From positions 565,854 to 629,853 of the forward strand of contig JAKMXF010000066.1 in assembly GCA_024704765.1 (NCBI GenBank): 64,000 nucleotides of DNA, in the 5' to 3' direction. Shown in pieces: positions 1 to 64,000 of the stretch. The DNA comes from Oopsacas minuta. Taxonomy: Eukaryota; Animalia; Porifera. Made by a program: the position numbers and the translations under genes. The notes below the pieces were generated by a model that did not search any database, was not told the DNA's origin, and worked only from the letters and a program-made list of their open reading frames with translations. Each line of letters begins with the position of its first letter. Positions within the stretch are counted from its first letter, which is position 1.

Positions 1-317
1 AGCTATAAATTAGATGCAAATAGTAAATACATGTAGTTAAACAATGATAGCAATAGCTAGGGTTACGAACTACTTGAAATCCCTTTGTATGTAGCCCTAC
101 TCCTGCTGTATGTGTTTAATTGCATGTAATTATATACTAATAGCAAAGGCAGCTTGCTAGAACTTGCATGCGTTAAATCATTGCGATTATATTTATCAGC
201 TGCAAGCTTCTGGCTATGATCAGACTCACAATATATACAATTCATGAAAACAGAAATGTATACAGTAGCGGGTTATTTATAAAATTGAAGTTAATGTAAG
301 TAATTATCTTGAGGATA

Positions 318-821
318 TTAATCGATTGGAGTTACTCCAGCTCTTGGGCTAGTCATAACCTCATAAATACTGTCACTTTCTCTTGGTTTATTCTCTGGAT
401 CAATCTCCATTGGTAGACTTAGGATTTTCAACTCGCTAATTATTTTATCCGTGTTTTCGTATTGGTTTTCTTTTGTGAAGAGATCAGTACATGTTTCGCT
501 CTTCACGGAATCCGTAGAGCTCTTTTTGTTGTCTGTCTCCATCTTTACATACACGTTACTCACCCGTTTATACGACTTGGTGTTACAATCGTTTAATGAA
601 AGTTCATAATCGTGTTCCTCAAACCGTGAATTACATGATTCCCTGAGTTTCCCTTGCATTTGGATGAGTTTTATCACCAAGCAAATTATAATGCCAAAAC
701 ATAGCAGCGGTAAGAGACAAGCTATAACGGATATTGCACTGATTATAGCAACTGCATTCTCGATCTCCCCGTTTGCGAATCCGATCAGGCTGTATAAAAT
801 GAAGAGTTGTAATTTGCTCAT
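318..821 (-). CDS. Small single-pass membrane protein with a Tyr-motif-rich cytoplasmic tail (transmembrane-adaptor-like), 167 aa
   Basis: Intact ORF: N-terminal hydrophobic leader, second hydrophobic Cys-containing segment, then a hydrophilic tail with YVKM, YENT and YEVM. CAG lies 9 nt before the ATG. Confidence 0.6.
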   Translation of the reverse strand: MSKLQLFILYSLIGFANGEIENAVAIISAISVIACLLPLLCFGIIICLVIKLIQMQGKLRESCNSRFEEHDYELSLNDCNTKSYKRVSNVYVKMETDNKKSSTDSVKSETCTDLFTKENQYENTDKIISELKILSLPMEIDPENKPRESDSIYEVMTSPRAGVTPID

Positions 822-1361
822 GTTTTAGTGCTGTACTATTATAATAGTGATTTTACGAATTTACTACTTTTATACAAATCTAATTCAGTAGAATAATCCC
901 CTCATAATCTCTATAAGGTCATGTCATATTCTTATTTGGTGATATAATTGCATTACAAATATAGAAGTTGTATAGTCTGATTGGCTGTTTGATTATTATC
1001 ATAAATATTCAGGAAGAATTAAGATATTATCAGTACATCATTTTCATAGTTGATCGTATTTGTATGACTAAGCCAACATTTGTATAAACAGCTTGAAAGT
1101 AATTGGATATTCAATTTTCCTATCACTAACAGTATACTAGTTGTATGACTAACTAGAATGATTAATTACGTAATTAGAGACCCGAGGGATTCATACCATA
1201 TCACAGTTTGTGTTGGTATTTACGAACTGTTTATTCTGATTCATCACATCTGGAGTTCTGATACCAAATCTCTGAAGAGATATGTTTATTTAATTACTCA
1301 AGGAGTCTAGACAATTTGACGATCTTTTGTCTAATTGGTAATCAAAATCTTGGTTATATTA

Positions 1362-1366
<5 letters not shown>

Positions 1367-1453
<87 letters not shown>
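1367..1453. repeat. (AAT)n microsatellite, about 29 units
   Basis: Perfect AAT run; it produces the poly-N and poly-L ORFs in the track. Confidence 0.97.
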
Positions 1454-1454
<1 letters not shown>

Positions 1455-2520
1455 TGCTACACAACTCAAGCTCAATTTCCCATATATTGGCGTTTTGGTT
1501 AATATTGCTATATGTCATAAACAGCTGATAAACTGATATGGTTAACAACGATAATTATGTATTCACATAGCCACAGATCTTCTACAATCTCATATGCACT
1601 GGACAACTTTGGGTAGAACGATTTTAATATCAAATGGAAGACCCTTTTGTAAAGAAGAATACGTTACAGTTTGCTTCTCTCATTCATTATTCTTTCAACT
1701 TCTTTATAATAGCCTTGCTGGCAGATACCTTACTTCTCCATCGTATTCAATATGTTCTTGCACTATTAACTATTCAGAATGAATGGCTTTATCTACCATA
1801 ACATGTAGCATGAGTATATCACTCACTAGCACTAACTCAATAAATAGGATCATGCTGGAAAATATGTATTAGAACTGCGATCTCAGTTATCTTATCACTC
1901 TACTTTTGATGTAAGCTATCTTTCTTTTACACAACAAGTAAGTAATATTCTTTCTTTTTTGAATCATTTTTGCTTGTAACTTATATGTCAGGGTTAAATG
2001 GATGCCCAGGTCATGAAATTTCTCTAGACATTGTCCTTCATTCTAGAAATGTCGTATTTATATGACAGCCATTGGCTAGTTATACCTCACGAGGTGGTTA
2101 ATAACTCAATAATACCAATCTCCAATGCAATAAGTTATCCACCAGATATATTCCCTCATTTGGGATACTCTCAATCATTGGCTATCTCCCAATCTATTTC
2201 TGTATGAATCATCTAATTGTTTACATATTTCTCATGGATACTAATCTCATATCCTTACTTTCTTCCCTTGATTATACGTTATTGTATAACATAGCAGTAT
2301 AACAGTGTACAATATGTCTATAATGTGCCATTACTGGATAATTTGACCACAGGAAACCTTTAAATCAAACCATAAACCCTCATAAGAATCCATAAAACTA
2401 CGTCAATACAAAAGCTCATTGAAAGTATTTGCATATGTTTTGTTGATATTGTACGGATGCAAAAAGAATACTATATTATTATTATTATTATTTTGTACTA
2501 ATTTTATACATCAGAGAATA

Positions 2521-4524
2521 ATGACAGATATCTCAAGACATAGTTGGCTTACACCCCCACAACCTATCGCTAGGACCAAGCGTGCTCCCACGGAGAAACT
2601 CGAGGAAGTTTACAGGACATACTCAACTGGTGTAGGAGAGAATGGAGACAAATTTATGACAGAAATTGACTTTTCTTGTCAGTTTTTACAAATTCTACAT
2701 CAAGATACTCCCCATAAGACTATTGAGCTTATTTCAAACACGATAAGACACTGCGGGGCTAATTCAAGCTCTAACAAGGGTCAAATAACTCTACAAGATT
2801 TCCAAACACTAGAATCTATACTGAACTCTCCAGATGCAACATTTCGTTTAGCGTTTAACATATTTGACGTGTGTAAAACAGGTAGAATAACATACCAAGA
2901 GTTCTGCAATACGCTAACACAATTTCCTCTTTATAAGAATATTCGTGTTATGGATATACCAGATGCTAGGCTGTATTTTGGAGATAAGCTAGACAACTCA
3001 TTAGACTACACTGGATTCTGTCAACTAATTACGCAGCTGTCACGTGAACTCACCTCTCAGCTGTTTACATCAAACACACACTCAATTAAATTAAGCACAT
3101 TCCTTGCTACTTTTAGACCAATCCTCTCTCCATTCGTTCTTGCTAATCTACCACTAATATTCACAGAACAAGGTTCTACAATAAGCTACACACAAGCACA
3201 TGCGCTCACTGGACTATTCACCAATTTAGAGTTATTACAAGTAGCCGTAGAGAGTAGTTTAGATTCTCATGGTGTAGTTGGTAAAGAAGTTACCAGAGAC
3301 CAGCTGATGTCAGCTACTGAGCACTTCCCACAGATTACTCCCTTGCAGGTAGATCTATTATTCAAAATTTGTAATTTAGAGAGACAGACTGGGACAATTC
3401 GTCTCTCAGACTTCTACCAGGTGTTACCGAGGGGTCATGACCTCTACCCACAATCCAAACCCATCTCTTCTACCCAACCGGTTAATTTTGAGGTAGCAGA
3501 GGGCTTCTGGTGGGGTGTAGCTATCAACGTGTACCGCTTCTCCCTCGCTGCAGTCGGCGGGTGCGCTGGAGCTACTGCTGTATACCCGATAGACTTAGTT
3601 AAGACAAGACTCCAGAATCAACGGGGCTCTCTAGCTGGTGAGATTATGTACAAAAACAGTGTTGACTGTTTCATTAAGGTAGTCAGACATGAAGGTATAC
3701 TCGGACTTTATAGGGGGCTACTACCTCAGTTAATGGGTGTATCCCCTGAGAAAGCTATTAAACTTACAGTCAATGATATGGTTAGAAGTTTTATGGCTGA
3801 TAAGAACGGTAAGATTACACTTCCTGGAGAGATATTAGCTGGAGCTTGTGCTGGTACTAGTCAAGTGATATTCACTAATCCTATTGAGATAGTCAAGATT
3901 AGACTGCAAGTTGCTGGAGAAATGCAGACTACTGCACGTGTTGGTGCTTGGCAAATTGCCAAGGATCTGGGACTTTTGGGTCTGTATAAAGGAGCTAGAG
4001 CTTGTCTGTTAAGAGATGCTCCATTCTCTGCTATATACTTCACAACTTATGCTCATGTTAAAGCAATGCTAGCTAATGAAGATGGACATAACGAGCCGAT
4101 ATCTCTATTCGCTTCAGGGATGATAGCTGGTGTACCTGCTGCTGGACTCCTTACACCTGCTGACGTCATCAAGACACGACTACAGGTACAAGCAAGAGAA
4201 GGTCAGATGACTTATTCGGGTCTTATTGACTGTGCTAAGAAGATTTGGAAGTATGAAGGGCATAATGCATTTTGGAAAGGAGCACCTGCCAGGGTGTTCC
4301 GATCCTCTCCACAATTCGGCGTTACTCTACTCACATATGAACTTCTACAGAGATACATAAAGTTTGAAAATATAACCGGAAGAGCAATTCCTCACCATGA
4401 AGCAGCCCCGGTCTCTAGTTTAGAAAAAATACCAGATGCTCACATCGGAGGTTATCGTCTTGCTGTTACTACGTTTTCCAGACTTGAAAGCAAATTCGGA
4501 TTATATTTACCAAAGTTTAGTTGA
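2521..4524 (+). CDS. SLC25A12: Calcium-binding mitochondrial aspartate/glutamate carrier (aralar/citrin family), intronless
   Basis: EF-hand-like N-terminal half, then three carrier repeats (PIDLVKTRLQ, PIEIVKIRLQ, PADVIKTRLQ) and a C-terminal HIGGYRLAVTTF...ESKFGLYLPKF motif typical of SLC25A12/13. ATG 2521 chosen over the track's TTG 2419 because similarity starts there and an acceptor-like tract precedes it. Confidence 0.93.
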   Translation: MTDISRHSWLTPPQPIARTKRAPTEKLEEVYRTYSTGVGENGDKFMTEIDFSCQFLQILHQDTPHKTIELISNTIRHCGANSSSNKGQITLQDFQTLESILNSPDATFRLAFNIFDVCKTGRITYQEFCNTLTQFPLYKNIRVMDIPDARLYFGDKLDNSLDYTGFCQLITQLSRELTSQLFTSNTHSIKLSTFLATFRPILSPFVLANLPLIFTEQGSTISYTQAHALTGLFTNLELLQVAVESSLDSHGVVGKEVTRDQLMSATEHFPQITPLQVDLLFKICNLERQTGTIRLSDFYQVLPRGHDLYPQSKPISSTQPVNFEVAEGFWWGVAINVYRFSLAAVGGCAGATAVYPIDLVKTRLQNQRGSLAGEIMYKNSVDCFIKVVRHEGILGLYRGLLPQLMGVSPEKAIKLTVNDMVRSFMADKNGKITLPGEILAGACAGTSQVIFTNPIEIVKIRLQVAGEMQTTARVGAWQIAKDLGLLGLYKGARACLLRDAPFSAIYFTTYAHVKAMLANEDGHNEPISLFASGMIAGVPAAGLLTPADVIKTRLQVQAREGQMTYSGLIDCAKKIWKYEGHNAFWKGAPARVFRSSPQFGVTLLTYELLQRYIKFENITGRAIPHHEAAPVSSLEKIPDAHIGGYRLAVTTFSRLESKFGLYLPKFS

Positions 4525-4767
4525 TTCTTGTATCATTATTCCTATCAAATTCAGTCATTCAATGTTATTTAATTATTTGATATGCTAATTATTATCACTA
4601 TCCAGTAGAGACACCGGTTAATCTGACCCATAGCCGCAACTGGGGTCATTTTGGGTAACCACGTGTCCAAACAGATTTGACTCCACCCATGATAAATGTA
4701 TGGAAATTGTGAAATTATTCTAAAAGTATGTTTGTATTTGTATCTAATGTAATGTAATAATATTACA

Positions 4768-6186
4768 CTATTCATAGTTACTAATACCAAACTCTGTAAA
4801 CAAGGGTTTAACATTGTTAATTACAGTTTTTACGGTTTTTCTAAGTTCTAATGTATAGAAATAGTAATCATACTTCTTCTCATCTTCTATAATGTGATTT
4901 CGTTTGAATGTGTCTTTCTTTGTATTGAAAACACAATCAAGTTTCTCTTCAGTGTAGGGAACTTGTAGAAATGTGAGTATACGTTTCATTTGGTTGAGTA
5001 GATCTGACTCCAAATCTTCGTATCTTTAAGAATAAAGTTAATAACGATGGACCCTCGTTATTGTCGATAGTTTTATTACCAATGACTTATCAGCATACTT
5101 ACTAACCCATTTCACAACTTTCCCGGTTTCAAAATTGTCTCCTAGATAAGACTTGAAATCTCGGGAGGGTTGGCTAGTATGTATCTAATGTTTTCACTTA
5201 CCTAACCACGAGTACTGGTATATCATGCTTCAGCCATGTTCTCAATGTTGTTTCCCACAACTCTGCCAATGCGGTCACTAACTTACTCCAGTTAGTGTAA
5301 TTCCTTATTTTATCCCTAACAGCTATGTCTGTATGGTTATGAGTCCATCTTCTATTTGTTTCTGCAACAATAGCATCATGGGGGTTGCGTATAAGAAATA
5401 ATACAGAATCGTATTCTCTTTTAGAATTCTTCATAGACCTGCTATTATGTGCATGTGTCTTTATTGCTAGTACAGATGTTGATGATATACCTTCCCCTTT
5501 AAAATTATACAATCAACTCCGTTATATCTGACACGGATATATCAAAATACCCGCTTATATCGGAGTAATTATCACGGTGCTCAAGCTTCAATATCACAGA
5601 AGTTAACTGTATATCAAAAAGTCTATATATGGAATTATGAAATAATAATTTTGTAATATATTTTGCCTTACCAAGAAACCCTGCTCTCTTGAGACCCTTA
5701 TCACAATATATAGCTCCAGTATATATACCAGTAGCTTCTTCTATAATCTGTCTCATCCATGTGTTTCCTGATCCAGGAAAACTTATCAAAGCTGTTATAT
5801 TATTTGATTTGTTGGCAGGAAGAAACATCATGTGAGGAGAACAAATTCTTTCCCAAGGAATTAGTTTGGAGTCTTTGAAGTGTGGAGTGCATCTTTTGAA
5901 AATATTTCTAAAATATTTCTATAAAAAATTTGCATATTTTTTGTTTATTTATTTATTACATGTCAATTTCTGATAAATTTCTTATCACTTCATCTATATT
6001 TACCCGGGTCGATACCTTGATTTTTCTATCACGTAGATATATTTCTTCTTTGAATCGTATTGTTTCCGATGGACTATTAAGCAGAAAGGACGAATATATG
6101 AAAATTATTGTGAGAATCAAGATGACGCAGAAAATTAGAATTTTCTGATATCCAATTCCTCTTCCAGGCTTTAGTTTATTCAGCAT
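4768..6186 (-). CDS. WSCD-family type II membrane sulfotransferase-like protein, about 4 exons
   Basis: Exons read TM anchor; [30 protein letters not shown]; LAIKTH...[12 protein letters not shown]; RYEDLES. GT-AG junctions join ORFs 5956-6216, 5505-5831, 5198-5512 and 4768-5013. No WSC domain seen. Confidence 0.8.
5510..5609. mobile_element. MITE family A copy (Tc1/mariner-pogo-like, TA-flanked), intronic
   Basis: TA|CAATCAACTCCGTTATATC...AGTTAACTG|TA; shares an internal AATTATCACGGT motif with other copies. Confidence 0.7.
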
Positions 6187-6440
6187 TCTTGGGCTAATAA
6201 TATATATTATCCTCATTTCAAAAACATATAATTTCTGTTAATATCCTTTTTAGTCTGACTTTGACGGAATTGTGAATACATCCAACAGAAATCATTAAAT
6301 TACATTCACTAAGCATTATAGGTTTCTTTATTAAATCTAGGCTATGATTAAGTTGCTTGTATTTGATTGAAATCGTATTTGGTATAATTGTCCGTCTAAG
6401 TATTCATAAATTTCAGTAATAAAACCTAAGCTCTACAGAT

Positions 6441-9400
6441 ATGTCAGATAATAGTGAGTACGAACCTGACAGCAATGATGATCCTTCCTCAGAGGATCAA
6501 GTTAGTTCACCTATGCAACAATCTGATACAAATATTGAGAGTTCATCTGTTCACAAAGAAATGGGAATGATAAATGTTTTTGGAGATACCGAACTATCTG
6601 AATCTGAATCAGATGATAGTCAATTAGAAGGAGGCAGTAGTTATTCTGATGATGAAGATACCAATGATCCAGAATGGTTGCCATTAGAGAATAAGAAAGA
6701 GGACAAGGTTGCATCAAAGCATTCTAAAATAGATTCTGAGTTCGAAAGGTTTCGTAAGATGGAGTTTGAGTTATTTCAAGAGCAATCATGTGTACCTTCT
6801 CCAGTAGATGATTATGATACCATAATCAATGAATCACATCCATGGTCTGAAGATGCAAACGATTCCGATATAGATGAAGACCTAGGTGCTGGAGAGATAG
6901 CAGAACAAGCAGCAATTTTTTTCAGTCAACTACATCAAACTACAAAATCTCAAAGAAAAATTCTAAAAGGATTTGAAGGAAACTTTATTAATCGAAAAGC
7001 TCAAAGATTGCCTACACATCTAGAGCCTGTTATGGGTAGTGCAAATATAGCAATAGCTAAGAAGAAATACACTGATGCTATAGATCTATGTAATGAGGTT
7101 ATACGACAAGCCCCGTGCTGTTCAGCTCCATACATCAATTTAGCATTGATTTATAAGGAATTAGAGGATATGGATAGATACTTCCAATTCACTCTATTAG
7201 CTCTACATATTAACTCGTTTGATAGATCTTATCCTAGGCCAGAGGATGCTGATAGTTGGGAACAGCTGGGTCTAATCGCGAAATCGCGAGGAGACCTTTC
7301 AATGGCAAATGAATGCATTAAGAAAAGCCTCTATGCTGTACCGAAACGACCAGAAGCTATGTGGCTACTCGCGGAGATCAGATTAGAGCTGAAGGATTAC
7401 AGACAAGCACTAGCTATATACAGTAAGCTAGAGAAAATTGTACTGGATACAGCTACACCACTTGAATTAAGTGAGATAGCTAGACGTAAGGCTTTGATAC
7501 TCTACGAGAGCGGTAATATAGTAGCAGCAAGGGAGATTATTTATCAACGTTTCTGTAGAGGTTGGGAAATGCAGGATATTATCGAGCTATTTAATTTACT
7601 ATTAGAACTACATTTTATTGAGAAAGAGTATACGATTGCTTTCAAGACTGCTGTGATTCTCTTCTGTATGCCTAAACATAGTAAATCAGTACAGGAAAGT
7701 GTTGTTGTTGACGAGTTTGATCAACAAGATGATAATATTGTCACCTCAGAAGAACAACAGAGTAAGAAGCAAGAGAGCAAGCTACAACTTTTCTATAAAG
7801 AATTCTGGAGTGATATACCGCCTGAGATTGATACTGAAGGAGGATTTCTCGTTGTAATAGAAGATAACCAGACTTTAATCCCAATTGATAGTTTCACTAC
7901 ACTACCACTTGATTTAAGAGCTAAATTAATTATGCCTAGCGTGTATACTAATAATCTAGAGCTAGCTTATCATTTGATTACTCACGCATTAAGAAGTTTA
8001 CCCATTACAGAGTATGGTGATATTTGGTTGGATGTAAGTGAGGCTTTGCTTGAGTCACGACAATTCGATCTCTCTGTAGATTTGCTGCGTACTGTCCTGG
8101 AGTGTGAGATGTATAATTTACCAGGAGTATGGCTAATGCTAGCAAGGTCTATTGAAGAAGTTAGCTATCAAAATGAATTAGGGGGCGACTGGGACAATAA
8201 ACCTATACTTGATGAGGCTATAGGATGGTATAGAAAAGTTATTGATACTATCCCAGATAATGTAGAGAGTAGGTTGAGATTAGCTGGAGTGTATGAGAAG
8301 AAAGGAATGAGAGAAGAAGCGATTGGTCTGCTGGAGAGAAGTCAAGATGGAACGGATAATTTTCTATCAACAAAAGACTGTATTAACCTTAAGCAACCAC
8401 CTGATGTACGTGTGGTTTATAAAAGAACTCTCTTGCATTTAGAAAATGGACAAAGAGAACAGTGCTTGGAGGGATTTCTAATTCTCCTTGACTACTTCTT
8501 CCGAGAAGTATATTTACTGAAAAGTTTCCAACTCATGGTGATTCCTTTCCTAAATGTTGGAAGTCGTCAGTTTCAGAACTACGGTAAAACAGAAGTAATA
8601 TACTCCCGTTATCAGCCAGAAGAGGAACAACAAGACAAACATCTCACGCTAGCCCAGTGGTATGGGGTATTAAAAAACACATGCAAAATGTTGTGTGAAG
8701 TAGGCAAGCGTGATGAATTGTTCAGATTAATAATTGCAGTTAATATACTAAAGAAATTCCATGAAACTGAGTATGTATTGGATGTACAGATGTTATCAGT
8801 GAGTGTTTGTATCAGACAAAGATCTTTCTATTATGCCTATAGATTTGCTCGGCCATTAATGCAATTGATTGGTAAATCTAATGTATTCGCAATGCTTTTC
8901 AATTGTCTAACCGAGAATAATTATTTAGCCAGGAATATGTCTTTGAAGGTTATTAGAAGGATTTGGTTCGATGACCCTTCGAATTACAGAGTAGCGTTAA
9001 ACTTTGCATTAATTCTTCATTCGATCGGATCCTTCCACCTCAGCTTGCTTCTACTACACACTGCGTATAAGCTTAACCCAGAAAATGCTCGATTGCTATT
9101 CTTCATGGGAATGGCTTATATTAGACTGGCACATAACAGATCCTATACACACAAAAATGCATTTATTTCGCAAGCATTTGCACTGATATTCAAATACAAA
9201 GAGAAGATGGGAGATTGTGCAGAAGTATTATATAATGTGGGTAGAGCTTTTCACGCGATAGGCTACAAGCTTTGGGCTTGTGATTACTACCACAAGGTAA
9301 TAGCATTAGATAACACAGGTAATGTTAAACAATATTATGGTGATAAAATGGCTGAATTGAGTAGTTTGAGAAGAGAAGCTGCATTTAACCTATCTCTTGT

Positions 9401-9464
9401 TTATGAGGAAAGTGGTTCGAGAGAGCTAGCTAGGGTTATGCTACAAACATACTGTGTGATATAG
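6441..9464 (+). CDS. GTF3C3: General transcription factor IIIC subunit 3 (TFIIIC102/Tfc4), TPR protein, intronless, 1007 aa
   Basis: Acidic N-terminus; LPTHLEPVMGSANIAIAKKKYTDAIDLCNEVIRQAP; C-terminal LRREAAFNLSLVY...LQTYCVI matches the GTF3C3 pattern. Confidence 0.9.
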   Translation: MSDNSEYEPDSNDDPSSEDQVSSPMQQSDTNIESSSVHKEMGMINVFGDTELSESESDDSQLEGGSSYSDDEDTNDPEWLPLENKKEDKVASKHSKIDSEFERFRKMEFELFQEQSCVPSPVDDYDTIINESHPWSEDANDSDIDEDLGAGEIAEQAAIFFSQLHQTTKSQRKILKGFEGNFINRKAQRLPTHLEPVMGSANIAIAKKKYTDAIDLCNEVIRQAPCCSAPYINLALIYKELEDMDRYFQFTLLALHINSFDRSYPRPEDADSWEQLGLIAKSRGDLSMANECIKKSLYAVPKRPEAMWLLAEIRLELKDYRQALAIYSKLEKIVLDTATPLELSEIARRKALILYESGNIVAAREIIYQRFCRGWEMQDIIELFNLLLELHFIEKEYTIAFKTAVILFCMPKHSKSVQESVVVDEFDQQDDNIVTSEEQQSKKQESKLQLFYKEFWSDIPPEIDTEGGFLVVIEDNQTLIPIDSFTTLPLDLRAKLIMPSVYTNNLELAYHLITHALRSLPITEYGDIWLDVSEALLESRQFDLSVDLLRTVLECEMYNLPGVWLMLARSIEEVSYQNELGGDWDNKPILDEAIGWYRKVIDTIPDNVESRLRLAGVYEKKGMREEAIGLLERSQDGTDNFLSTKDCINLKQPPDVRVVYKRTLLHLENGQREQCLEGFLILLDYFFREVYLLKSFQLMVIPFLNVGSRQFQNYGKTEVIYSRYQPEEEQQDKHLTLAQWYGVLKNTCKMLCEVGKRDELFRLIIAVNILKKFHETEYVLDVQMLSVSVCIRQRSFYYAYRFARPLMQLIGKSNVFAMLFNCLTENNYLARNMSLKVIRRIWFDDPSNYRVALNFALILHSIGSFHLSLLLLHTAYKLNPENARLLFFMGMAYIRLAHNRSYTHKNAFISQAFALIFKYKEKMGDCAEVLYNVGRAFHAIGYKLWACDYYHKVIALDNTGNVKQYYGDKMAELSSLRREAAFNLSLVYEESGSRELARVMLQTYCVI

Positions 9465-9769
9465 ACAGTGCATATACTTCACTTTATAATACAAAATTTA
9501 TTGTTGTTATTTTGAATAGACAAATATTTTCTCTTTTGTGCTATAATGATTGCTCGAGTTTTCATGCCTTGTTTGTTTTTGGGAATTAATCATACATTAG
9601 AACTCTGATAAGACTTACCCCTGGGGAAACAATTGAATCGGAAGTAACTTCTAAATCATTATAGGTATAGGAGAATATCAAATATCTTATGTTTATTACG
9701 AGAAATATAATCTATGAAAATTTATATATAAATTAGAGATAATTTTATTTGATAAAATAGGAATAAAAA

Positions 9770-11117
9770 ATGGATTCAAATCTAATAGAACTGATATCTA
9801 ATACTTTATTAGGTTTGTTGTAATAACAAAATTTACTCTCTAATATACCTCAGATGTTAACTGCTGAATTGTAAATATTAATACAAATTACACTCAGATA
9901 AAATACATTTTTTCCATTAACTTAAAATATTAATTGACTTTCTTTCATTATTTAGAAGGAGTAAAATTCATTGAGAGTATCGGGAAACACTTACCAACAA
10001 ACATAATAAAGGAAAAGAACTCAATAACAAAATCTTTCCAAAAGCTTATAAAGTTAATAAACGATTCAAAGAGCTGTAAGGCAGTATCATGTAAGAATGA
10101 ATGTATTGAAGAGGATAAGAAGACACAATCTGAGTTAGTTTATAGAAATTAATGATTTTTACAGATTTTCCTTACCATTTTAAACATTTTTGCGAAGGGG
10201 TTGCAATTCAGTAATTTTTATAGGATGATAAGGTTTGAATTTTGCTCATCTCTGATGCTTCATCCCGTTCTCATTCTTCTAGAATTGATAATCGTAAGCC
10301 AATCAAAATTCCTGAAAATCAATCAGGTCATGACTATCTAGCTATTCAGCAAAATGATAATTTTACTCCATCACCTGACAAACCCTCTATTCAACTAGAA
10401 GTATTAGTTAACACAGAGAATAAAGGAATGTATTACTGTCTAATAGACAACGGAAATCTCCTCTTAAACAGGAAATTAGATACACAAAACTCTGAGTATG
10501 TAATCCCACTTGAGTTGTACTCATTCAGAGCAGTGAAAGATTTCAAAATCAAATTCACACATAACGATTTGGTAATTGTACTACTTTTCAATTCTAAGAT
10601 TGACTGTGATGTTTGGCTAGAATACTTACTTAACGCTAAACAGTCTATATACTCTTACGCATCAGTTCATGCATCTTATACAAATAATGAAAAGAAAATA
10701 CAGATAGAAAATCCCTCATTACCCCCCAGAGCTGCTCCCAAACTGCTCAGCAAAATTTTCAAATCAATCCCTTTTAATTCTTCAGAACCAGATTTTGTGG
10801 ATATCTCATCTCTAAATGTAGAAAAGAGTAAACAGGTATTTACACGACGTTTGGAGACTGAAGAGGCCAGATATGTTGTAACAACCCCTCCACCCCCTCC
10901 TAGAGTAACTAATTCAGAAAATAATGCTGATACAAATTCGGCATGGCGAAAACCATTGCTTCTAAAACATGTAAAGTCTCTTCCTAACTGCAAAGTAATT
11001 AATCTACGACAACTTGACAATTCTGTCGCGATATCTCAAAGAGCTGACGATAATCTATCCTACAATAATAAAGCTATTACAAAGTTTAGTCTCAAGAATC
11101 AATCTAAGTTTGATTGA
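9770..11117 (+). CDS. PH-domain adaptor family, copy 1 (3 exons): N-terminal helical motif, PH-like domain, Pro-rich tail
   Basis: Spliced model MDSNLIELISNTLL|EGVKFIESIGKHL...KTQSE|IDNRK with in-frame GT-AG joins; PH-like segment ending CDVWLEYLLNAK. Confidence 0.65.
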
Positions 11118-11553
11118 ATTTTTAATACAGTATTGTCCCTCTAGTAATATTTATATTGTGTAGTAAGGATGTATATTTGTATATTTAATAATATTTATGT
11201 TGTTTTCTGTTCTATTGACTTCATTAGATCTTTTTTTCCAGTTTATCAGTCTCTTCAAATCCCTTTCAATGATTTTAGCTAAATTGGCGTAGGTATTTAT
11301 TATGTTTACTGTCAATACATGGGATGTGAGTAATATTCTGTAAAGATTAATAGCTAACACAAATGAATAATTTAAGTTTAAAACATTGAATATATTTTTC
11401 TGTACAAAATATATCATAGAATTCTAAGTAACTTCTAAATCATTATAGGTATAGGAGAATATCAAATATCTTATGTTTATTACGAGAAATATAATCTAAG
11501 AAAATTTATATATAAATTAGAGATAATTTTATTTGATAAAATAGGAATAAAAA

Positions 11554-12955
11554 ATGGATTCAAATCTAATAGAACTGATATCTAATACTTTATTAGGTTT
11601 GTTGTAATAACAAAATTTACTCTCTAATATACCTCAGATGTTAACTGCTGAATTGTAAATATTAATACAAATTACACTCAGATAAAATGCATTTTTTCCA
11701 TTAACTTAAAATATTAATTGACTTTCTTTCATTATTTAGAAGGAGTAAAATTCATTGAGAGTATCGGGAAACACTTACCAACAAACATAATAAAGGAAAA
11801 GAACTCAATAACAAAATCTTTCCAAAAGCTTATAAAGTTAATAAACGATTCAAAGAGCTGTAAGGCAGTATCATGTAAGAATGAATGTATTGAAGAGGAT
11901 AAGAAGACACAATCTGAGTTAGTTTATAGAAATTAATGATTTTTACAGATTTTCCTTACCATTTTAAACATTTTTGCGAAGGGGTTGCAATTCAGTAATT
12001 TTTATAGGATGATAAGGTTTGAATTTTGCTCATCTCTGATGCTTCATCCCGTTCTCATTCTTCTAGAATTGATAATCGTAAGCCAACCAATATTCCTGAA
12101 AATCAATCAGGTCATGACTATCTAGCTATTCAGCAAAATGATAATTTTACTCCATCACCTGACAAACCCTCTATTCAACTAGAAGTATTAGTTAACACAG
12201 AGAATAAAGGAATGTATTACTGTCTAATAGACAACGGAAATCTCCTCTTAAACAGGAAATTAGATACACAAAACTCTGAGTATGTAATCCCACTTGAGTT
12301 GTACTCATTCAGAGCAGTGAAAGATTTCAAAATCAAATTCACACATAACGATTTGGTAATTGTACTACTTTTCAATTCTAAGATTGACTGTGATGTTTGG
12401 CTAGAATACTTACTTAACGCTAAACAGTCTATATACTCTTACGCATCAGTTCATGCATCTTATACAAATAATGAAAAGAAAATACAGATAGAAAATCCCT
12501 CATTACCCTCCAGAGCTGCTCCCAAACTGCTCAGCAAAATGTTCAATTCAATTCATCGTGATCATCCCACTTTCGCTAAATCACACAGTGTAGAGAATGT
12601 ATCGATCCCTTTTAATTCTTCAAAACCAGATTTTGTGGATATCTCAGCTCTAAATGTAGAAAAGAGTAAACAGGTATTTACACGACGTTTGGAGATTGAA
12701 AAGGCCAGAAATGTTGTAAGAAGCCCTCTACCCACTCCTAGAGTAACTAATTCAGAAAATAATGCTGATACAAATTCGGCAAGGCGAAAACCATTGCCTC
12801 TAAAACATGTAAAGTCTCTTCCTAACAGCAAAGTAATTCATCTACTACAACTTGACAATTCTGTCGCGATATCTCAAAGAGCTGACGATAATCTATACTA
12901 CAATAATAAAGCTATTACAAAGTTTAGTCTCAAGAATCAATCTAAATTTGATTGA
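11554..12955 (+). CDS. PH-domain adaptor family, copy 2 (3 exons)
   Basis: Near-identical to copy 1, with an extra 18 aa after the PH-like domain. Confidence 0.65.
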
Positions 12956-12991
12956 ATTGTTTAATACAGTATTGTCCCTCTAATAATATTA

Positions 12992-13533
12992 TCTAATTTA
13001 ATTATATATTAGCCGCAACGCCGCCCTCTGGGCGGCTTTTTCTGCTAGTTCCTGCGGAATGCTTTTTCGGGCCTTCGGCCCTCACGATTGTCTTTTGGAG
13101 TTTGCGAACGCTACGCGTCCGCATGTATCAGCTCTCAGTGAACAATCAAAAAACCTATTACATTGCTATGCGGCATTCGTTTAAGTGTTTGTCATGTGAT
13201 GGTACAACATTGCATTATGTCAAGTGTAGTTATTTATTTTTTAGCTGAGGTATTAATATTTTACTAATGTACTTTATTAGCTTTTATATAGAGATAGCTC
13301 AAAAGCCGCCCTTTGCGCGGCTTTTAACCTAGTTCCTGTGGCAGGCTTTGTGAAGGACCGTGGAGTATGTGGAGTGGGCAACACTTTCTCCGCATTACTC
13401 CACGGGATCAATAAACTGTTAATAGTAACTATTGTAATTGGTAGAGTTCAACAATGGTTCGATTCGAAAAGTATTTCTTAATTGTACACAAAATTTGGTT
13501 CGAATCGGTCCAGGCATCTCTGAGAAACGCGCG

Positions 13534-13568
<35 letters not shown>

Positions 13569-13585
13569 TGTTTTATACATATAGC
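12992..13585. mobile_element. Non-autonomous Helitron-like insertion, about 0.6 kb
   Basis: Absent from the homologous site at 11141-11160. Contains GC hairpins (13020-13036, 13301-13325) near CTRR motifs, a long stem-loop at about 13358-13405, and an (AC)n tract; no obvious TSD. Confidence 0.55.
13537..13566. repeat. (AC)15 microsatellite inside the Helitron-like element
   Basis: Read directly from the sequence. Confidence 0.95.
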
Positions 13586-13707
13586 TTGTGCAATAATGAT
13601 GTATATTTGTATATTTACTAATATTTATGTTGTTTTCTGTTCTATGGACTTGAATAGATCTTTTCTATCAGTCCCTTCAAATACCTTTCAATGATTTTAG
13701 CTAAATT

Positions 13708-13883
13708 AATTCGAATGGGTTCCCTAGGATATAAGGTTTGTCGTGGAATGAAATTTCATTCCCATTTCATTCCTACATGATTCTCTGTGGGAATTCCTAT
13801 TTTCCTACTATATCCTCATAGGATTTCCCACTTGGGAAAACCATCGTAAGGAAATCATTTCCCATCCCCACGGCAACCCTGCT
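13708..13883. mobile_element. About 176-bp hairpin-rich insertion without TSD
   Basis: Empty site GCTAAATTGGCGTAG near 11280; filled site here. Internal palindromes GGAATGAA-AT-TTCATTCC and TTTCCCA-CT-TGGGAAA. Confidence 0.6.
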
Positions 13884-14111
13884 GGCGTAGGTATTTATTA
13901 TGTTTACTGTCAATACATTGGATGTGAGTAATATTCTGTAAAGATTAATAGCTAACACGAATGAATAGTTTAAGTTTAAAACATTAGCATCACTCAAGAG
14001 GTAATTTACATAACTCCTTTCAATAGCCTGCTATAAAATATGCGAAAAGAAAGGGGGAAACTAGTTAATTACAATTACAACTGTTCGTAAGCATTATATT
14101 TTCAAAGTTCA

Positions 14112-15659
14112 TTATTTCGATTTCTTTAGATTGAATTTTTGTTTCCAGCTTACTTCATTATTTTCATAGATATCTTCCTTTGTCAGTGAAATACTTTCAG
14201 CAATTTTAGGTTGTAATGAGCTATGTGGAGGAATATTCAATGGAGCTACATTATGGTACTCTATTTTGTTAGATTTGATTTTGTTTCTGTTAGGCAACGA
14301 TTTTGTAGGTTTTAGTAGGTGTTTTAGATTTCTTCGGGTGTTATTAGAATCTCCTAATGATCTAACTGTTGAATCGTCTTGAGATTTGATAATAGGTTTG
14401 TGTTTAATATTTTCTAAACGATTTTCGTATATTTTCTTTGCATTTGCATTATGGATAGACTCATCTAAATAAATTCCATCAGATATTGAATTGTTTGAGT
14501 GAGGTTGTTCCATATCCAAGTCTAGTATGTTTTCAGTACTCCAACATCTCATGAACTTAGGGTAAGTGCTAGCACTAACTAGCTGGAGATCAGGTACACG
14601 TGTACGTTGGTTACCTATACTATCCATTGGCATGCTGAGTGGAACTGATGCGTAAGAGTATATAGACTGTTTAGCCTTGAATAAGTATTCTAGCCAAACA
14701 TCACAGTCAATCTTAGAATTGAAAAGTAGTACAATTACCAAATCGTTATGTGTGAATTTGATTTTGAAATCTTTCACTGCTCTGAATGAGTACAACTCAA
14801 GTGGGATTACATACTCAGAGTTTTGTGTATCTAATTTCCTGTTTAAGAGGAGATTTCCGTTGTCTATTAGACAGTAATACATTCCTTTATTCTCTGTGTT
14901 AACTAATACTTCTAGTTGAATAGAGGGTTTGTCAGGTGATGGAGTAAAATTATCATTTTGCTGAATAGCTAGATAATCATGACCTGATTGATTTGCAGGA
15001 ATTTTGATTGGCTTACGATTATCAATTCTAGAAGAATGAGAATTAATAACTGACGAAAATATTCGCAATCATATGTGCCGAACCATCGGGGAGTCAGGGC
15101 GTCTTGTGCCTCCCCCTGGCTTGGTTACAGCCCCATCGGCCTAATACAAAACATGTGTTAGTTTGCTCAATTATAGGCACCCCTGTTACCAATATTTATT
15201 TATTTATCGCTTTCAAATTTGTTGAGGAAGTGAATGCACAGAATCTAACATTAGAAATATTACTTACTGATTGGCTACAGAGCCTCCTATTTCCACAGTT
15301 GCTAACACAGGCTCGTAGATGTGTTCGTATGACGTAGGTAGAGCATTGCTTGGTTTTTCAAGTGTACTTGTTTCTTTTAACATTTGCAAAAGCTTTTGAA
15401 ATGCTAACATTAATGAGGATGTTTCTTTCATGAATTCTCTTGGCAGATATTTAGCTGTTCTATCGAGATAGTCAACTCCTTCTACACAATAGATATAAAT
15501 GTACAATGTACAATTTACAGAGAATGCAGAGCCGAATTCTACGGTGTTCTAGTGTGCGTATTTTGAAAAAATCGTGAAAGTTTTCCATACTTTTATTATT
15601 TACATATAAAACTCACTTAGCATTGTCATCGAAACTAATTCTCTGAGATTTTCATCCAT
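14112..15659 (-). CDS. PH-domain adaptor family, copy 3 (inverted, 3 exons)
   Basis: Model MDENLRELVSMTML|KGVDYLDRTAKYLP...ANQ|IDNRK has the same intron phases as copies 1 and 2. PH segment nearly identical to them; termini divergent. Confidence 0.65.
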
Positions 15660-15936
15660 TTTCCTTTGATACAATTAATTGAAGCTTTTTACCCAGTATA
15701 CCTTTCTATCATATATGTATATGGTAAACTTATACGTTGCCGTGTCATTCTATATTAAAATATTATGTTTCATTAAGAGCTTATAATATGTTTACTGCAT
15801 ACTGTCCATTTTACACATCGTTGTATTTACTGTCAGCATACTTACCTAAAGACTGGTACCAAGCTACTTGATAATTATCTTGCATTTCCAACATGCAAAG
15901 TACTTACCAATTCATTGTTTTTATCTTTCTATACAG

Positions 15937-16257
15937 ATGTCACTTTCTAACTTAGAACAAGAACCTTCACTTAAGTCTCCTAACGCAACTATTTCAGTAG
16001 AAACTGATCTAAGTCGTAACCCTGCTATAGAACCTAGAGATGTAACAGTTCTAAGTCAGGATCAGCAAATGCTACTGAATGACGTTAAAATACAGAATAG
16101 ACTAAAGAATGAGGAATATATAAGACAAAAGCCAGAATTGGTTGCTCTAGTCAAGGGATTTATGAAACAAATCCTATTGGAGAGGCCTGATAACGTTGAG
16201 AAGTTTGCAGGAAGCTTTTTCACAGATTCTCATCTCAGAGAAAAATATCCAAAATGA
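15937..16257 (+). CDS. RIIAD1: RIIa domain-containing protein 1
   Basis: KIQNRLKNEEYIRQKPELVALVKGFMKQILLERPDNVEKFAGSFFTD matches the RIIAD1 D/D domain; ATG directly follows a strong ...TCTATACAG acceptor. Confidence 0.8.
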   Translation: MSLSNLEQEPSLKSPNATISVETDLSRNPAIEPRDVTVLSQDQQMLLNDVKIQNRLKNEEYIRQKPELVALVKGFMKQILLERPDNVEKFAGSFFTDSHLREKYPK

Positions 16258-16536
16258 TAACTCACTAATTATATTTATTCGTTTAAACTATACTCACACG
16301 TCTAATATCGATTAAATTATTACACTTAGTAAAGCAACGGAATCCAGTTTAAATAGTAAAATTGGGAGTTCTCCCAGCTGAAGTGTTTGTTTTTAACCTA
16401 CGAAAAATGACAATTCTTCCTAGAAATTTCGCTATTACACCGCTTTTCTACCCGACCTAATCTATTCACTTACCGAACATTTGAATTACGAATTCAAGCT
16501 TTATTATGTGTAATTAATGCAGTCTATAATGTGTGT

Positions 16537-18506
16537 TCATTTATATAACCATCCACATTTCTCAAAGAATTCATCAAGCCTAATTGCCTGTTCAATCCCG
16601 AGATCATTAGCTACTAACTCTCTCCCTCTTTCTCTACTCCTTTCACTGGGGCCTTCTCTATTATAAGCCAAGAAATACTTCAGTTTAGCTGTATTATATT
16701 GGCTACTCGATATCCCTATATCTGTACATAATTCCTTTTCTATGCTGGATAACAATTCATAGTTATATCTCATACGGAGTATATCTGAGCTATTTGGTTG
16801 TGATAAGCCTTTCATAGGTGACTTATGTGATTTTCCTGAGTTTGATTTATCTGTTTTTATTTGCTCTCTGAGTTTTTTTGCGTTTTCAAACTCTTTCACT
16901 TCGCTCAATTGAGTTAACCCATTTTTCCTGTACTTTGATAGTTCTCTGATTTTTTGTTTGAGTGTCCTCTCTTTCACGAAGGAATGGAGATAGTTATCAT
17001 ACTGTTCTGGGTTCAATCTACGTATAACACAATAATAAACCCATACCAACCAACCCCTTTTTCAAATTTCCCTGAATTTCACGTTTTACCACCGAAAATA
17101 TCCAGAAATATTGCAAAAAACAAACATTTTATATTTTTCCCTTAAGTATGTAAACGGATGCCATTTGAATAATATTTGTGTTTCCTAACCTTGAAATAAC
17201 CTTGTGTTGCTGTCTAAAGTCTTTTTCCTCTTGTAGATGTCTCTTCTTAGAACTAATATATACATGCTGTCCAGTAATAAGCTTATTCTTATGTACTATT
17301 CGTTTCCTCTCATTTCTTTCCTTCACTTTGTTCATGTATATCTCTACCTGGGCTAGTTTTACACTCTTCTCCAGGCTATCATCTTCTGAAGTGAATTCTA
17401 CACCTGCGATTAAATCTTCCGCTTCGTTAGAGAATTCTGTCTCGAACTCATCTCTGTATTGTGAGTAGTTCATAGCAAGCTCCTGGTCAGGTCTAAGTGT
17501 GTTTACAGGAGGAACAGGGTTTGTTTTGAGGAGGTCTTCCCAGCTTGTCTCTCCTGAGAGAGCCTGACCTTCATGTTGTGCTGTGTATTGTGAGATTATT
17601 CCTGTTAGAAATTCTATTATTAAATTTTGTATAACGAGGTTTGTGAAATAAGTGTACAGGAACCTCCACATACGGAGCCTGTGGAAGCGGAGTGAAAATA
17701 TATAGAATGAATTCCTAGTCCCATACAAATGAACCTCCACAAAAGGGGTAGCATTTTTCTGCGTCCCTGCACCCCGTTTGTGAGGGTTACACTGTACTTA
17801 CCATCAGGTTGTAGATATACACTATTGAAGTGTTGTTCAACTTCCTTACTACTCCTGTTATCACCTACATGCTGTGCTATTTCATTCCAATTACCCAATC
17901 CATAGTACTCTATAGCTTCTAGCAGTAACTCTTCTTCTACAGCTAGCCACTGATCTCCTTCGTCTGATTATAAGGAATTATTCAATTTAGAAAGACATAT
18001 TTGCTATTTTGGTGTTTATGGTTTGAGCTCCTATGAGAAATTCTCAATTTATAGGCTCTATTGATTTACACAAAAGCTATAAGTTACAATGGAGATGAGT
18101 TTTACAATCAACTGCCGTTATATCAAATACGGATATATCGAATACCCGCTTCAATTGTATGCTAAACCTTCAAAGTTACGTATACTTTGTCGGTTATATC
18201 GAACTCTGCTTATATGAATTATCGCTGTCCCTTGAGCTTCGATATAACTGGAGTTGAATGTATGTTTAAAACAGTTTACTTACCTAACAACTTGAAGTGG
18301 TTCTTGTCCACAACTTTATAGCTGTGTGTTCTGGAGTGCTCACTAGTCTCCTCTCCCTTTGCTACACACTGTAGACACACTTCACAATCTGAGCACTCAT
18401 TACATTCTAATCTAACTCGTAATGTTAAATCTTTACCACACATAGCACAGTGTCTCCTTTCAGCATGTGCTGATAACCTTCCTAAATATGGCATTAGAAA
18501 CTCCAT
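16537..18506 (-). CDS. TADA2B: Transcriptional adaptor 2 (ZZ-SANT-SWIRM-like), about 4 exons; TADA2B-like
   Basis: ZZ finger CAMC...CNEC..C.VCLQC...H..H; SANT WLAVEEELLLEAIEYYGLGNWNEIAQHV; RDEFETEFSNEAEDLI. The A versus B paralog assignment is uncertain. Confidence 0.8.
17657..17794. mobile_element. MITE family B copy in a TADA2 intron
   Basis: TA|CAGGAACCTCCAC...GAGGGTTACACTG|TA with the conserved GCATTTT..GCGTCCCTG core. Confidence 0.75.
18105..18260. mobile_element. MITE family A copy in a TADA2 intron
   Basis: TA|CAATCAACTGCCGTTATATC...GATATAACTGGAGTTGAATG|TA. Confidence 0.75.
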
Positions 18507-18575
18507 ACAGTATATTGCTACTTAATTATAACAGTTCTGTTACAAGCTAAACATCTACCTGAATATATTGAAATG

Positions 18576-18653
18576 CAGTGTAACCTCTACAAACTAGGTG
18601 GCATGGACGCCGATAGAAGCTACCCATTTCCCTGTGTTGTGGTGGTTACACTG
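18576..18653. mobile_element. MITE family B copy between TADA2 and SLC35B2
   Basis: CAGTGTAACCTCTACAAA...GGTGGTTACACTG|TA. Confidence 0.7.
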
Positions 18654-18763
18654 TAATAGAATGAGATAATTATAAATATCACCATTATAAATCAAATGTG
18701 TTATGATGATAGTTATATAATTACGTAACATATTATTCTAGATAATAATATTTGTAACATTTT

Positions 18764-20386
18764 ATGGCCTTTGATAACGCCTGGAATGAATTTACAATAC
18801 AAATGAACAAGGTTACAGATCACTGGCTAGGCTCATTTACACTGAATATCCTAGCATACTCAACTCTATTACTCCCTCTATATTTGCTGGTAGCTTATGT
18901 TAAGAATCATCCTAACTTAGTACACAAATGTGAGTATATATTATGTCGTTATTTTCTGTATTACAGTGAAGTTTGCCTATTAGGAAGTCGTAATTAACAC
19001 TATTTCCCTTGCTAATACGCGTTGCTATTAGAAGAAATATTTCTCTAAACGCTATTGCTAATAGACGAACATCACTGATTCACTGTAGATATTATCAAAT
19101 TATATATATTTTTAGTTAAGTTTTTGGCTTGTTGCATACGATCGTGTATTCTTGGAGCTGAAGAAGTTGAAGATACAAGACTAAAATCAGTTGAAGAGGG
19201 GACTACTCCTATTTCTCCAGTAGAAGAAAAGCCTAGCAGTAGTGCTGCGATAGCTATCAAGCTTGTATGGTGTGTTATAGGACTACAGGTCTCGTATTTG
19301 ACCTGGGGAGTTATACAGGAGAGGATTATGACAAGGGAATACGAAGGGGAAACTTTCACTAATTCTCAATTCCTTGTGTTTGTTAATAGGATATTAGCGC
19401 TGTTTGTTGCTGGTAAGTTATCACTAAGAGCTACAGTCAACTCTGAAATTCATATATTTTATCAGTTTTATTGAATTATAATTACTCCACTTAGATGGGA
19501 GTAATTATCGCGGTCCCTTGACCTTCGATAAGACGGGACGAGAGTTGACTGTACTTACATTATCTATATGGCTTCTGTTTGTATTATTTATCTCATTAAT
19601 CAACTCTATTTTCCTTATTTAGGAGGATTACTAATGTTTCGCCCTCAGAAATCTCCCCAGGCTCCCCTATACCAATTCTCTTTTACTTCTATCAGTAACA
19701 CCCTATCATCATGGTGTCAGTATGAAGCACTGAAGTTCGTATCGTTCCCAACTCTAGTTCTATCTAAAACTTGTAAATCAATTCCTGTAATGCTTATGGG
19801 GAAGATCATATCTAATAAGACTTATCCTTACTACGAATATGCATTTGCTCTTATTCTCTCTCTTGGGGTATCTCTGTTCGTACTGGAGAGCGAAACAGAA
19901 GGAGAAAGCGGTGCAAGGGAGACCACTTTTGCTGGAGTAATTATTATAATCGGATATTTAGGATTTGATTCATTTACATCTAACTGGCAGAGTGAAATCT
20001 ACAAACAGTACAAAGTATCATCTGTACAAATGATGTATGGAGTAAATCTATTCTCTAGTCTACTCACGATCATATCTCTGGTACAAAGGAATGTATTATT
20101 CTCCTCATTATATTTCCTAATTTCTCATACAGAGTTTGCATTACATTGCCTCATACTATCGATATGCTCAGCTGTTGGTCAGCTGTTTATATTCTACACT
20201 ATACAAGAATTTGGTCCTTTCATCTTCACTATTATAATGACGCTCCGACAAGCTTTCTCTATTCTCTTATCTTGTATAATCTACCAGCATTATATTGGTG
20301 TACAAGGAATCGTAGGTATTGTGGTTGTATTTGGAGCTATTGGCTTTAGAATGTATTGTAATAAATACATTAATGTTAAGAACTAA
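18764..20386 (+). CDS. SLC35B2: PAPS transporter 1, 3 exons
   Basis: [18 protein letters not shown]; [37 protein letters not shown]; GT-AG introns near 18929-19117 and 19413-19621. Confidence 0.9.
19434..19551. mobile_element. MITE family A copy in SLC35B2 intron 2
   Basis: TA|CAGTCAACTC...AATTATCGCGGTCCCTTG...GAGTTGACTG|TA. Confidence 0.75.
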
Positions 20387-20508
20387 TGCATATAGTGTTT
20401 CTGAGAGCTTTATGTTCATGTAAATTACATTCTGTTGTTAGGATTCGTACTTATAATCTTGAAGTTCAATATTAACGCGAAGTAGCCTATCAACCGAAAT
20501 ATTCTATA

Positions 20509-20766
20509 CATTGTAACCTCTACACATGGGGTCTGAAAAATGCTCTCTCTCCGTTACAGGGGTATATCCAAGGATTCCTGGGCCGGAACTTTTTTGAAGG
20601 GTAACCTATTGAACCTGTACAAATTTGAGTCTCACGGTCGGCTCTTTTGGGTACCCGCTAAGCACCTAGATTAATAAACTCCTTTCCCCATTTCTGCTAA
20701 TTTCCAATTCGCTCAATTTGTTTTTCACTCCGTTTCAGAAGTTCCCCGTTTGTAGAGGATACGCTG
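20509..20766. mobile_element. Longer MITE family B copy, intergenic
   Basis: TA|CATTGTAACCTCTACA...TTTGTAGAGGATACGCTG|TA. Confidence 0.6.
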
Positions 20767-20794
20767 TACTGTATTTATATATGTAGAATTTAGC

Positions 20795-21433
20795 ATGAAT
20801 GGAACTATTCTCCCTCAATTCAAAGTGTGTGTAATTGGTGACTGTGGAGTTGGTAAGAGTATGATATTAAAAAGTCTATCATTGGGAGGTACACAAGTAC
20901 CTAGAGAACATTTCCCTCTCACTACTACAGGTGTAGATATAACTCAGCACAAAATAACTGCTGGAGAATACCCATGTTGTCTCAATATATGGGATACAGT
21001 TGGACAAGAAAGGTTCTCATCAGTCTCAACTGGGTATCTACGCAATGCCCTTATTGTACTAATTGTTTATGACATAACAGAAGTGGATAGTTTTGAATCT
21101 GTCCCGAAATGGGTCGAAAGAGCCAAGATAGATGCTAACCCCCGGGTCCTATTAATGTTAGTAGGAAATAAAGTTGATATGGATGATCATAGAGTTGTCA
21201 GTCAGACTCGAGCTAATGAATTGGCTAAGGAGTATAATTTGGAGTTTTTTGAATGCTCTGCTTTCAAAGGTAGAAATATACTATTTCTTTTCAATCAGAT
21301 TGCGAAAGATATTTCTTATAAGTTCCCTGACATTTTACAAGGAAAATCATTTACTGGAGAAAATCTAACTGCCATCTGCCTGACTTCTAATAACCCAACG
21401 CACAAAAATCATTCAAAGAAATGTTGTTCTTGA
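20795..21433 (+). CDS. Atypical Rab-like small GTPase, intronless, 212 aa
   Basis: G1 GDCGVGKS, G2 TTGVD, G3 WDTVGQERF, G4 NKVD, G5 ECSAF; C-terminal CCS prenylation motif. Confidence 0.85.
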   Translation: MNGTILPQFKVCVIGDCGVGKSMILKSLSLGGTQVPREHFPLTTTGVDITQHKITAGEYPCCLNIWDTVGQERFSSVSTGYLRNALIVLIVYDITEVDSFESVPKWVERAKIDANPRVLLMLVGNKVDMDDHRVVSQTRANELAKEYNLEFFECSAFKGRNILFLFNQIAKDISYKFPDILQGKSFTGENLTAICLTSNNPTHKNHSKKCCS

Positions 21434-21779
21434 TATAGTTGATATCTTGGAAACTGAATGTGCATTTATAATCTGTTATACATTTTAATTATTATGGAAT
21501 TTTCATGTTGTAATTTCTTTCAATATATATTAATTCTTTCTAATAATTCCCAGTACACTAATACTAGCCTTTGAATTTGAAAAGGTCCTAAGCAGATTTT
21601 TGGAATTTATGTAAACATAAGTATCAAACAAGTTACGTAGGTTCCAGACATTCCCACAATCAAATGAATTACTATTAGATAGTTGGTAATTAGAGGGAAC
21701 AGTTCCTATAAATTCACCAAACATAACTATAGCTCAAATATCTTATAACTAATTGACTGGATATTATTTCGCTAATAAA

Positions 21780-22871
21780 ATGAGTGAAATATCTTTGAAA
21801 GTTATCTCAGGTAATCAACATGTAGCTAATTGAGAATTATCATACATTCCAATTGCCAAATTTGCCGCATAGCACACTCAAGTATTTCATTAATATTTAT
21901 AGATGGGATTCTGTATCTTAATAAGATCTCGGAACATCTGGACGATGATTTATTACTGGAACATGTAAAAATTGAACAATCCTTTCAAGAATTGTTTCAT
22001 CTCATGGAAAGGTCTGAATCTGGGGTAAGTACACACAGATTATTTATTTAAATATTTATAATTAATATTTTGTAATTTTAGATATCAAAAGTGAATAAAT
22101 CAAGTTCTTCTAAACAAAAGTTATGCAAAAGGTAACCACTTAATTACTATCATTTGAGATATAATCATTAATATTTATGTATTTAGACCCAAACAATTGC
22201 CTTTGGAGAAACAAACTAACAAATCGTTAGAACACAAAAATATGAATTTAGAGAGTAGCACATCTCATAAAGAACTGAATCAAATCTATGAAATATCAAT
22301 CCTAATAAATGACCAGGATATAGGACAAAAATACTGCACTGTTAACGGTCAACATATTTTTATAAGCAAAGAAGACAGACAATATCAGTATATGCTATCA
22401 CTAATCGACTATGACACCCCACGAGCGAATGGCAGTGCTATACACTTAACCTCACCTAACACGTCACTAGAACTTACCTTCAAAACAGAACTAACTTGTC
22501 AACAATTCTACTCGCTTATAGACTCAGTTCATTACAATCAATTATCTATTCAATCATTAGACATACATAATTCTTCTGAAGAATCATTCTATGGATATAG
22601 CAGTGTTGACAACTATTCTACTGTTAGGAAGATGAATAGAAGTAACACGCTTGATCAATTACAAACTGAATTGAAATCTTTTCAATACGATTACCCTCGA
22701 TTTGGCGGAAAAAGTGAAAATAGGAATTTGGATTTGCCTTCCCGAAGAAATCTTCAGCTTAACGCGTTAAACTTTAGACGGAAGAACTCAGGAGTTGTTT
22801 ATGATGAAATTTACAGTGTTTTAACAACATTCACTAGCCCTATACATGAGTACGCGACCATTCCTCATTAA
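21780..22871 (+). CDS. PH-domain adaptor family, copy 4 (divergent, 4 exons), Tyr-motif-rich tail
   Basis: Spliced MSEISLKVIS|DGILYLNKISEHLDDDLLLEHVKIEQSFQELFHL aligns with the family N-terminal motif; PH-like segment in ORF 22197-22871; tail carries YDEI, YSVL, YATI. Confidence 0.55.
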
Positions 22872-23297
22872 CCTAACAACTAAAAATGAATAATTCTGTC
22901 ATTAATGAAAACGCTTATGACAAGATTATTCATTCATCCTTCGAGCGTAATTAATGTAATATATCCCCATTAATTTATCTTACTAGAGTGTCTATAAGTA
23001 TTTCTAATTCCAATTGTTGATTGTATCCCCCTCTATGTATTTTATTACCTAGCTCTTTTCTATACATATGAGTACTTTCTTATAACTATGTAGTGTTGTC
23101 ACCTTTCAATGAATGTATTAAGATAAGACACTCTCCTAACACTTCTCCGTGGTAATTTTCATTGTATTTGGGAAAATGTTTTCACATTTCTTGGGCTTTA
23201 TGCAAATACATTTCTATACAATGCGTATACGAACTTAATTTTTATGTATTCAAAATAATAATAATTAATACAAATATTTTAAAATTTTAAATATAAA

Positions 23298-23996
23298 CTA
23301 TGCAGAATATCCAATACACTTTCTAGTCGCTGGTACTTGAAAATCTGAATCAGATAGTAAAACAGAGTCTCGAGTTTGTTCAGATATTTCTAAAATAGCC
23401 GATTCATTATCTTTGAAATTATGTGAGATATCTTTAGCAATTTGATTGAATAAAAATAGTATATTGAGTCCTTTAGAAGCTGAGCATTCAAAATATTCCA
23501 TTCTATTCTTTAATGCGAATGAATTTGCATCAAATTGTGTTATAACTCTCTCCTCAAAAAGATCCAATTTATTCCCTACTAGCATAAACAAGGTATCATT
23601 GCTAACACTAGCTTTAGCCAATTCAATCCATAAAGGAATTGCTTCAAAACTTTGGATATTTGTAATATCATATACAACTAGCACTGCATGTGAATTGCGT
23701 AGATAATTGCCTGTTATTGATCGAAACCTTTCGTGACCGCCTGTATCCCAAATCTGTAATCGCATATGATAAGAAGTTCCACGTACTTCGTGTTTAATTA
23801 AATCCATGCCAATCGTAGAGTATAAGTTCTCGCTAGTTACACTGCCACCGCCCGTATGCAGACATCTAAGAATCATAGATTTACCAACATTACTATTACC
23901 CAATATGCAAACCTTGTATTCAGGGAGAGTTCGCATTTTATACATTTCTCTCATAGGAACACTTAAACTGTTTAAACTTGAATATTCTGCCATTTC
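23298..23996 (-). CDS. Atypical Rab-like small GTPase with His at the catalytic Gln position
   Basis: G1 GNSNVGKS, STIGMD, WDTGGHERF, NKLD, ECSAS. Start placed near MAEYSS (approximate); the track ORF extends to 24041. Confidence 0.82.
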   Translation of the reverse strand, partial: EMAEYSSLNSLSVPMREMYKMRTLPEYKVCILGNSNVGKSMILRCLHTGGGSVTSENLYSTIGMDLIKHEVRGTSYHMRLQIWDTGGHERFRSITGNYLRNSHAVLVVYDITNIQSFEAIPLWIELAKASVSNDTLFMLVGNKLDLFEERVITQFDANSFALKNRMEYFECSASKGLNILFLFNQIAKDISHNFKDNESAILEISEQTRDSVLLSDSDFQVPATRKCIGYSA

Positions 23997-24159
23997 TATA
24001 TTTCTAATAAACAAAGGTTTGGGAAATAATGTCATTATCAAGTTTAATTCTATAAAATATAGTATTACAATCTTGAATATGCCTATACATACAATTTGAT
24101 GTCATTAGCCAAACACATGTATTTTTGCTACAAATTTATATTCAATTTTCCATTTATGG

Positions 24160-25422
24160 TTACACATTACAACATTTCCTATTTGAAGATGTTGAATTGT
24201 TATCAAGAGGTGTTATGTCGGAAATTGTAAGTTTAATAATGTTATTTTCGTCTATACTGCTAATGGACTGTGGATGTTCTCGTTTGATGAGAGACGGGAA
24301 AGCAATTAACATTCTCCTCGCTATACACTCGAATACCTGTAGTATATTGTATCCAGTTAGCCCGGAGCAGTCCATGTATTCTATCCCGTTCTTTTCAGCG
24401 AATTCCGTTGCTGTTTCCTCCTTGACAACTCGGCGCATTTCTAGATCCCCCTTATTGCCTACGAGCATATAAACAGCTTCAGTTTTTGCATACTGTCTAC
24501 CAGTAGCCAACCAATTGCTTACGGCAGTGAAACTAGCTTCATCTGTCATATCATATACCAGGAGTACCACGTGAGCATTACGCAACCAGCAAGATGCAAA
24601 TGACTTGAATCTCTCTTGTCCAGCTGTATCCCAAACATCAAGGATTAATTCTTGTTCACCAATCTTTAAATATCGTTTAAACTGATCAATCTCTGTCGTA
24701 GGTTGTATTGTATGTGGTGACGTCAGAGCTATTCCACCTCCCCTATAGCTACAATAGATACTAGTCTTACCTACCCCTGCGTTGCCGATAATGCTGACTT
24801 TAAAATGAGGGAGAGATTTGTAACGAGTGTGTTTATAATCAACTGATTGGTCTCCTACAGTAGGATTACGACATGATCCATAAGATGCTTTCTTTCCAGG
24901 TTTCTCTTTCTTCGCCTGCACCATCTTTTGAGGTTGTTTAGGTAGGCTAGCTGTTTTTGGAAGTTTGGAAGTTTCTTCCATACTGACTGACAGTGTTTGG
25001 GATAGGAATTCGTGAACCTTTTTCTGAATATCTTTAACATCCATTGATGAAATTAAATGATCGAATTCAGGGAGAACATTCCTTATTTCATTGAGATGAG
25101 GTGCGCATTCGGTTTTCAAATTCTCACTCACTTTCTCACCGATCCAATGCACTAAAAACGTTTTGTACATCCCACTAACCATCATATCCTCTAATTTTAC
25201 AAATGCATACATTATTAGATCATCTTCTAAAGCTAGAAGGAGTTCTATCCATACGTCACCCTCCTGGATTACGTTAATAGGAAGCAAGGATAGTTTATTG
25301 GCGGCCTGGTTGATTGCTACCTGGTAGCCAATTAACGCCCAGCTTCCACTTCGGTCTGATTGTAGCACACGAGTAGTTGCAGTCTTAATATTTCGCATAT
25401 AAGACAAAGTATCTAGATTCAT
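24160..25422 (-). CDS. ADF-H (drebrin/Abp1-type)-Rab GTPase fusion, copy 1, 420 aa
   Basis: N-terminal SWALIGY...MYAFVKL...KTFLVHWIGEKV...CAPHLNEI follows the Abp1/drebrin pattern. C-terminal GNAGVGKT, WDTAGQERF, NKGD; ends CCNV. Confidence 0.85.
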   Translation of the reverse strand: MNLDTLSYMRNIKTATTRVLQSDRSGSWALIGYQVAINQAANKLSLLPINVIQEGDVWIELLLALEDDLIMYAFVKLEDMMVSGMYKTFLVHWIGEKVSENLKTECAPHLNEIRNVLPEFDHLISSMDVKDIQKKVHEFLSQTLSVSMEETSKLPKTASLPKQPQKMVQAKKEKPGKKASYGSCRNPTVGDQSVDYKHTRYKSLPHFKVSIIGNAGVGKTSIYCSYRGGGIALTSPHTIQPTTEIDQFKRYLKIGEQELILDVWDTAGQERFKSFASCWLRNAHVVLLVYDMTDEASFTAVSNWLATGRQYAKTEAVYMLVGNKGDLEMRRVVKEETATEFAEKNGIEYMDCSGLTGYNILQVFECIARRMLIAFPSLIKREHPQSISSIDENNIIKLTISDITPLDNNSTSSNRKCCNV

Positions 25423-25685
25423 TCTTCTGTATTACTACTGTATCTGTATACACTGGCTTATATGTAGTTATAGTGGATGGAGCTTTATTATTGAGTAATA
25501 CCATCTCAGCATTGAGTACATATATAGAATGATAAGAATTAATACAGACAATACTATGTATAGTCAATTCCTCACTATATCTAAATTTTGTATCCTTATA
25601 AACAGGATAGTTACAACAAATATGCTCTACATACTATCACACATACATTATAATGAGAATAAATCAAAGAGTTCGAATGAATAGA

Positions 25686-26942
25686 TTATAGTTTACTGCA
25701 TTGCTGGCAACCATGTCTCTTCCTGTTTGTAATAAGTTCTCGCTCTGCTGTCGTGCTATCAGTTAGCTTTATTATTCTCTCAGAGAATGCGTTATTAGAT
25801 GTGAATATATCATGATAGACAAATACAACTCTTCTAGTTATACTCTCGAATAGTTTTAAGATATTCAATCCTGTTAACCCGGAGCATTCCATAAACACCA
25901 TATCGTGTTGTTTAGCGAACTTTTCTGCTGTAGATTCTTGTACAACTCTACGATGGACTAGATCTGCTTTGTTACCGACTAAGTAGAATATTGCTCTCTC
26001 ATTCGCATACGCTTTAGCTGTTTCCATTAGTTTGGGTATTTCTTTGTAACTATCTTCATCTGTTATATCATATACACAGATTACAACTTTAGCGTTCCTT
26101 GTCCAAACAGGTGCAAATGCTACATACCTTTCTTGCCCTGCTGTATCCCAGATCTCTAAGGTGAAATTATGATTGTCTAATGAAACTTTCTTACTCATGC
26201 AATCGGCGGATATTGTACTAGTTATTAGTTGAGGATTCGATAGAGCAGATCCTCCCTCGTTATAGCTTAGGTAAATGAAGGTTTTACCTACCCCTATACT
26301 GCCGATAATTGTTATCTTGAATTTTGGCTGCGCCACCGGCTCTAAGTAGGAAGTGAATGTGCTTGATTCGGATAGCATTTCGGGTTTATTTTTACGTTGG
26401 GGGTGTCTTTGTTGAGTTGAAGACCTGTACTTCCTCCCTCCTTCTAGAGATTGAGTCTTACTTCCATGAAATGAGATTGTTGTGTCCCTTCGAGGTCGTA
26501 ATGGACGAGCTATAGCACAAATGGGCTGAACGCGAGTGGAGTAGCCGTGTACCTGAGCCATAATATCTAATGGGTCCATCGTACTTATTAATAGGTCATA
26601 GCAGGGAATAAGATTCCTGATTTCGTTCAAATGAGGCATGCAAGACTCCTTTTTGTTTTCATCCACGTCTTTTCCAACCCAGTGTATCAGAAATATTTTC
26701 ATGTCGCCTTTAGCTTCAAAATCAAGCTTAGCATATCCGTACTGTATCTTCTCATCGTCAAATAAATCTAGGAGATCAATCCAAACTGTTCCTTCCTTTT
26801 TCACGTCTAATGTCATTATGTTACACTTCCTGACTCTATCAGAGTACCCGAATAACACCCAAGTTCCGCTTATCTCTGAGGTTTTAACATTGTTGACTGC
26901 TTGCAGAATCTCATCACTGTAAGAGAATGTATCCAGATTCAT
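25686..26942 (-). CDS. ADF-H-Rab fusion, copy 2, 418 aa
   Basis: TWVLFGY...YGYAKL...FLIHWVGKDV; GSIGVGKT, WDTAGQERY, NKAD; ends CQQCSKL. Confidence 0.85.
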   Translation of the reverse strand: MNLDTFSYSDEILQAVNNVKTSEISGTWVLFGYSDRVRKCNIMTLDVKKEGTVWIDLLDLFDDEKIQYGYAKLDFEAKGDMKIFLIHWVGKDVDENKKESCMPHLNEIRNLIPCYDLLISTMDPLDIMAQVHGYSTRVQPICAIARPLRPRRDTTISFHGSKTQSLEGGRKYRSSTQQRHPQRKNKPEMLSESSTFTSYLEPVAQPKFKITIIGSIGVGKTFIYLSYNEGGSALSNPQLITSTISADCMSKKVSLDNHNFTLEIWDTAGQERYVAFAPVWTRNAKVVICVYDITDEDSYKEIPKLMETAKAYANERAIFYLVGNKADLVHRRVVQESTAEKFAKQHDMVFMECSGLTGLNILKLFESITRRVVFVYHDIFTSNNAFSERIIKLTDSTTAERELITNRKRHGCQQCSKL

Positions 26943-27361
26943 TTTGTTCGTATCTTTAATATATTTTAAGAGATATATTTACCCGAGTATATCTGATAAG
27001 TTTTGAAGATTTAATCGCTGTTATTTTGATTGTTTGAACACTTTTAGCTTTGGATGTTTTTTGCCTTGAATTTATAGCCACGCAAACAATGTGCTATGGT
27101 TATGTAATGTGATATTTCAGGTGTGGCTAATTATCCTACATGCTTAGGACCCTAGTATTACAAGTAATTACGTGTTATGATATCATATTGAGTACATATA
27201 TAGAATGATAAGAATTAATACAGACAATACTATGTATAGTCAATTCCCCACTATATCTAAATTTTGTATCCTTATAAACAGGATGGTTACAACAAATATG
27301 CTCTACATACTATCACACATACATTATAATGAGAATAAATCAAAGAGTTCGAATGAATAGA

Positions 27362-28612
27362 TTATAGTTTACTGCATTGCTGGCAACCATGTCTCTTCCT
27401 GTTTGTAATAAGTTCTCGCTCTGCTGTCGTGCTATCAGTTAGCTTTATTATTCTCTCAGAGAATGCGTTATTAGATGTGAATATATCATGATAGACAAAT
27501 ACAACTCTTCTAGTTATACTCTCGAATAGTTTTAAGATATTCAATCCTGTTAACCCGGAGCATTCCATAAACACCATATCGTGTTGTTTAGCAAACTTTT
27601 CTGCAGTAGATTCTTGTACAACTCTACGATGGACTAGATCTGCTTTGTTACCGACTAAGTAGAATATTGCTCTCTCATCCGCATACGCTTTAGCTGTTTC
27701 CATTAGTTTGGGTATTTCTTTGTAACTATCTTCATCTGTTATATCATATACACAGATTACAACTTTAGCGTTCCTTGTCCAAAAAAATGCTACATCCATC
27801 TCTTGCCCAGCTGTATCCCAGATCTCTAATGTGAATTGATGATCTCCTAATCTAACATTCCTATTCAAGCAATCCATTTGTATCGTAGTTGATCTTCTAT
27901 TAGGGCTCGGTGGAGCAGATCCTCCTGCGTTATAGCTCAGATATATTATCGTTTTTCCTACACCTAGGCTCCCGATAAGGGCTACCTTAAATTTCGGCTG
28001 CTCCACCGGCTCTAAGTAGGAAGTGAATTTGCTTGATTCGGATACCATTTCAGGTTTATTTTTATGTTTGGGGTTTTTTTGTAGAGAAGAATATTTGTAC
28101 TTCATCCTTCCTTCTAGAGATTGATTCCTGCTTTCACGATATGAGATTGATGAGTCCCTTCGAGGTCGTAATGGACGAGCTGAAGCACAAATGGACTGAA
28201 CGCGAGCGAAGTAGCCGTGTACCTGAGCTATAATATTTATTGGGTCCATCGTACTTATTAATAGGTCATAGCAGGGAATAAGATTCCTGATTTCGTTCAA
28301 ATGAGGCATGTAAGACTCCTTTTCGTTTTCGTCCACGTCTTTTCCAACCCAGTGTATCAGAAATAATTTGAAATCGCCTTTCACTGTGAAGTTTAGTTTA
28401 GCATATCCGTACTGTATCTTCTCATCGTCAAATAAATCTACGAGATCAATCCAAACTGTTCCTTCCTTTTTCACGTCTAATGTCATTATGTTAGACTTCC
28501 TGACTCTATCAGAGTACCCGAATAACACCCAAGTTCCGCTTATCTCTGAGGTTTTAACATTGTTGACTGCTTGCAGAATCTTATCACTGTAAGATAATGT
28601 ATCCAGATTCAT
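27362..28612 (-). CDS. ADF-H-Rab fusion, copy 3, 416 aa, altered switch regions
   Basis: Tandem duplicate of copy 2 (ATG offset 1670 bp); switch II reads WDTAGQEMDVAFFW, 2 aa shorter; ends CQQCSKL. Confidence 0.83.
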   Translation of the reverse strand: MNLDTLSYSDKILQAVNNVKTSEISGTWVLFGYSDRVRKSNIMTLDVKKEGTVWIDLVDLFDDEKIQYGYAKLNFTVKGDFKLFLIHWVGKDVDENEKESYMPHLNEIRNLIPCYDLLISTMDPINIIAQVHGYFARVQSICASARPLRPRRDSSISYRESRNQSLEGRMKYKYSSLQKNPKHKNKPEMVSESSKFTSYLEPVEQPKFKVALIGSLGVGKTIIYLSYNAGGSAPPSPNRRSTTIQMDCLNRNVRLGDHQFTLEIWDTAGQEMDVAFFWTRNAKVVICVYDITDEDSYKEIPKLMETAKAYADERAIFYLVGNKADLVHRRVVQESTAEKFAKQHDMVFMECSGLTGLNILKLFESITRRVVFVYHDIFTSNNAFSERIIKLTDSTTAERELITNRKRHGCQQCSKL

Positions 28613-29040
28613 TTTGTTCGTATCTTTAATATATTTTAAGAGATATATTTACCCGAGTATATCTGATAAGTTTTGAAGATTTAATCGCTGTTATTTTGAT
28701 TGTTTGAACACTTTTAGCTTTGGATGTTTTTTGCCTTGAATTTATAGCCACGCAAACAATGTGCTATGGTTATGTAATGTGATATTTCAGGTGTGGCTAA
28801 TTATCCTACATGCTTAGGACCCTAGTATTACAAGTAATTACGTGTTTGTAGTATCATAAAATAATTGTTTACTCTTCTGTATATGAATAACACAGAATTT
28901 ATATTTTCTTATGAGTAATGAGTTTTAAGGGTCTCGGAATTCCTATAAGCGTATAATTAATGGGAATTATACAAGATATAAACACCATTAAAATACACAT
29001 AGAACAATACAATTACATTTTGACAATTCAGATCATTAAG

Positions 29041-30371
29041 TTATTTATTACATTGCTGACAACCTCCATGTCTTTTCTTGCTCCGCATTGATACATCGTA
29101 TCTTGTATAATCACTCAGTTTTATCGTACCTCCTGAAATACTCCTAGACATTGTAGGAGAACTCGTGAAAATATCTTGATAGACAAATACAACTCTTCTA
29201 GTTATGTCCTCGAATAGTTTTAAGATGTTTAATCCTGTAAGCCCGGAGCATTCCATAAACACCATATCGTGTTGTTTAGCGAACTTTTCTGCTGTAGATT
29301 CTTGTACAACTCTACGATGGACTAGATCTGCTTTGTTACCGACTAAGTAGAATATTGCTCTCTCATCTGCATACTCTTTAGCTGTGTGAATACTTTTAGG
29401 AAGATCATTATAACTGTCCTCATCTGTTATATCGTATACACAGATTACAACTCTAGCGTTCCTTGTCCAAACAGGCGCAAATGCTTTATACCTTTCTTGT
29501 CCTGCTGAATCCCAGATCTCTAAGGTGAAATTATGATTGTCTAATGAAACTTTCTTACTCATGCAATCGGCGTATATTGTATTAGTTACTAGTTGAGGAT
29601 TCGATAGAGCAGATCCTCCCTCGTTATAGCTTAAGTAAATGAAGGTTTTACCTACCCCCACAGTGCCGATAATTGCTATCTTGAATTTTATCCGTTTGAG
29701 CGTTACGTAAGATACAGAAACAGGACTGTCGACAGTCTCTTCTGGTTCTGGAGGTTCAAACGCGGAGTCCGGTGTCTCATTTACTGGATTTAAATTTATC
29801 CTATTGGTGTATGTTCTCACGAAACTGCTTTGTTCTTTATTATAGACTCTTGTGCTACTCGCTCGTGTGCGAAACAAAGAACTGTTAAACTTCGATATTT
29901 CCATATTACTCTCTGATCGTGATGGACGAGTTTCAACGCAGATTGACTGAGAGCGAGAAAGGAAGCTATGTACTTGAAACTGTACATCTAAAGGCTCCAT
30001 TGAGTTAACTAGTAAGTCATAACAGGTTATCATATTCCTGATTTCGTTCAGATGTGGCATACAAAACAACTTTTCATTTTCACCAACATCCTTTCCAACC
30101 CAGTGTATCAGAAATATTTTCATGTCGCCTTTAGCTTCAAAATCAAGCTTAGCATATCCGTACTGTATCTTCTGATCATCAAATGCCAGCAATAGATCCT
30201 TCCATATTGTACCTTCCTTAATAACGTTTACGCTCATTAAGTTGAGTTTCTTGGCCCCTTCATCTCCTTCAGTGTATCCTATTAGCATCCAGCTACCTCC
30301 TACAGGTGATGACTGTACGCGATTGATTCCTGCCTTTATGTCCACTATTATGAGAGAGTATCCAGATTCAT
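29041..30371 (-). CDS. ADF-H-Rab fusion, copy 4; the ATG at 30371 is cut off from the main ORF by a 1-nt deletion (possible pseudogene or sequence error)
   Basis: ATG AAT CTG GAT ACT CTC TCA TAA: the family start MNLDTLS meets a stop at codon 8. The long ORF resumes one base out of frame at GTG 30345. Confidence 0.72.
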
Positions 30372-30744
30372 TCTTCTTGATTATTTCTAGGAATAACCCT
30401 CACATTTTATAGGTAATTATTTCAAATATACTTTCACATACGTATACTCATTAATTCATAAATGATAACCAAAGCTAAGGTCATATTATAGCATATCTAA
30501 TATCACACATCCTATTTTGTGCTATTTATTCAAAATTATCAATTTACATTACAATAATGCCTACAGCAGCAGTGATAATAAATTTGTGTTTACTGTAATT
30601 TGTAAGATATTTTGAATCCAAATGAAACAAAATAGTTCAATAATTCTTAGTTTAGCAGGAATACTATTCATTGGGAAATAACTGGGATTTGATTACTTGA
30701 AGTGGATAATATATTTAAATTAGTGTCGTATTGTAAGCTTCGAA

Positions 30745-32058
30745 TTAATAGAATATTTGTAAAATAAATCCTAATAAACTTGTGATCGCTTGTATCAAGA
30801 ACACGATTTGACTTCCGAAGTGTTCTTCTAATAGCGGGGATATTTGCATATCTAGATAGGAGAAACTGTAAGCAGCAAATGTAGCAATTCCTGCAGATAC
30901 TCTATTATAGTGAGGATGTAATATTTCACCGATCAACCACCATCCTATTGAACCCCAGCCAAAAGTATAAGTGAATGCATACATAGCCACGAATATCAAA
31001 GGAGCAAACTCAAGTATCTGACATATGGTAGTTTCCTGTGATATATGAGTATTACTACAATGAAACTTGTCAGTAGAGAGGTAGATTGTTAGACTCAACA
31101 GTCCGTTAGACGAAATCTGGAAAATAGTTGTTACAAGAAGTAGTTTCTTCCAACTTATTCTCTGTATAACCCAGAGGAATAGAATGCCCCCAATTAGCAG
31201 TGGGACAGCAAATAATAATCCAGCAATCTTAGGATTTATGCTGACTGATGATTCCAACGTATGAGCAGAATATCCTAACAAATACTCATGTCCTGATGAT
31301 GCCTTAAATATTTGTATAGTACAACATACTAATAGAGGCCTCAGTACTGGCCATACAAAATAGCTGGATATCTTCTGAGAAAAACTTGCATTAACATTTT
31401 CACTTATCTCTTCATTTATAGAGTTATCTTGAGATGGATTATAGAAATAATATTCTCTTGCTTGATTAGCTCTATCATCCCAACCTTTGTTTCTTAACCA
31501 TCTAGGTGTTTCCGGTAGAAATACGAAGTTTAACGTAGTGAATGCAATCATTAGCATATAGAGAACAGCTAGCCATCGATAACTTATCCAGAGACCTAAA
31601 CTATAGCTTATTAAAACTCCAATTCTTAAAGAGATTGCTAAAATAGCACCACATAGTTTCTTAACAGAGTCTGGAGCTATTTCTGAATTGTATACAATAG
31701 CCCAGGATATAGACATACCTGTATAGAAGCCGATTAACAATCTCCCTATAGTCATAGACACACTGTCATTGGCAATAATCAACAATATTGTCCCTAATGT
31801 TCCTAGCTGTGACGTCACAATCAGACTAGTTTTTATACCCAGCCATTCACTAATTAGCCCTCCTATAGTAGAACTGAATGTACCTCCTAAATAATCAGCA
31901 GAAGCGAACAAGGAATAACTGTCTTGTGAGAATTTACCGGTCTCTAGGAGAGAATCTTCTATTGGAGATGTGTAAGAATCAATATAGCCTGTCGACATAA
32001 TACATAGCGATGTTATCATGCATGCGTGTAATACTCTAATTGATTTCTTAACAGACAT
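30745..32058 (-). CDS. MFS sugar-porter (GLUT6/8, Tret1-like) transporter, copy A
   Basis: Multiple TM segments; sugar-porter motifs IGRLLIG, YNSEIAP, LPETPRWL, GWGSIGW..GEI. Confidence 0.85.
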   Translation of the reverse strand: MSVKKSIRVLHACMITSLCIMSTGYIDSYTSPIEDSLLETGKFSQDSYSLFASADYLGGTFSSTIGGLISEWLGIKTSLIVTSQLGTLGTILLIIANDSVSMTIGRLLIGFYTGMSISWAIVYNSEIAPDSVKKLCGAILAISLRIGVLISYSLGLWISYRWLAVLYMLMIAFTTLNFVFLPETPRWLRNKGWDDRANQAREYYFYNPSQDNSINEEISENVNASFSQKISSYFVWPVLRPLLVCCTIQIFKASSGHEYLLGYSAHTLESSVSINPKIAGLLFAVPLLIGGILFLWVIQRISWKKLLLVTTIFQISSNGLLSLTIYLSTDKFHCSNTHISQETTICQILEFAPLIFVAMYAFTYTFGWGSIGWWLIGEILHPHYNRVSAGIATFAAYSFSYLDMQISPLLEEHFGSQIVFLIQAITSLLGFILQIFY

Positions 32059-32271
32059 TAGTGTGTTGTAATAATTTTACAGATTAAATGAATAAATAGA
32101 AGATAGGAGATAACATGGTATGTCCTATATTAAGTAGACACGGTCATAATGTTGGTCCTGAGTTGATTCCTATTCAGATTTCCTACTATTTGTTTGCTGT
32201 TTCTAACAATTAAGCAGTCATGCTTGAATTCATATGACAAGTGTAGGCCACTTCCCTATTTATAAAATAGA

Positions 32272-33624
32272 ATGTGTTATTCTAATAATATGTCTCTAAT
32301 CAAATCCATTCGTGTCCTCCATGTATGCATCATTACATCCATGATGATAGTCGCTACAGGAATCATGGATGGTTACACATCCCCGATAGAAGACTCTCTC
32401 CTGGAGAATGGAATGTTTTCTATTGACAAATATTCTACATTTGTGTCTGCTTTTGTCTTAGGAGGTATGTTCAGTTCCACTATAGGAGGATTAATTAGTG
32501 AATGGCTGGGTATAAAAACTAGTTTGATATTTACGTCACAGCTAGCAACATTTGGGGCAATATTGTTGGTTATTGGCAATGACAGTGTGTCTATGACTAT
32601 AGGAAGATTGCTAGTAGGGTTTTATGCTGGAATGTCTATGTCATGGGCTATTGTATACAATTCAGAAATAGCAACAGATTCGGTTAAGAAACTGTATGGT
32701 GCTATTTTAGCAATCTCTTTAAGAATTGGAGCTATAATAAGCTATAGTTTAGGTCTCTGGATAAGTTATCGATGGCTAGCTGTTCTCTATATGCTAATGA
32801 TTGTATTCATTACGTTAAACTTCGTATTTCTACCGGAAACACCTAGATGGTTAAGAAACAAAGGTTGGGATGATAGAGCTAATCAAGCAAGAGAATATTT
32901 CTATGACTTATATCAGGAAAACACGTCTGATGAGGTGAATACGAAAATGTCCAGTGATTCTAGTTTGGAGAATGTTAATGTGAGTTTTTCTCAGAAGATA
33001 TCCAGCTATTTTGTATGGCCAGTACTGAGGCCTCTATTAGTATGTTGTACTATACAAATATTTAAGGCATCATCAGGACAGGAGTATTTGTTACCATATT
33101 CTGCTCATACGTTAGAGTCATCAATCAGTTTTAATCCTAAGATTGCTGGATTATTATTTGCTGTACCAGAGCTAATTGGGGGCATTCTATTCCTCTGGGT
33201 TATACAGAGAATAAGTTGGAAGAAACTACTTCTTGTAACAACTATTTTCCAGATTTCGTCTAACGGACTGTTGAGTCTAACAATCTACCTCTCTACTGAC
33301 AAGTTTCATTGTAGTAATACTCATATATCACAGGAAACTACCATATGTCAGATACTTGAGTTTGCTCCTTTGATATTCGTGGCTATGTATGCATTCACTT
33401 ATACTTTTGGCTGGGGTTCAATAGGATGGTGGCTGATGGGTGAAATACTACATCCTCACTATAATAGAGTCTCTGCAGGAATTGTTACTTTAATCTTATT
33501 TTCCATTGCTTATCTCAATACACAAATTTGTCCAATTGTAGAAGAACACTTCGGGAGCTATACAGTATTTTTCATAAATGCTATAGTTTGTTTGATTGGC
33601 TTTATTTTACAAAGATTCTATTAA
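32272..33624 (+). CDS. MFS sugar-porter transporter, copy B (head-to-head inverted paralog)
   Basis: Same motifs as copy A, with long identical central stretches. Start could be 32272 or 32290. Confidence 0.85.
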   Translation: MCYSNNMSLIKSIRVLHVCIITSMMIVATGIMDGYTSPIEDSLLENGMFSIDKYSTFVSAFVLGGMFSSTIGGLISEWLGIKTSLIFTSQLATFGAILLVIGNDSVSMTIGRLLVGFYAGMSMSWAIVYNSEIATDSVKKLYGAILAISLRIGAIISYSLGLWISYRWLAVLYMLMIVFITLNFVFLPETPRWLRNKGWDDRANQAREYFYDLYQENTSDEVNTKMSSDSSLENVNVSFSQKISSYFVWPVLRPLLVCCTIQIFKASSGQEYLLPYSAHTLESSISFNPKIAGLLFAVPELIGGILFLWVIQRISWKKLLLVTTIFQISSNGLLSLTIYLSTDKFHCSNTHISQETTICQILEFAPLIFVAMYAFTYTFGWGSIGWWLMGEILHPHYNRVSAGIVTLILFSIAYLNTQICPIVEEHFGSYTVFFINAIVCLIGFILQRFY

Positions 33625-34366
33625 CTTATTAGATCGCTCCGAGTAACTTATTTGCATTACCTGTCTGCATGCTCTTAATTCAATCCATTCACTTGCTTGA
33701 TGAAGTGTTTATTTACTTTAAACTAAACTTCAACTCTCGCAGGTAGATTATATTTTGCCTTGATGATTTTATTTCTTTTTTTTTTCAGTTATGCTATAGT
33801 TAATGTTAGGGTCTATTGAAATAGCTATAGTAGGGTCTTAGCTTGACCTAAAATATTTATGACAGAAAAGTACACATATTTTCCATGAAATTCCAAATTT
33901 CATACATTTAGAATACAGCGGGAATAGATCGGAAAGTTATGATAATTCTGCGAAATATACAAATATAACAAGTACCTTCAAGATAGAATAATAATCTCAA
34001 AAAGTGATTTTGATAATTTTTTGTGATAATGCATTTCGTGAGTCAGTCAGGATTTTTGTATAGCTTCACTTTTAGGTCCCGTTCGGTTGTGAACGTGTTG
34101 ATTCAGTTACAGATTAACTCAGAACATATTCATTACCCCTATACGTAATTGTTATTCGTAGCAACTTTTACACATTGTTAACGTTGTACAACGGTCAACT
34201 TAACTCTAACTAGCTAACTCAAATTATGAATGGAAATATTTATTGCCTCTTAGTACAACCAGCTTAGACATATTGCAGCTCTTACGAATGAGTAATAGTA
34301 ATACATTGAATTTTAGCATACGTTATAGTTACCTTATATTTGATACATAAGGAATTAGCTATATCA

Positions 34367-35746
34367 ATGTTACGAATACTACCCCGTACAGTACAGCTTC
34401 CCTTACTATCCCGTAGCTTCAGTTACGAATCAGTATCTCTCTCACACGTTATACCACTACCTCCTATCCTCGCTACCCCCTCTACTCCTCCCCCTAGCGA
34501 GATAACCGTATCCCGTCTCAAGAATGGCATAACTATTGCATCAAACAGTTGCTACTCTCCTATATCACAGCTCTCCATAGCTATACGTGCTGGATCTCGT
34601 TACCAGGACGAGGATAATCTAGGAGTAGCTCATTTCCTTCTACACAATGCATTTCTAACTAACTCGGATAGAACAGGATTCAGAGTTACAAGAGAGCTGG
34701 AGAGAATTGGAGCTACACTCAATTCTGAACTAACACGTGATCTATTAGTATCAACTTCTAGTTTTACGTCAGGGTATGCTGAGAGCGTGCTAGAGAACTT
34801 ATCAGCTGTTTATAACGGGCCTGAATTCCGGAGATGGGAGGTATCAAAAGATCGCGTACTGTTAGACCTAGACAGACTGCATATACATTTTGATTCACTA
34901 GCTGATGATGTAATGCATAAGCTAGCTTACCGCATTGGACTAGGGATGCCTATTTATACACCGGAGTGTAGAGCAGCGCTGATATCAAGTGAAGACATGC
35001 AGAAGTACTATTCATCTCGTGTTAATGCTGATAACACATTTGTAATAGGATCTGGGATAGAACATAAAGAGCTGAGTCGATTAGTTGAGGAGTTATTCGT
35101 TCCTCCGGTTAAGCAGGTATCTGGTGTTGATATCCCTAGATATTTCGGGAAGGGAGAGTCTCATATTCGTTTGTATGGTGAAGACACACAGGCCGTATTA
35201 ACTGCAGAGGGAGTCAGTATAGGGCATGATGACCTGCCCAAATACATAGTCCTACAACATCTATTAGGCGTAGAGAACGTGATCAAGCGTGGGAGTATGT
35301 CTTGCACTCGATTAGGAAAATGTGCTACACAGGTTAACGGTGCTGCTATGAGTGCTGTTAATATTAACCACTCAGATACTGGGCTATTCGGACTAGTAGC
35401 TAGAGCACCTGGTAACCAAATTAAGAAACTTGTAAAGGCTGGTCTATCAGCTTGCAGGGAGGTAGCTAAAAACGGTGTATCTTCTACTGAGCTTATCGCT
35501 TCAAAGAACCGAGCAAAGAGTGCTGTACTATCACAATACGATGATTTAGAGACTCTACATAACACCTTAATGTTACAGGTTGCCATGACTGGTGCTGTTT
35601 CTAGTGGGAGGGAAATATCTGATCGGATCGAAAAGGTAAGTTCTGAAGATGTACAGAATGTAGCTAGGAAGATTACCATTGCTAAGCCTAATCTGGTTGT
35701 TACAGGCAATCTAGTAGATCCTCCGTATCTTGATGAACTAATTTAA
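34367..35746 (+). CDS. UQCRC2: Cytochrome b-c1 complex core protein 2 (non-catalytic M16 family), intronless
   Basis: Basic presequence-like N-terminus; IAIRAGSRYQDEDNLGVAHFL...FRVTRELERIGATL; SAVNINHSDTGLFG; GNLVDPPYLDEL; no HxxEH motif. Confidence 0.88.
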   Translation: MLRILPRTVQLPLLSRSFSYESVSLSHVIPLPPILATPSTPPPSEITVSRLKNGITIASNSCYSPISQLSIAIRAGSRYQDEDNLGVAHFLLHNAFLTNSDRTGFRVTRELERIGATLNSELTRDLLVSTSSFTSGYAESVLENLSAVYNGPEFRRWEVSKDRVLLDLDRLHIHFDSLADDVMHKLAYRIGLGMPIYTPECRAALISSEDMQKYYSSRVNADNTFVIGSGIEHKELSRLVEELFVPPVKQVSGVDIPRYFGKGESHIRLYGEDTQAVLTAEGVSIGHDDLPKYIVLQHLLGVENVIKRGSMSCTRLGKCATQVNGAAMSAVNINHSDTGLFGLVARAPGNQIKKLVKAGLSACREVAKNGVSSTELIASKNRAKSAVLSQYDDLETLHNTLMLQVAMTGAVSSGREISDRIEKVSSEDVQNVARKITIAKPNLVVTGNLVDPPYLDELI

Positions 35747-36121
35747 ATAGTTAATATAGTTAATATAGTTAATATATTAATATGTGTTACTTGTCGAATT
35801 GTAGTTATGATACAGTGTATTGCATATCAATCATTATACTAATTATCGCAGGAATCATTCACTTACAAACTTATGTCATAATTGCTTGTGGCTCAACCAC
35901 TTTACATGACCATATCTAGAAAACTATAAGTCTATTTTATATGCTCAAAATAGCAAAATGTAGGTCAGAGGGTCTTCATCTCGAAAAATTGTTCCTGCCA
36001 TGTTAGCATGATTTTGGAATGTCAGAAATTTAGATAATTTTCATAAAATTATCTGTTATAAATGTCTTGTTTATTAGTCAGAATAATTAGATTGTTTCAT
36101 CAGCATTCAGCTCTCAGAGTG

Positions 36122-36652
36122 ATGACACATTTGAAAGGTGTCAATTTAGTAGACGCCGAAACTAAAGAGAATATACTCTCGGACGATTTATGGAAGGATC
36201 GTCCTGTTGTTATACAAGTTATCCGGAGACCTGGATGAGGATTGTGTCGCGACGAGGCCACCCAATTGGCCTCGTTGCGCCCCCAGCTCGATGGCATGGG
36301 GGTAGGGCTAGTAGGTGTGTGTCACCAGAGGCACGGAGCAGCAGGATTCGCTCCCTTCCTTGGAGGGAAAATATACGTGAATAATACTCGGGAAATATTT
36401 GGTCCTGTCATGAGATGGATTGGTATTACAACTATATTTAGCCCCAGCGTATTATACAGCTTCTTTTCCTCTTGGAGACATGGCCATGCAGCTGAGGCGA
36501 ACTTTGAAGGGGAAGGAAGGTTATTAGGAGGGGTATATGTTATGGGACAGGGTGATCAAGGTGTTGTGTATCATTTTGAGGAACCACAGCCTGGAGTATA
36601 TGCTCCAATAGATGAAGTATTGAGAGCAGCGGAATCTGTCCAAATCAAATAA
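36122..36652 (+). CDS. PRXL2A: Selenoprotein U (PRXL2A/FAM213A family) with Sec at codon 39
   Basis: Single frame from ATG 36122: ...LWKDRPVVIQVIRRPG-TGA(36236-36238)-GLCRDEA..., later GEGRLLGGVYVMG. SECIS-like hairpin downstream. The N-terminus might extend through an upstream exon. Confidence 0.85.
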
Positions 36653-36659
36653 TATATTT

Positions 36660-36730
36660 CTGTAGTATTACACATTATGATAATGTCGAATTAAAATGTG
36701 TTTGACATTTGATTTTAAGTTATACTTCAG
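36660..36730 (+). promoter_or_regulatory. SECIS element
   Basis: ATGA at 36677-36680; stem AATGTCGAA/TTTGACATT; apical AAA loop; GA at 36711-36712; lower helix CTGTAGTAT/ATACTTCAG. Confidence 0.75.
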
Positions 36731-36832
36731 AGCTTTAATAAACGAATATTATTTTATTGAAATTAAGTTTCATAGATAAATCTTATGGAAAATTTCTGTA
36801 TTTTGTCTAGCTTATTGGGAATATGAATACTA

Positions 36833-36995
36833 CAGTCACTCCTGTTATATCGAAGCTCAAGGGACCGCGATAATATCTCTGATATAATCGAGGAATTATA
36901 TGATACTTTGACGGTTTGGTGTCATACTTGTATAATTTCAGACTTGGATATAAGCGTGTATTTTGATACATGGTTGATATAACTGGAGTTGACTG
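36833..36995. mobile_element. MITE family A copy, intergenic
   Basis: TA|CAGTCACTCCTGTTATATCG...GATATAACTGGAGTTGACTG. Confidence 0.75.
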
Positions 36996-37350
36996 CATTT
37001 AATTGGCTTCCTTCAAAGTTACCCCTAGCCGATTTTAGAGTAGTAATTACCCCAAAGTTGTGTCCCTCATATCGTAATAGTTATATTATTAAGGTCCAAT
37101 AGACGATTATTGCTGAGGAAATATGATTTGTCGCATTAGTGTTAATGTATATGTCCATATGTGGTTTATTATTGTGTAATATATTATAGATCTTCTAATC
37201 ATGAATTATAGCAATTTACAATAGCATCAGCTAATTATAATAATTCCAAACTAATCACTAATCACATTACTTAAATATTAATTCATATGATTTATTGAGT
37301 ATTGCAAAATGTAGGACATATTTGGCCACATTTGATATTTAAGAGTACAA

Positions 37351-37433
37351 TATTTGTGTACTATATTTGTGTGCTATATTTGTGTACTATATTTGTGTAC
37401 TATATTTGTGTACTATATTTGTGTACTATATTT
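37351..37433. repeat. 13-bp minisatellite (TATTTGTGTACTA), about 6 copies
   Basis: Direct tandem units with one variant and no spacers. Confidence 0.9.
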
Positions 37434-37711
37434 CAGGTATTTGTGACTTATGCCATTCAATTGCAATTTGTTATGATATGTGGAGTCAATATTATTCTAC
37501 ATAGAAGAACCCATATTAAAGTTACATCGTAACTCGATACGAGCAAAGTCGTTAGGCTAATACTTAGATGGACTAAGATCAACTGAATGGTCATAACGAG
37601 TAGTATAGGAGTTTGATTAGGTAACTCGAGTAAGGATATTATACAAATCATATTTGATAATTATATATATATATATAAAATACGCGAAACTACGTTCACA
37701 CATATTAATAA

Positions 37712-40700
37712 ATGCAGACACAAGATCAAGGCAATTTAGGTTGGTTCAAAAGCTACAAAAAATGCTTGATACATTCACTAAAACAAGCGAACACTGAATA
37801 CAATGAAAATTCCCTTTTCATCACTGACGGATACAATGCATTGCATATCGGTGCAAATCTGGGAGAAATTAATATTCTAATTTTCGCGGTCAAATGCTTC
37901 ATAACTCAACCTGGAATCACAAAGTTAGAAAGTGTGAAATCATATGTTGACACTTTTGATGAAAATGGACTTACTCCGTTGCACCGGGCTTCCATGGAAG
38001 GGAACTGGAAATGTGCGAAATTACTCGTCCGATACGGAGCAGACATGCAACTAACTTCTAACGGTAAATACAACGCGTTAGATTTCGCGAGAAGACATCG
38101 CAATCCTAATAATAAGGAAACAAGCAATGGATTGGTTAAATTATCACAGGAACTTGAACGTAACGGTTTTGTAATGGATCAGTTAGAAGCTCAACTGGAA
38201 ATTATTTGTTCCCAATCTATCAATACTCATGACGCCATTCAGGAAATATCAAATCTTATCATTAACAAACATGTGGATATAAATTTCACCGATCCAATTG
38301 GAGACACTCCCCTTCATTTGGCTTGTCTAGCTAATAACGAATACCTCATGGTTAACCTACTATTTTTCAAGGCTAATACAACTTGTATTCGTAACGAGAA
38401 AAGCCGCACTTTACTACATTATGCGTGTAAGCATATGTTAAGCATCAGATTCTTCCTGGCTAACAAGTTCCCATATTTGTTGATACTACGAGATAGTAAG
38501 GGATACTTCCCAATGCATTTATCTGCTAAGAAAGGTGATTTGAAGTTCTTAACTTTCATATTTGACCGCAATGCTTATCCTCTCTCAAAAACCAGTAATG
38601 ATACTGACTCCGATGATGATACTATTACTGATAATCTTGAGCCACTAACTGATGTCGAAGATCGCGACATCCGTATGAGGTATGTCAATAAGCGCCAACA
38701 AAGACGATCAGACCCTGGAGTGACCAAATTGGAGTTACAAAAAGGATGCCTGAATAGTAGAGACAGTTTGGAAAAAGGCAAACATATATTAAAATCTAAA
38801 TTACGTTTAAAAGGTAAGAGTGTTATACCGACAGAAAGTGTAAAACCGATGTTTGATGAATTTATAAGCACTTATAAAGATCCTGAACTTAAAGATGCTG
38901 ATGAATTATCCCAGGACTTATCTGATATCAGTTATTGCATCAAACGGTTATCCCTGACTGATAAAAGTATTGATGAACGATCTATGTTACATTTCGCTGC
39001 AGCAAAAGGGCATTTAGAGATAGTTGAGTTTTTAATCGAGGTTTGTGACATGCATTCTAATTTCTCGAAGAAATGCTGTACTGTGCATGATTTGGTCAAC
39101 AGGACAACTGAATTTGGTTTATCACCGTTAACCGAAGCTTTGAAAAACAAACACATTGAGATAGCAGAGTTTCTACTTGGAAATAACGCGAGCATAAATT
39201 CCACTACTTGTCGTGTACTAGCAGGATTCCTGGAAGAAAATGATCCCGAACAAACTTTGAAATTTCTACACAAGTTGTCCAAGGAAAATACGGAAGATTT
39301 CTTTAAGGTATTTACAATTGAATATACAACTGATACTCCTTTCATTTCATCTCTACTCCATGCTCTTATGAAGGAAGAATCTTATCAACTATCTACATTT
39401 CTTCTCACGAATAAAGTGAAAGTAAATATGGAAGCTCTCATCATGGCATTTACACTCTGTATAGTAGAATGCCGAGTAGAACATTTGCAATTATTCATTG
39501 AGAATTTCCCAGAAATCCAATACAATGAAGAACTACTAACATTGGAAAAGTTCCTCAATCAAACTGAGTTAAGGATTAACTTTATTTACGAAGCAGTGAA
39601 AGTCAAGGAAATCCGTTTACTAAATCTCCTCCTTCAGTCTGGGGCTGATCCAACCGTCTACAAACCTAATTCCTTAGAAAAGAATTTACTCTACATGGCT
39701 TATAAACACAGTTACCTTGACAACGGAGAGTTATTTCTAACCCTGTTAGAGTACGGGGTAACTGTCAACTTGCAAGAGGCAATCGAGGGTGTAGGAAATT
39801 TTGCAAATTCCTATTGTATCATCTGGTTGCTAGTGCTTCACGTGATTGAAACAAATCTACAACCTTTGTCGATAAAACGCAGAACATCTTCACTGGAAAT
39901 TTTCAATGATCGTTCGCTAACATACAAAGGGTTTGTGTTATGGGATGATTTTGGTTTTCAGTTCGTTGAACTTAAGTGGATCTCTGCTTGTGCGTATATT
40001 GTTGATCACCTCGATGCAATAGTATCTGATTATCGTATTGCTAATCATACAAGTTTCCCTAAAGCTACTGATTCCGGATTCTACAAATTTGTAGTTCACC
40101 ATTTGAAAAGTTCGGATACCCTCACATCCATTCCAACTTCATTCCTGAAAGAATCGAATATTTGCAAACTATCATTCCAAAACAACAAACTTAACGGTGT
40201 CCCTATTGAAATATTCGATCTTCCTCACTTAAAAGAACTGAACTTATCTGACAATGAGATTACTTATATCCCAGAGAGGAAGAGCGAATTCTCTCTAGAA
40301 TGGAGTGATGAAGAGAAAATGCAGAGTAAATATGGTTGTAAAAGTTTGAAATTACTTGACGTATCAAACAATAAATTACAATCATTGCCGGCGGATTTAT
40401 TTTACTTACCCAAAATCACAGAAGTAGAGGCAAGTAATAATAAGATATCATTTCTCCCTCATGAACTGTGGTTAGCTGAGAGCTTGACAACGCTTAAGCT
40501 CAATAGGAATTTGTTACGTCACCTAACGAAATCTGAAATTGATTCTCTTGAGAGTGGATTTTGTTCATCTTTGAATGCAAGAGCTACTTTCTTCATTAGA
40601 AAGAGGGTCGAAACAATGCCGAGTTTCCACATCCCTATAACTATTCAAGAATCCAATACTGAAAAATCCAAAAATCCTTTGGATTTCTTTCCACCGACTG

Positions 40701-43700
40701 TGATTGAAGATACTACAACTAATAATAGTTCTGATCTATCTTCAACAAATACGGATTCTGGGACCGCGGGAACACAGTCTCAAAGTATATCTGACAGAGA
40801 TCGGGGCCAATCAGTGAGACACCCCTTACCTATCCCAAACTGGACTGACTACTCGTCTCTACAGAATATAGAACTTTCTTTCAATAAATTTTCTATATTT
40901 CCACACGATTTAGCTTGCATAGCTCCTAAACTACAAAGACTTGATATGCGAAATAATAATCTCAAGAAATTGAATATTCTGCTTGATTTACCGAAGTCCT
41001 TACACCTTATTTTATTTGATAATAATCAAATAACAACTTTATTAGAACATCTGGAGCCGATATCATGCTGTAGTCCATGTTGTTATGCGTTACCAGATCG
41101 TGATAAGGATCATAAACCTAGGTGGTGTTCACATCATCAGGTAGCTTCATTCCCTCTCTTACAAACTATCTCTTTTAATAACAATAAACTCACTGAATTC
41201 CCGATTGAACAGTTGAAGGAAAACAAATCCAAGAATTCTTTCGTGCTTTATCCGTCCATTCTTGCCCTGTCAATTTCTGAAAATAATTTTAAAGAGGTAC
41301 CACAAGGTATTTCAGTGCTGACGTCAATAACTTCTCTCAACCTGGCTTTCAATAAAAATATTACAAAAATTCCACTCGCACTGAAGTCTTTAACAAACTT
41401 ATTTTATATTAATTTATCTGGTCTGGAGATTGATGGAATTCCTGATTATATTCTAAGAGGGCAAGCCCCTCGTTTGATTAGTCATCTAGCTAGTCAATCA
41501 CAGGACAGGAGAACACACCGTACACTCAAGCTATTCATTATGGGAGATGAAGGGAAGGGAAAAACTACTCTACTCAGTCATTTAGGGAAAGGTAAAATTT
41601 TGTTATTTGGTCCAGAATGTATTTCAAGAAATTTGAAGCCGAAACACGCATCAGTACCTTATAAACCTACCATTGGGGTGGAAACGAGTATTTGGGAACT
41701 GAATAAGCCCAGGAGATGGGATCACGGGACTACAAATAGCAGTCCGATTCAATTCATATGCTGGGATTTCGCTGGGAAAGAAGAATATTTCCCTGCTTAC
41801 CAAGGGTTCATGTGTCAACGAGCTATCTACATTGTCGTCTGGGATATAACTGATGGGTATAACGGAGTTAAGGGGCTTGAAAAATGGCTGCAATCTATCG
41901 AACAGAATGTACCGAAGAGTTCATGCATTATTGTAGGCACATTTTTGAATAAAATAAAAATGAAAAAACCGACAATTAAAGATATGACAGAACACATTAT
42001 TGGGATGTTTAAGAAGAATACCTATCTTTATCCAAAGATACTTTCTGTACAATTTTTGGATAGTTTTGATGAAGATAAGGTCTTTCAATTGAGAGAACTT
42101 ATCTATATTGAAGCTACAAAACTGTCGACTAAGGAGAAATCAAACTCAATTGCAGTGCCAATTTTAGAGAAACTTGTCCCACTCAACCAAATACGATTCC
42201 TCCAATATGTAACGTTTATCAAGGATCAGTCGGAATTGCAGAATAAAATCCGTATTTTGACAGGTTTCCAGTTCCGCGGACTTGTTGAGAAGGTTTGGCA
42301 AGGTGAGTTCATGGAAAATTACGAATTTCAGAATGCAGTTAAGTTTCTACATAGCACTGGCTATCTAATGCATTTTGAGGATGATCCTGAATTAATGGAT
42401 CAATACGTTATCAATATGGAATGGCTATGTCAGAAATTCGTAGCAGTTCTACACACACAAATACCACTTAGTGAAGATCAACGGACAATGAAGTGTGGAG
42501 TCGTACAGAAAGAGAAAGTATACGAAATCTTAAAAAAATTAGAAGTGCATAGGAATGATTTTTCAAAGTTTATTTCATTCATGAAGAAGTTTGAGATTTT
42601 GATCGAGTTATCCGAAAAATTCTTTATATTTCCATCTCTTCTTCCAAAGAACAAATCCGAGGCTACTCAATTAACTCTCAAATTTAATTTATCCACGAAT
42701 ACTTCCCAGTTGCCTGATTGCATTTCATGTCCACAAATTGACAACGACACTGCCAATTCCCTCTCAACAGTGCCATCAACTCTTTTGCTAAACATCCCAA
42801 CATTTGGTATAGGCCCTGCTAAACCGAGTAAAGCAGTTAGGAAAGATTCAATGAAGATAGCATTCTCACAATGGATCCGTCTCTATCTAACTCCTCTCAT
42901 ACCGAGTGATTTCTGGGCCCGTTTATTATCCCGGGTGATAGCTGACCAGAGTTATCTTGCTACACTTCAGAATTACCTCCACATATTTCTTAAAATTTAT
43001 CAATTAAATGAATTGGACCAAGTAGTAGCTGAGATTACGAATATATTACAATGGAAGGTTTGGAATAATGGGCTGGGGTTGTACGTGGGTAATGATGAGA
43101 TACTTCAGGTTAGTTATCTGCTACTTCCTAGTTTACACTTTACAGACTTAATGCTAGTGGATAACGACCCAGAGGAACATCCTCCGATTAAAGGGGAGTT
43201 TTCTGGAGGTGTCCATGTGTTGGTAAGGGAATGGGAGGGAATTAAAGTTGACTCGAACAAAATTGCTAAACCTTTCTTACCCAGTGAAAACCATGAAATG
43301 ATGGGAGATCCCAGTATATCGCTACAACTAGCAACTTGGCTTCTACAACGCTCTGCTTACCATGTTGAAGAAGTATTCGATGAATGGCAAGAGAAACTCT
43401 ACACTGTACGTCGTAGCATGTTCCAATCAGTTAGCCAACGTCTATCATGCTACATACCTTGTCCCAAATGTTATCACTCACTTTCCAAGCATATCGACCC
43501 TCTAAAGAAGAAATCTATGAGCCCTACTATACTAGAAGAGATCGATAATATAGAAATGAATACTATTCATTACATAGGACAAAATGCAGAAGAGAAGGAA
43601 GTAATAATAGAATTCTATGTATATAGTATAGTCTATCTATGCGGCCTAGCTAGAGATGGGAAGAAGTTGTTCTGTCCTGTACACGGGAAGATAGGCATGT

Positions 43701-46249
43701 CGTGTATTATCCCTGATATATTATTCCAAGATCTTCCTGGGAAGAGAGTATACAGCATAGACAAGGTTACAAAGAATAAACAGATTGGAGAGGGAGGATA
43801 TGGTAAAGTGTTTCGCGGTAAAGTATTCTCAATGATTACGTCACAGGAACAAGAGATAGCAGTGAAAGAAGTTCTATCAGCTGATGACCTACTTGAAAAC
43901 CCTGAAAATAAAAATGAACAGCATTACTTGGTGTATAAATCATGTTCAGTAGAAGTACGTGTGCTTGTACAGTTAAAACATGCTAACATACTTCAAATGG
44001 TTGGTGTCACAGTTTCTCCTTACTGTATTCTGATGGAAATAGCTCCACAGGGAGATCTAAACAAAATGATGAAGCTCTACAGCAAGGCTAAATCCTATAT
44101 CTCCTCATATGCTATTACAATGACCTGCAAGCAAGTAGCTTCAGCTCTTTCCTACCTTCATTCACTACGTATAATATACAGAGATCTAAAACCCAGCAAT
44201 ATACTTGTATTTGAATATCCACATCCAGTGACGGAGCAGAAAACTACTAACTGTGTTCTAGTTAAAGTAGCTGATTACGGGATAAGTTCATTTCTAGCTC
44301 CTTATGGAATAAAGAGCGGGGCTGGGACTGAGAAGTACATGGCCCCAGAGATCCTCAAAAAGAGCGGGGAACTCAGTAAGCCAGTTGACGTGTACTCATT
44401 CGGATTGGTAATTTACTGTCTCATAACTTTAGAGACTCCACACGTTAACGACCCTATTCCAATCTCTAAGCATAAAACCATTAAAGGAGCTAGACCCGAG
44501 GTCCCTGTTAAAGCTAGACCCCGAGCTATTTACTTATTGGACCTTATGCGTTGGTGCTGGGCACAAAATCCCAACGAAAGACCGTCCTTCATTCAAATTG
44601 AAGAAGTTTGTTCCACGGAATCTTTCCAGAGACTTCTATTCGCTTGTAAGGTTACTAAAAAGAAACGTAACCCTACTTGTGCTTGTCTGGTACAATCAAA
44701 TAGTAAAAGAATTGATCTGACATTACCTTTACTACGAAAACAACGTAGTTTTACGACAACTGATCAGTCAGTAGCCAGAAGAAAATCATCATCAACGACG
44801 CCCGATTTTCCACACTTATCCTTGAGCACTTCTACTGGAAATCTTGATGTATTCCATGAGGATAGGATATTGGAAGTTTCTGAAAATGGTAACAGTGAAA
44901 TAGCACCCCAGGAGAACCTGCAGAGACCTGAATGTTTGGAATTAAACCTTAATATAGTCCCTAAAACATCTTCCCCATTGATAACTTCCGATTTTGACAG
45001 TCTAGCATCTGATGGCGGGTCTCCTACCCTTACTCCAATAGATGAAGATATGATCCTTCTTAAGAAGCAATATCAACCTGTATCATTCCTAAAACAAGTA
45101 GTCTCGAGTGCATTCACGAACTCACAATTATGGTATGGCACTGGGGAAGGAAATCTGAACTTTTTTGAAGTTCTTGAGAAAGAATTTCGTGTGAAAGGAG
45201 CTCAGAAATTCAGTGATTCTCGCATACACTGCATGGTGAGCGCTGGCAAATTCGTGTGGATCGGTACTGACAACACAGGACTACATATTTTCTCTATTAA
45301 ATCACACAAATTGGTTGGTACTTGGGTGCAAAATGAGAAAATTAAGGGCAACCATCATAGGCAGATATTGAGTTTGATATACATAGAAGAATACGATTAT
45401 TTAATTGCTTCTTCAAGTCACGGCTCGCTATTTGTATTTCCTAAACCCTCAGATCCTGTTGAGAGCCCAATACCTTCGTTTGTTATTGATCAAGTCCATG
45501 CTGGTGTATGCATGACACTAATACGTCCTAATGATCAAGGTGTCCAAATGTGGTGTGGATCAGATAACTACAAGATTATCCTGTATTCATGTCAGCCAGA
45601 TGGCACGCTAATACCATCTCCAGATATATTTACGTTTGAAGGCCCTAAACGAGGGAAACGACCTAACATAGAACATATATGGTCATTTGATGAGAAAGAT
45701 AAAGTTATTTGCTCTGTCGGTTGTGAGTTAGGACAGTTGAGCATAACGAGTCCTTCTTGGTTACAATTCGTTAGTTGTACAACACTATTAAATCATTGTA
45801 GTAGTTATCAAGGTCGTATAACTGCTATGACAGGCTATCAAGGACTGCTGTATATCGGGACAGGGTGTGGAGCAATATTAATAATAGACCCTGAGGATTT
45901 AACCTTAATCGGGACTTTCCATGAATACAACGAGCCAGTACGTGTCCTTATACCAACTGAATCAAATTTCAACAGACTTGTAGCGAACCCTTCCACAAGA
46001 CGGCCCCAACAACCACACAGGGGTATGCTCACTGACCCCCTAAAGCAAAAACCGCAAGCCTTACTTATTAGCATTGGCCTTTGTTACAATGGTATAACTA
46101 AATCCTACACAAACACTCCTAAGACTCTTGAACCTGTTGTTGAATGGAGTTCTAATGATCATCAGGAGCCAACTAAGCCTCCTACAGAGGATGGTTATCT
46201 GTTGATATTCTCACTAAAGGGCTGGGCTAGTCCTGCTGGTGTTCAGTAG
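37712..46249 (+). CDS. LRRK1: LRRK1-like ROCO kinase (ANK-LRR-ROC-COR-kinase-WD40-like), single exon, 2845 aa
   Basis: Ankyrin repeats (GLTPLHRA, GDTPLHLA, MLHFAAAKGH); LRRs; ROC GDEGKGKTT and WDFAGKEEY; COR with CPKC and CPVH; kinase GEGGYG, YRDLKPSN, DYG, APE. Orthology to LRRK1 versus a lineage-specific LRRK is not resolved. Confidence 0.85.
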   Translation: MQTQDQGNLGWFKSYKKCLIHSLKQANTEYNENSLFITDGYNALHIGANLGEINILIFAVKCFITQPGITKLESVKSYVDTFDENGLTPLHRASMEGNWKCAKLLVRYGADMQLTSNGKYNALDFARRHRNPNNKETSNGLVKLSQELERNGFVMDQLEAQLEIICSQSINTHDAIQEISNLIINKHVDINFTDPIGDTPLHLACLANNEYLMVNLLFFKANTTCIRNEKSRTLLHYACKHMLSIRFFLANKFPYLLILRDSKGYFPMHLSAKKGDLKFLTFIFDRNAYPLSKTSNDTDSDDDTITDNLEPLTDVEDRDIRMRYVNKRQQRRSDPGVTKLELQKGCLNSRDSLEKGKHILKSKLRLKGKSVIPTESVKPMFDEFISTYKDPELKDADELSQDLSDISYCIKRLSLTDKSIDERSMLHFAAAKGHLEIVEFLIEVCDMHSNFSKKCCTVHDLVNRTTEFGLSPLTEALKNKHIEIAEFLLGNNASINSTTCRVLAGFLEENDPEQTLKFLHKLSKENTEDFFKVFTIEYTTDTPFISSLLHALMKEESYQLSTFLLTNKVKVNMEALIMAFTLCIVECRVEHLQLFIENFPEIQYNEELLTLEKFLNQTELRINFIYEAVKVKEIRLLNLLLQSGADPTVYKPNSLEKNLLYMAYKHSYLDNGELFLTLLEYGVTVNLQEAIEGVGNFANSYCIIWLLVLHVIETNLQPLSIKRRTSSLEIFNDRSLTYKGFVLWDDFGFQFVELKWISACAYIVDHLDAIVSDYRIANHTSFPKATDSGFYKFVVHHLKSSDTLTSIPTSFLKESNICKLSFQNNKLNGVPIEIFDLPHLKELNLSDNEITYIPERKSEFSLEWSDEEKMQSKYGCKSLKLLDVSNNKLQSLPADLFYLPKITEVEASNNKISFLPHELWLAESLTTLKLNRNLLRHLTKSEIDSLESGFCSSLNARATFFIRKRVETMPSFHIPITIQESNTEKSKNPLDFFPPTVIEDTTTNNSSDLSSTNTDSGTAGTQSQSISDRDRGQSVRHPLPIPNWTDYSSLQNIELSFNKFSIFPHDLACIAPKLQRLDMRNNNLKKLNILLDLPKSLHLILFDNNQITTLLEHLEPISCCSPCCYALPDRDKDHKPRWCSHHQVASFPLLQTISFNNNKLTEFPIEQLKENKSKNSFVLYPSILALSISENNFKEVPQGISVLTSITSLNLAFNKNITKIPLALKSLTNLFYINLSGLEIDGIPDYILRGQAPRLISHLASQSQDRRTHRTLKLFIMGDEGKGKTTLLSHLGKGKILLFGPECISRNLKPKHASVPYKPTIGVETSIWELNKPRRWDHGTTNSSPIQFICWDFAGKEEYFPAYQGFMCQRAIYIVVWDITDGYNGVKGLEKWLQSIEQNVPKSSCIIVGTFLNKIKMKKPTIKDMTEHIIGMFKKNTYLYPKILSVQFLDSFDEDKVFQLRELIYIEATKLSTKEKSNSIAVPILEKLVPLNQIRFLQYVTFIKDQSELQNKIRILTGFQFRGLVEKVWQGEFMENYEFQNAVKFLHSTGYLMHFEDDPELMDQYVINMEWLCQKFVAVLHTQIPLSEDQRTMKCGVVQKEKVYEILKKLEVHRNDFSKFISFMKKFEILIELSEKFFIFPSLLPKNKSEATQLTLKFNLSTNTSQLPDCISCPQIDNDTANSLSTVPSTLLLNIPTFGIGPAKPSKAVRKDSMKIAFSQWIRLYLTPLIPSDFWARLLSRVIADQSYLATLQNYLHIFLKIYQLNELDQVVAEITNILQWKVWNNGLGLYVGNDEILQVSYLLLPSLHFTDLMLVDNDPEEHPPIKGEFSGGVHVLVREWEGIKVDSNKIAKPFLPSENHEMMGDPSISLQLATWLLQRSAYHVEEVFDEWQEKLYTVRRSMFQSVSQRLSCYIPCPKCYHSLSKHIDPLKKKSMSPTILEEIDNIEMNTIHYIGQNAEEKEVIIEFYVYSIVYLCGLARDGKKLFCPVHGKIGMSCIIPDILFQDLPGKRVYSIDKVTKNKQIGEGGYGKVFRGKVFSMITSQEQEIAVKEVLSADDLLENPENKNEQHYLVYKSCSVEVRVLVQLKHANILQMVGVTVSPYCILMEIAPQGDLNKMMKLYSKAKSYISSYAITMTCKQVASALSYLHSLRIIYRDLKPSNILVFEYPHPVTEQKTTNCVLVKVADYGISSFLAPYGIKSGAGTEKYMAPEILKKSGELSKPVDVYSFGLVIYCLITLETPHVNDPIPISKHKTIKGARPEVPVKARPRAIYLLDLMRWCWAQNPNERPSFIQIEEVCSTESFQRLLFACKVTKKKRNPTCACLVQSNSKRIDLTLPLLRKQRSFTTTDQSVARRKSSSTTPDFPHLSLSTSTGNLDVFHEDRILEVSENGNSEIAPQENLQRPECLELNLNIVPKTSSPLITSDFDSLASDGGSPTLTPIDEDMILLKKQYQPVSFLKQVVSSAFTNSQLWYGTGEGNLNFFEVLEKEFRVKGAQKFSDSRIHCMVSAGKFVWIGTDNTGLHIFSIKSHKLVGTWVQNEKIKGNHHRQILSLIYIEEYDYLIASSSHGSLFVFPKPSDPVESPIPSFVIDQVHAGVCMTLIRPNDQGVQMWCGSDNYKIILYSCQPDGTLIPSPDIFTFEGPKRGKRPNIEHIWSFDEKDKVICSVGCELGQLSITSPSWLQFVSCTTLLNHCSSYQGRITAMTGYQGLLYIGTGCGAILIIDPEDLTLIGTFHEYNEPVRVLIPTESNFNRLVANPSTRRPQQPHRGMLTDPLKQKPQALLISIGLCYNGITKSYTNTPKTLEPVVEWSSNDHQEPTKPPTEDGYLLIFSLKGWASPAGVQ

Positions 46250-46600
46250 CTGCGCTTTTAACAACTACAAGGTGTGATGGTAGTTTTGTATCAATACAAT
46301 TTGTTATTTTAATATCATATTTATACAAGTTATTATTTGTTGTTATTTTGGATGTTTTTATATTATAAGTATATTCTTGCAAACACTGGTTTGTTTAGAA
46401 TTTATTAAAGAAGCTGGAAGACCTCAAGGGCTGATTTTTGGCATGCAGGGGCATTTTGGACCAGGCTCGGACGTAAATTCACACATTTGACGGAATTATG
46501 ACATAATTGTCACCTTTTTGTCAACACCTGCATTTCAAATATCTTATAGATTATTTCCATTTTAATTTTACAAGATAGATAATTTCCAAATTATACAAGA

Positions 46601-47377
46601 ATGGCCACCAGATCCCCTGTTAAGACCCGCATGATAGCAGGAGAATCATTCCTATTAGAATCTCTACCAATTAACACACTGAATAGTATGCATGCTCTTG
46701 TATCAAGGTTACGTAATCCTACTCTCTACATTTTCCCTGCAGACAGACAGACTGTTGTATCACTAGCAGAGACAATCGCAACCAGATCCTTGCTACAAGC
46801 AATGCACATCCCTTTCACTGAAGTAGAACGTTATAATGCTGATCACATGTCACCTAATGGTCTACTACCTTTACTAATACAAGATGCCCAGGTAGTAGGA
46901 GGCTACGAGAAGATATTAGATATAGTTAATACCATGTTCCCACACTTACTAGCTAATACTGATAAAGCAGCTTATAACGTTATTACAACGGTAATAAGAC
47001 CTACTCTAAATTACTGTCAATTTCTAACTAACGATACTGTAGTCAATGGATATGATATTGTATCTGTCAAACTACCTTTCCCGATAAACCACATTGTGCC
47101 TTTCCAGCAACATCTCCGTTTACGTATAGATTACTATGGAGTTTCTGAGAGAAAAATATTCCAAGAACTTGATACTGCTTTTCATGATCTTAACGTATTC
47201 ACTGGTAAAGGTATTTACCCTCAAACAGACAAGCATTTAGCTTTCAGTTTCCGTCTCTACGGATATTTGTATGCTATAATAGATGGATTTCTTGAAGAGG
47301 GAAAGGTTAGGAGGCTGTTACAGAGATATAGTGAGCTGAATTCGTTCTATGACAAAATGAGTGAGATAAACAACTGA
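46601..47377 (+). CDS. MTX2: Metaxin-2-like mitochondrial outer-membrane protein
   Basis: SLLQAMHIPF...YNADHMSPNGLLPLL matches the metaxin-2 NAEYMSPSGKVPF pattern; LPFPINHIV. Confidence 0.75.
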   Translation: MATRSPVKTRMIAGESFLLESLPINTLNSMHALVSRLRNPTLYIFPADRQTVVSLAETIATRSLLQAMHIPFTEVERYNADHMSPNGLLPLLIQDAQVVGGYEKILDIVNTMFPHLLANTDKAAYNVITTVIRPTLNYCQFLTNDTVVNGYDIVSVKLPFPINHIVPFQQHLRLRIDYYGVSERKIFQELDTAFHDLNVFTGKGIYPQTDKHLAFSFRLYGYLYAIIDGFLEEGKVRRLLQRYSELNSFYDKMSEINN

Positions 47378-47661
47378 TTTATGTATATTCAAACTCTATA
47401 CAGGCTTTTGTATTTATCAAACTTTGTTTACGAAACTCTCTGCTGAATATTCCCATAATTTGTTTTGCTATTACCTGTTGGTTTCCGTTATCCTATAGGA
47501 TATTCCACTCATTGCATTTGGGTTAACTCTTATAATCTAAGAAGCATTTTTCCATCAAATATACATTTACACACACACTCTGATACTATAACATTAATCA
47601 ATAAAATCACTATTATAACTGTAGCCATCAGCTGGCATATCTCCCATCCACTCAGCATTCT

Positions 47662-47973
47662 CTATATAGTACTGCTCATAATTTCATTTTTGCCATTTCT
47701 CTTGCAGTAATAATATTGTATTTGTTCCCATCTACACACACAGCACCTAATAGTAAGTGAAATGCAAATACAGGAGATTACTGCTACTCCTATACCGACA
47801 GCATATCCTATTCTTTTTGCCACGCAAGTACTATTACAATGCATTTCTGTATCTACGTAATCTGTGACATTGGAAGTATACTCGCCATCTTTTTTACATT
47901 GTACTGATTGTATTGAGCATGTTAACAATACAGATCCTATGAAAATCACCAGAAAATAGTCAATATTTTTCAT
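47662..47973 (-). CDS. Small Cys-rich single-pass membrane protein, 103 aa
   Basis: Signal-like N-terminus, short Cys-containing ectodomain, TM, juxtamembrane CCVC; CAG 3 nt before the ATG. Confidence 0.5.
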   Translation of the reverse strand: MKNIDYFLVIFIGSVLLTCSIQSVQCKKDGEYTSNVTDYVDTEMHCNSTCVAKRIGYAVGIGVAVISCICISLTIRCCVCRWEQIQYYYCKRNGKNEIMSSTI

Positions 47974-48425
47974 TTTCTGGAAAGCATGTCCGCTATTCTA
48001 TTTATATGTAATATTATTTGTGTGTATTGTAAAGCTATTTGCATATATGGGTATTAATTGGATAATTAATACTGATAGCATACACTATATGATGATGGAA
48101 TTTTGAGAACTTTGTGGTGACATTTGAAGTGTTTGTTAGCTCTAAATCTACACATCTATAGTATACGTTTCCCCTTATGGTTGAGTGATGAATTGGTACT
48201 GAGAATTATAATTGGGAACATATAAGAAGGATATTATTATGCTGTTCTCCATTATAAGTATTCTGAACTCAAATTACCCTAGAAATCTGATCCCAAATAG
48301 ATGTAATCATATTGAATCAACTTCGAGCTGCACTTCTGGCATATCCCCTTACAATTGCATAGATTCAAACGCCGATTTAAAACCATATAGTAACGAAATA
48401 TCTATTCATTCAACCTATATCATGA

Positions 48426-50819
48426 CTACAAAGCTTGTAATATAGCAAACACAACACTAACCATCATTGCATACATCATATTAGGCTGTGATACAATATA
48501 CATTGTGTAAGAATACAATACTATTAGGCCTAGATTGACTACACCGTATGGGATATGTAGATCAGGAATTAGAGGTTCTTCTCCGCTAATACACCGCATT
48601 AGTACTCCAACGCTACACACAATTATATGTAGTAAGAATGTATCTGAATGTAATCTTGTAAAACCTGTAGTTTCTATTTCTCTCAGCCAGGCTATTAGTG
48701 AAGGTATTGTTAATCCAATTAGCCATAATAACAACACTAAACTCCAGCTAACTAATGTTTGATTCTTTAGTTTGTTACCGATATAAGACAGATGTGTTAA
48801 GATAAATAATATTATTAATCCGAGAGATGAACAAAAATATGCAAGTATGCCAAGTATGAGAAATAGTGTTGTTAATAGGATAATGGGAAATCTGTTTGTA
48901 AATCTTGCACCGAGCCTGATTAGACTTAAGTTTGCAAGTTGTAGAAGTTTCGCAGTGATGCCAAATATGGAGAATACTGTGAAATGGAACATTAGAATAA
49001 CCAGTGACTCTATCCCATACTCAAAGAACATTATAAATATACAGACAACTAGCATTACAAGTTGTTCTTCTAACTCAGATAAAACATCTAAACTAGCTTG
49101 TATTAGTATAGCTAGCAAACTCCAGTGAGTTATCAAATGGAGATGAAGAGTAATGAAATTGAATAACGTAACCCACCAGCTAGCTGTAATCTCAATACTG
49201 AATTCACAGTTATCTTCTAACTGCCATAACTCAAGTTGAAACTTCCCAGGAACAAATCCTATCTTCTCTGGACGAATATAGAAATCTATTGGTTGTTTTG
49301 TGTGTACTTTCTTATCGCTAATACCATCAGACGTCTCCACTACAGATAATTTTCCTGCATTGCATTTACCCACTAATATCACTACCCTGTAAGCTATATG
49401 CATTGGCCAGGTAGCAACGAGTTCTACTGTCGTATGGGAATTGTGTGTATTGATATTTATTTGTTTAGAGTGTGTACCCATTGGGAAAGGTGTTGGTAAG
49501 AAATATCTATGTGAGCTACTCTTCATATTTCTTATTATCGTAATCTGTGTGAAAGTATTCACATTGATAATGTATTGGTCTTGTTCTATTGGAGTTATAC
49601 GGAATACTTTAGTGTTCTGTTGAGCTATTGGGAGAAGTTCAACATGTTCGGCCGAGATCAAGCTACAATTGTTCATATTATGATCTGGACAGCTGATTAG
49701 AGTTGTATTCAAACTCAGAGATATTAGTATGACGTCATTATGGGTACCTACAACCTTGGTGCTTAGACATGTGTTACCAGATTCAATTCTAAAAGTCCTA
49801 TCATAAGAATCTAACTCATGTTGACACTTTATCGTGTTTGTTAATAACTTCGGTGTCTTAAACCCAAATTTTATTTCTTCCTCAAATATCCTCATTACTG
49901 TTTGAGAGTTTTTCAATTTCCCAGTTGAATTGCTAATACTATTAACCAAGCTTTTAGCTATAAGAACCTGTAATTCTTTACACCATACAATACATCTATG
50001 ATCTGCTATAGTCCATACTCTTGGTATCTCAGTTGTTACCATAGAAAAGCTCTTCTCATATTCACCCTCTAGTTGTATGAGATCAGAAGATACTTGTACA
50101 TCACTGTATCCCCCTCCTATTGAGATTATAATAGGTTTAGCTGTACTTGGGGATAGCCATTTATCCTGCATTTGGCTATAGTATGCTTCCATAAGACTGT
50201 CGAATAATAACGGGGGAGCTAGATGAGGAGTAGCTAGAGTTATGATTAGAGGAATATCCTTGTTTGTGACGTCACTCATCATTAACATTCCTCTAGCTAT
50301 TATTCCACCCATTGAGTGGCCTATTATAATAACTTTGTTGTGGATTGTGTTTTGGTAGAATTTATTCTTTAAGAATTTTACACATTCAACGACGAATTGA
50401 GTCTGTGTCCAAAGGTACCCACCGTGTAGTGCTGAGATCTCTTCTTGCAAGTCCACTGAGAAAAAAGTGAATCTTATTTTCTGTCCTTTCGGGCTCTTTG
50501 TTTGTCCTGCTAGATACATCGTATGTGTAGCTATTGATCGGACCTGTTCATGAGAACCGCTACTACCGGGGATGAATAACACAGGAATACCAAGGTTCTC
50601 CAAAGTGTCACGGCCCTTTTCTGTGTACAAATACAGAGAATAGTCCTTGAATTGCATTCGTATTGTGTGGTCAAGAGGGATTTGATAGTACCCAGGTTTC
50701 CCGTACATGAAAGACATTTGACATGTGTGTTCAGTTGGCAGATATGGTCGCTGATCTACCCATATTAGAAATGCGAAGAATACTACGATAACTGTTTGCA
50801 ATGGAAATATATTCACCAT
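48426..50819 (-). CDS. PGAP1: GPI inositol-deacylase, intronless, 797 aa
   Basis: GIPVLFIPGSSGSHEQVRS, GHSMGG lipase motif, DHRCIVWC, multi-TM C-terminus. Confidence 0.9.
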   Translation of the reverse strand: MVNIFPLQTVIVVFFAFLIWVDQRPYLPTEHTCQMSFMYGKPGYYQIPLDHTIRMQFKDYSLYLYTEKGRDTLENLGIPVLFIPGSSGSHEQVRSIATHTMYLAGQTKSPKGQKIRFTFFSVDLQEEISALHGGYLWTQTQFVVECVKFLKNKFYQNTIHNKVIIIGHSMGGIIARGMLMMSDVTNKDIPLIITLATPHLAPPLLFDSLMEAYYSQMQDKWLSPSTAKPIIISIGGGYSDVQVSSDLIQLEGEYEKSFSMVTTEIPRVWTIADHRCIVWCKELQVLIAKSLVNSISNSTGKLKNSQTVMRIFEEEIKFGFKTPKLLTNTIKCQHELDSYDRTFRIESGNTCLSTKVVGTHNDVILISLSLNTTLISCPDHNMNNCSLISAEHVELLPIAQQNTKVFRITPIEQDQYIINVNTFTQITIIRNMKSSSHRYFLPTPFPMGTHSKQININTHNSHTTVELVATWPMHIAYRVVILVGKCNAGKLSVVETSDGISDKKVHTKQPIDFYIRPEKIGFVPGKFQLELWQLEDNCEFSIEITASWWVTLFNFITLHLHLITHWSLLAILIQASLDVLSELEEQLVMLVVCIFIMFFEYGIESLVILMFHFTVFSIFGITAKLLQLANLSLIRLGARFTNRFPIILLTTLFLILGILAYFCSSLGLIILFILTHLSYIGNKLKNQTLVSWSLVLLLWLIGLTIPSLIAWLREIETTGFTRLHSDTFLLHIIVCSVGVLMRCISGEEPLIPDLHIPYGVVNLGLIVLYSYTMYIVSQPNMMYAMMVSVVFAILQAL

Positions 50820-50974
50820 TTCTCTGTGTAATATAATATGGATTGTGACTCTAAGTGGCTTATTACATTTATTAATAATATGGTAATGTTATAATCTATT
50901 ACGACGGCCTTGTTTTGCAAAATGAAAGTGATACGGCATCTTTGTGCAGCAGTTTATATTCTAAAATTAGTTTA

Positions 50975-52532
50975 ATGGAGCAGTTGTTAGAGACAAGAGA
51001 GAGTTTAGTGAATTCTTGGAATTATCTTCTTATTGAGAGTATAAGCTTAGATTCATGGGGACAAGTGATAGAAGCTAGTCATGGTTATAAAATGTATGTG
51101 TATACGCACAGCAAACTATTAGTAGAGGGTTATTTACATTAAATTGTTTACAGGTTATCTCGTAGTATAAGTGAGGCTATTAGCTATTCAGGACAGTTCT
51201 CTTACAAGGAGAAAGTTTGTTTCTCATTTGTTACTTGATTTGTTTCTTTATCTATTTTTGATGACTTAATACTTTAGAAAGAACTGGATCATGCCAGAGA
51301 AATAATCCAAGAGAGATCAAGGATACTAGAAGCAAGTGTTTTACAAATTGTTGTTATTGTTTTGTTTAATAAATTCATATTTTAGTGTACAGATTTGACT
51401 CAGAATTCTTCAGAAAATATAGGCGGGATCAGATCAATAATTCCTGGTATGTAATTCGTCCCGTTTCAGACCGTACGCGGTTACTCAGTTAAATATTTAA
51501 ATGATCTCCTTCTAGTTTTGGAACAATTAAAAAGTGAACCAGTAGATGTTTCTAATGAGACAGATGTAACAGAACAATTAGAAAACACAAAATTAATCAA
51601 AGACACATTGTAAGGCATTAATAGCATTGCTTAGTGATTAAATACGATAATTTACAAGTAATGTAAATTATTTATTTATTTCCACTTCTGTTAGAGAACC
51701 TCCTAAGACAGAGTTATTACTGAATGAAGATAATACTGATGTCTTACAGCAGATATCCTATAACAGTCAGTTAATTATTCCAATAACTTGACCTAATCTG
51801 TATATTACCTATTTACGTATTGTTTATTCAATTATTAATATTATAGAAGAAGGCCTCAGTAACTTGCTACCAGAACCCATACATGAACAAGGAATGTCTT
51901 ACTTCAGTGTTAGAATTGAGAAAATTGGTCTTAAGAATGCACAATCATTAGTAGACCCTTCTATAACTATCTTGGTTAAAAGTAATAAATGAATGCTTGA
52001 ATTTATACAATCAATAAGTAATATGGAAATCTCAATTTAGACAAGAAGGGGGATGACTTAAGTCCCTCACAGAGCACTCCGATCACTCATAAAACAGATA
52101 TTTGTTATATTTGGTTTAATCAGACAGTTTACATACAAAATAGCTTACAGTCTCTTGATAAAGGTACACAGCACGTTTCTCTAGTATTTATCTTTAATAT
52201 TATAGATTTATACATTTGTAGAAGATAGAATTTATTTTATTTTGCAACATTTTAAGCAGAAAGAAAACAAAATTAGTACAAGAGGTTTCTCAATCCTGGA
52301 ACTTGATGAGATAGAAGAAGGAATAATTGCTCTGGAAATGTGAGTAAGACAAATACAATTGTATATGATAACTGTCAAAAAAATCTAAAATACGATCTGT
52401 GCCGACAGCACATTCTTCTTAATTTCATTTTATAGCTACAAAAAGCCTGTTCAATTCAAGAAGAAAAAGCTGTCCCTACTCTCAGTAAAACCTCTCTACC
52501 TACATCTAACCCTCCACATTACACATAACTAA
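50975..52532 (+). CDS. AIDA: Axin interactor, dorsalization-associated protein, multi-exon
   Basis: LDSWGQVIEA; VRIEKIGLKNAQSLVDPSITILVK; terminal YKKPVQFKKKKLSLLSVKPLYLHL. Internal exon boundaries are approximate. Confidence 0.85.
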
Positions 52533-53484
52533 TGAATCATATGAAACTATTTTAAATCTATTAATATATTAATTCTCTAATTAATGTTACACTAATTGAA
52601 TATTATCAAATGACAAGGAAACTTGTTTAGCCCGAATTCATTATTTTAATTCTATTGTTTTTCTACCACAAATTACATAGTTTATTTCTATAGTTATTAT
52701 CCATGAACTGCTGTTTTGAATCTGAATAGAAGCTTTATTATCGAATCAATGAATTTATAATTATTCTATCAAGCTCAGTGAATGAACTGACCAGATTATC
52801 ATATACGTATATGACCATATTTACATAATGCTCAGATAATATCTGTGTGGCTTTATTTGGTAGAGATTCTTATGTATTTATCCTAAGAGTAAGCCTTTAG
52901 ATCCATAAAATGCAATTTTAGGGTATTATTTGGGGGAAAGGCACAAAAATAGAGTTCATTTTAACGAAGCTAGATATTCTAATCGCGTCATTAGCGAGGA
53001 AAGCGCATTAATTTACGCTCTTCGGGGAATCACTGCGTTAGCAATTTTAACCATAACGACGCTATATCTACCTTGACTACTGAATAACCCGAGCAGATAT
53101 TTAAATCTGACCTTTAATAAGCAATAATTATACAAAATATCACGACAGATTGCTTACATACAGCCCACTAACTACACCTGCTGTATAACTTAATATATTA
53201 TTCTAATTTATTGGAATATATTTTATCTACTCACATGTTGTATGTACTTTATACTGTTTACAGGGGCACCTATTGATGGTTGCTGTTTGTAATTACTTGT
53301 ACTGATTTGCCTGGCACATACATCTCAAATTCGGATACTAAGGTCAGTCGTATTTGTATAAATCAGACCATTTGAATGCTAGATTATTCCAACTTAATAA
53401 TTAGAGAAATATATCTGAATATAAGGACGATATGATTATCGTTCATTTTGGAATTTATATTTACTTAACAAGGGCTTCTTGATA

Positions 53485-53582
53485 CAGTGTAACCTCCACA
53501 AACGGGAAACTCCTGGAAATGGAGTGAAAATAGAGGGGAGTATTTTTCGGCGTCCCTGGCACCCCTTGGGGAGGTTACACTG
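53485..53582. mobile_element. MITE family B copy
   Basis: TA|CAGTGTAACCTCCACAAA...GAGGTTACACTG|TA. Confidence 0.8.
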
Positions 53583-53947
53583 TATACCAAAAAAAGTGTG
53601 AGAATCGCGCATATTTCGACAGGACATGATCCTTAAAAACTGTCTTGAAACCTGGAAATTAGCGTGCAATTGTTAACCTTTTATCAATCAATCTCATATA
53701 GTGAGACCATGTCCATACATTACGTAATATTTGTTAGGCTGTATGTCTATTTATTTGTCCTCTATAATACATACTGAGCTGTACTTGTCGTAGCCACTAA
53801 CAGTGAACCTATTCCATATAAATATGCACTGAATACAATTCAATAGAATTCATAAGATTTCGGGAAATTTTACGCTGCTGCTGTATCTCTCCTATTTAAA
53901 TCTTAATTATTTATATATTACATTATAACTAAGATATATTAGCTGTA

Positions 53948-55497
<1,550 letters not shown>

Positions 55498-55864
55498 CCT
55501 GGAGTGTATCTGATATGTAGTATCTGTTTTATTATATATATATCGTGACAAACTCAACCTTTTGCGAAAGGAGCCTATAGAATTGTGTATTCAATCTCCA
55601 AACAGCTGATTTTTAGTTTGTACTATTTTAATATTAGTTAAGGACTTAATTATCTTCATACATCACATATACGTACATACTCTGTGTTTGGATTTCTGTG
55701 TTAGCCTTGTATAGTTAGTTTTTCTACACACAATTGTTATAGCTATTATTTATTGGATTTTCGTATAGGGTAGTGGTCCACGGAGGACAGCAGGGGGTCC
55801 ACAGTAAGCGTAAAAATTGGTATAGGGGTGCACTGGTGATAATGTTAGGAATATCTACTAAATA

Positions 55865-55933
55865 CAGTCAACCCTCTTTATAGTGAACACCCTCGGGACC
55901 GAATATTTGGTTCACTATTTGGAGGTTTCATTG
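55865..55933. mobile_element. MITE, third TA-flanked TIR type
   Basis: TA|CAGTCAACCCTCTTTATAGTGAAC...GTTCACTATTTGGAGGTTTCATTG|TA; only one copy seen. Confidence 0.55.
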
Positions 55934-56235
55934 TATGCTAATTAATATGATGTAAGCGTTAATATGTCTATTAATAAAGTTTGTAAGTATTTTTAGTGTA
56001 TTTAATATCTTTCTATTTATATATTATTGCGTATTATTGAATTCCTTGCTCAACCCTTCGCATATAAATGGCTTAAACTTATTCAAATGTCTGCACGACA
56101 ACGCGAATCTGCCATAGTTATTTGATTAATACTTTGTGAAACAGCAGAATGCTACTTGTTATGCTGACATTATTCATTGGTATAAATATTATCAGAGTAA
56201 TTATCAATATAGTATATAGTTTGTATTTGAATACA

Positions 56236-58196
56236 ATGGCAGAAGGGGATTCTAATAACACTAACGGATCAGTAGATAGAGAAATCACTGAAGGTAATGT
56301 ACAGAATGTAACTCCATGGACAGCTACGACCGGATCAGAAGCTACATTTGATTACCAAAGACTTATAAAACAGTTTGGTACTACACCAGTTGATGAGGAG
56401 CTTATAAAGAAGTATGAGAGAATAACTGGAAAGAAAGCACATCATCTTATACGTAGAAATGTGTTCTTTTCTCATAGGTAATATCCAGCTGAATTTATCA
56501 GTTACTTAATAGTTTGCTGGTATAGTTGTATTCCCAGTTTCTGCCAAAAAATTCCCCGTTTTTGGGGGTTTCCATGTATTTTTGTTTTATTGTATATTTA
56601 TTAGATCCCTTGATGATATTTTGGATCTATACGAGAAGAAACAACCATTCTATCTGTATACAGGGAGAGGACCTTCTTCAGAGAGTATGCATCTAGGTCA
56701 TCTCATTCCTTTCATGTTTACCAAGTAAATAATCGTTTGTATTATACAGTCTACTCCGTTATATAGAAATACCCGCTATATCAAATTAATTATCGCGGTC
56801 CCTTGAGCTTCAATATAACGGGAATTGATATGACTGTATTTCTGAATTGATATTCTAAATAATCCAATTCATTAGACATCTACAAGACATATTCGATGTT
56901 CCTCTGGTAATACAGCTAACTGATGACGAGAAGTTTCTATGGAGAGATCTAACACTAGAGGAAGCTCACCACATGGCTATAGAGAATGCTAAAGAGATCA
57001 TTTCCATAGGTTTTGATATTAATAAAACATTCATATTCACAGATCTTAACTACATAGCTCAATCAAGAGAATTCCTATCTAATGTACTCAAAATACAAAA
57101 GTGTGTTAATCTTAATCAGGCTAAGAAAGTGTTTGGATTTGAGGACACAGATAATATTGGTAAGATACAGTAGAGGTTCATTTAATGAGATTAGGAATTC
57201 GTCAGTAGCTACATGTTTGAATGAATAACTGATCTATTGTTTGTAGGTAAAGTAGGCTATCCAGCTGTCCAAGCTGCTACAGCTTTCTCTAACTCATTTC
57301 CCTTCATATTCGGAGGAAGACCTGATATTTCATGTCTCATTCCTTGTGCTATCGATCAGGTAAGTACTGTAGAAGCCGGTTATAAGAACTTGTATTGCTA
57401 CTGCCAATGAGTGTATAATTACATTAAAGAACTTAATACAATTCCTATAGAGACATTAGTTGTATTGTATTCTAATAGGATCCATTCTTTCGTGTAACCA
57501 GAGATGTAGCACCAAGACTTGGCTACCAAAAGCCCTCTACCTTCTACTCCTCATTCTTCCCAGGACTAGAAGGTCCGGGTAGTAAGATGAGTGCTAGTAT
57601 ACCGACATCTTCCATATTTCTATCTGATTCTCCTAAAACTATAAAAGATAAGGTCAGTCAAATATACATATAATACAAATATCCATTCGTATATCTTATT
57701 GTTGTTGTTGTTGATAGATAAACAAGCACGCATTTTCAGGAGGTAAAGACACAATAGAAGAACACAGAAAGCTAGGAGGAGATACTACAGTAGATATATC
57801 TTATCAATATTTGACATTCTTCCTTGAAGATGATGAAGCTTTAGCTAAAATTAAGAAGGTTAGACTTGTTACTGGATAGTGTATAGTGTAACCTCCACAG
57901 ACGGAGCCTGTTGGAATATACAATTTGTTAGTTTATCCTAACTTATCAGAAATTCTGTCGGTTAATCGCCTGAACCAAACTTTAGACAACTATTTTACAT
58001 GGAAATTTCTTGTTAATAGGATTATGAAAGTGGTGAACTACTCACTGGTTATTTGAAGAAAGAGCTGATCTCTATTCTACAAAAGATTATTAAAGATATT
58101 CAAGATAGAAAAGCTACTATCACAGATGAAGTGGTCCAAGAATTCATGAAGCCAAGGCCTCTGAATTTTAAATTCATGTCAACAAACATAAAGTAG
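56236..58196 (+). CDS. WARS1: Cytoplasmic tryptophanyl-tRNA synthetase, multi-exon
   Basis: [54 protein letters not shown]. Confidence 0.93.
56747..56836. mobile_element. MITE family A copy in a WARS1 intron
   Basis: TA|CAGTCTACTCCGTTATAT...ATATAACGGGAATTGATATGACTG|TA. Confidence 0.7.
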
Positions 58197-58337
58197 TCAA
58201 TTATGTATATTTGTTAGATCAGTATTGCTGTAGTATTATTGCATACAATCAATGTGTTAGCAAACAAGAATTATCATTCACTGTTCATTTATAGCGGATA
58301 ATGGGACTCGTATTCTCGCTAAAAGCTTTACATACTA

Positions 58338-58475
58338 CAGTGTAACCTCCACGAATGGGGCTTGTGAAAGCAGAGTGAAAAATAAAGACAAATTCCTTTC
58401 TCTTACAAATGACCCTCCACAAAACAGGCTAGCATTTTCGGCGTCTTTGGCAACCCGTTTGTGGAGGTCACACTG
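58338..58475. mobile_element. MITE family B copy between WARS1 and HACD3
   Basis: TA|CAGTGTAACCTCCACG...TTTGTGGAGGTCACACTG|TA. Confidence 0.8.
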
Positions 58476-58545
58476 TATTTGATGAATAAATATTCCAGAA
58501 TTTAATGACTCTGGTTTCTAAATTAACTGTAGCTACACACATACT

Positions 58546-59846
58546 ATGACAGAAGTACTATTTCCAAGTGTGAAATGGTGTCAAAAGCTCCATTTCATTG
58601 CTCTTAGTGTCTATGTGAGTGAGTTTATCCCTGACAACATCAATATAACTAAATTATATATACAATTCTCTGGTACTGGTATTGGTGCTGCTGGGAGGAA
58701 CAAGTATGCATTCGAGATACACTTCTTCAAAGATATAGAGACAGAAAGTTAGTTAATTACAGTACCTCTCGTTATAACGAACATGGTTATATCAAAGTAA
58801 TTATCACGGTCCTTGAGCTTCGTTATAATGGGAGTCGACTGTAGATCAAGATTGTTGGTCTATAATTATGCTTGCAATTCTTGTATTTTCTAGGAATGCG
58901 TATGTTTACTTACGAGAATTACATCGAGTTTAGAATTCCCAAAGCTGAGGTAGAATCTTGGCCTCGACTGACACTAAAACCTGAGAAGCTCCACTGGCTA
59001 CAGACGGACTGGAGCAGAGCTACATTTGAAGATTCAGATCCTGAAAACGATCCTGAGAATTCTGAAGCTTCCATGCGTGATGAGCAAGACGATCAATTAA
59101 AGAAATTAATGAGTGATTTGTATAAAGATAAAGAGAATGAGATTGATGAAATGAAAGAGAATTTGGAACAGAACACAACCAAGACATACCTGATATGCTT
59201 CAACTCATTACTATGGTGTATGTTCTCGTATATTTTCGTTGTAACACTACGTATGTTATTTGTATACCAATCTGAAGCAGGACTACATTTATACTCATCA
59301 GTCATTAGCACGCTAATGATAGCAGAAGGTATTCAATTCATGGAGATTATACATGTATTGCTCGGCTGGTCTAAAGGAGATCTCACGAGTACTGTGTTTC
59401 AAAATGTTGGCAGATGGATAATACTGTTTATTGTAGTAATACCACATGAATCTGCTCATTCACTGCCTGCATTCACAATGGTTTGCTTTTGCTGGTCGGC
59501 TATTGAAGTAATACGATTTCCGTATTACATTCTACAGCTATTGAATCTTGATGTTGAAATGATGACATGGTTAAGATACACTGCATGGATACCATTATAC
59601 CCCACGGGAATGCTAAGTGAGATGTTAACTATACTGTTTACTTTACCTGAGATACATAAGGAAGGAAAGTTCGATCTTCCTCTCCCGAATAACTTCAATA
59701 TAAGCTTTAACATGAGTCTAGCTCTCCAATACTATGCGATAATTGTTACTTTAATATTCGGACCATATATGCTATATCATATGTACAAGCAAAGTTACAA
59801 GAAGTTAGGGTTGAATAAGAAGAAAGGCAAAGAGAAAGAAAATTAG
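58546..59846 (+). CDS. HACD3: Very-long-chain 3-hydroxyacyl-CoA dehydratase 3 (CS domain plus PTPLA), 2 exons
   Basis: CS-like PSVKWCQK...; WPRLT...WLQTDWSR; WSAIEVIRFPYY; WLRYTAWIPLYPTG; C-terminal KKGKEKEN. Confidence 0.88.
58760..58841. mobile_element. MITE family A copy in the HACD3 intron
   Basis: TA|CAGTACCTCTCGTTATAAC...GTTATAATGGGAGTCGACTG|TA. Confidence 0.7.
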
Positions 59847-59980
59847 ATATGAGAAAACTAGCAGTAATTATATTGCATTATCAGTATATTTGTTATAGGA
59901 AATGCTTTGTATTTTAGGGTAGAGCTTTTATTTAAAGTATTTGAGGTATATTGATTAGTAATTTATTTATTCATAGTTAT

Positions 59981-61207
59981 ATGGCCGGTAAGTCTGGACA
60001 CATAGGGTTCGAGCCGTTACCCTTACCTTACCCCTCTACTCCCGCGCCCCCCTACTCGTCGGTACAGAACACCTACTGGGATCTTTGTGGGGGCTACACA
60101 GTGATCCTAGAGGACAGCTGGAGGTTCTTTTGTGATCAGATGTATCAAGATTGGACATTTAAGAAACAAGAAAAGTTCCTTAAAATTGAGAATAGACAAT
60201 CAGATAAATATAGAGTTAAAGGTAATTAAATGACCCGCTATATGCTTATTAGTTATTTAACCATGGATGCTGGATTTAGTTTACCTGCTTGAGTGTTGTT
60301 CTAGATCATTTTGAGGCACTCCGGCTACTCCTCGCTTGATTAGAGAGGAATTTGTATATAGCATAAAATGAACGATATCCACCATCCATGGTTCAACAGC
60401 GATTAATTAATATTGAAGGGAAATTAATATAAATTCCTTCTACAGGATTACGTATGAGTGGAGAATTCGTGTCTAAGAACCCGACGGGATTTGGTTACGG
60501 CAGTACAATGGAGAATCTTAAGCATCAACTATTTGGCATAGAGTCATTTAAAGAAATGCCGTCTATCGATCCTAAGAGTGTTAAGTTAATAGAGCAACCA
60601 GGGATCAATACTAATGTACTGACGTATACAGAGAAGTACAGCTGGCCTATGAGCAGTAGAGAATACCTTACAGTAGAGCAAATTAAGGTTAATTGGAATT
60701 TAGTGTAGAGCTATATCCTCGAATAGTAGCACCATTTAATGATCGCCTCCCTCACTGAGGGGTGCAGCCAAATACCAACGGGGTATCTATGGAAACAGGG
60801 ACTTAACTTTTAATGTCACAGAAGCATATTAGGGGAGTTGGTGAATAGATTCATGCATATGATGATATGATTCATGGTATGTAGTATGTGAGTATATATT
60901 ACCGGCTACTATTCAAGGCAATAAGTTTATTAATGAATTTATATATTTCTAGAAAGATCCCATCACTGGTAACTTCATGATTATTGGAGCTCCTGTAACA
61001 GTAGCTAGCGTACCAGTTAAAGAAAAACCTATTAGAGCATTTCAAGAATATCTCTTTATTCTAGAAAATTCTAAACTGAATCCCAATAATGTGTTTGGGA
61101 CCTTCTATGTCTTCTTTGATATTTGTGGAGATATTTCTCCAGCTGATCAAGATTCTGGTATTGGGGAAATTGTCAAAATGTTCTTGGAACTCCCCAAATA
61201 CATATAG
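59981..61207 (+). CDS. START/SRPBCC-domain lipid-binding protein, about 3 exons
   Basis: Exons at about 59981-60221, 60445-60687 and 60951-61207; YSWPMSSREYL resembles the START WPxSxRD motif. Confidence 0.55.
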
Positions 61208-61345
61208 ATGATATTGTGTGAACATTTTGCAACGAAACAAACTATATATTTGTGTGTTCCCCCACCCTCATTGGAGTATATAATCTCGAAATATATTTAA
61301 TGAGTCAATATATACGTATATCGCTATAGCAACCAATTGTAAGAG

Positions 61346-61901
61346 TTAGAATGTTAGAACTCCAGCAGCATAGCTAACAGAACTATCTGACAGGTCTTTA
61401 ACTTGAGAAGACTGTGAGTAATGTAGAAATTTTAGTTTGCTGTTAGGAAGTATTCTTCTCGCACGAATACACTCAAAAGTCTAAAAATATAATAAATAAT
61501 AAATACAGTGCAACACCCACAAAAGAGGTAGCATTTTCGGCGTCCCTAGCACCTCTTTTGTGGAGGTTACGCTCTAATATATTATATGGACTACTGACAG
61601 GCTATTGTATTGTACTTACGTGTAACAATAGTGTAATTGGATTTCTACCACAAATAGTATTCCCGTATTGACTGAGATATTCAATGAAAGATTCAGCATT
61701 CAAACTCTCTATTATATCCATTCCCTATATTTATAATTATATAAGAATATTATAGATAATGTATTCAGTGTGTTTACCATCTTGTCAAGAGATTCTATTG
61801 ACTGATAAATATCTCCACATTTCTTATCATAGTAAGTAAAGCGAAATCTAGAACCTAGAAATCTGTATTATTATACCACAATTGTTATCTGACTGTCTTG
61901 C

Positions 61902-61968
<67 letters not shown>

Positions 61969-63079
61969 TTGTTTATTTGTTTGTTTGCTTATTTGTTTAT
62001 TTGTTTGTTTGTGGTTGGTTGTGGTTCAACAATGAATTACCCCAGTGACAGAAATCTGAAGATATCACAAACAAGTTATCAGGATTCTCTAAATAAGGAG
62101 ATAAGATCTTCCCATACTGTATACCCTTATCACCCTTCAGTTCTCCAACCATAATAGGAACTAATGTAAAGCTAGACTTCTTGCTATAGAATAATATATT
62201 ATAATTAATACGAAGGAGACATTTCTTAGAACAGTCAACTCCCGTGATATCTGTACAATATAATACTTCTATATAAACGGGTAATTGGATATAAAGTGAG
62301 TTAGCTGTATAATACCTTTCCATAACTTTAGCTATGAATGATAACTGCATTTCTATACTGTGTTCTTCCTCATCAACAGATAAATCTAATCTCTTAAATT
62401 CTCCAGTCTTAATTAATACATCAATTACTGAAGGAATATAAATGTCAATGCAAAGTTATAACTTAATTATGAATTAGTACCTTCTGTATCTATTTTTAGA
62501 TCGTATAAAGGTGTTTGGTATACTTCAGCAGGAGTAATCCCACAACCTGTAAGATACACGTGGTGAGATGGTCCTAGTATAAACACTCTCTTCCTATACA
62601 CAAACAAAATATATGGAATTGAAACTAAATAACAAAATGCACTTGTGTGAACTCAATAATTATACTCACACAGATTCTGGGATTATTTGTTTGAATGCGA
62701 ATGCTGCTGTAGCTCCACAGAAACGGTAGCCAGCATGACTTTATAGAGTTAAGGAAACAAACATAGAACAGCACATATACACAGTTTATCTTATGAATGA
62801 CATAATAAATCGGAGCAGAAATTACTTTCAAATAATTAAAAAACAGTCAACTCCTGTTAAATCAAAATACCCGCTTATTTCTAAGTAATTATTGCGGTTC
62901 CTATACTGTGAGTTGATAGGAGGATACGGTGATATAATAGCTCTAGCAGGAGACAGAGTTAATTCTGCTTGATTCAACCATTGAGTCAGCTCGTTATCAA
63001 GACTACGAGCATCTGATTGATACCAGCTCCCTGCATGTGTAGCTCTTCTACAGATTAGCTTACCTTCTCTACTTGCCAT
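61346..63079 (-). CDS. MEMO1: Protein MEMO1, multi-exon
   Basis: [10 protein letters not shown]; PHAGY; LGPSHH; [11 protein letters not shown]; NTICGRNPI; YSQSS...SSVSYAAG. Confidence 0.92.
61506..61574. mobile_element. MITE family B copy in the last MEMO1 intron
   Basis: TA|CAGTGCAACACCCACAAAAGAGG...CCTCTTTTGTGGAGGTTAC. Confidence 0.7.
61901..62010. repeat. Compound (GTCT)n/(GTTT)n microsatellite in a MEMO1 intron
   Basis: Read directly; source of the SVCL-repeat ORF at 61882. Confidence 0.93.
62232..62307. mobile_element. Degenerate MITE family A copy in a MEMO1 intron (another at about 62844-62916)
   Basis: CAGTCAACTCCCG...GAGTTAGCTG|TA. Confidence 0.6.
62739..62927 (-). other. MEMO1: U12-type (minor spliceosome) GT-AG intron, MEMO1 intron 1
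   Basis: Donor GTATCCTC; branch TTCCTTAAC at 62756-62748, ending 9 nt before the terminal G of AAG; splicing restores SP|HAGY. Confidence 0.8.
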
Positions 63080-63366
63080 TAAGCTACAGTATTATTATAC
63101 AGCGGATGTTGGTTATAAGAATATGTATTGCTACTCCCAGGGGCGACAACGGTCCATTCTCAATCAATAATATATAAATAATCATTTAGTGATTAATTAC
63201 AAACATTTCTAATCACACTATAATACAAATAACAACAATCATAAGCCAGTCAGAATTAAAGACAAGAATTTGTATATACAAATATACAATCAGTAAAATA
63301 ATACGTATCTCCTGACAGAGATCAAACTCTTGAGTGGGACAGGTATAGTAGAAATGAAAAGTCTAT

Positions 63367-64000
<634 letters not shown>

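Follow-up and report, generated by a model that had tools for sequence, protein, structure and literature searches.

The window, a 64,000-nucleotide stretch of the Oopsacas minuta genome, carries a tandem array (24160–30371) in which all four genes are unspliced, lie on the minus strand and encode the same order of parts, namely an ADF-H domain, a linker, a Rab-type G domain and a Cys tail (Table 1). These ADF-H–Rab fusions are expressed genes, read as one unspliced transcript with one ORF, and they represent a real new form of the 'large Rab' theme, in which the combination is new and both domains are known. The four minus-strand fusion ORFs of the original prediction are present in the ORF list with the strings quoted for them, including MYAFVKL...KTFLVHWIGEKVSENLKTECAPHL at the N-terminus of the copy 1 translation. 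Of the four copies, 1 (clade A) and 4 (clade B1) are old paralogues, 2 and 3 arose by a recent duplication, and the array as a whole grew by tandem expansion with gene conversion.

Table 1. Coordinates of the genes of the array and of the parts of copy 1
Feature	Nucleotides	Strand	Residues (aa)	Remarks
Copy 1 (clade A)	24160..25422	-	420	ORF; Pfam, AF2 domain/disorder map, tree
Copy 1 ADF-H	25000-25422	-	1-141	
Copy 1 disordered linker	24811-24999	-	142-204	
Copy 1 Rab G domain	24283-24810	-	205-380	
Copy 1 hypervariable tail	24160-24282	-		Ends CCNV
Copy 1 mRNA	24082..25571	-		Single RNA-seq contig, run X4 record 31
Copy 2 (clade B2)	25686..26942	-	418	ADF-H, linker and Rab G domain; tail CQQCSKL
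Copy 3 (clade B2)	27362..28612	-	416	Tail CQQCSKL
Copy 4 (clade B1)	29041..30371	-	434	Assembly ORF 29041-30345, from GTG; tail CQQCNK
c0, Rab-only paralogue (fifth gene)	23298..24041	-		118 nt downstream of copy 1

Transcription and domain content of the fusion

Run X4, from the same sample, was taken as RNA on the grounds of its GT..AG joints and uneven depth, both absent from runs X1–X3. A single 1503-nt X4 contig, without gap or splice, covers copy 1 from about 149 nt of 5'UTR through the entire CDS to about 78 nt of 3'UTR. The continuous mRNA by which the original prediction could be checked was thus recovered at whole length in this copy, while the junction is bridged in copy 3 by contigs 27754–28130 and 28101–28270 (ADF-H, linker and G domain) and in copy 4 by contig 29635–30120 (ADF-H, linker and P-loop). 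RNA contigs also map on copy 2, and c0 has its own (23304–23977). In Vazella pourtalesii, two complete transcripts encode the same fusion. Together, the RNA contigs and the Vazella transcripts rule out both a gene-model artefact and a pair of neighbouring genes, as do some 50 homologues in which the ORF stays open through a non-conserved linker. The full-length AF2 model consists of two folded domains and a disordered linker (60–80 residues across the array), and the ADF-H and G domains do not dock on each other in a fixed way (pTM 0.46).

The N-terminal domain belongs to the drebrin/Abp1/coactosin class of ADF-H domains, nearer to drebrin/Abp1 than to cofilin, as had been read from the sequence at the outset. 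Against the curated Pfam cut-off of 22.4 bits for Cofilin_ADF (PF00241), the array copies score 26.8 (copy 1), 35.1, 37.1 and 26.8 bits, all four above it, and even the divergent clade C member P0127 reaches 30.2 bits. Searched against the PDB, the family N-terminal profile matches drebrin (5y1z, E 2e-12), HIP-55/mAbp1 (1x67, 6e-9) and yeast Abp1 (1hqz, 8e-5), and more weakly coactosin (~5e-3) and cofilin (1.5); the mAbp1 string originally quoted agrees with the 1x67 alignment. The AF2 model of this domain (pLDDT 78, pTM 0.78) gives the same picture, since all 50 listed Foldseek matches in the PDB (of 64 with E<=0.001) are ADF-H domains, the best of them drebrin, Abp1 and coactosin at TM 0.7–0.85 (coactosin 0.78–0.85). 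Pfam finds neither an SH3 domain nor an Arp2/3-activating acidic motif in the array proteins, and the layout of the drebrin/Abp1 family, with a helical actin-binding region and SH3, is replaced by a Ras/Rab C-terminal half and a linker predicted to be disordered. The most conserved ADF-H stretch in the family alignment is HW.G..V.EN.K...PHLNEIRN, which we place on the strand and long helix of the ADF-H actin-binding face. Within it, PHLNEIRN is invariant and family-specific, and drebrin and mAbp1 have ASHVxxxAxF at that place.

The C-terminal half is, by its sequence features, a divergent Rab-like G domain with a predicted prenylatable Cys tail, in line with the original assignment. Pfam Ras scores run from 127 to 145 bits across the four copies (copy 1, 143.7 bits; in copy 2 the match spans aa 209–372), and all 60 listed matches in a search of solved structures are Rab/Ypt proteins, the best being Rab30, Rab5, Rab26 and Ypt1 at ~1e-30. 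In the family alignment, G1 (GxxxVGKT), the switch I Thr, G3 (WDTAGQE) and G4 (NKxD) are conserved, and G1, G3, G4 and the catalytic Gln are intact in copies 1, 2 and 4; the Gln is replaced by H or M in a few homologues. The divergence lies in G5, which reads CSG(L) instead of SAK within an invariant CSGLTG, in a Gly-rich insertion in switch I that is modelled at low confidence, and in a degenerate RabF1 motif (IGVDF). What we take to be RabF2-like (LEIW/LDVW), RabF3-like (RF/YxxF), RabF4-like (W[TL]RNA) and RabF5 (VYDIT) motifs can still be recognised in the alignment. Two C-terminal Cys are nearly invariant across the family. The clade A tail, CCxx, is a typical Rab prenylation motif; that of clade B, CxxC(x0-3), is not among the usual ones, and the CSKL end of copies 2 and 3 can also be read as a CAAX box. 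No canonical Rab subfamily stands out as a clear parent in the structure search, where Rab30, Rab5, Rab26 and Rab1 score alike, and against a small reference set (Rab1, 5, 6, 11, 13 and 30) the family G domains form their own clade (96/96).

Predicted function

We propose that a membrane-bound ADF-H–Rab acts as a direct membrane-to-F-actin tether, in which a drebrin/Abp1-class ADF-H domain is carried on a divergent Rab, and we give this reading, drawn from sequence and predicted structure, a probability of about 0.5. The Rab half would be geranylgeranylated and, like other Rabs, would cycle on and off membranes as governed by GTP/GDP and GDI, and the ADF-H half would bind the side of the actin filament, so that the membrane or vesicle anchored by the one would be tethered to the F-actin bound by the other without the need for an additional effector or myosin adaptor. 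Several features of the Rab half count against this reading, namely its atypical switch I, RabF1, G5 and clade B tail and the lack of a clear parent subfamily, as do the findings on the drebrin ADF-H discussed below; moreover, organelles in glass-sponge syncytia stream along microtubules, so that a link to actin is not an evident requirement. More tentatively, this may be the first Rab to contain a filament-binding domain of its own: a prenyl-anchored protein, switchable by GTP and GDI, would bind F-actin directly and tether membranes to it without effector or motor, and would have arisen once in glass sponges and then given rise to compartment-specific paralogues. Its possible roles are in organelle positioning in the syncytium or in keeping silica-deposition membranes attached to the actin templates that have been reported for hexactinellid spicules.

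A rather unlikely alternative is that the fusion is real and its ADF-H domain does not bind actin, serving instead as a protein-interaction or autoregulatory module of an ordinary membrane-traffic Rab. The top match in both sequence and fold is the drebrin ADF-H, which is diffuse in cells, does not localise to F-actin alone and is dispensable for F-actin binding by drebrin (PMC3760615), and which binds ZMYND8 and the C-terminal BB region of drebrin (PMC3760615; PDB 5y1z title). Because the drebrin domain alone fails to bind F-actin, membership of the drebrin/Abp1 class does not guarantee an actin binder, and the invariant PHLNEIRN helix motif, unlike drebrin/Abp1 at this place, could be the mark of a partner other than actin. 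However, the ADF-H domains of Abp1 and coactosin, which match nearly equally well, bind F-actin, that of Abp1 localising to F-actin unlike that of drebrin (PMC3760615). The conserved patch falls on the canonical actin-binding face, and the AF2 model, which also counts against this alternative, has a disordered linker and no fixed contact between the two domains.

Less probable still is a regulator of actin dynamics on membranes instead of a passive tether: carried by the Rab, the ADF-H would, in the manner of coactosin and Abp1, stabilise filaments or act in competition with cofilin, and with the Rab in its GTP-bound state it would assemble or shield actin coats on one particular compartment. 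That the domain is of the drebrin/Abp1/coactosin class is consistent with such a role, as are the numerous paralogues, each of which might mark a different compartment, but the Pfam search found no Arp2/3-activating acidic motif or SH3, and by sequence alone this role is inseparable from simple tethering.

A probable glass-sponge family and its degenerate-looking copies

The expanded, lineage-specific family that had been predicted emerged from a profile search of 1.84 billion representatives and the accompanying tree as some 55 proteins that fall into three or four clades. They are found only in eukaryote assemblies of hexactinellid-type data and in the Vazella pourtalesii transcriptome, so the family appears to be specific to glass sponges (Hexactinellida), an assignment in keeping with the single-exon, compact genes that have been reported for them. 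Outside the family, this exhaustive search found no protein combining ADF-H and Rab, the other two-stretch matches being tandem Rab-Rab proteins; the ESM Atlas held no ADF-plus-Ras cluster, and a search with the ADF-H region returned family members only. One candidate, P0252 (run SRR2064712), was not counted as a member, its N-terminal match being weak (hhalign probability 73%), its G domain falling outside the family clade and its N-terminus having no relatives. The architecture had been thought undescribed, and we found no description of it in two hexactinellid genome papers, a large-Rab review or full-text literature searches; one literature match, PMC10772126, was discarded, 'Rab' there being part of the word 'rabbit'.

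Orthologues of clade A and of clade B occur in several assemblies each, and copy 4 falls in one orthologous group with Vazella P0006. In assembly L003 the gene order sugar transporter, B, A, Rab-only is kept, and the array neighbourhood is also kept in assembly L001, where the array includes Rab-only fragments. Starts (MNLDTLSY) and ends are conserved in the approximately 50 homologues with continuous ORFs. Between the old paralogues both domains are under purifying selection, with dN/dS of 0.21–0.25 in the ADF-H, 0.19–0.45 in the G domain and higher values in the linker. The Rab-only c0 shares 36% identity with the copy 1 G domain and carries the family's Gly-rich insertion before switch I; it has DTGGHE where the family has DTAGQE, and in the tree it lies within the family G-domain clade as sister to fusion clade C.

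The start of copy 4 had been placed at the ATG at 30371. This ATG (30369–30371) is indeed conserved, and it is in frame once an extra base is taken from the short reads and RNA. In the assembly it is out of frame, reading MNLDTLS and then TAA, because one base is missing after 30348. The base is present in short-read DNA contigs (X2, X3) and at the end of an RNA contig (X4), and it restores MNLDTLSYIVDIK..., a 443-aa ORF. The break therefore looks like an assembly or long-read error, and copy 4 as a pseudogene with a broken start is largely rejected. Copy 4 also carries a frameshifting 4-bp deletion allele (X2, X3) at ~29615, where a GAGG GAGG repeat directly follows the P-loop; it accounts for ~30–40% of short-read DNA depth. 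Copy 3, whose flanks are 99% identical to those of copy 2, has lost two residues in switch II (QEMDVAF--FWTRN) and shows relaxed constraint (dN/dS 0.58 against copy 2). It looks degenerate, as does one of the copy 4 alleles. A reading of the array as an artefact of annotation or assembly, or as decaying, functionless pseudogenes, is nevertheless very improbable: the defects of copies 3 and 4 and the Rab-only fragments in the L001 array speak for it, but the continuous ORFs of the homologues, the RNA support, the absence of the copy 4 frameshift from short reads and RNA, the purifying selection and the syntenic orthologues in several genomes speak against it, and for copies 1 and 2 it is largely refuted.

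Significance and comparison with known systems

Rabs normally reach the cytoskeleton via separate effectors and motors. A Rab–ADF-H fusion is a natural 'Rosetta-stone' case, which would show that the switch protein itself can couple membrane to filament, and, if the tether is true, a compact natural tool for a membrane-to-actin link switched by nucleotide state. In molecular terms, little is understood of the syncytial tissue of glass sponges and of their silica skeleton with its associated actin; the family is a lineage-specific innovation of these animals, and its many paralogues could supply compartment markers for their cell biology. Should the ADF-H prove not to bind actin, the fusion would still be a new class of multi-domain Rab, with another partner on the invariant PHLNEIRN helix.

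With drebrin, mAbp1 (HIP-55) and yeast Abp1, the array proteins share the N-terminal ADF-H, their best match in sequence and fold, followed by a long, charged and poorly ordered region. They differ in lacking the SH3, the helical/coiled-coil actin-binding region and the acidic Arp2/3 motif, and in having as C-terminal partner a Rab GTPase with a predicted lipid anchor. Coactosin likewise has a single ADF-H and binds the F-actin side without depolymerising it, and its fold is close (TM 0.78–0.85); it is, however, a free-standing protein of ~140 aa and a weaker sequence match than drebrin/Abp1 (E ~5e-3). In the Rab27a–melanophilin–myosin Va and Rab11–FIP2–myosin Vb systems, a Rab-marked membrane is coupled to actin in a manner that depends on the nucleotide state of the Rab. 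The same nucleotide-dependent coupling is predicted here, but whereas those links take two further proteins and a motor, the array proteins would provide a static tether in the same polypeptide.

The large Rabs (Rab44, Rab45/RASEF and Rab46/CRACR2A) have the same plan of an N-terminal module and a long linker before a C-terminal prenylatable Rab domain, and EFCAB4A/4B and Rab44 clusters are among the nearest multi-domain models in an ESM Atlas structure search. Their modules are EF-hands and a coiled coil, whereas the array proteins carry ADF-H, with no EF-hand or coiled-coil family in Pfam; the G domain here is not orthologous to theirs, and the family occurs only in hexactinellid-type data. 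CRACR2A is itself a dynein–dynactin adaptor and so brings its own connection to the cytoskeleton (review PMC8303950). The partner there is a microtubule motor, while the presumed partner here is the actin filament itself, so that the ADF-H–Rab proteins would be the actin counterpart of CRACR2A/Rab46 with its own dynein-adaptor module.

The ADF-H–Rab gene array and its domains

Four minus-strand genes (copies 1–4) and a neighbouring Rab-only gene (c0) lie close together, with intergenic gaps of 118–428 nt. All four copies pass the curated Pfam Cofilin_ADF cut-off of 22.4 bits (26.8, 35.1, 37.1 and 26.8 bits in copies 1–4), and Pfam Ras is matched at 127–145 bits. A glass-sponge origin of the window is well supported: the named relative in the family is the hexactinellid Vazella pourtalesii, and compact genomes rich in single-exon genes have been reported from glass sponges (PMC10282587).

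Coordinates of the fusion genes and associated features (window positions unless a locus is named)
Feature	Position	Strand	Description
Copy 1	24160-25422	-	stop-free ORF, 420 aa
Copy 2	25686-26942	-	stop-free ORF, 418 aa
Copy 3	27362-28612	-	stop-free ORF, 416 aa
Copy 4	29041-30345	-	stop-free assembly ORF, 434 aa counted from GTG
c0, Rab-only	23298-24041	-	fifth ORF; 118 nt downstream of copy 1
c0 orthologue	L003 19469-20173		
MFS sugar transporter	30745-32058	-	Pfam Sugar_tr; pair adjoins array
MFS sugar transporter	32272-33624	+	Pfam Sugar_tr; pair adjoins array
LRRK-type ROCO kinase	37712-46249	+	single-exon ORF, 2845 aa; ~7 kb from array
GT..AG joints, neighbouring spliced gene (introns at 21808-22185)	21808>21901, 22023>22081, 22129>22185	+	X4 contig

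A profile built from 21 family N-termini and searched against PDB sequences matches the ADF-H domains of drebrin (5y1z, E 2e-12), HIP-55/mAbp1 (1x67, E 6e-9) and yeast Abp1 (1hqz, E 8e-5), with coactosin-like proteins at E ~5e-3 and cofilin at only E 1.5. The AF2 model of the domain (pLDDT 78, pTM 0.78) retrieved drebrin, Abp1, coactosin and HIP-55 ADF-H domains as the best Foldseek matches among those listed for the PDB (TM 0.7–0.85). The most conserved stretch, K.FLIHW.G..V.EN.K...PHLNEIRN, aligns to drebrin KYVLINWVGEDVPDARKCACASHVAKVAE in the PDB profile search, and the strand and long helix that hold it make up the actin-contacting face of ADF-H domains.

The closest solved structures to the C-terminal half are all Rab/Ypt among the matches listed (Rab30, Rab5, Rab26, Ypt1 and Rab1, at ~1e-30 to 1e-27), and no single canonical Rab parent stands out among them. 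The family alignment retains G1 (GxxxVGKT), G4 (NKxD), a nearly invariant Thr and an invariant Asp in switch I, and G3 (WDTAGQE) with the catalytic Gln in most members, while an invariant CSGLTG occupies the SAK position of Rabs. A Gly-rich insertion of ~4 residues, where AF2 confidence is low, precedes switch I. The terminal motif of the tail is CCxx in clade A of the family and CxxC(x0-3) in clade B; that of copies 2 and 3, CSKL, can also be read as a CAAX box. The full-length model has two folded domains, a disordered linker (142–201) and a disordered tail (381–420), and its pTM of 0.46 means that no fixed docking between ADF-H and G domains is predicted.

The original prediction of four long minus-strand ORFs combining ADF-H and Rab domains is thus borne out by ORF listing and by Pfam on all four, and the residues it quoted occur in the translations. 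Its assignment of the N-terminal domain to the drebrin/Abp1/coactosin class agrees with Pfam, the PDB profile search and AF2/Foldseek, as does that of a Rab-like G domain with a Cys tail with Pfam Ras, solved-structure matches and motifs. The span it gave, up to an ATG at 30371, holds for the four ORFs but not for that ATG, which in the assembly gives MNLDTLS before a TAA stop, in a different frame from copy 4's long ORF.

Transcription and sequence integrity

Four public sequencing runs of the same sample (X1–X4) were compared with the window. X4 is RNA and X1–X3 are DNA, because GT..AG joints in a neighbouring spliced gene and uneven depth (0 to ~6000) occur in X4 and are absent from X1–X3, where depth is flat at ~90–270. 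The introns of that gene, which lies upstream of the 22197-22871 ORF, are very short (92, 57 and 55 nt). At ~20706-20752, DNA contigs of all runs stack over ~30–45 nt (depth to ~6000) and continue into unrelated sequence, probably a short dispersed repeat.

The ADF-H and G domains share one transcript rather than being expressed separately. A single X4 contig of 1503 nt covers 24082-25571 without gap or joint, spanning the entire copy 1 CDS with ~149 nt of 5'UTR and ~78 nt of 3'UTR, and contigs of copy 4 (29635-30120) and copy 3 (27754-28130 and 28101-28270) join the ADF-H end, linker and G-domain start. The glass sponge Vazella pourtalesii has two such transcripts in its Trinity assembly (P0006 and P0270), each with a complete fusion ORF. 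c0 is covered by a separate X4 contig (23304-23977). At 24971, in the copy 1 linker, X4 reads C and the assembly and DNA contigs read G, probably a heterozygous allele and not RNA editing.

The 5' break in copy 4 is most simply explained as an error of the assembly or the long reads, since an extra base after 30348 is present in X2 and X3 short-read DNA contigs at full local depth and at the end of an X4 RNA contig, and the assembly version is matched only by the long-read-like X1. With this base copy 4 reads MNLDTLSYIVDIKAG..., in agreement with MNLDTLSYITDIKGA of its orthologues in the family alignment, which would make the intact ORF 443 aa long. One copy 4 allele appears to be frameshifted, given a 4-bp deletion at ~29615 in roughly 30–40% of the depth of X2 and X3, at a GAGG GAGG repeat directly after the P-loop. 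In copy 3, switch II is two residues shorter (QEMDVAF--FWTRN versus QERYVAFAPVWTRN), and the reads agree with this stretch without differences.

Range and history of the family

A word-indexed search of 5.8 billion proteins gave ~48 with both PF00241 and PF00071, all from ENA assemblies, the window's own contig or EukProt Vazella, in keeping with the predicted lineage-specific, expanded family. When 1.84 billion representatives were searched exhaustively with HMMER and a full-length profile, and the hits then scanned locally for domains, two further, divergent clades emerged, P0127/P0269 (Pfam Cofilin_ADF 30.2 bits) and P0201/P0270, which includes Vazella (hhalign probability 96.7%); the remaining two-stretch matches scanned were tandem Rab–Rab proteins, with no ADF-H–Rab protein outside the family among them. 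P0252, an orphan from run SRR2064712, was rejected as a member on a weak N-terminal match and a G domain placed outside the family. Full-text literature searches returned no description of an ADF-H–Rab protein; both hexactinellid genome papers leave Rab, GTPase, cofilin and ADF unmentioned, as a large-Rab review does actin and ADF (PMC8303950), and no ESM Atlas cluster of at least 50 members holds both families. The predicted novelty therefore stands: the family is a multi-domain Rab of an architecture previously undescribed in the literature searched, which databases may list automatically because the proteins are already in public sequence collections.

In the tree, clade A (copy 1) is split from clade B, within which B1 unites copy 4 with Vazella P0006 and B2 unites copies 2 and 3 with a large expansion in Vazella-like assemblies. 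c0 has 36% identity to the copy 1 G domain and the same Gly-rich insertion before switch I, and it reads DTGGHE, without the catalytic Gln, with a single Cys in its tail. In a midpoint-rooted G-domain tree, all fusion clades group with c0 and its L003 orthologue (96/96), to the exclusion of the few reference Rabs included, and c0 is sister to fusion clade C (99/95). Since c0 is nested inside the fusion clade, the simplest history is probably a single ancient fusion followed by ADF-H loss in c0.

Gene order is the same in the window (sugar transporters, copies 4-3-2, copy 1, c0) and in the related locus L003 (B, sugar transporter, A, Rab-only); the window's two transporters are divergently oriented, closely similar and single-exon. 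Another related locus, L001, has at least seven fusion copies adjoining peptidase M16, AhpC-TSA_2 and LRRK-type kinase genes, as in the window; its array also holds, at 16474-18472, Rab-only pieces of 216, 107 and 209 aa, of which the first and last look like truncated copies because they group within clade B. A third, L002, has two copies ~9 kb apart. The window's ROCO kinase carries Ank, LRR, Roc, COR-A, kinase and LRRK2 beta-propeller domains. LRRK2 is a kinase of Rab switch II, and the position of its target Thr in Rab8/10 is Ser in clade A (QERFKSFAS) and Ala in clade B; a functional link between this kinase and the array is speculation.

dN/dS is 0.21–0.25 for ADF-H, 0.19–0.45 for the G domain and 0.44–1.7 for the linker, and 0.58 overall between copies 2 and 3, whose duplication unit of ~1.68 kb has flanks 99% identical. 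The G domains of copies 2 and 4 are 92% identical over 525 nt beside ADF-H parts with dS near 1, which indicates gene conversion.

A candidate membrane–actin tether

The gene product is a single expressed polypeptide, under selection, in which a flexible linker joins a drebrin/Abp1-class ADF-H domain to a Rab-type G domain that has nucleotide-binding motifs and is followed by C-terminal cysteines. Its Rab half would be prenylated, with membrane cycling controlled by GDI as in other Rabs, and its ADF-H half would bind the side of F-actin; on these two premises the protein may act as a nucleotide-switchable tether from membrane to actin filaments. The ADF-H domain of Abp1 binds F-actin; that of drebrin, when isolated, shows a diffuse distribution in cells, and drebrin can bind actin without it (PMC3760615). 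One rival is that the domain has a partner other than actin; another is that the fusion stabilises filaments and competes with cofilin on membranes. For copies 1 and 2, the idea of an artefact or of pseudogenes is all but ruled out. For the switchable tether, the nearest functional analogue would be CRACR2A/Rab46, one of the large Rabs, which acts as a dynein adaptor in its own right (PMC8303950).
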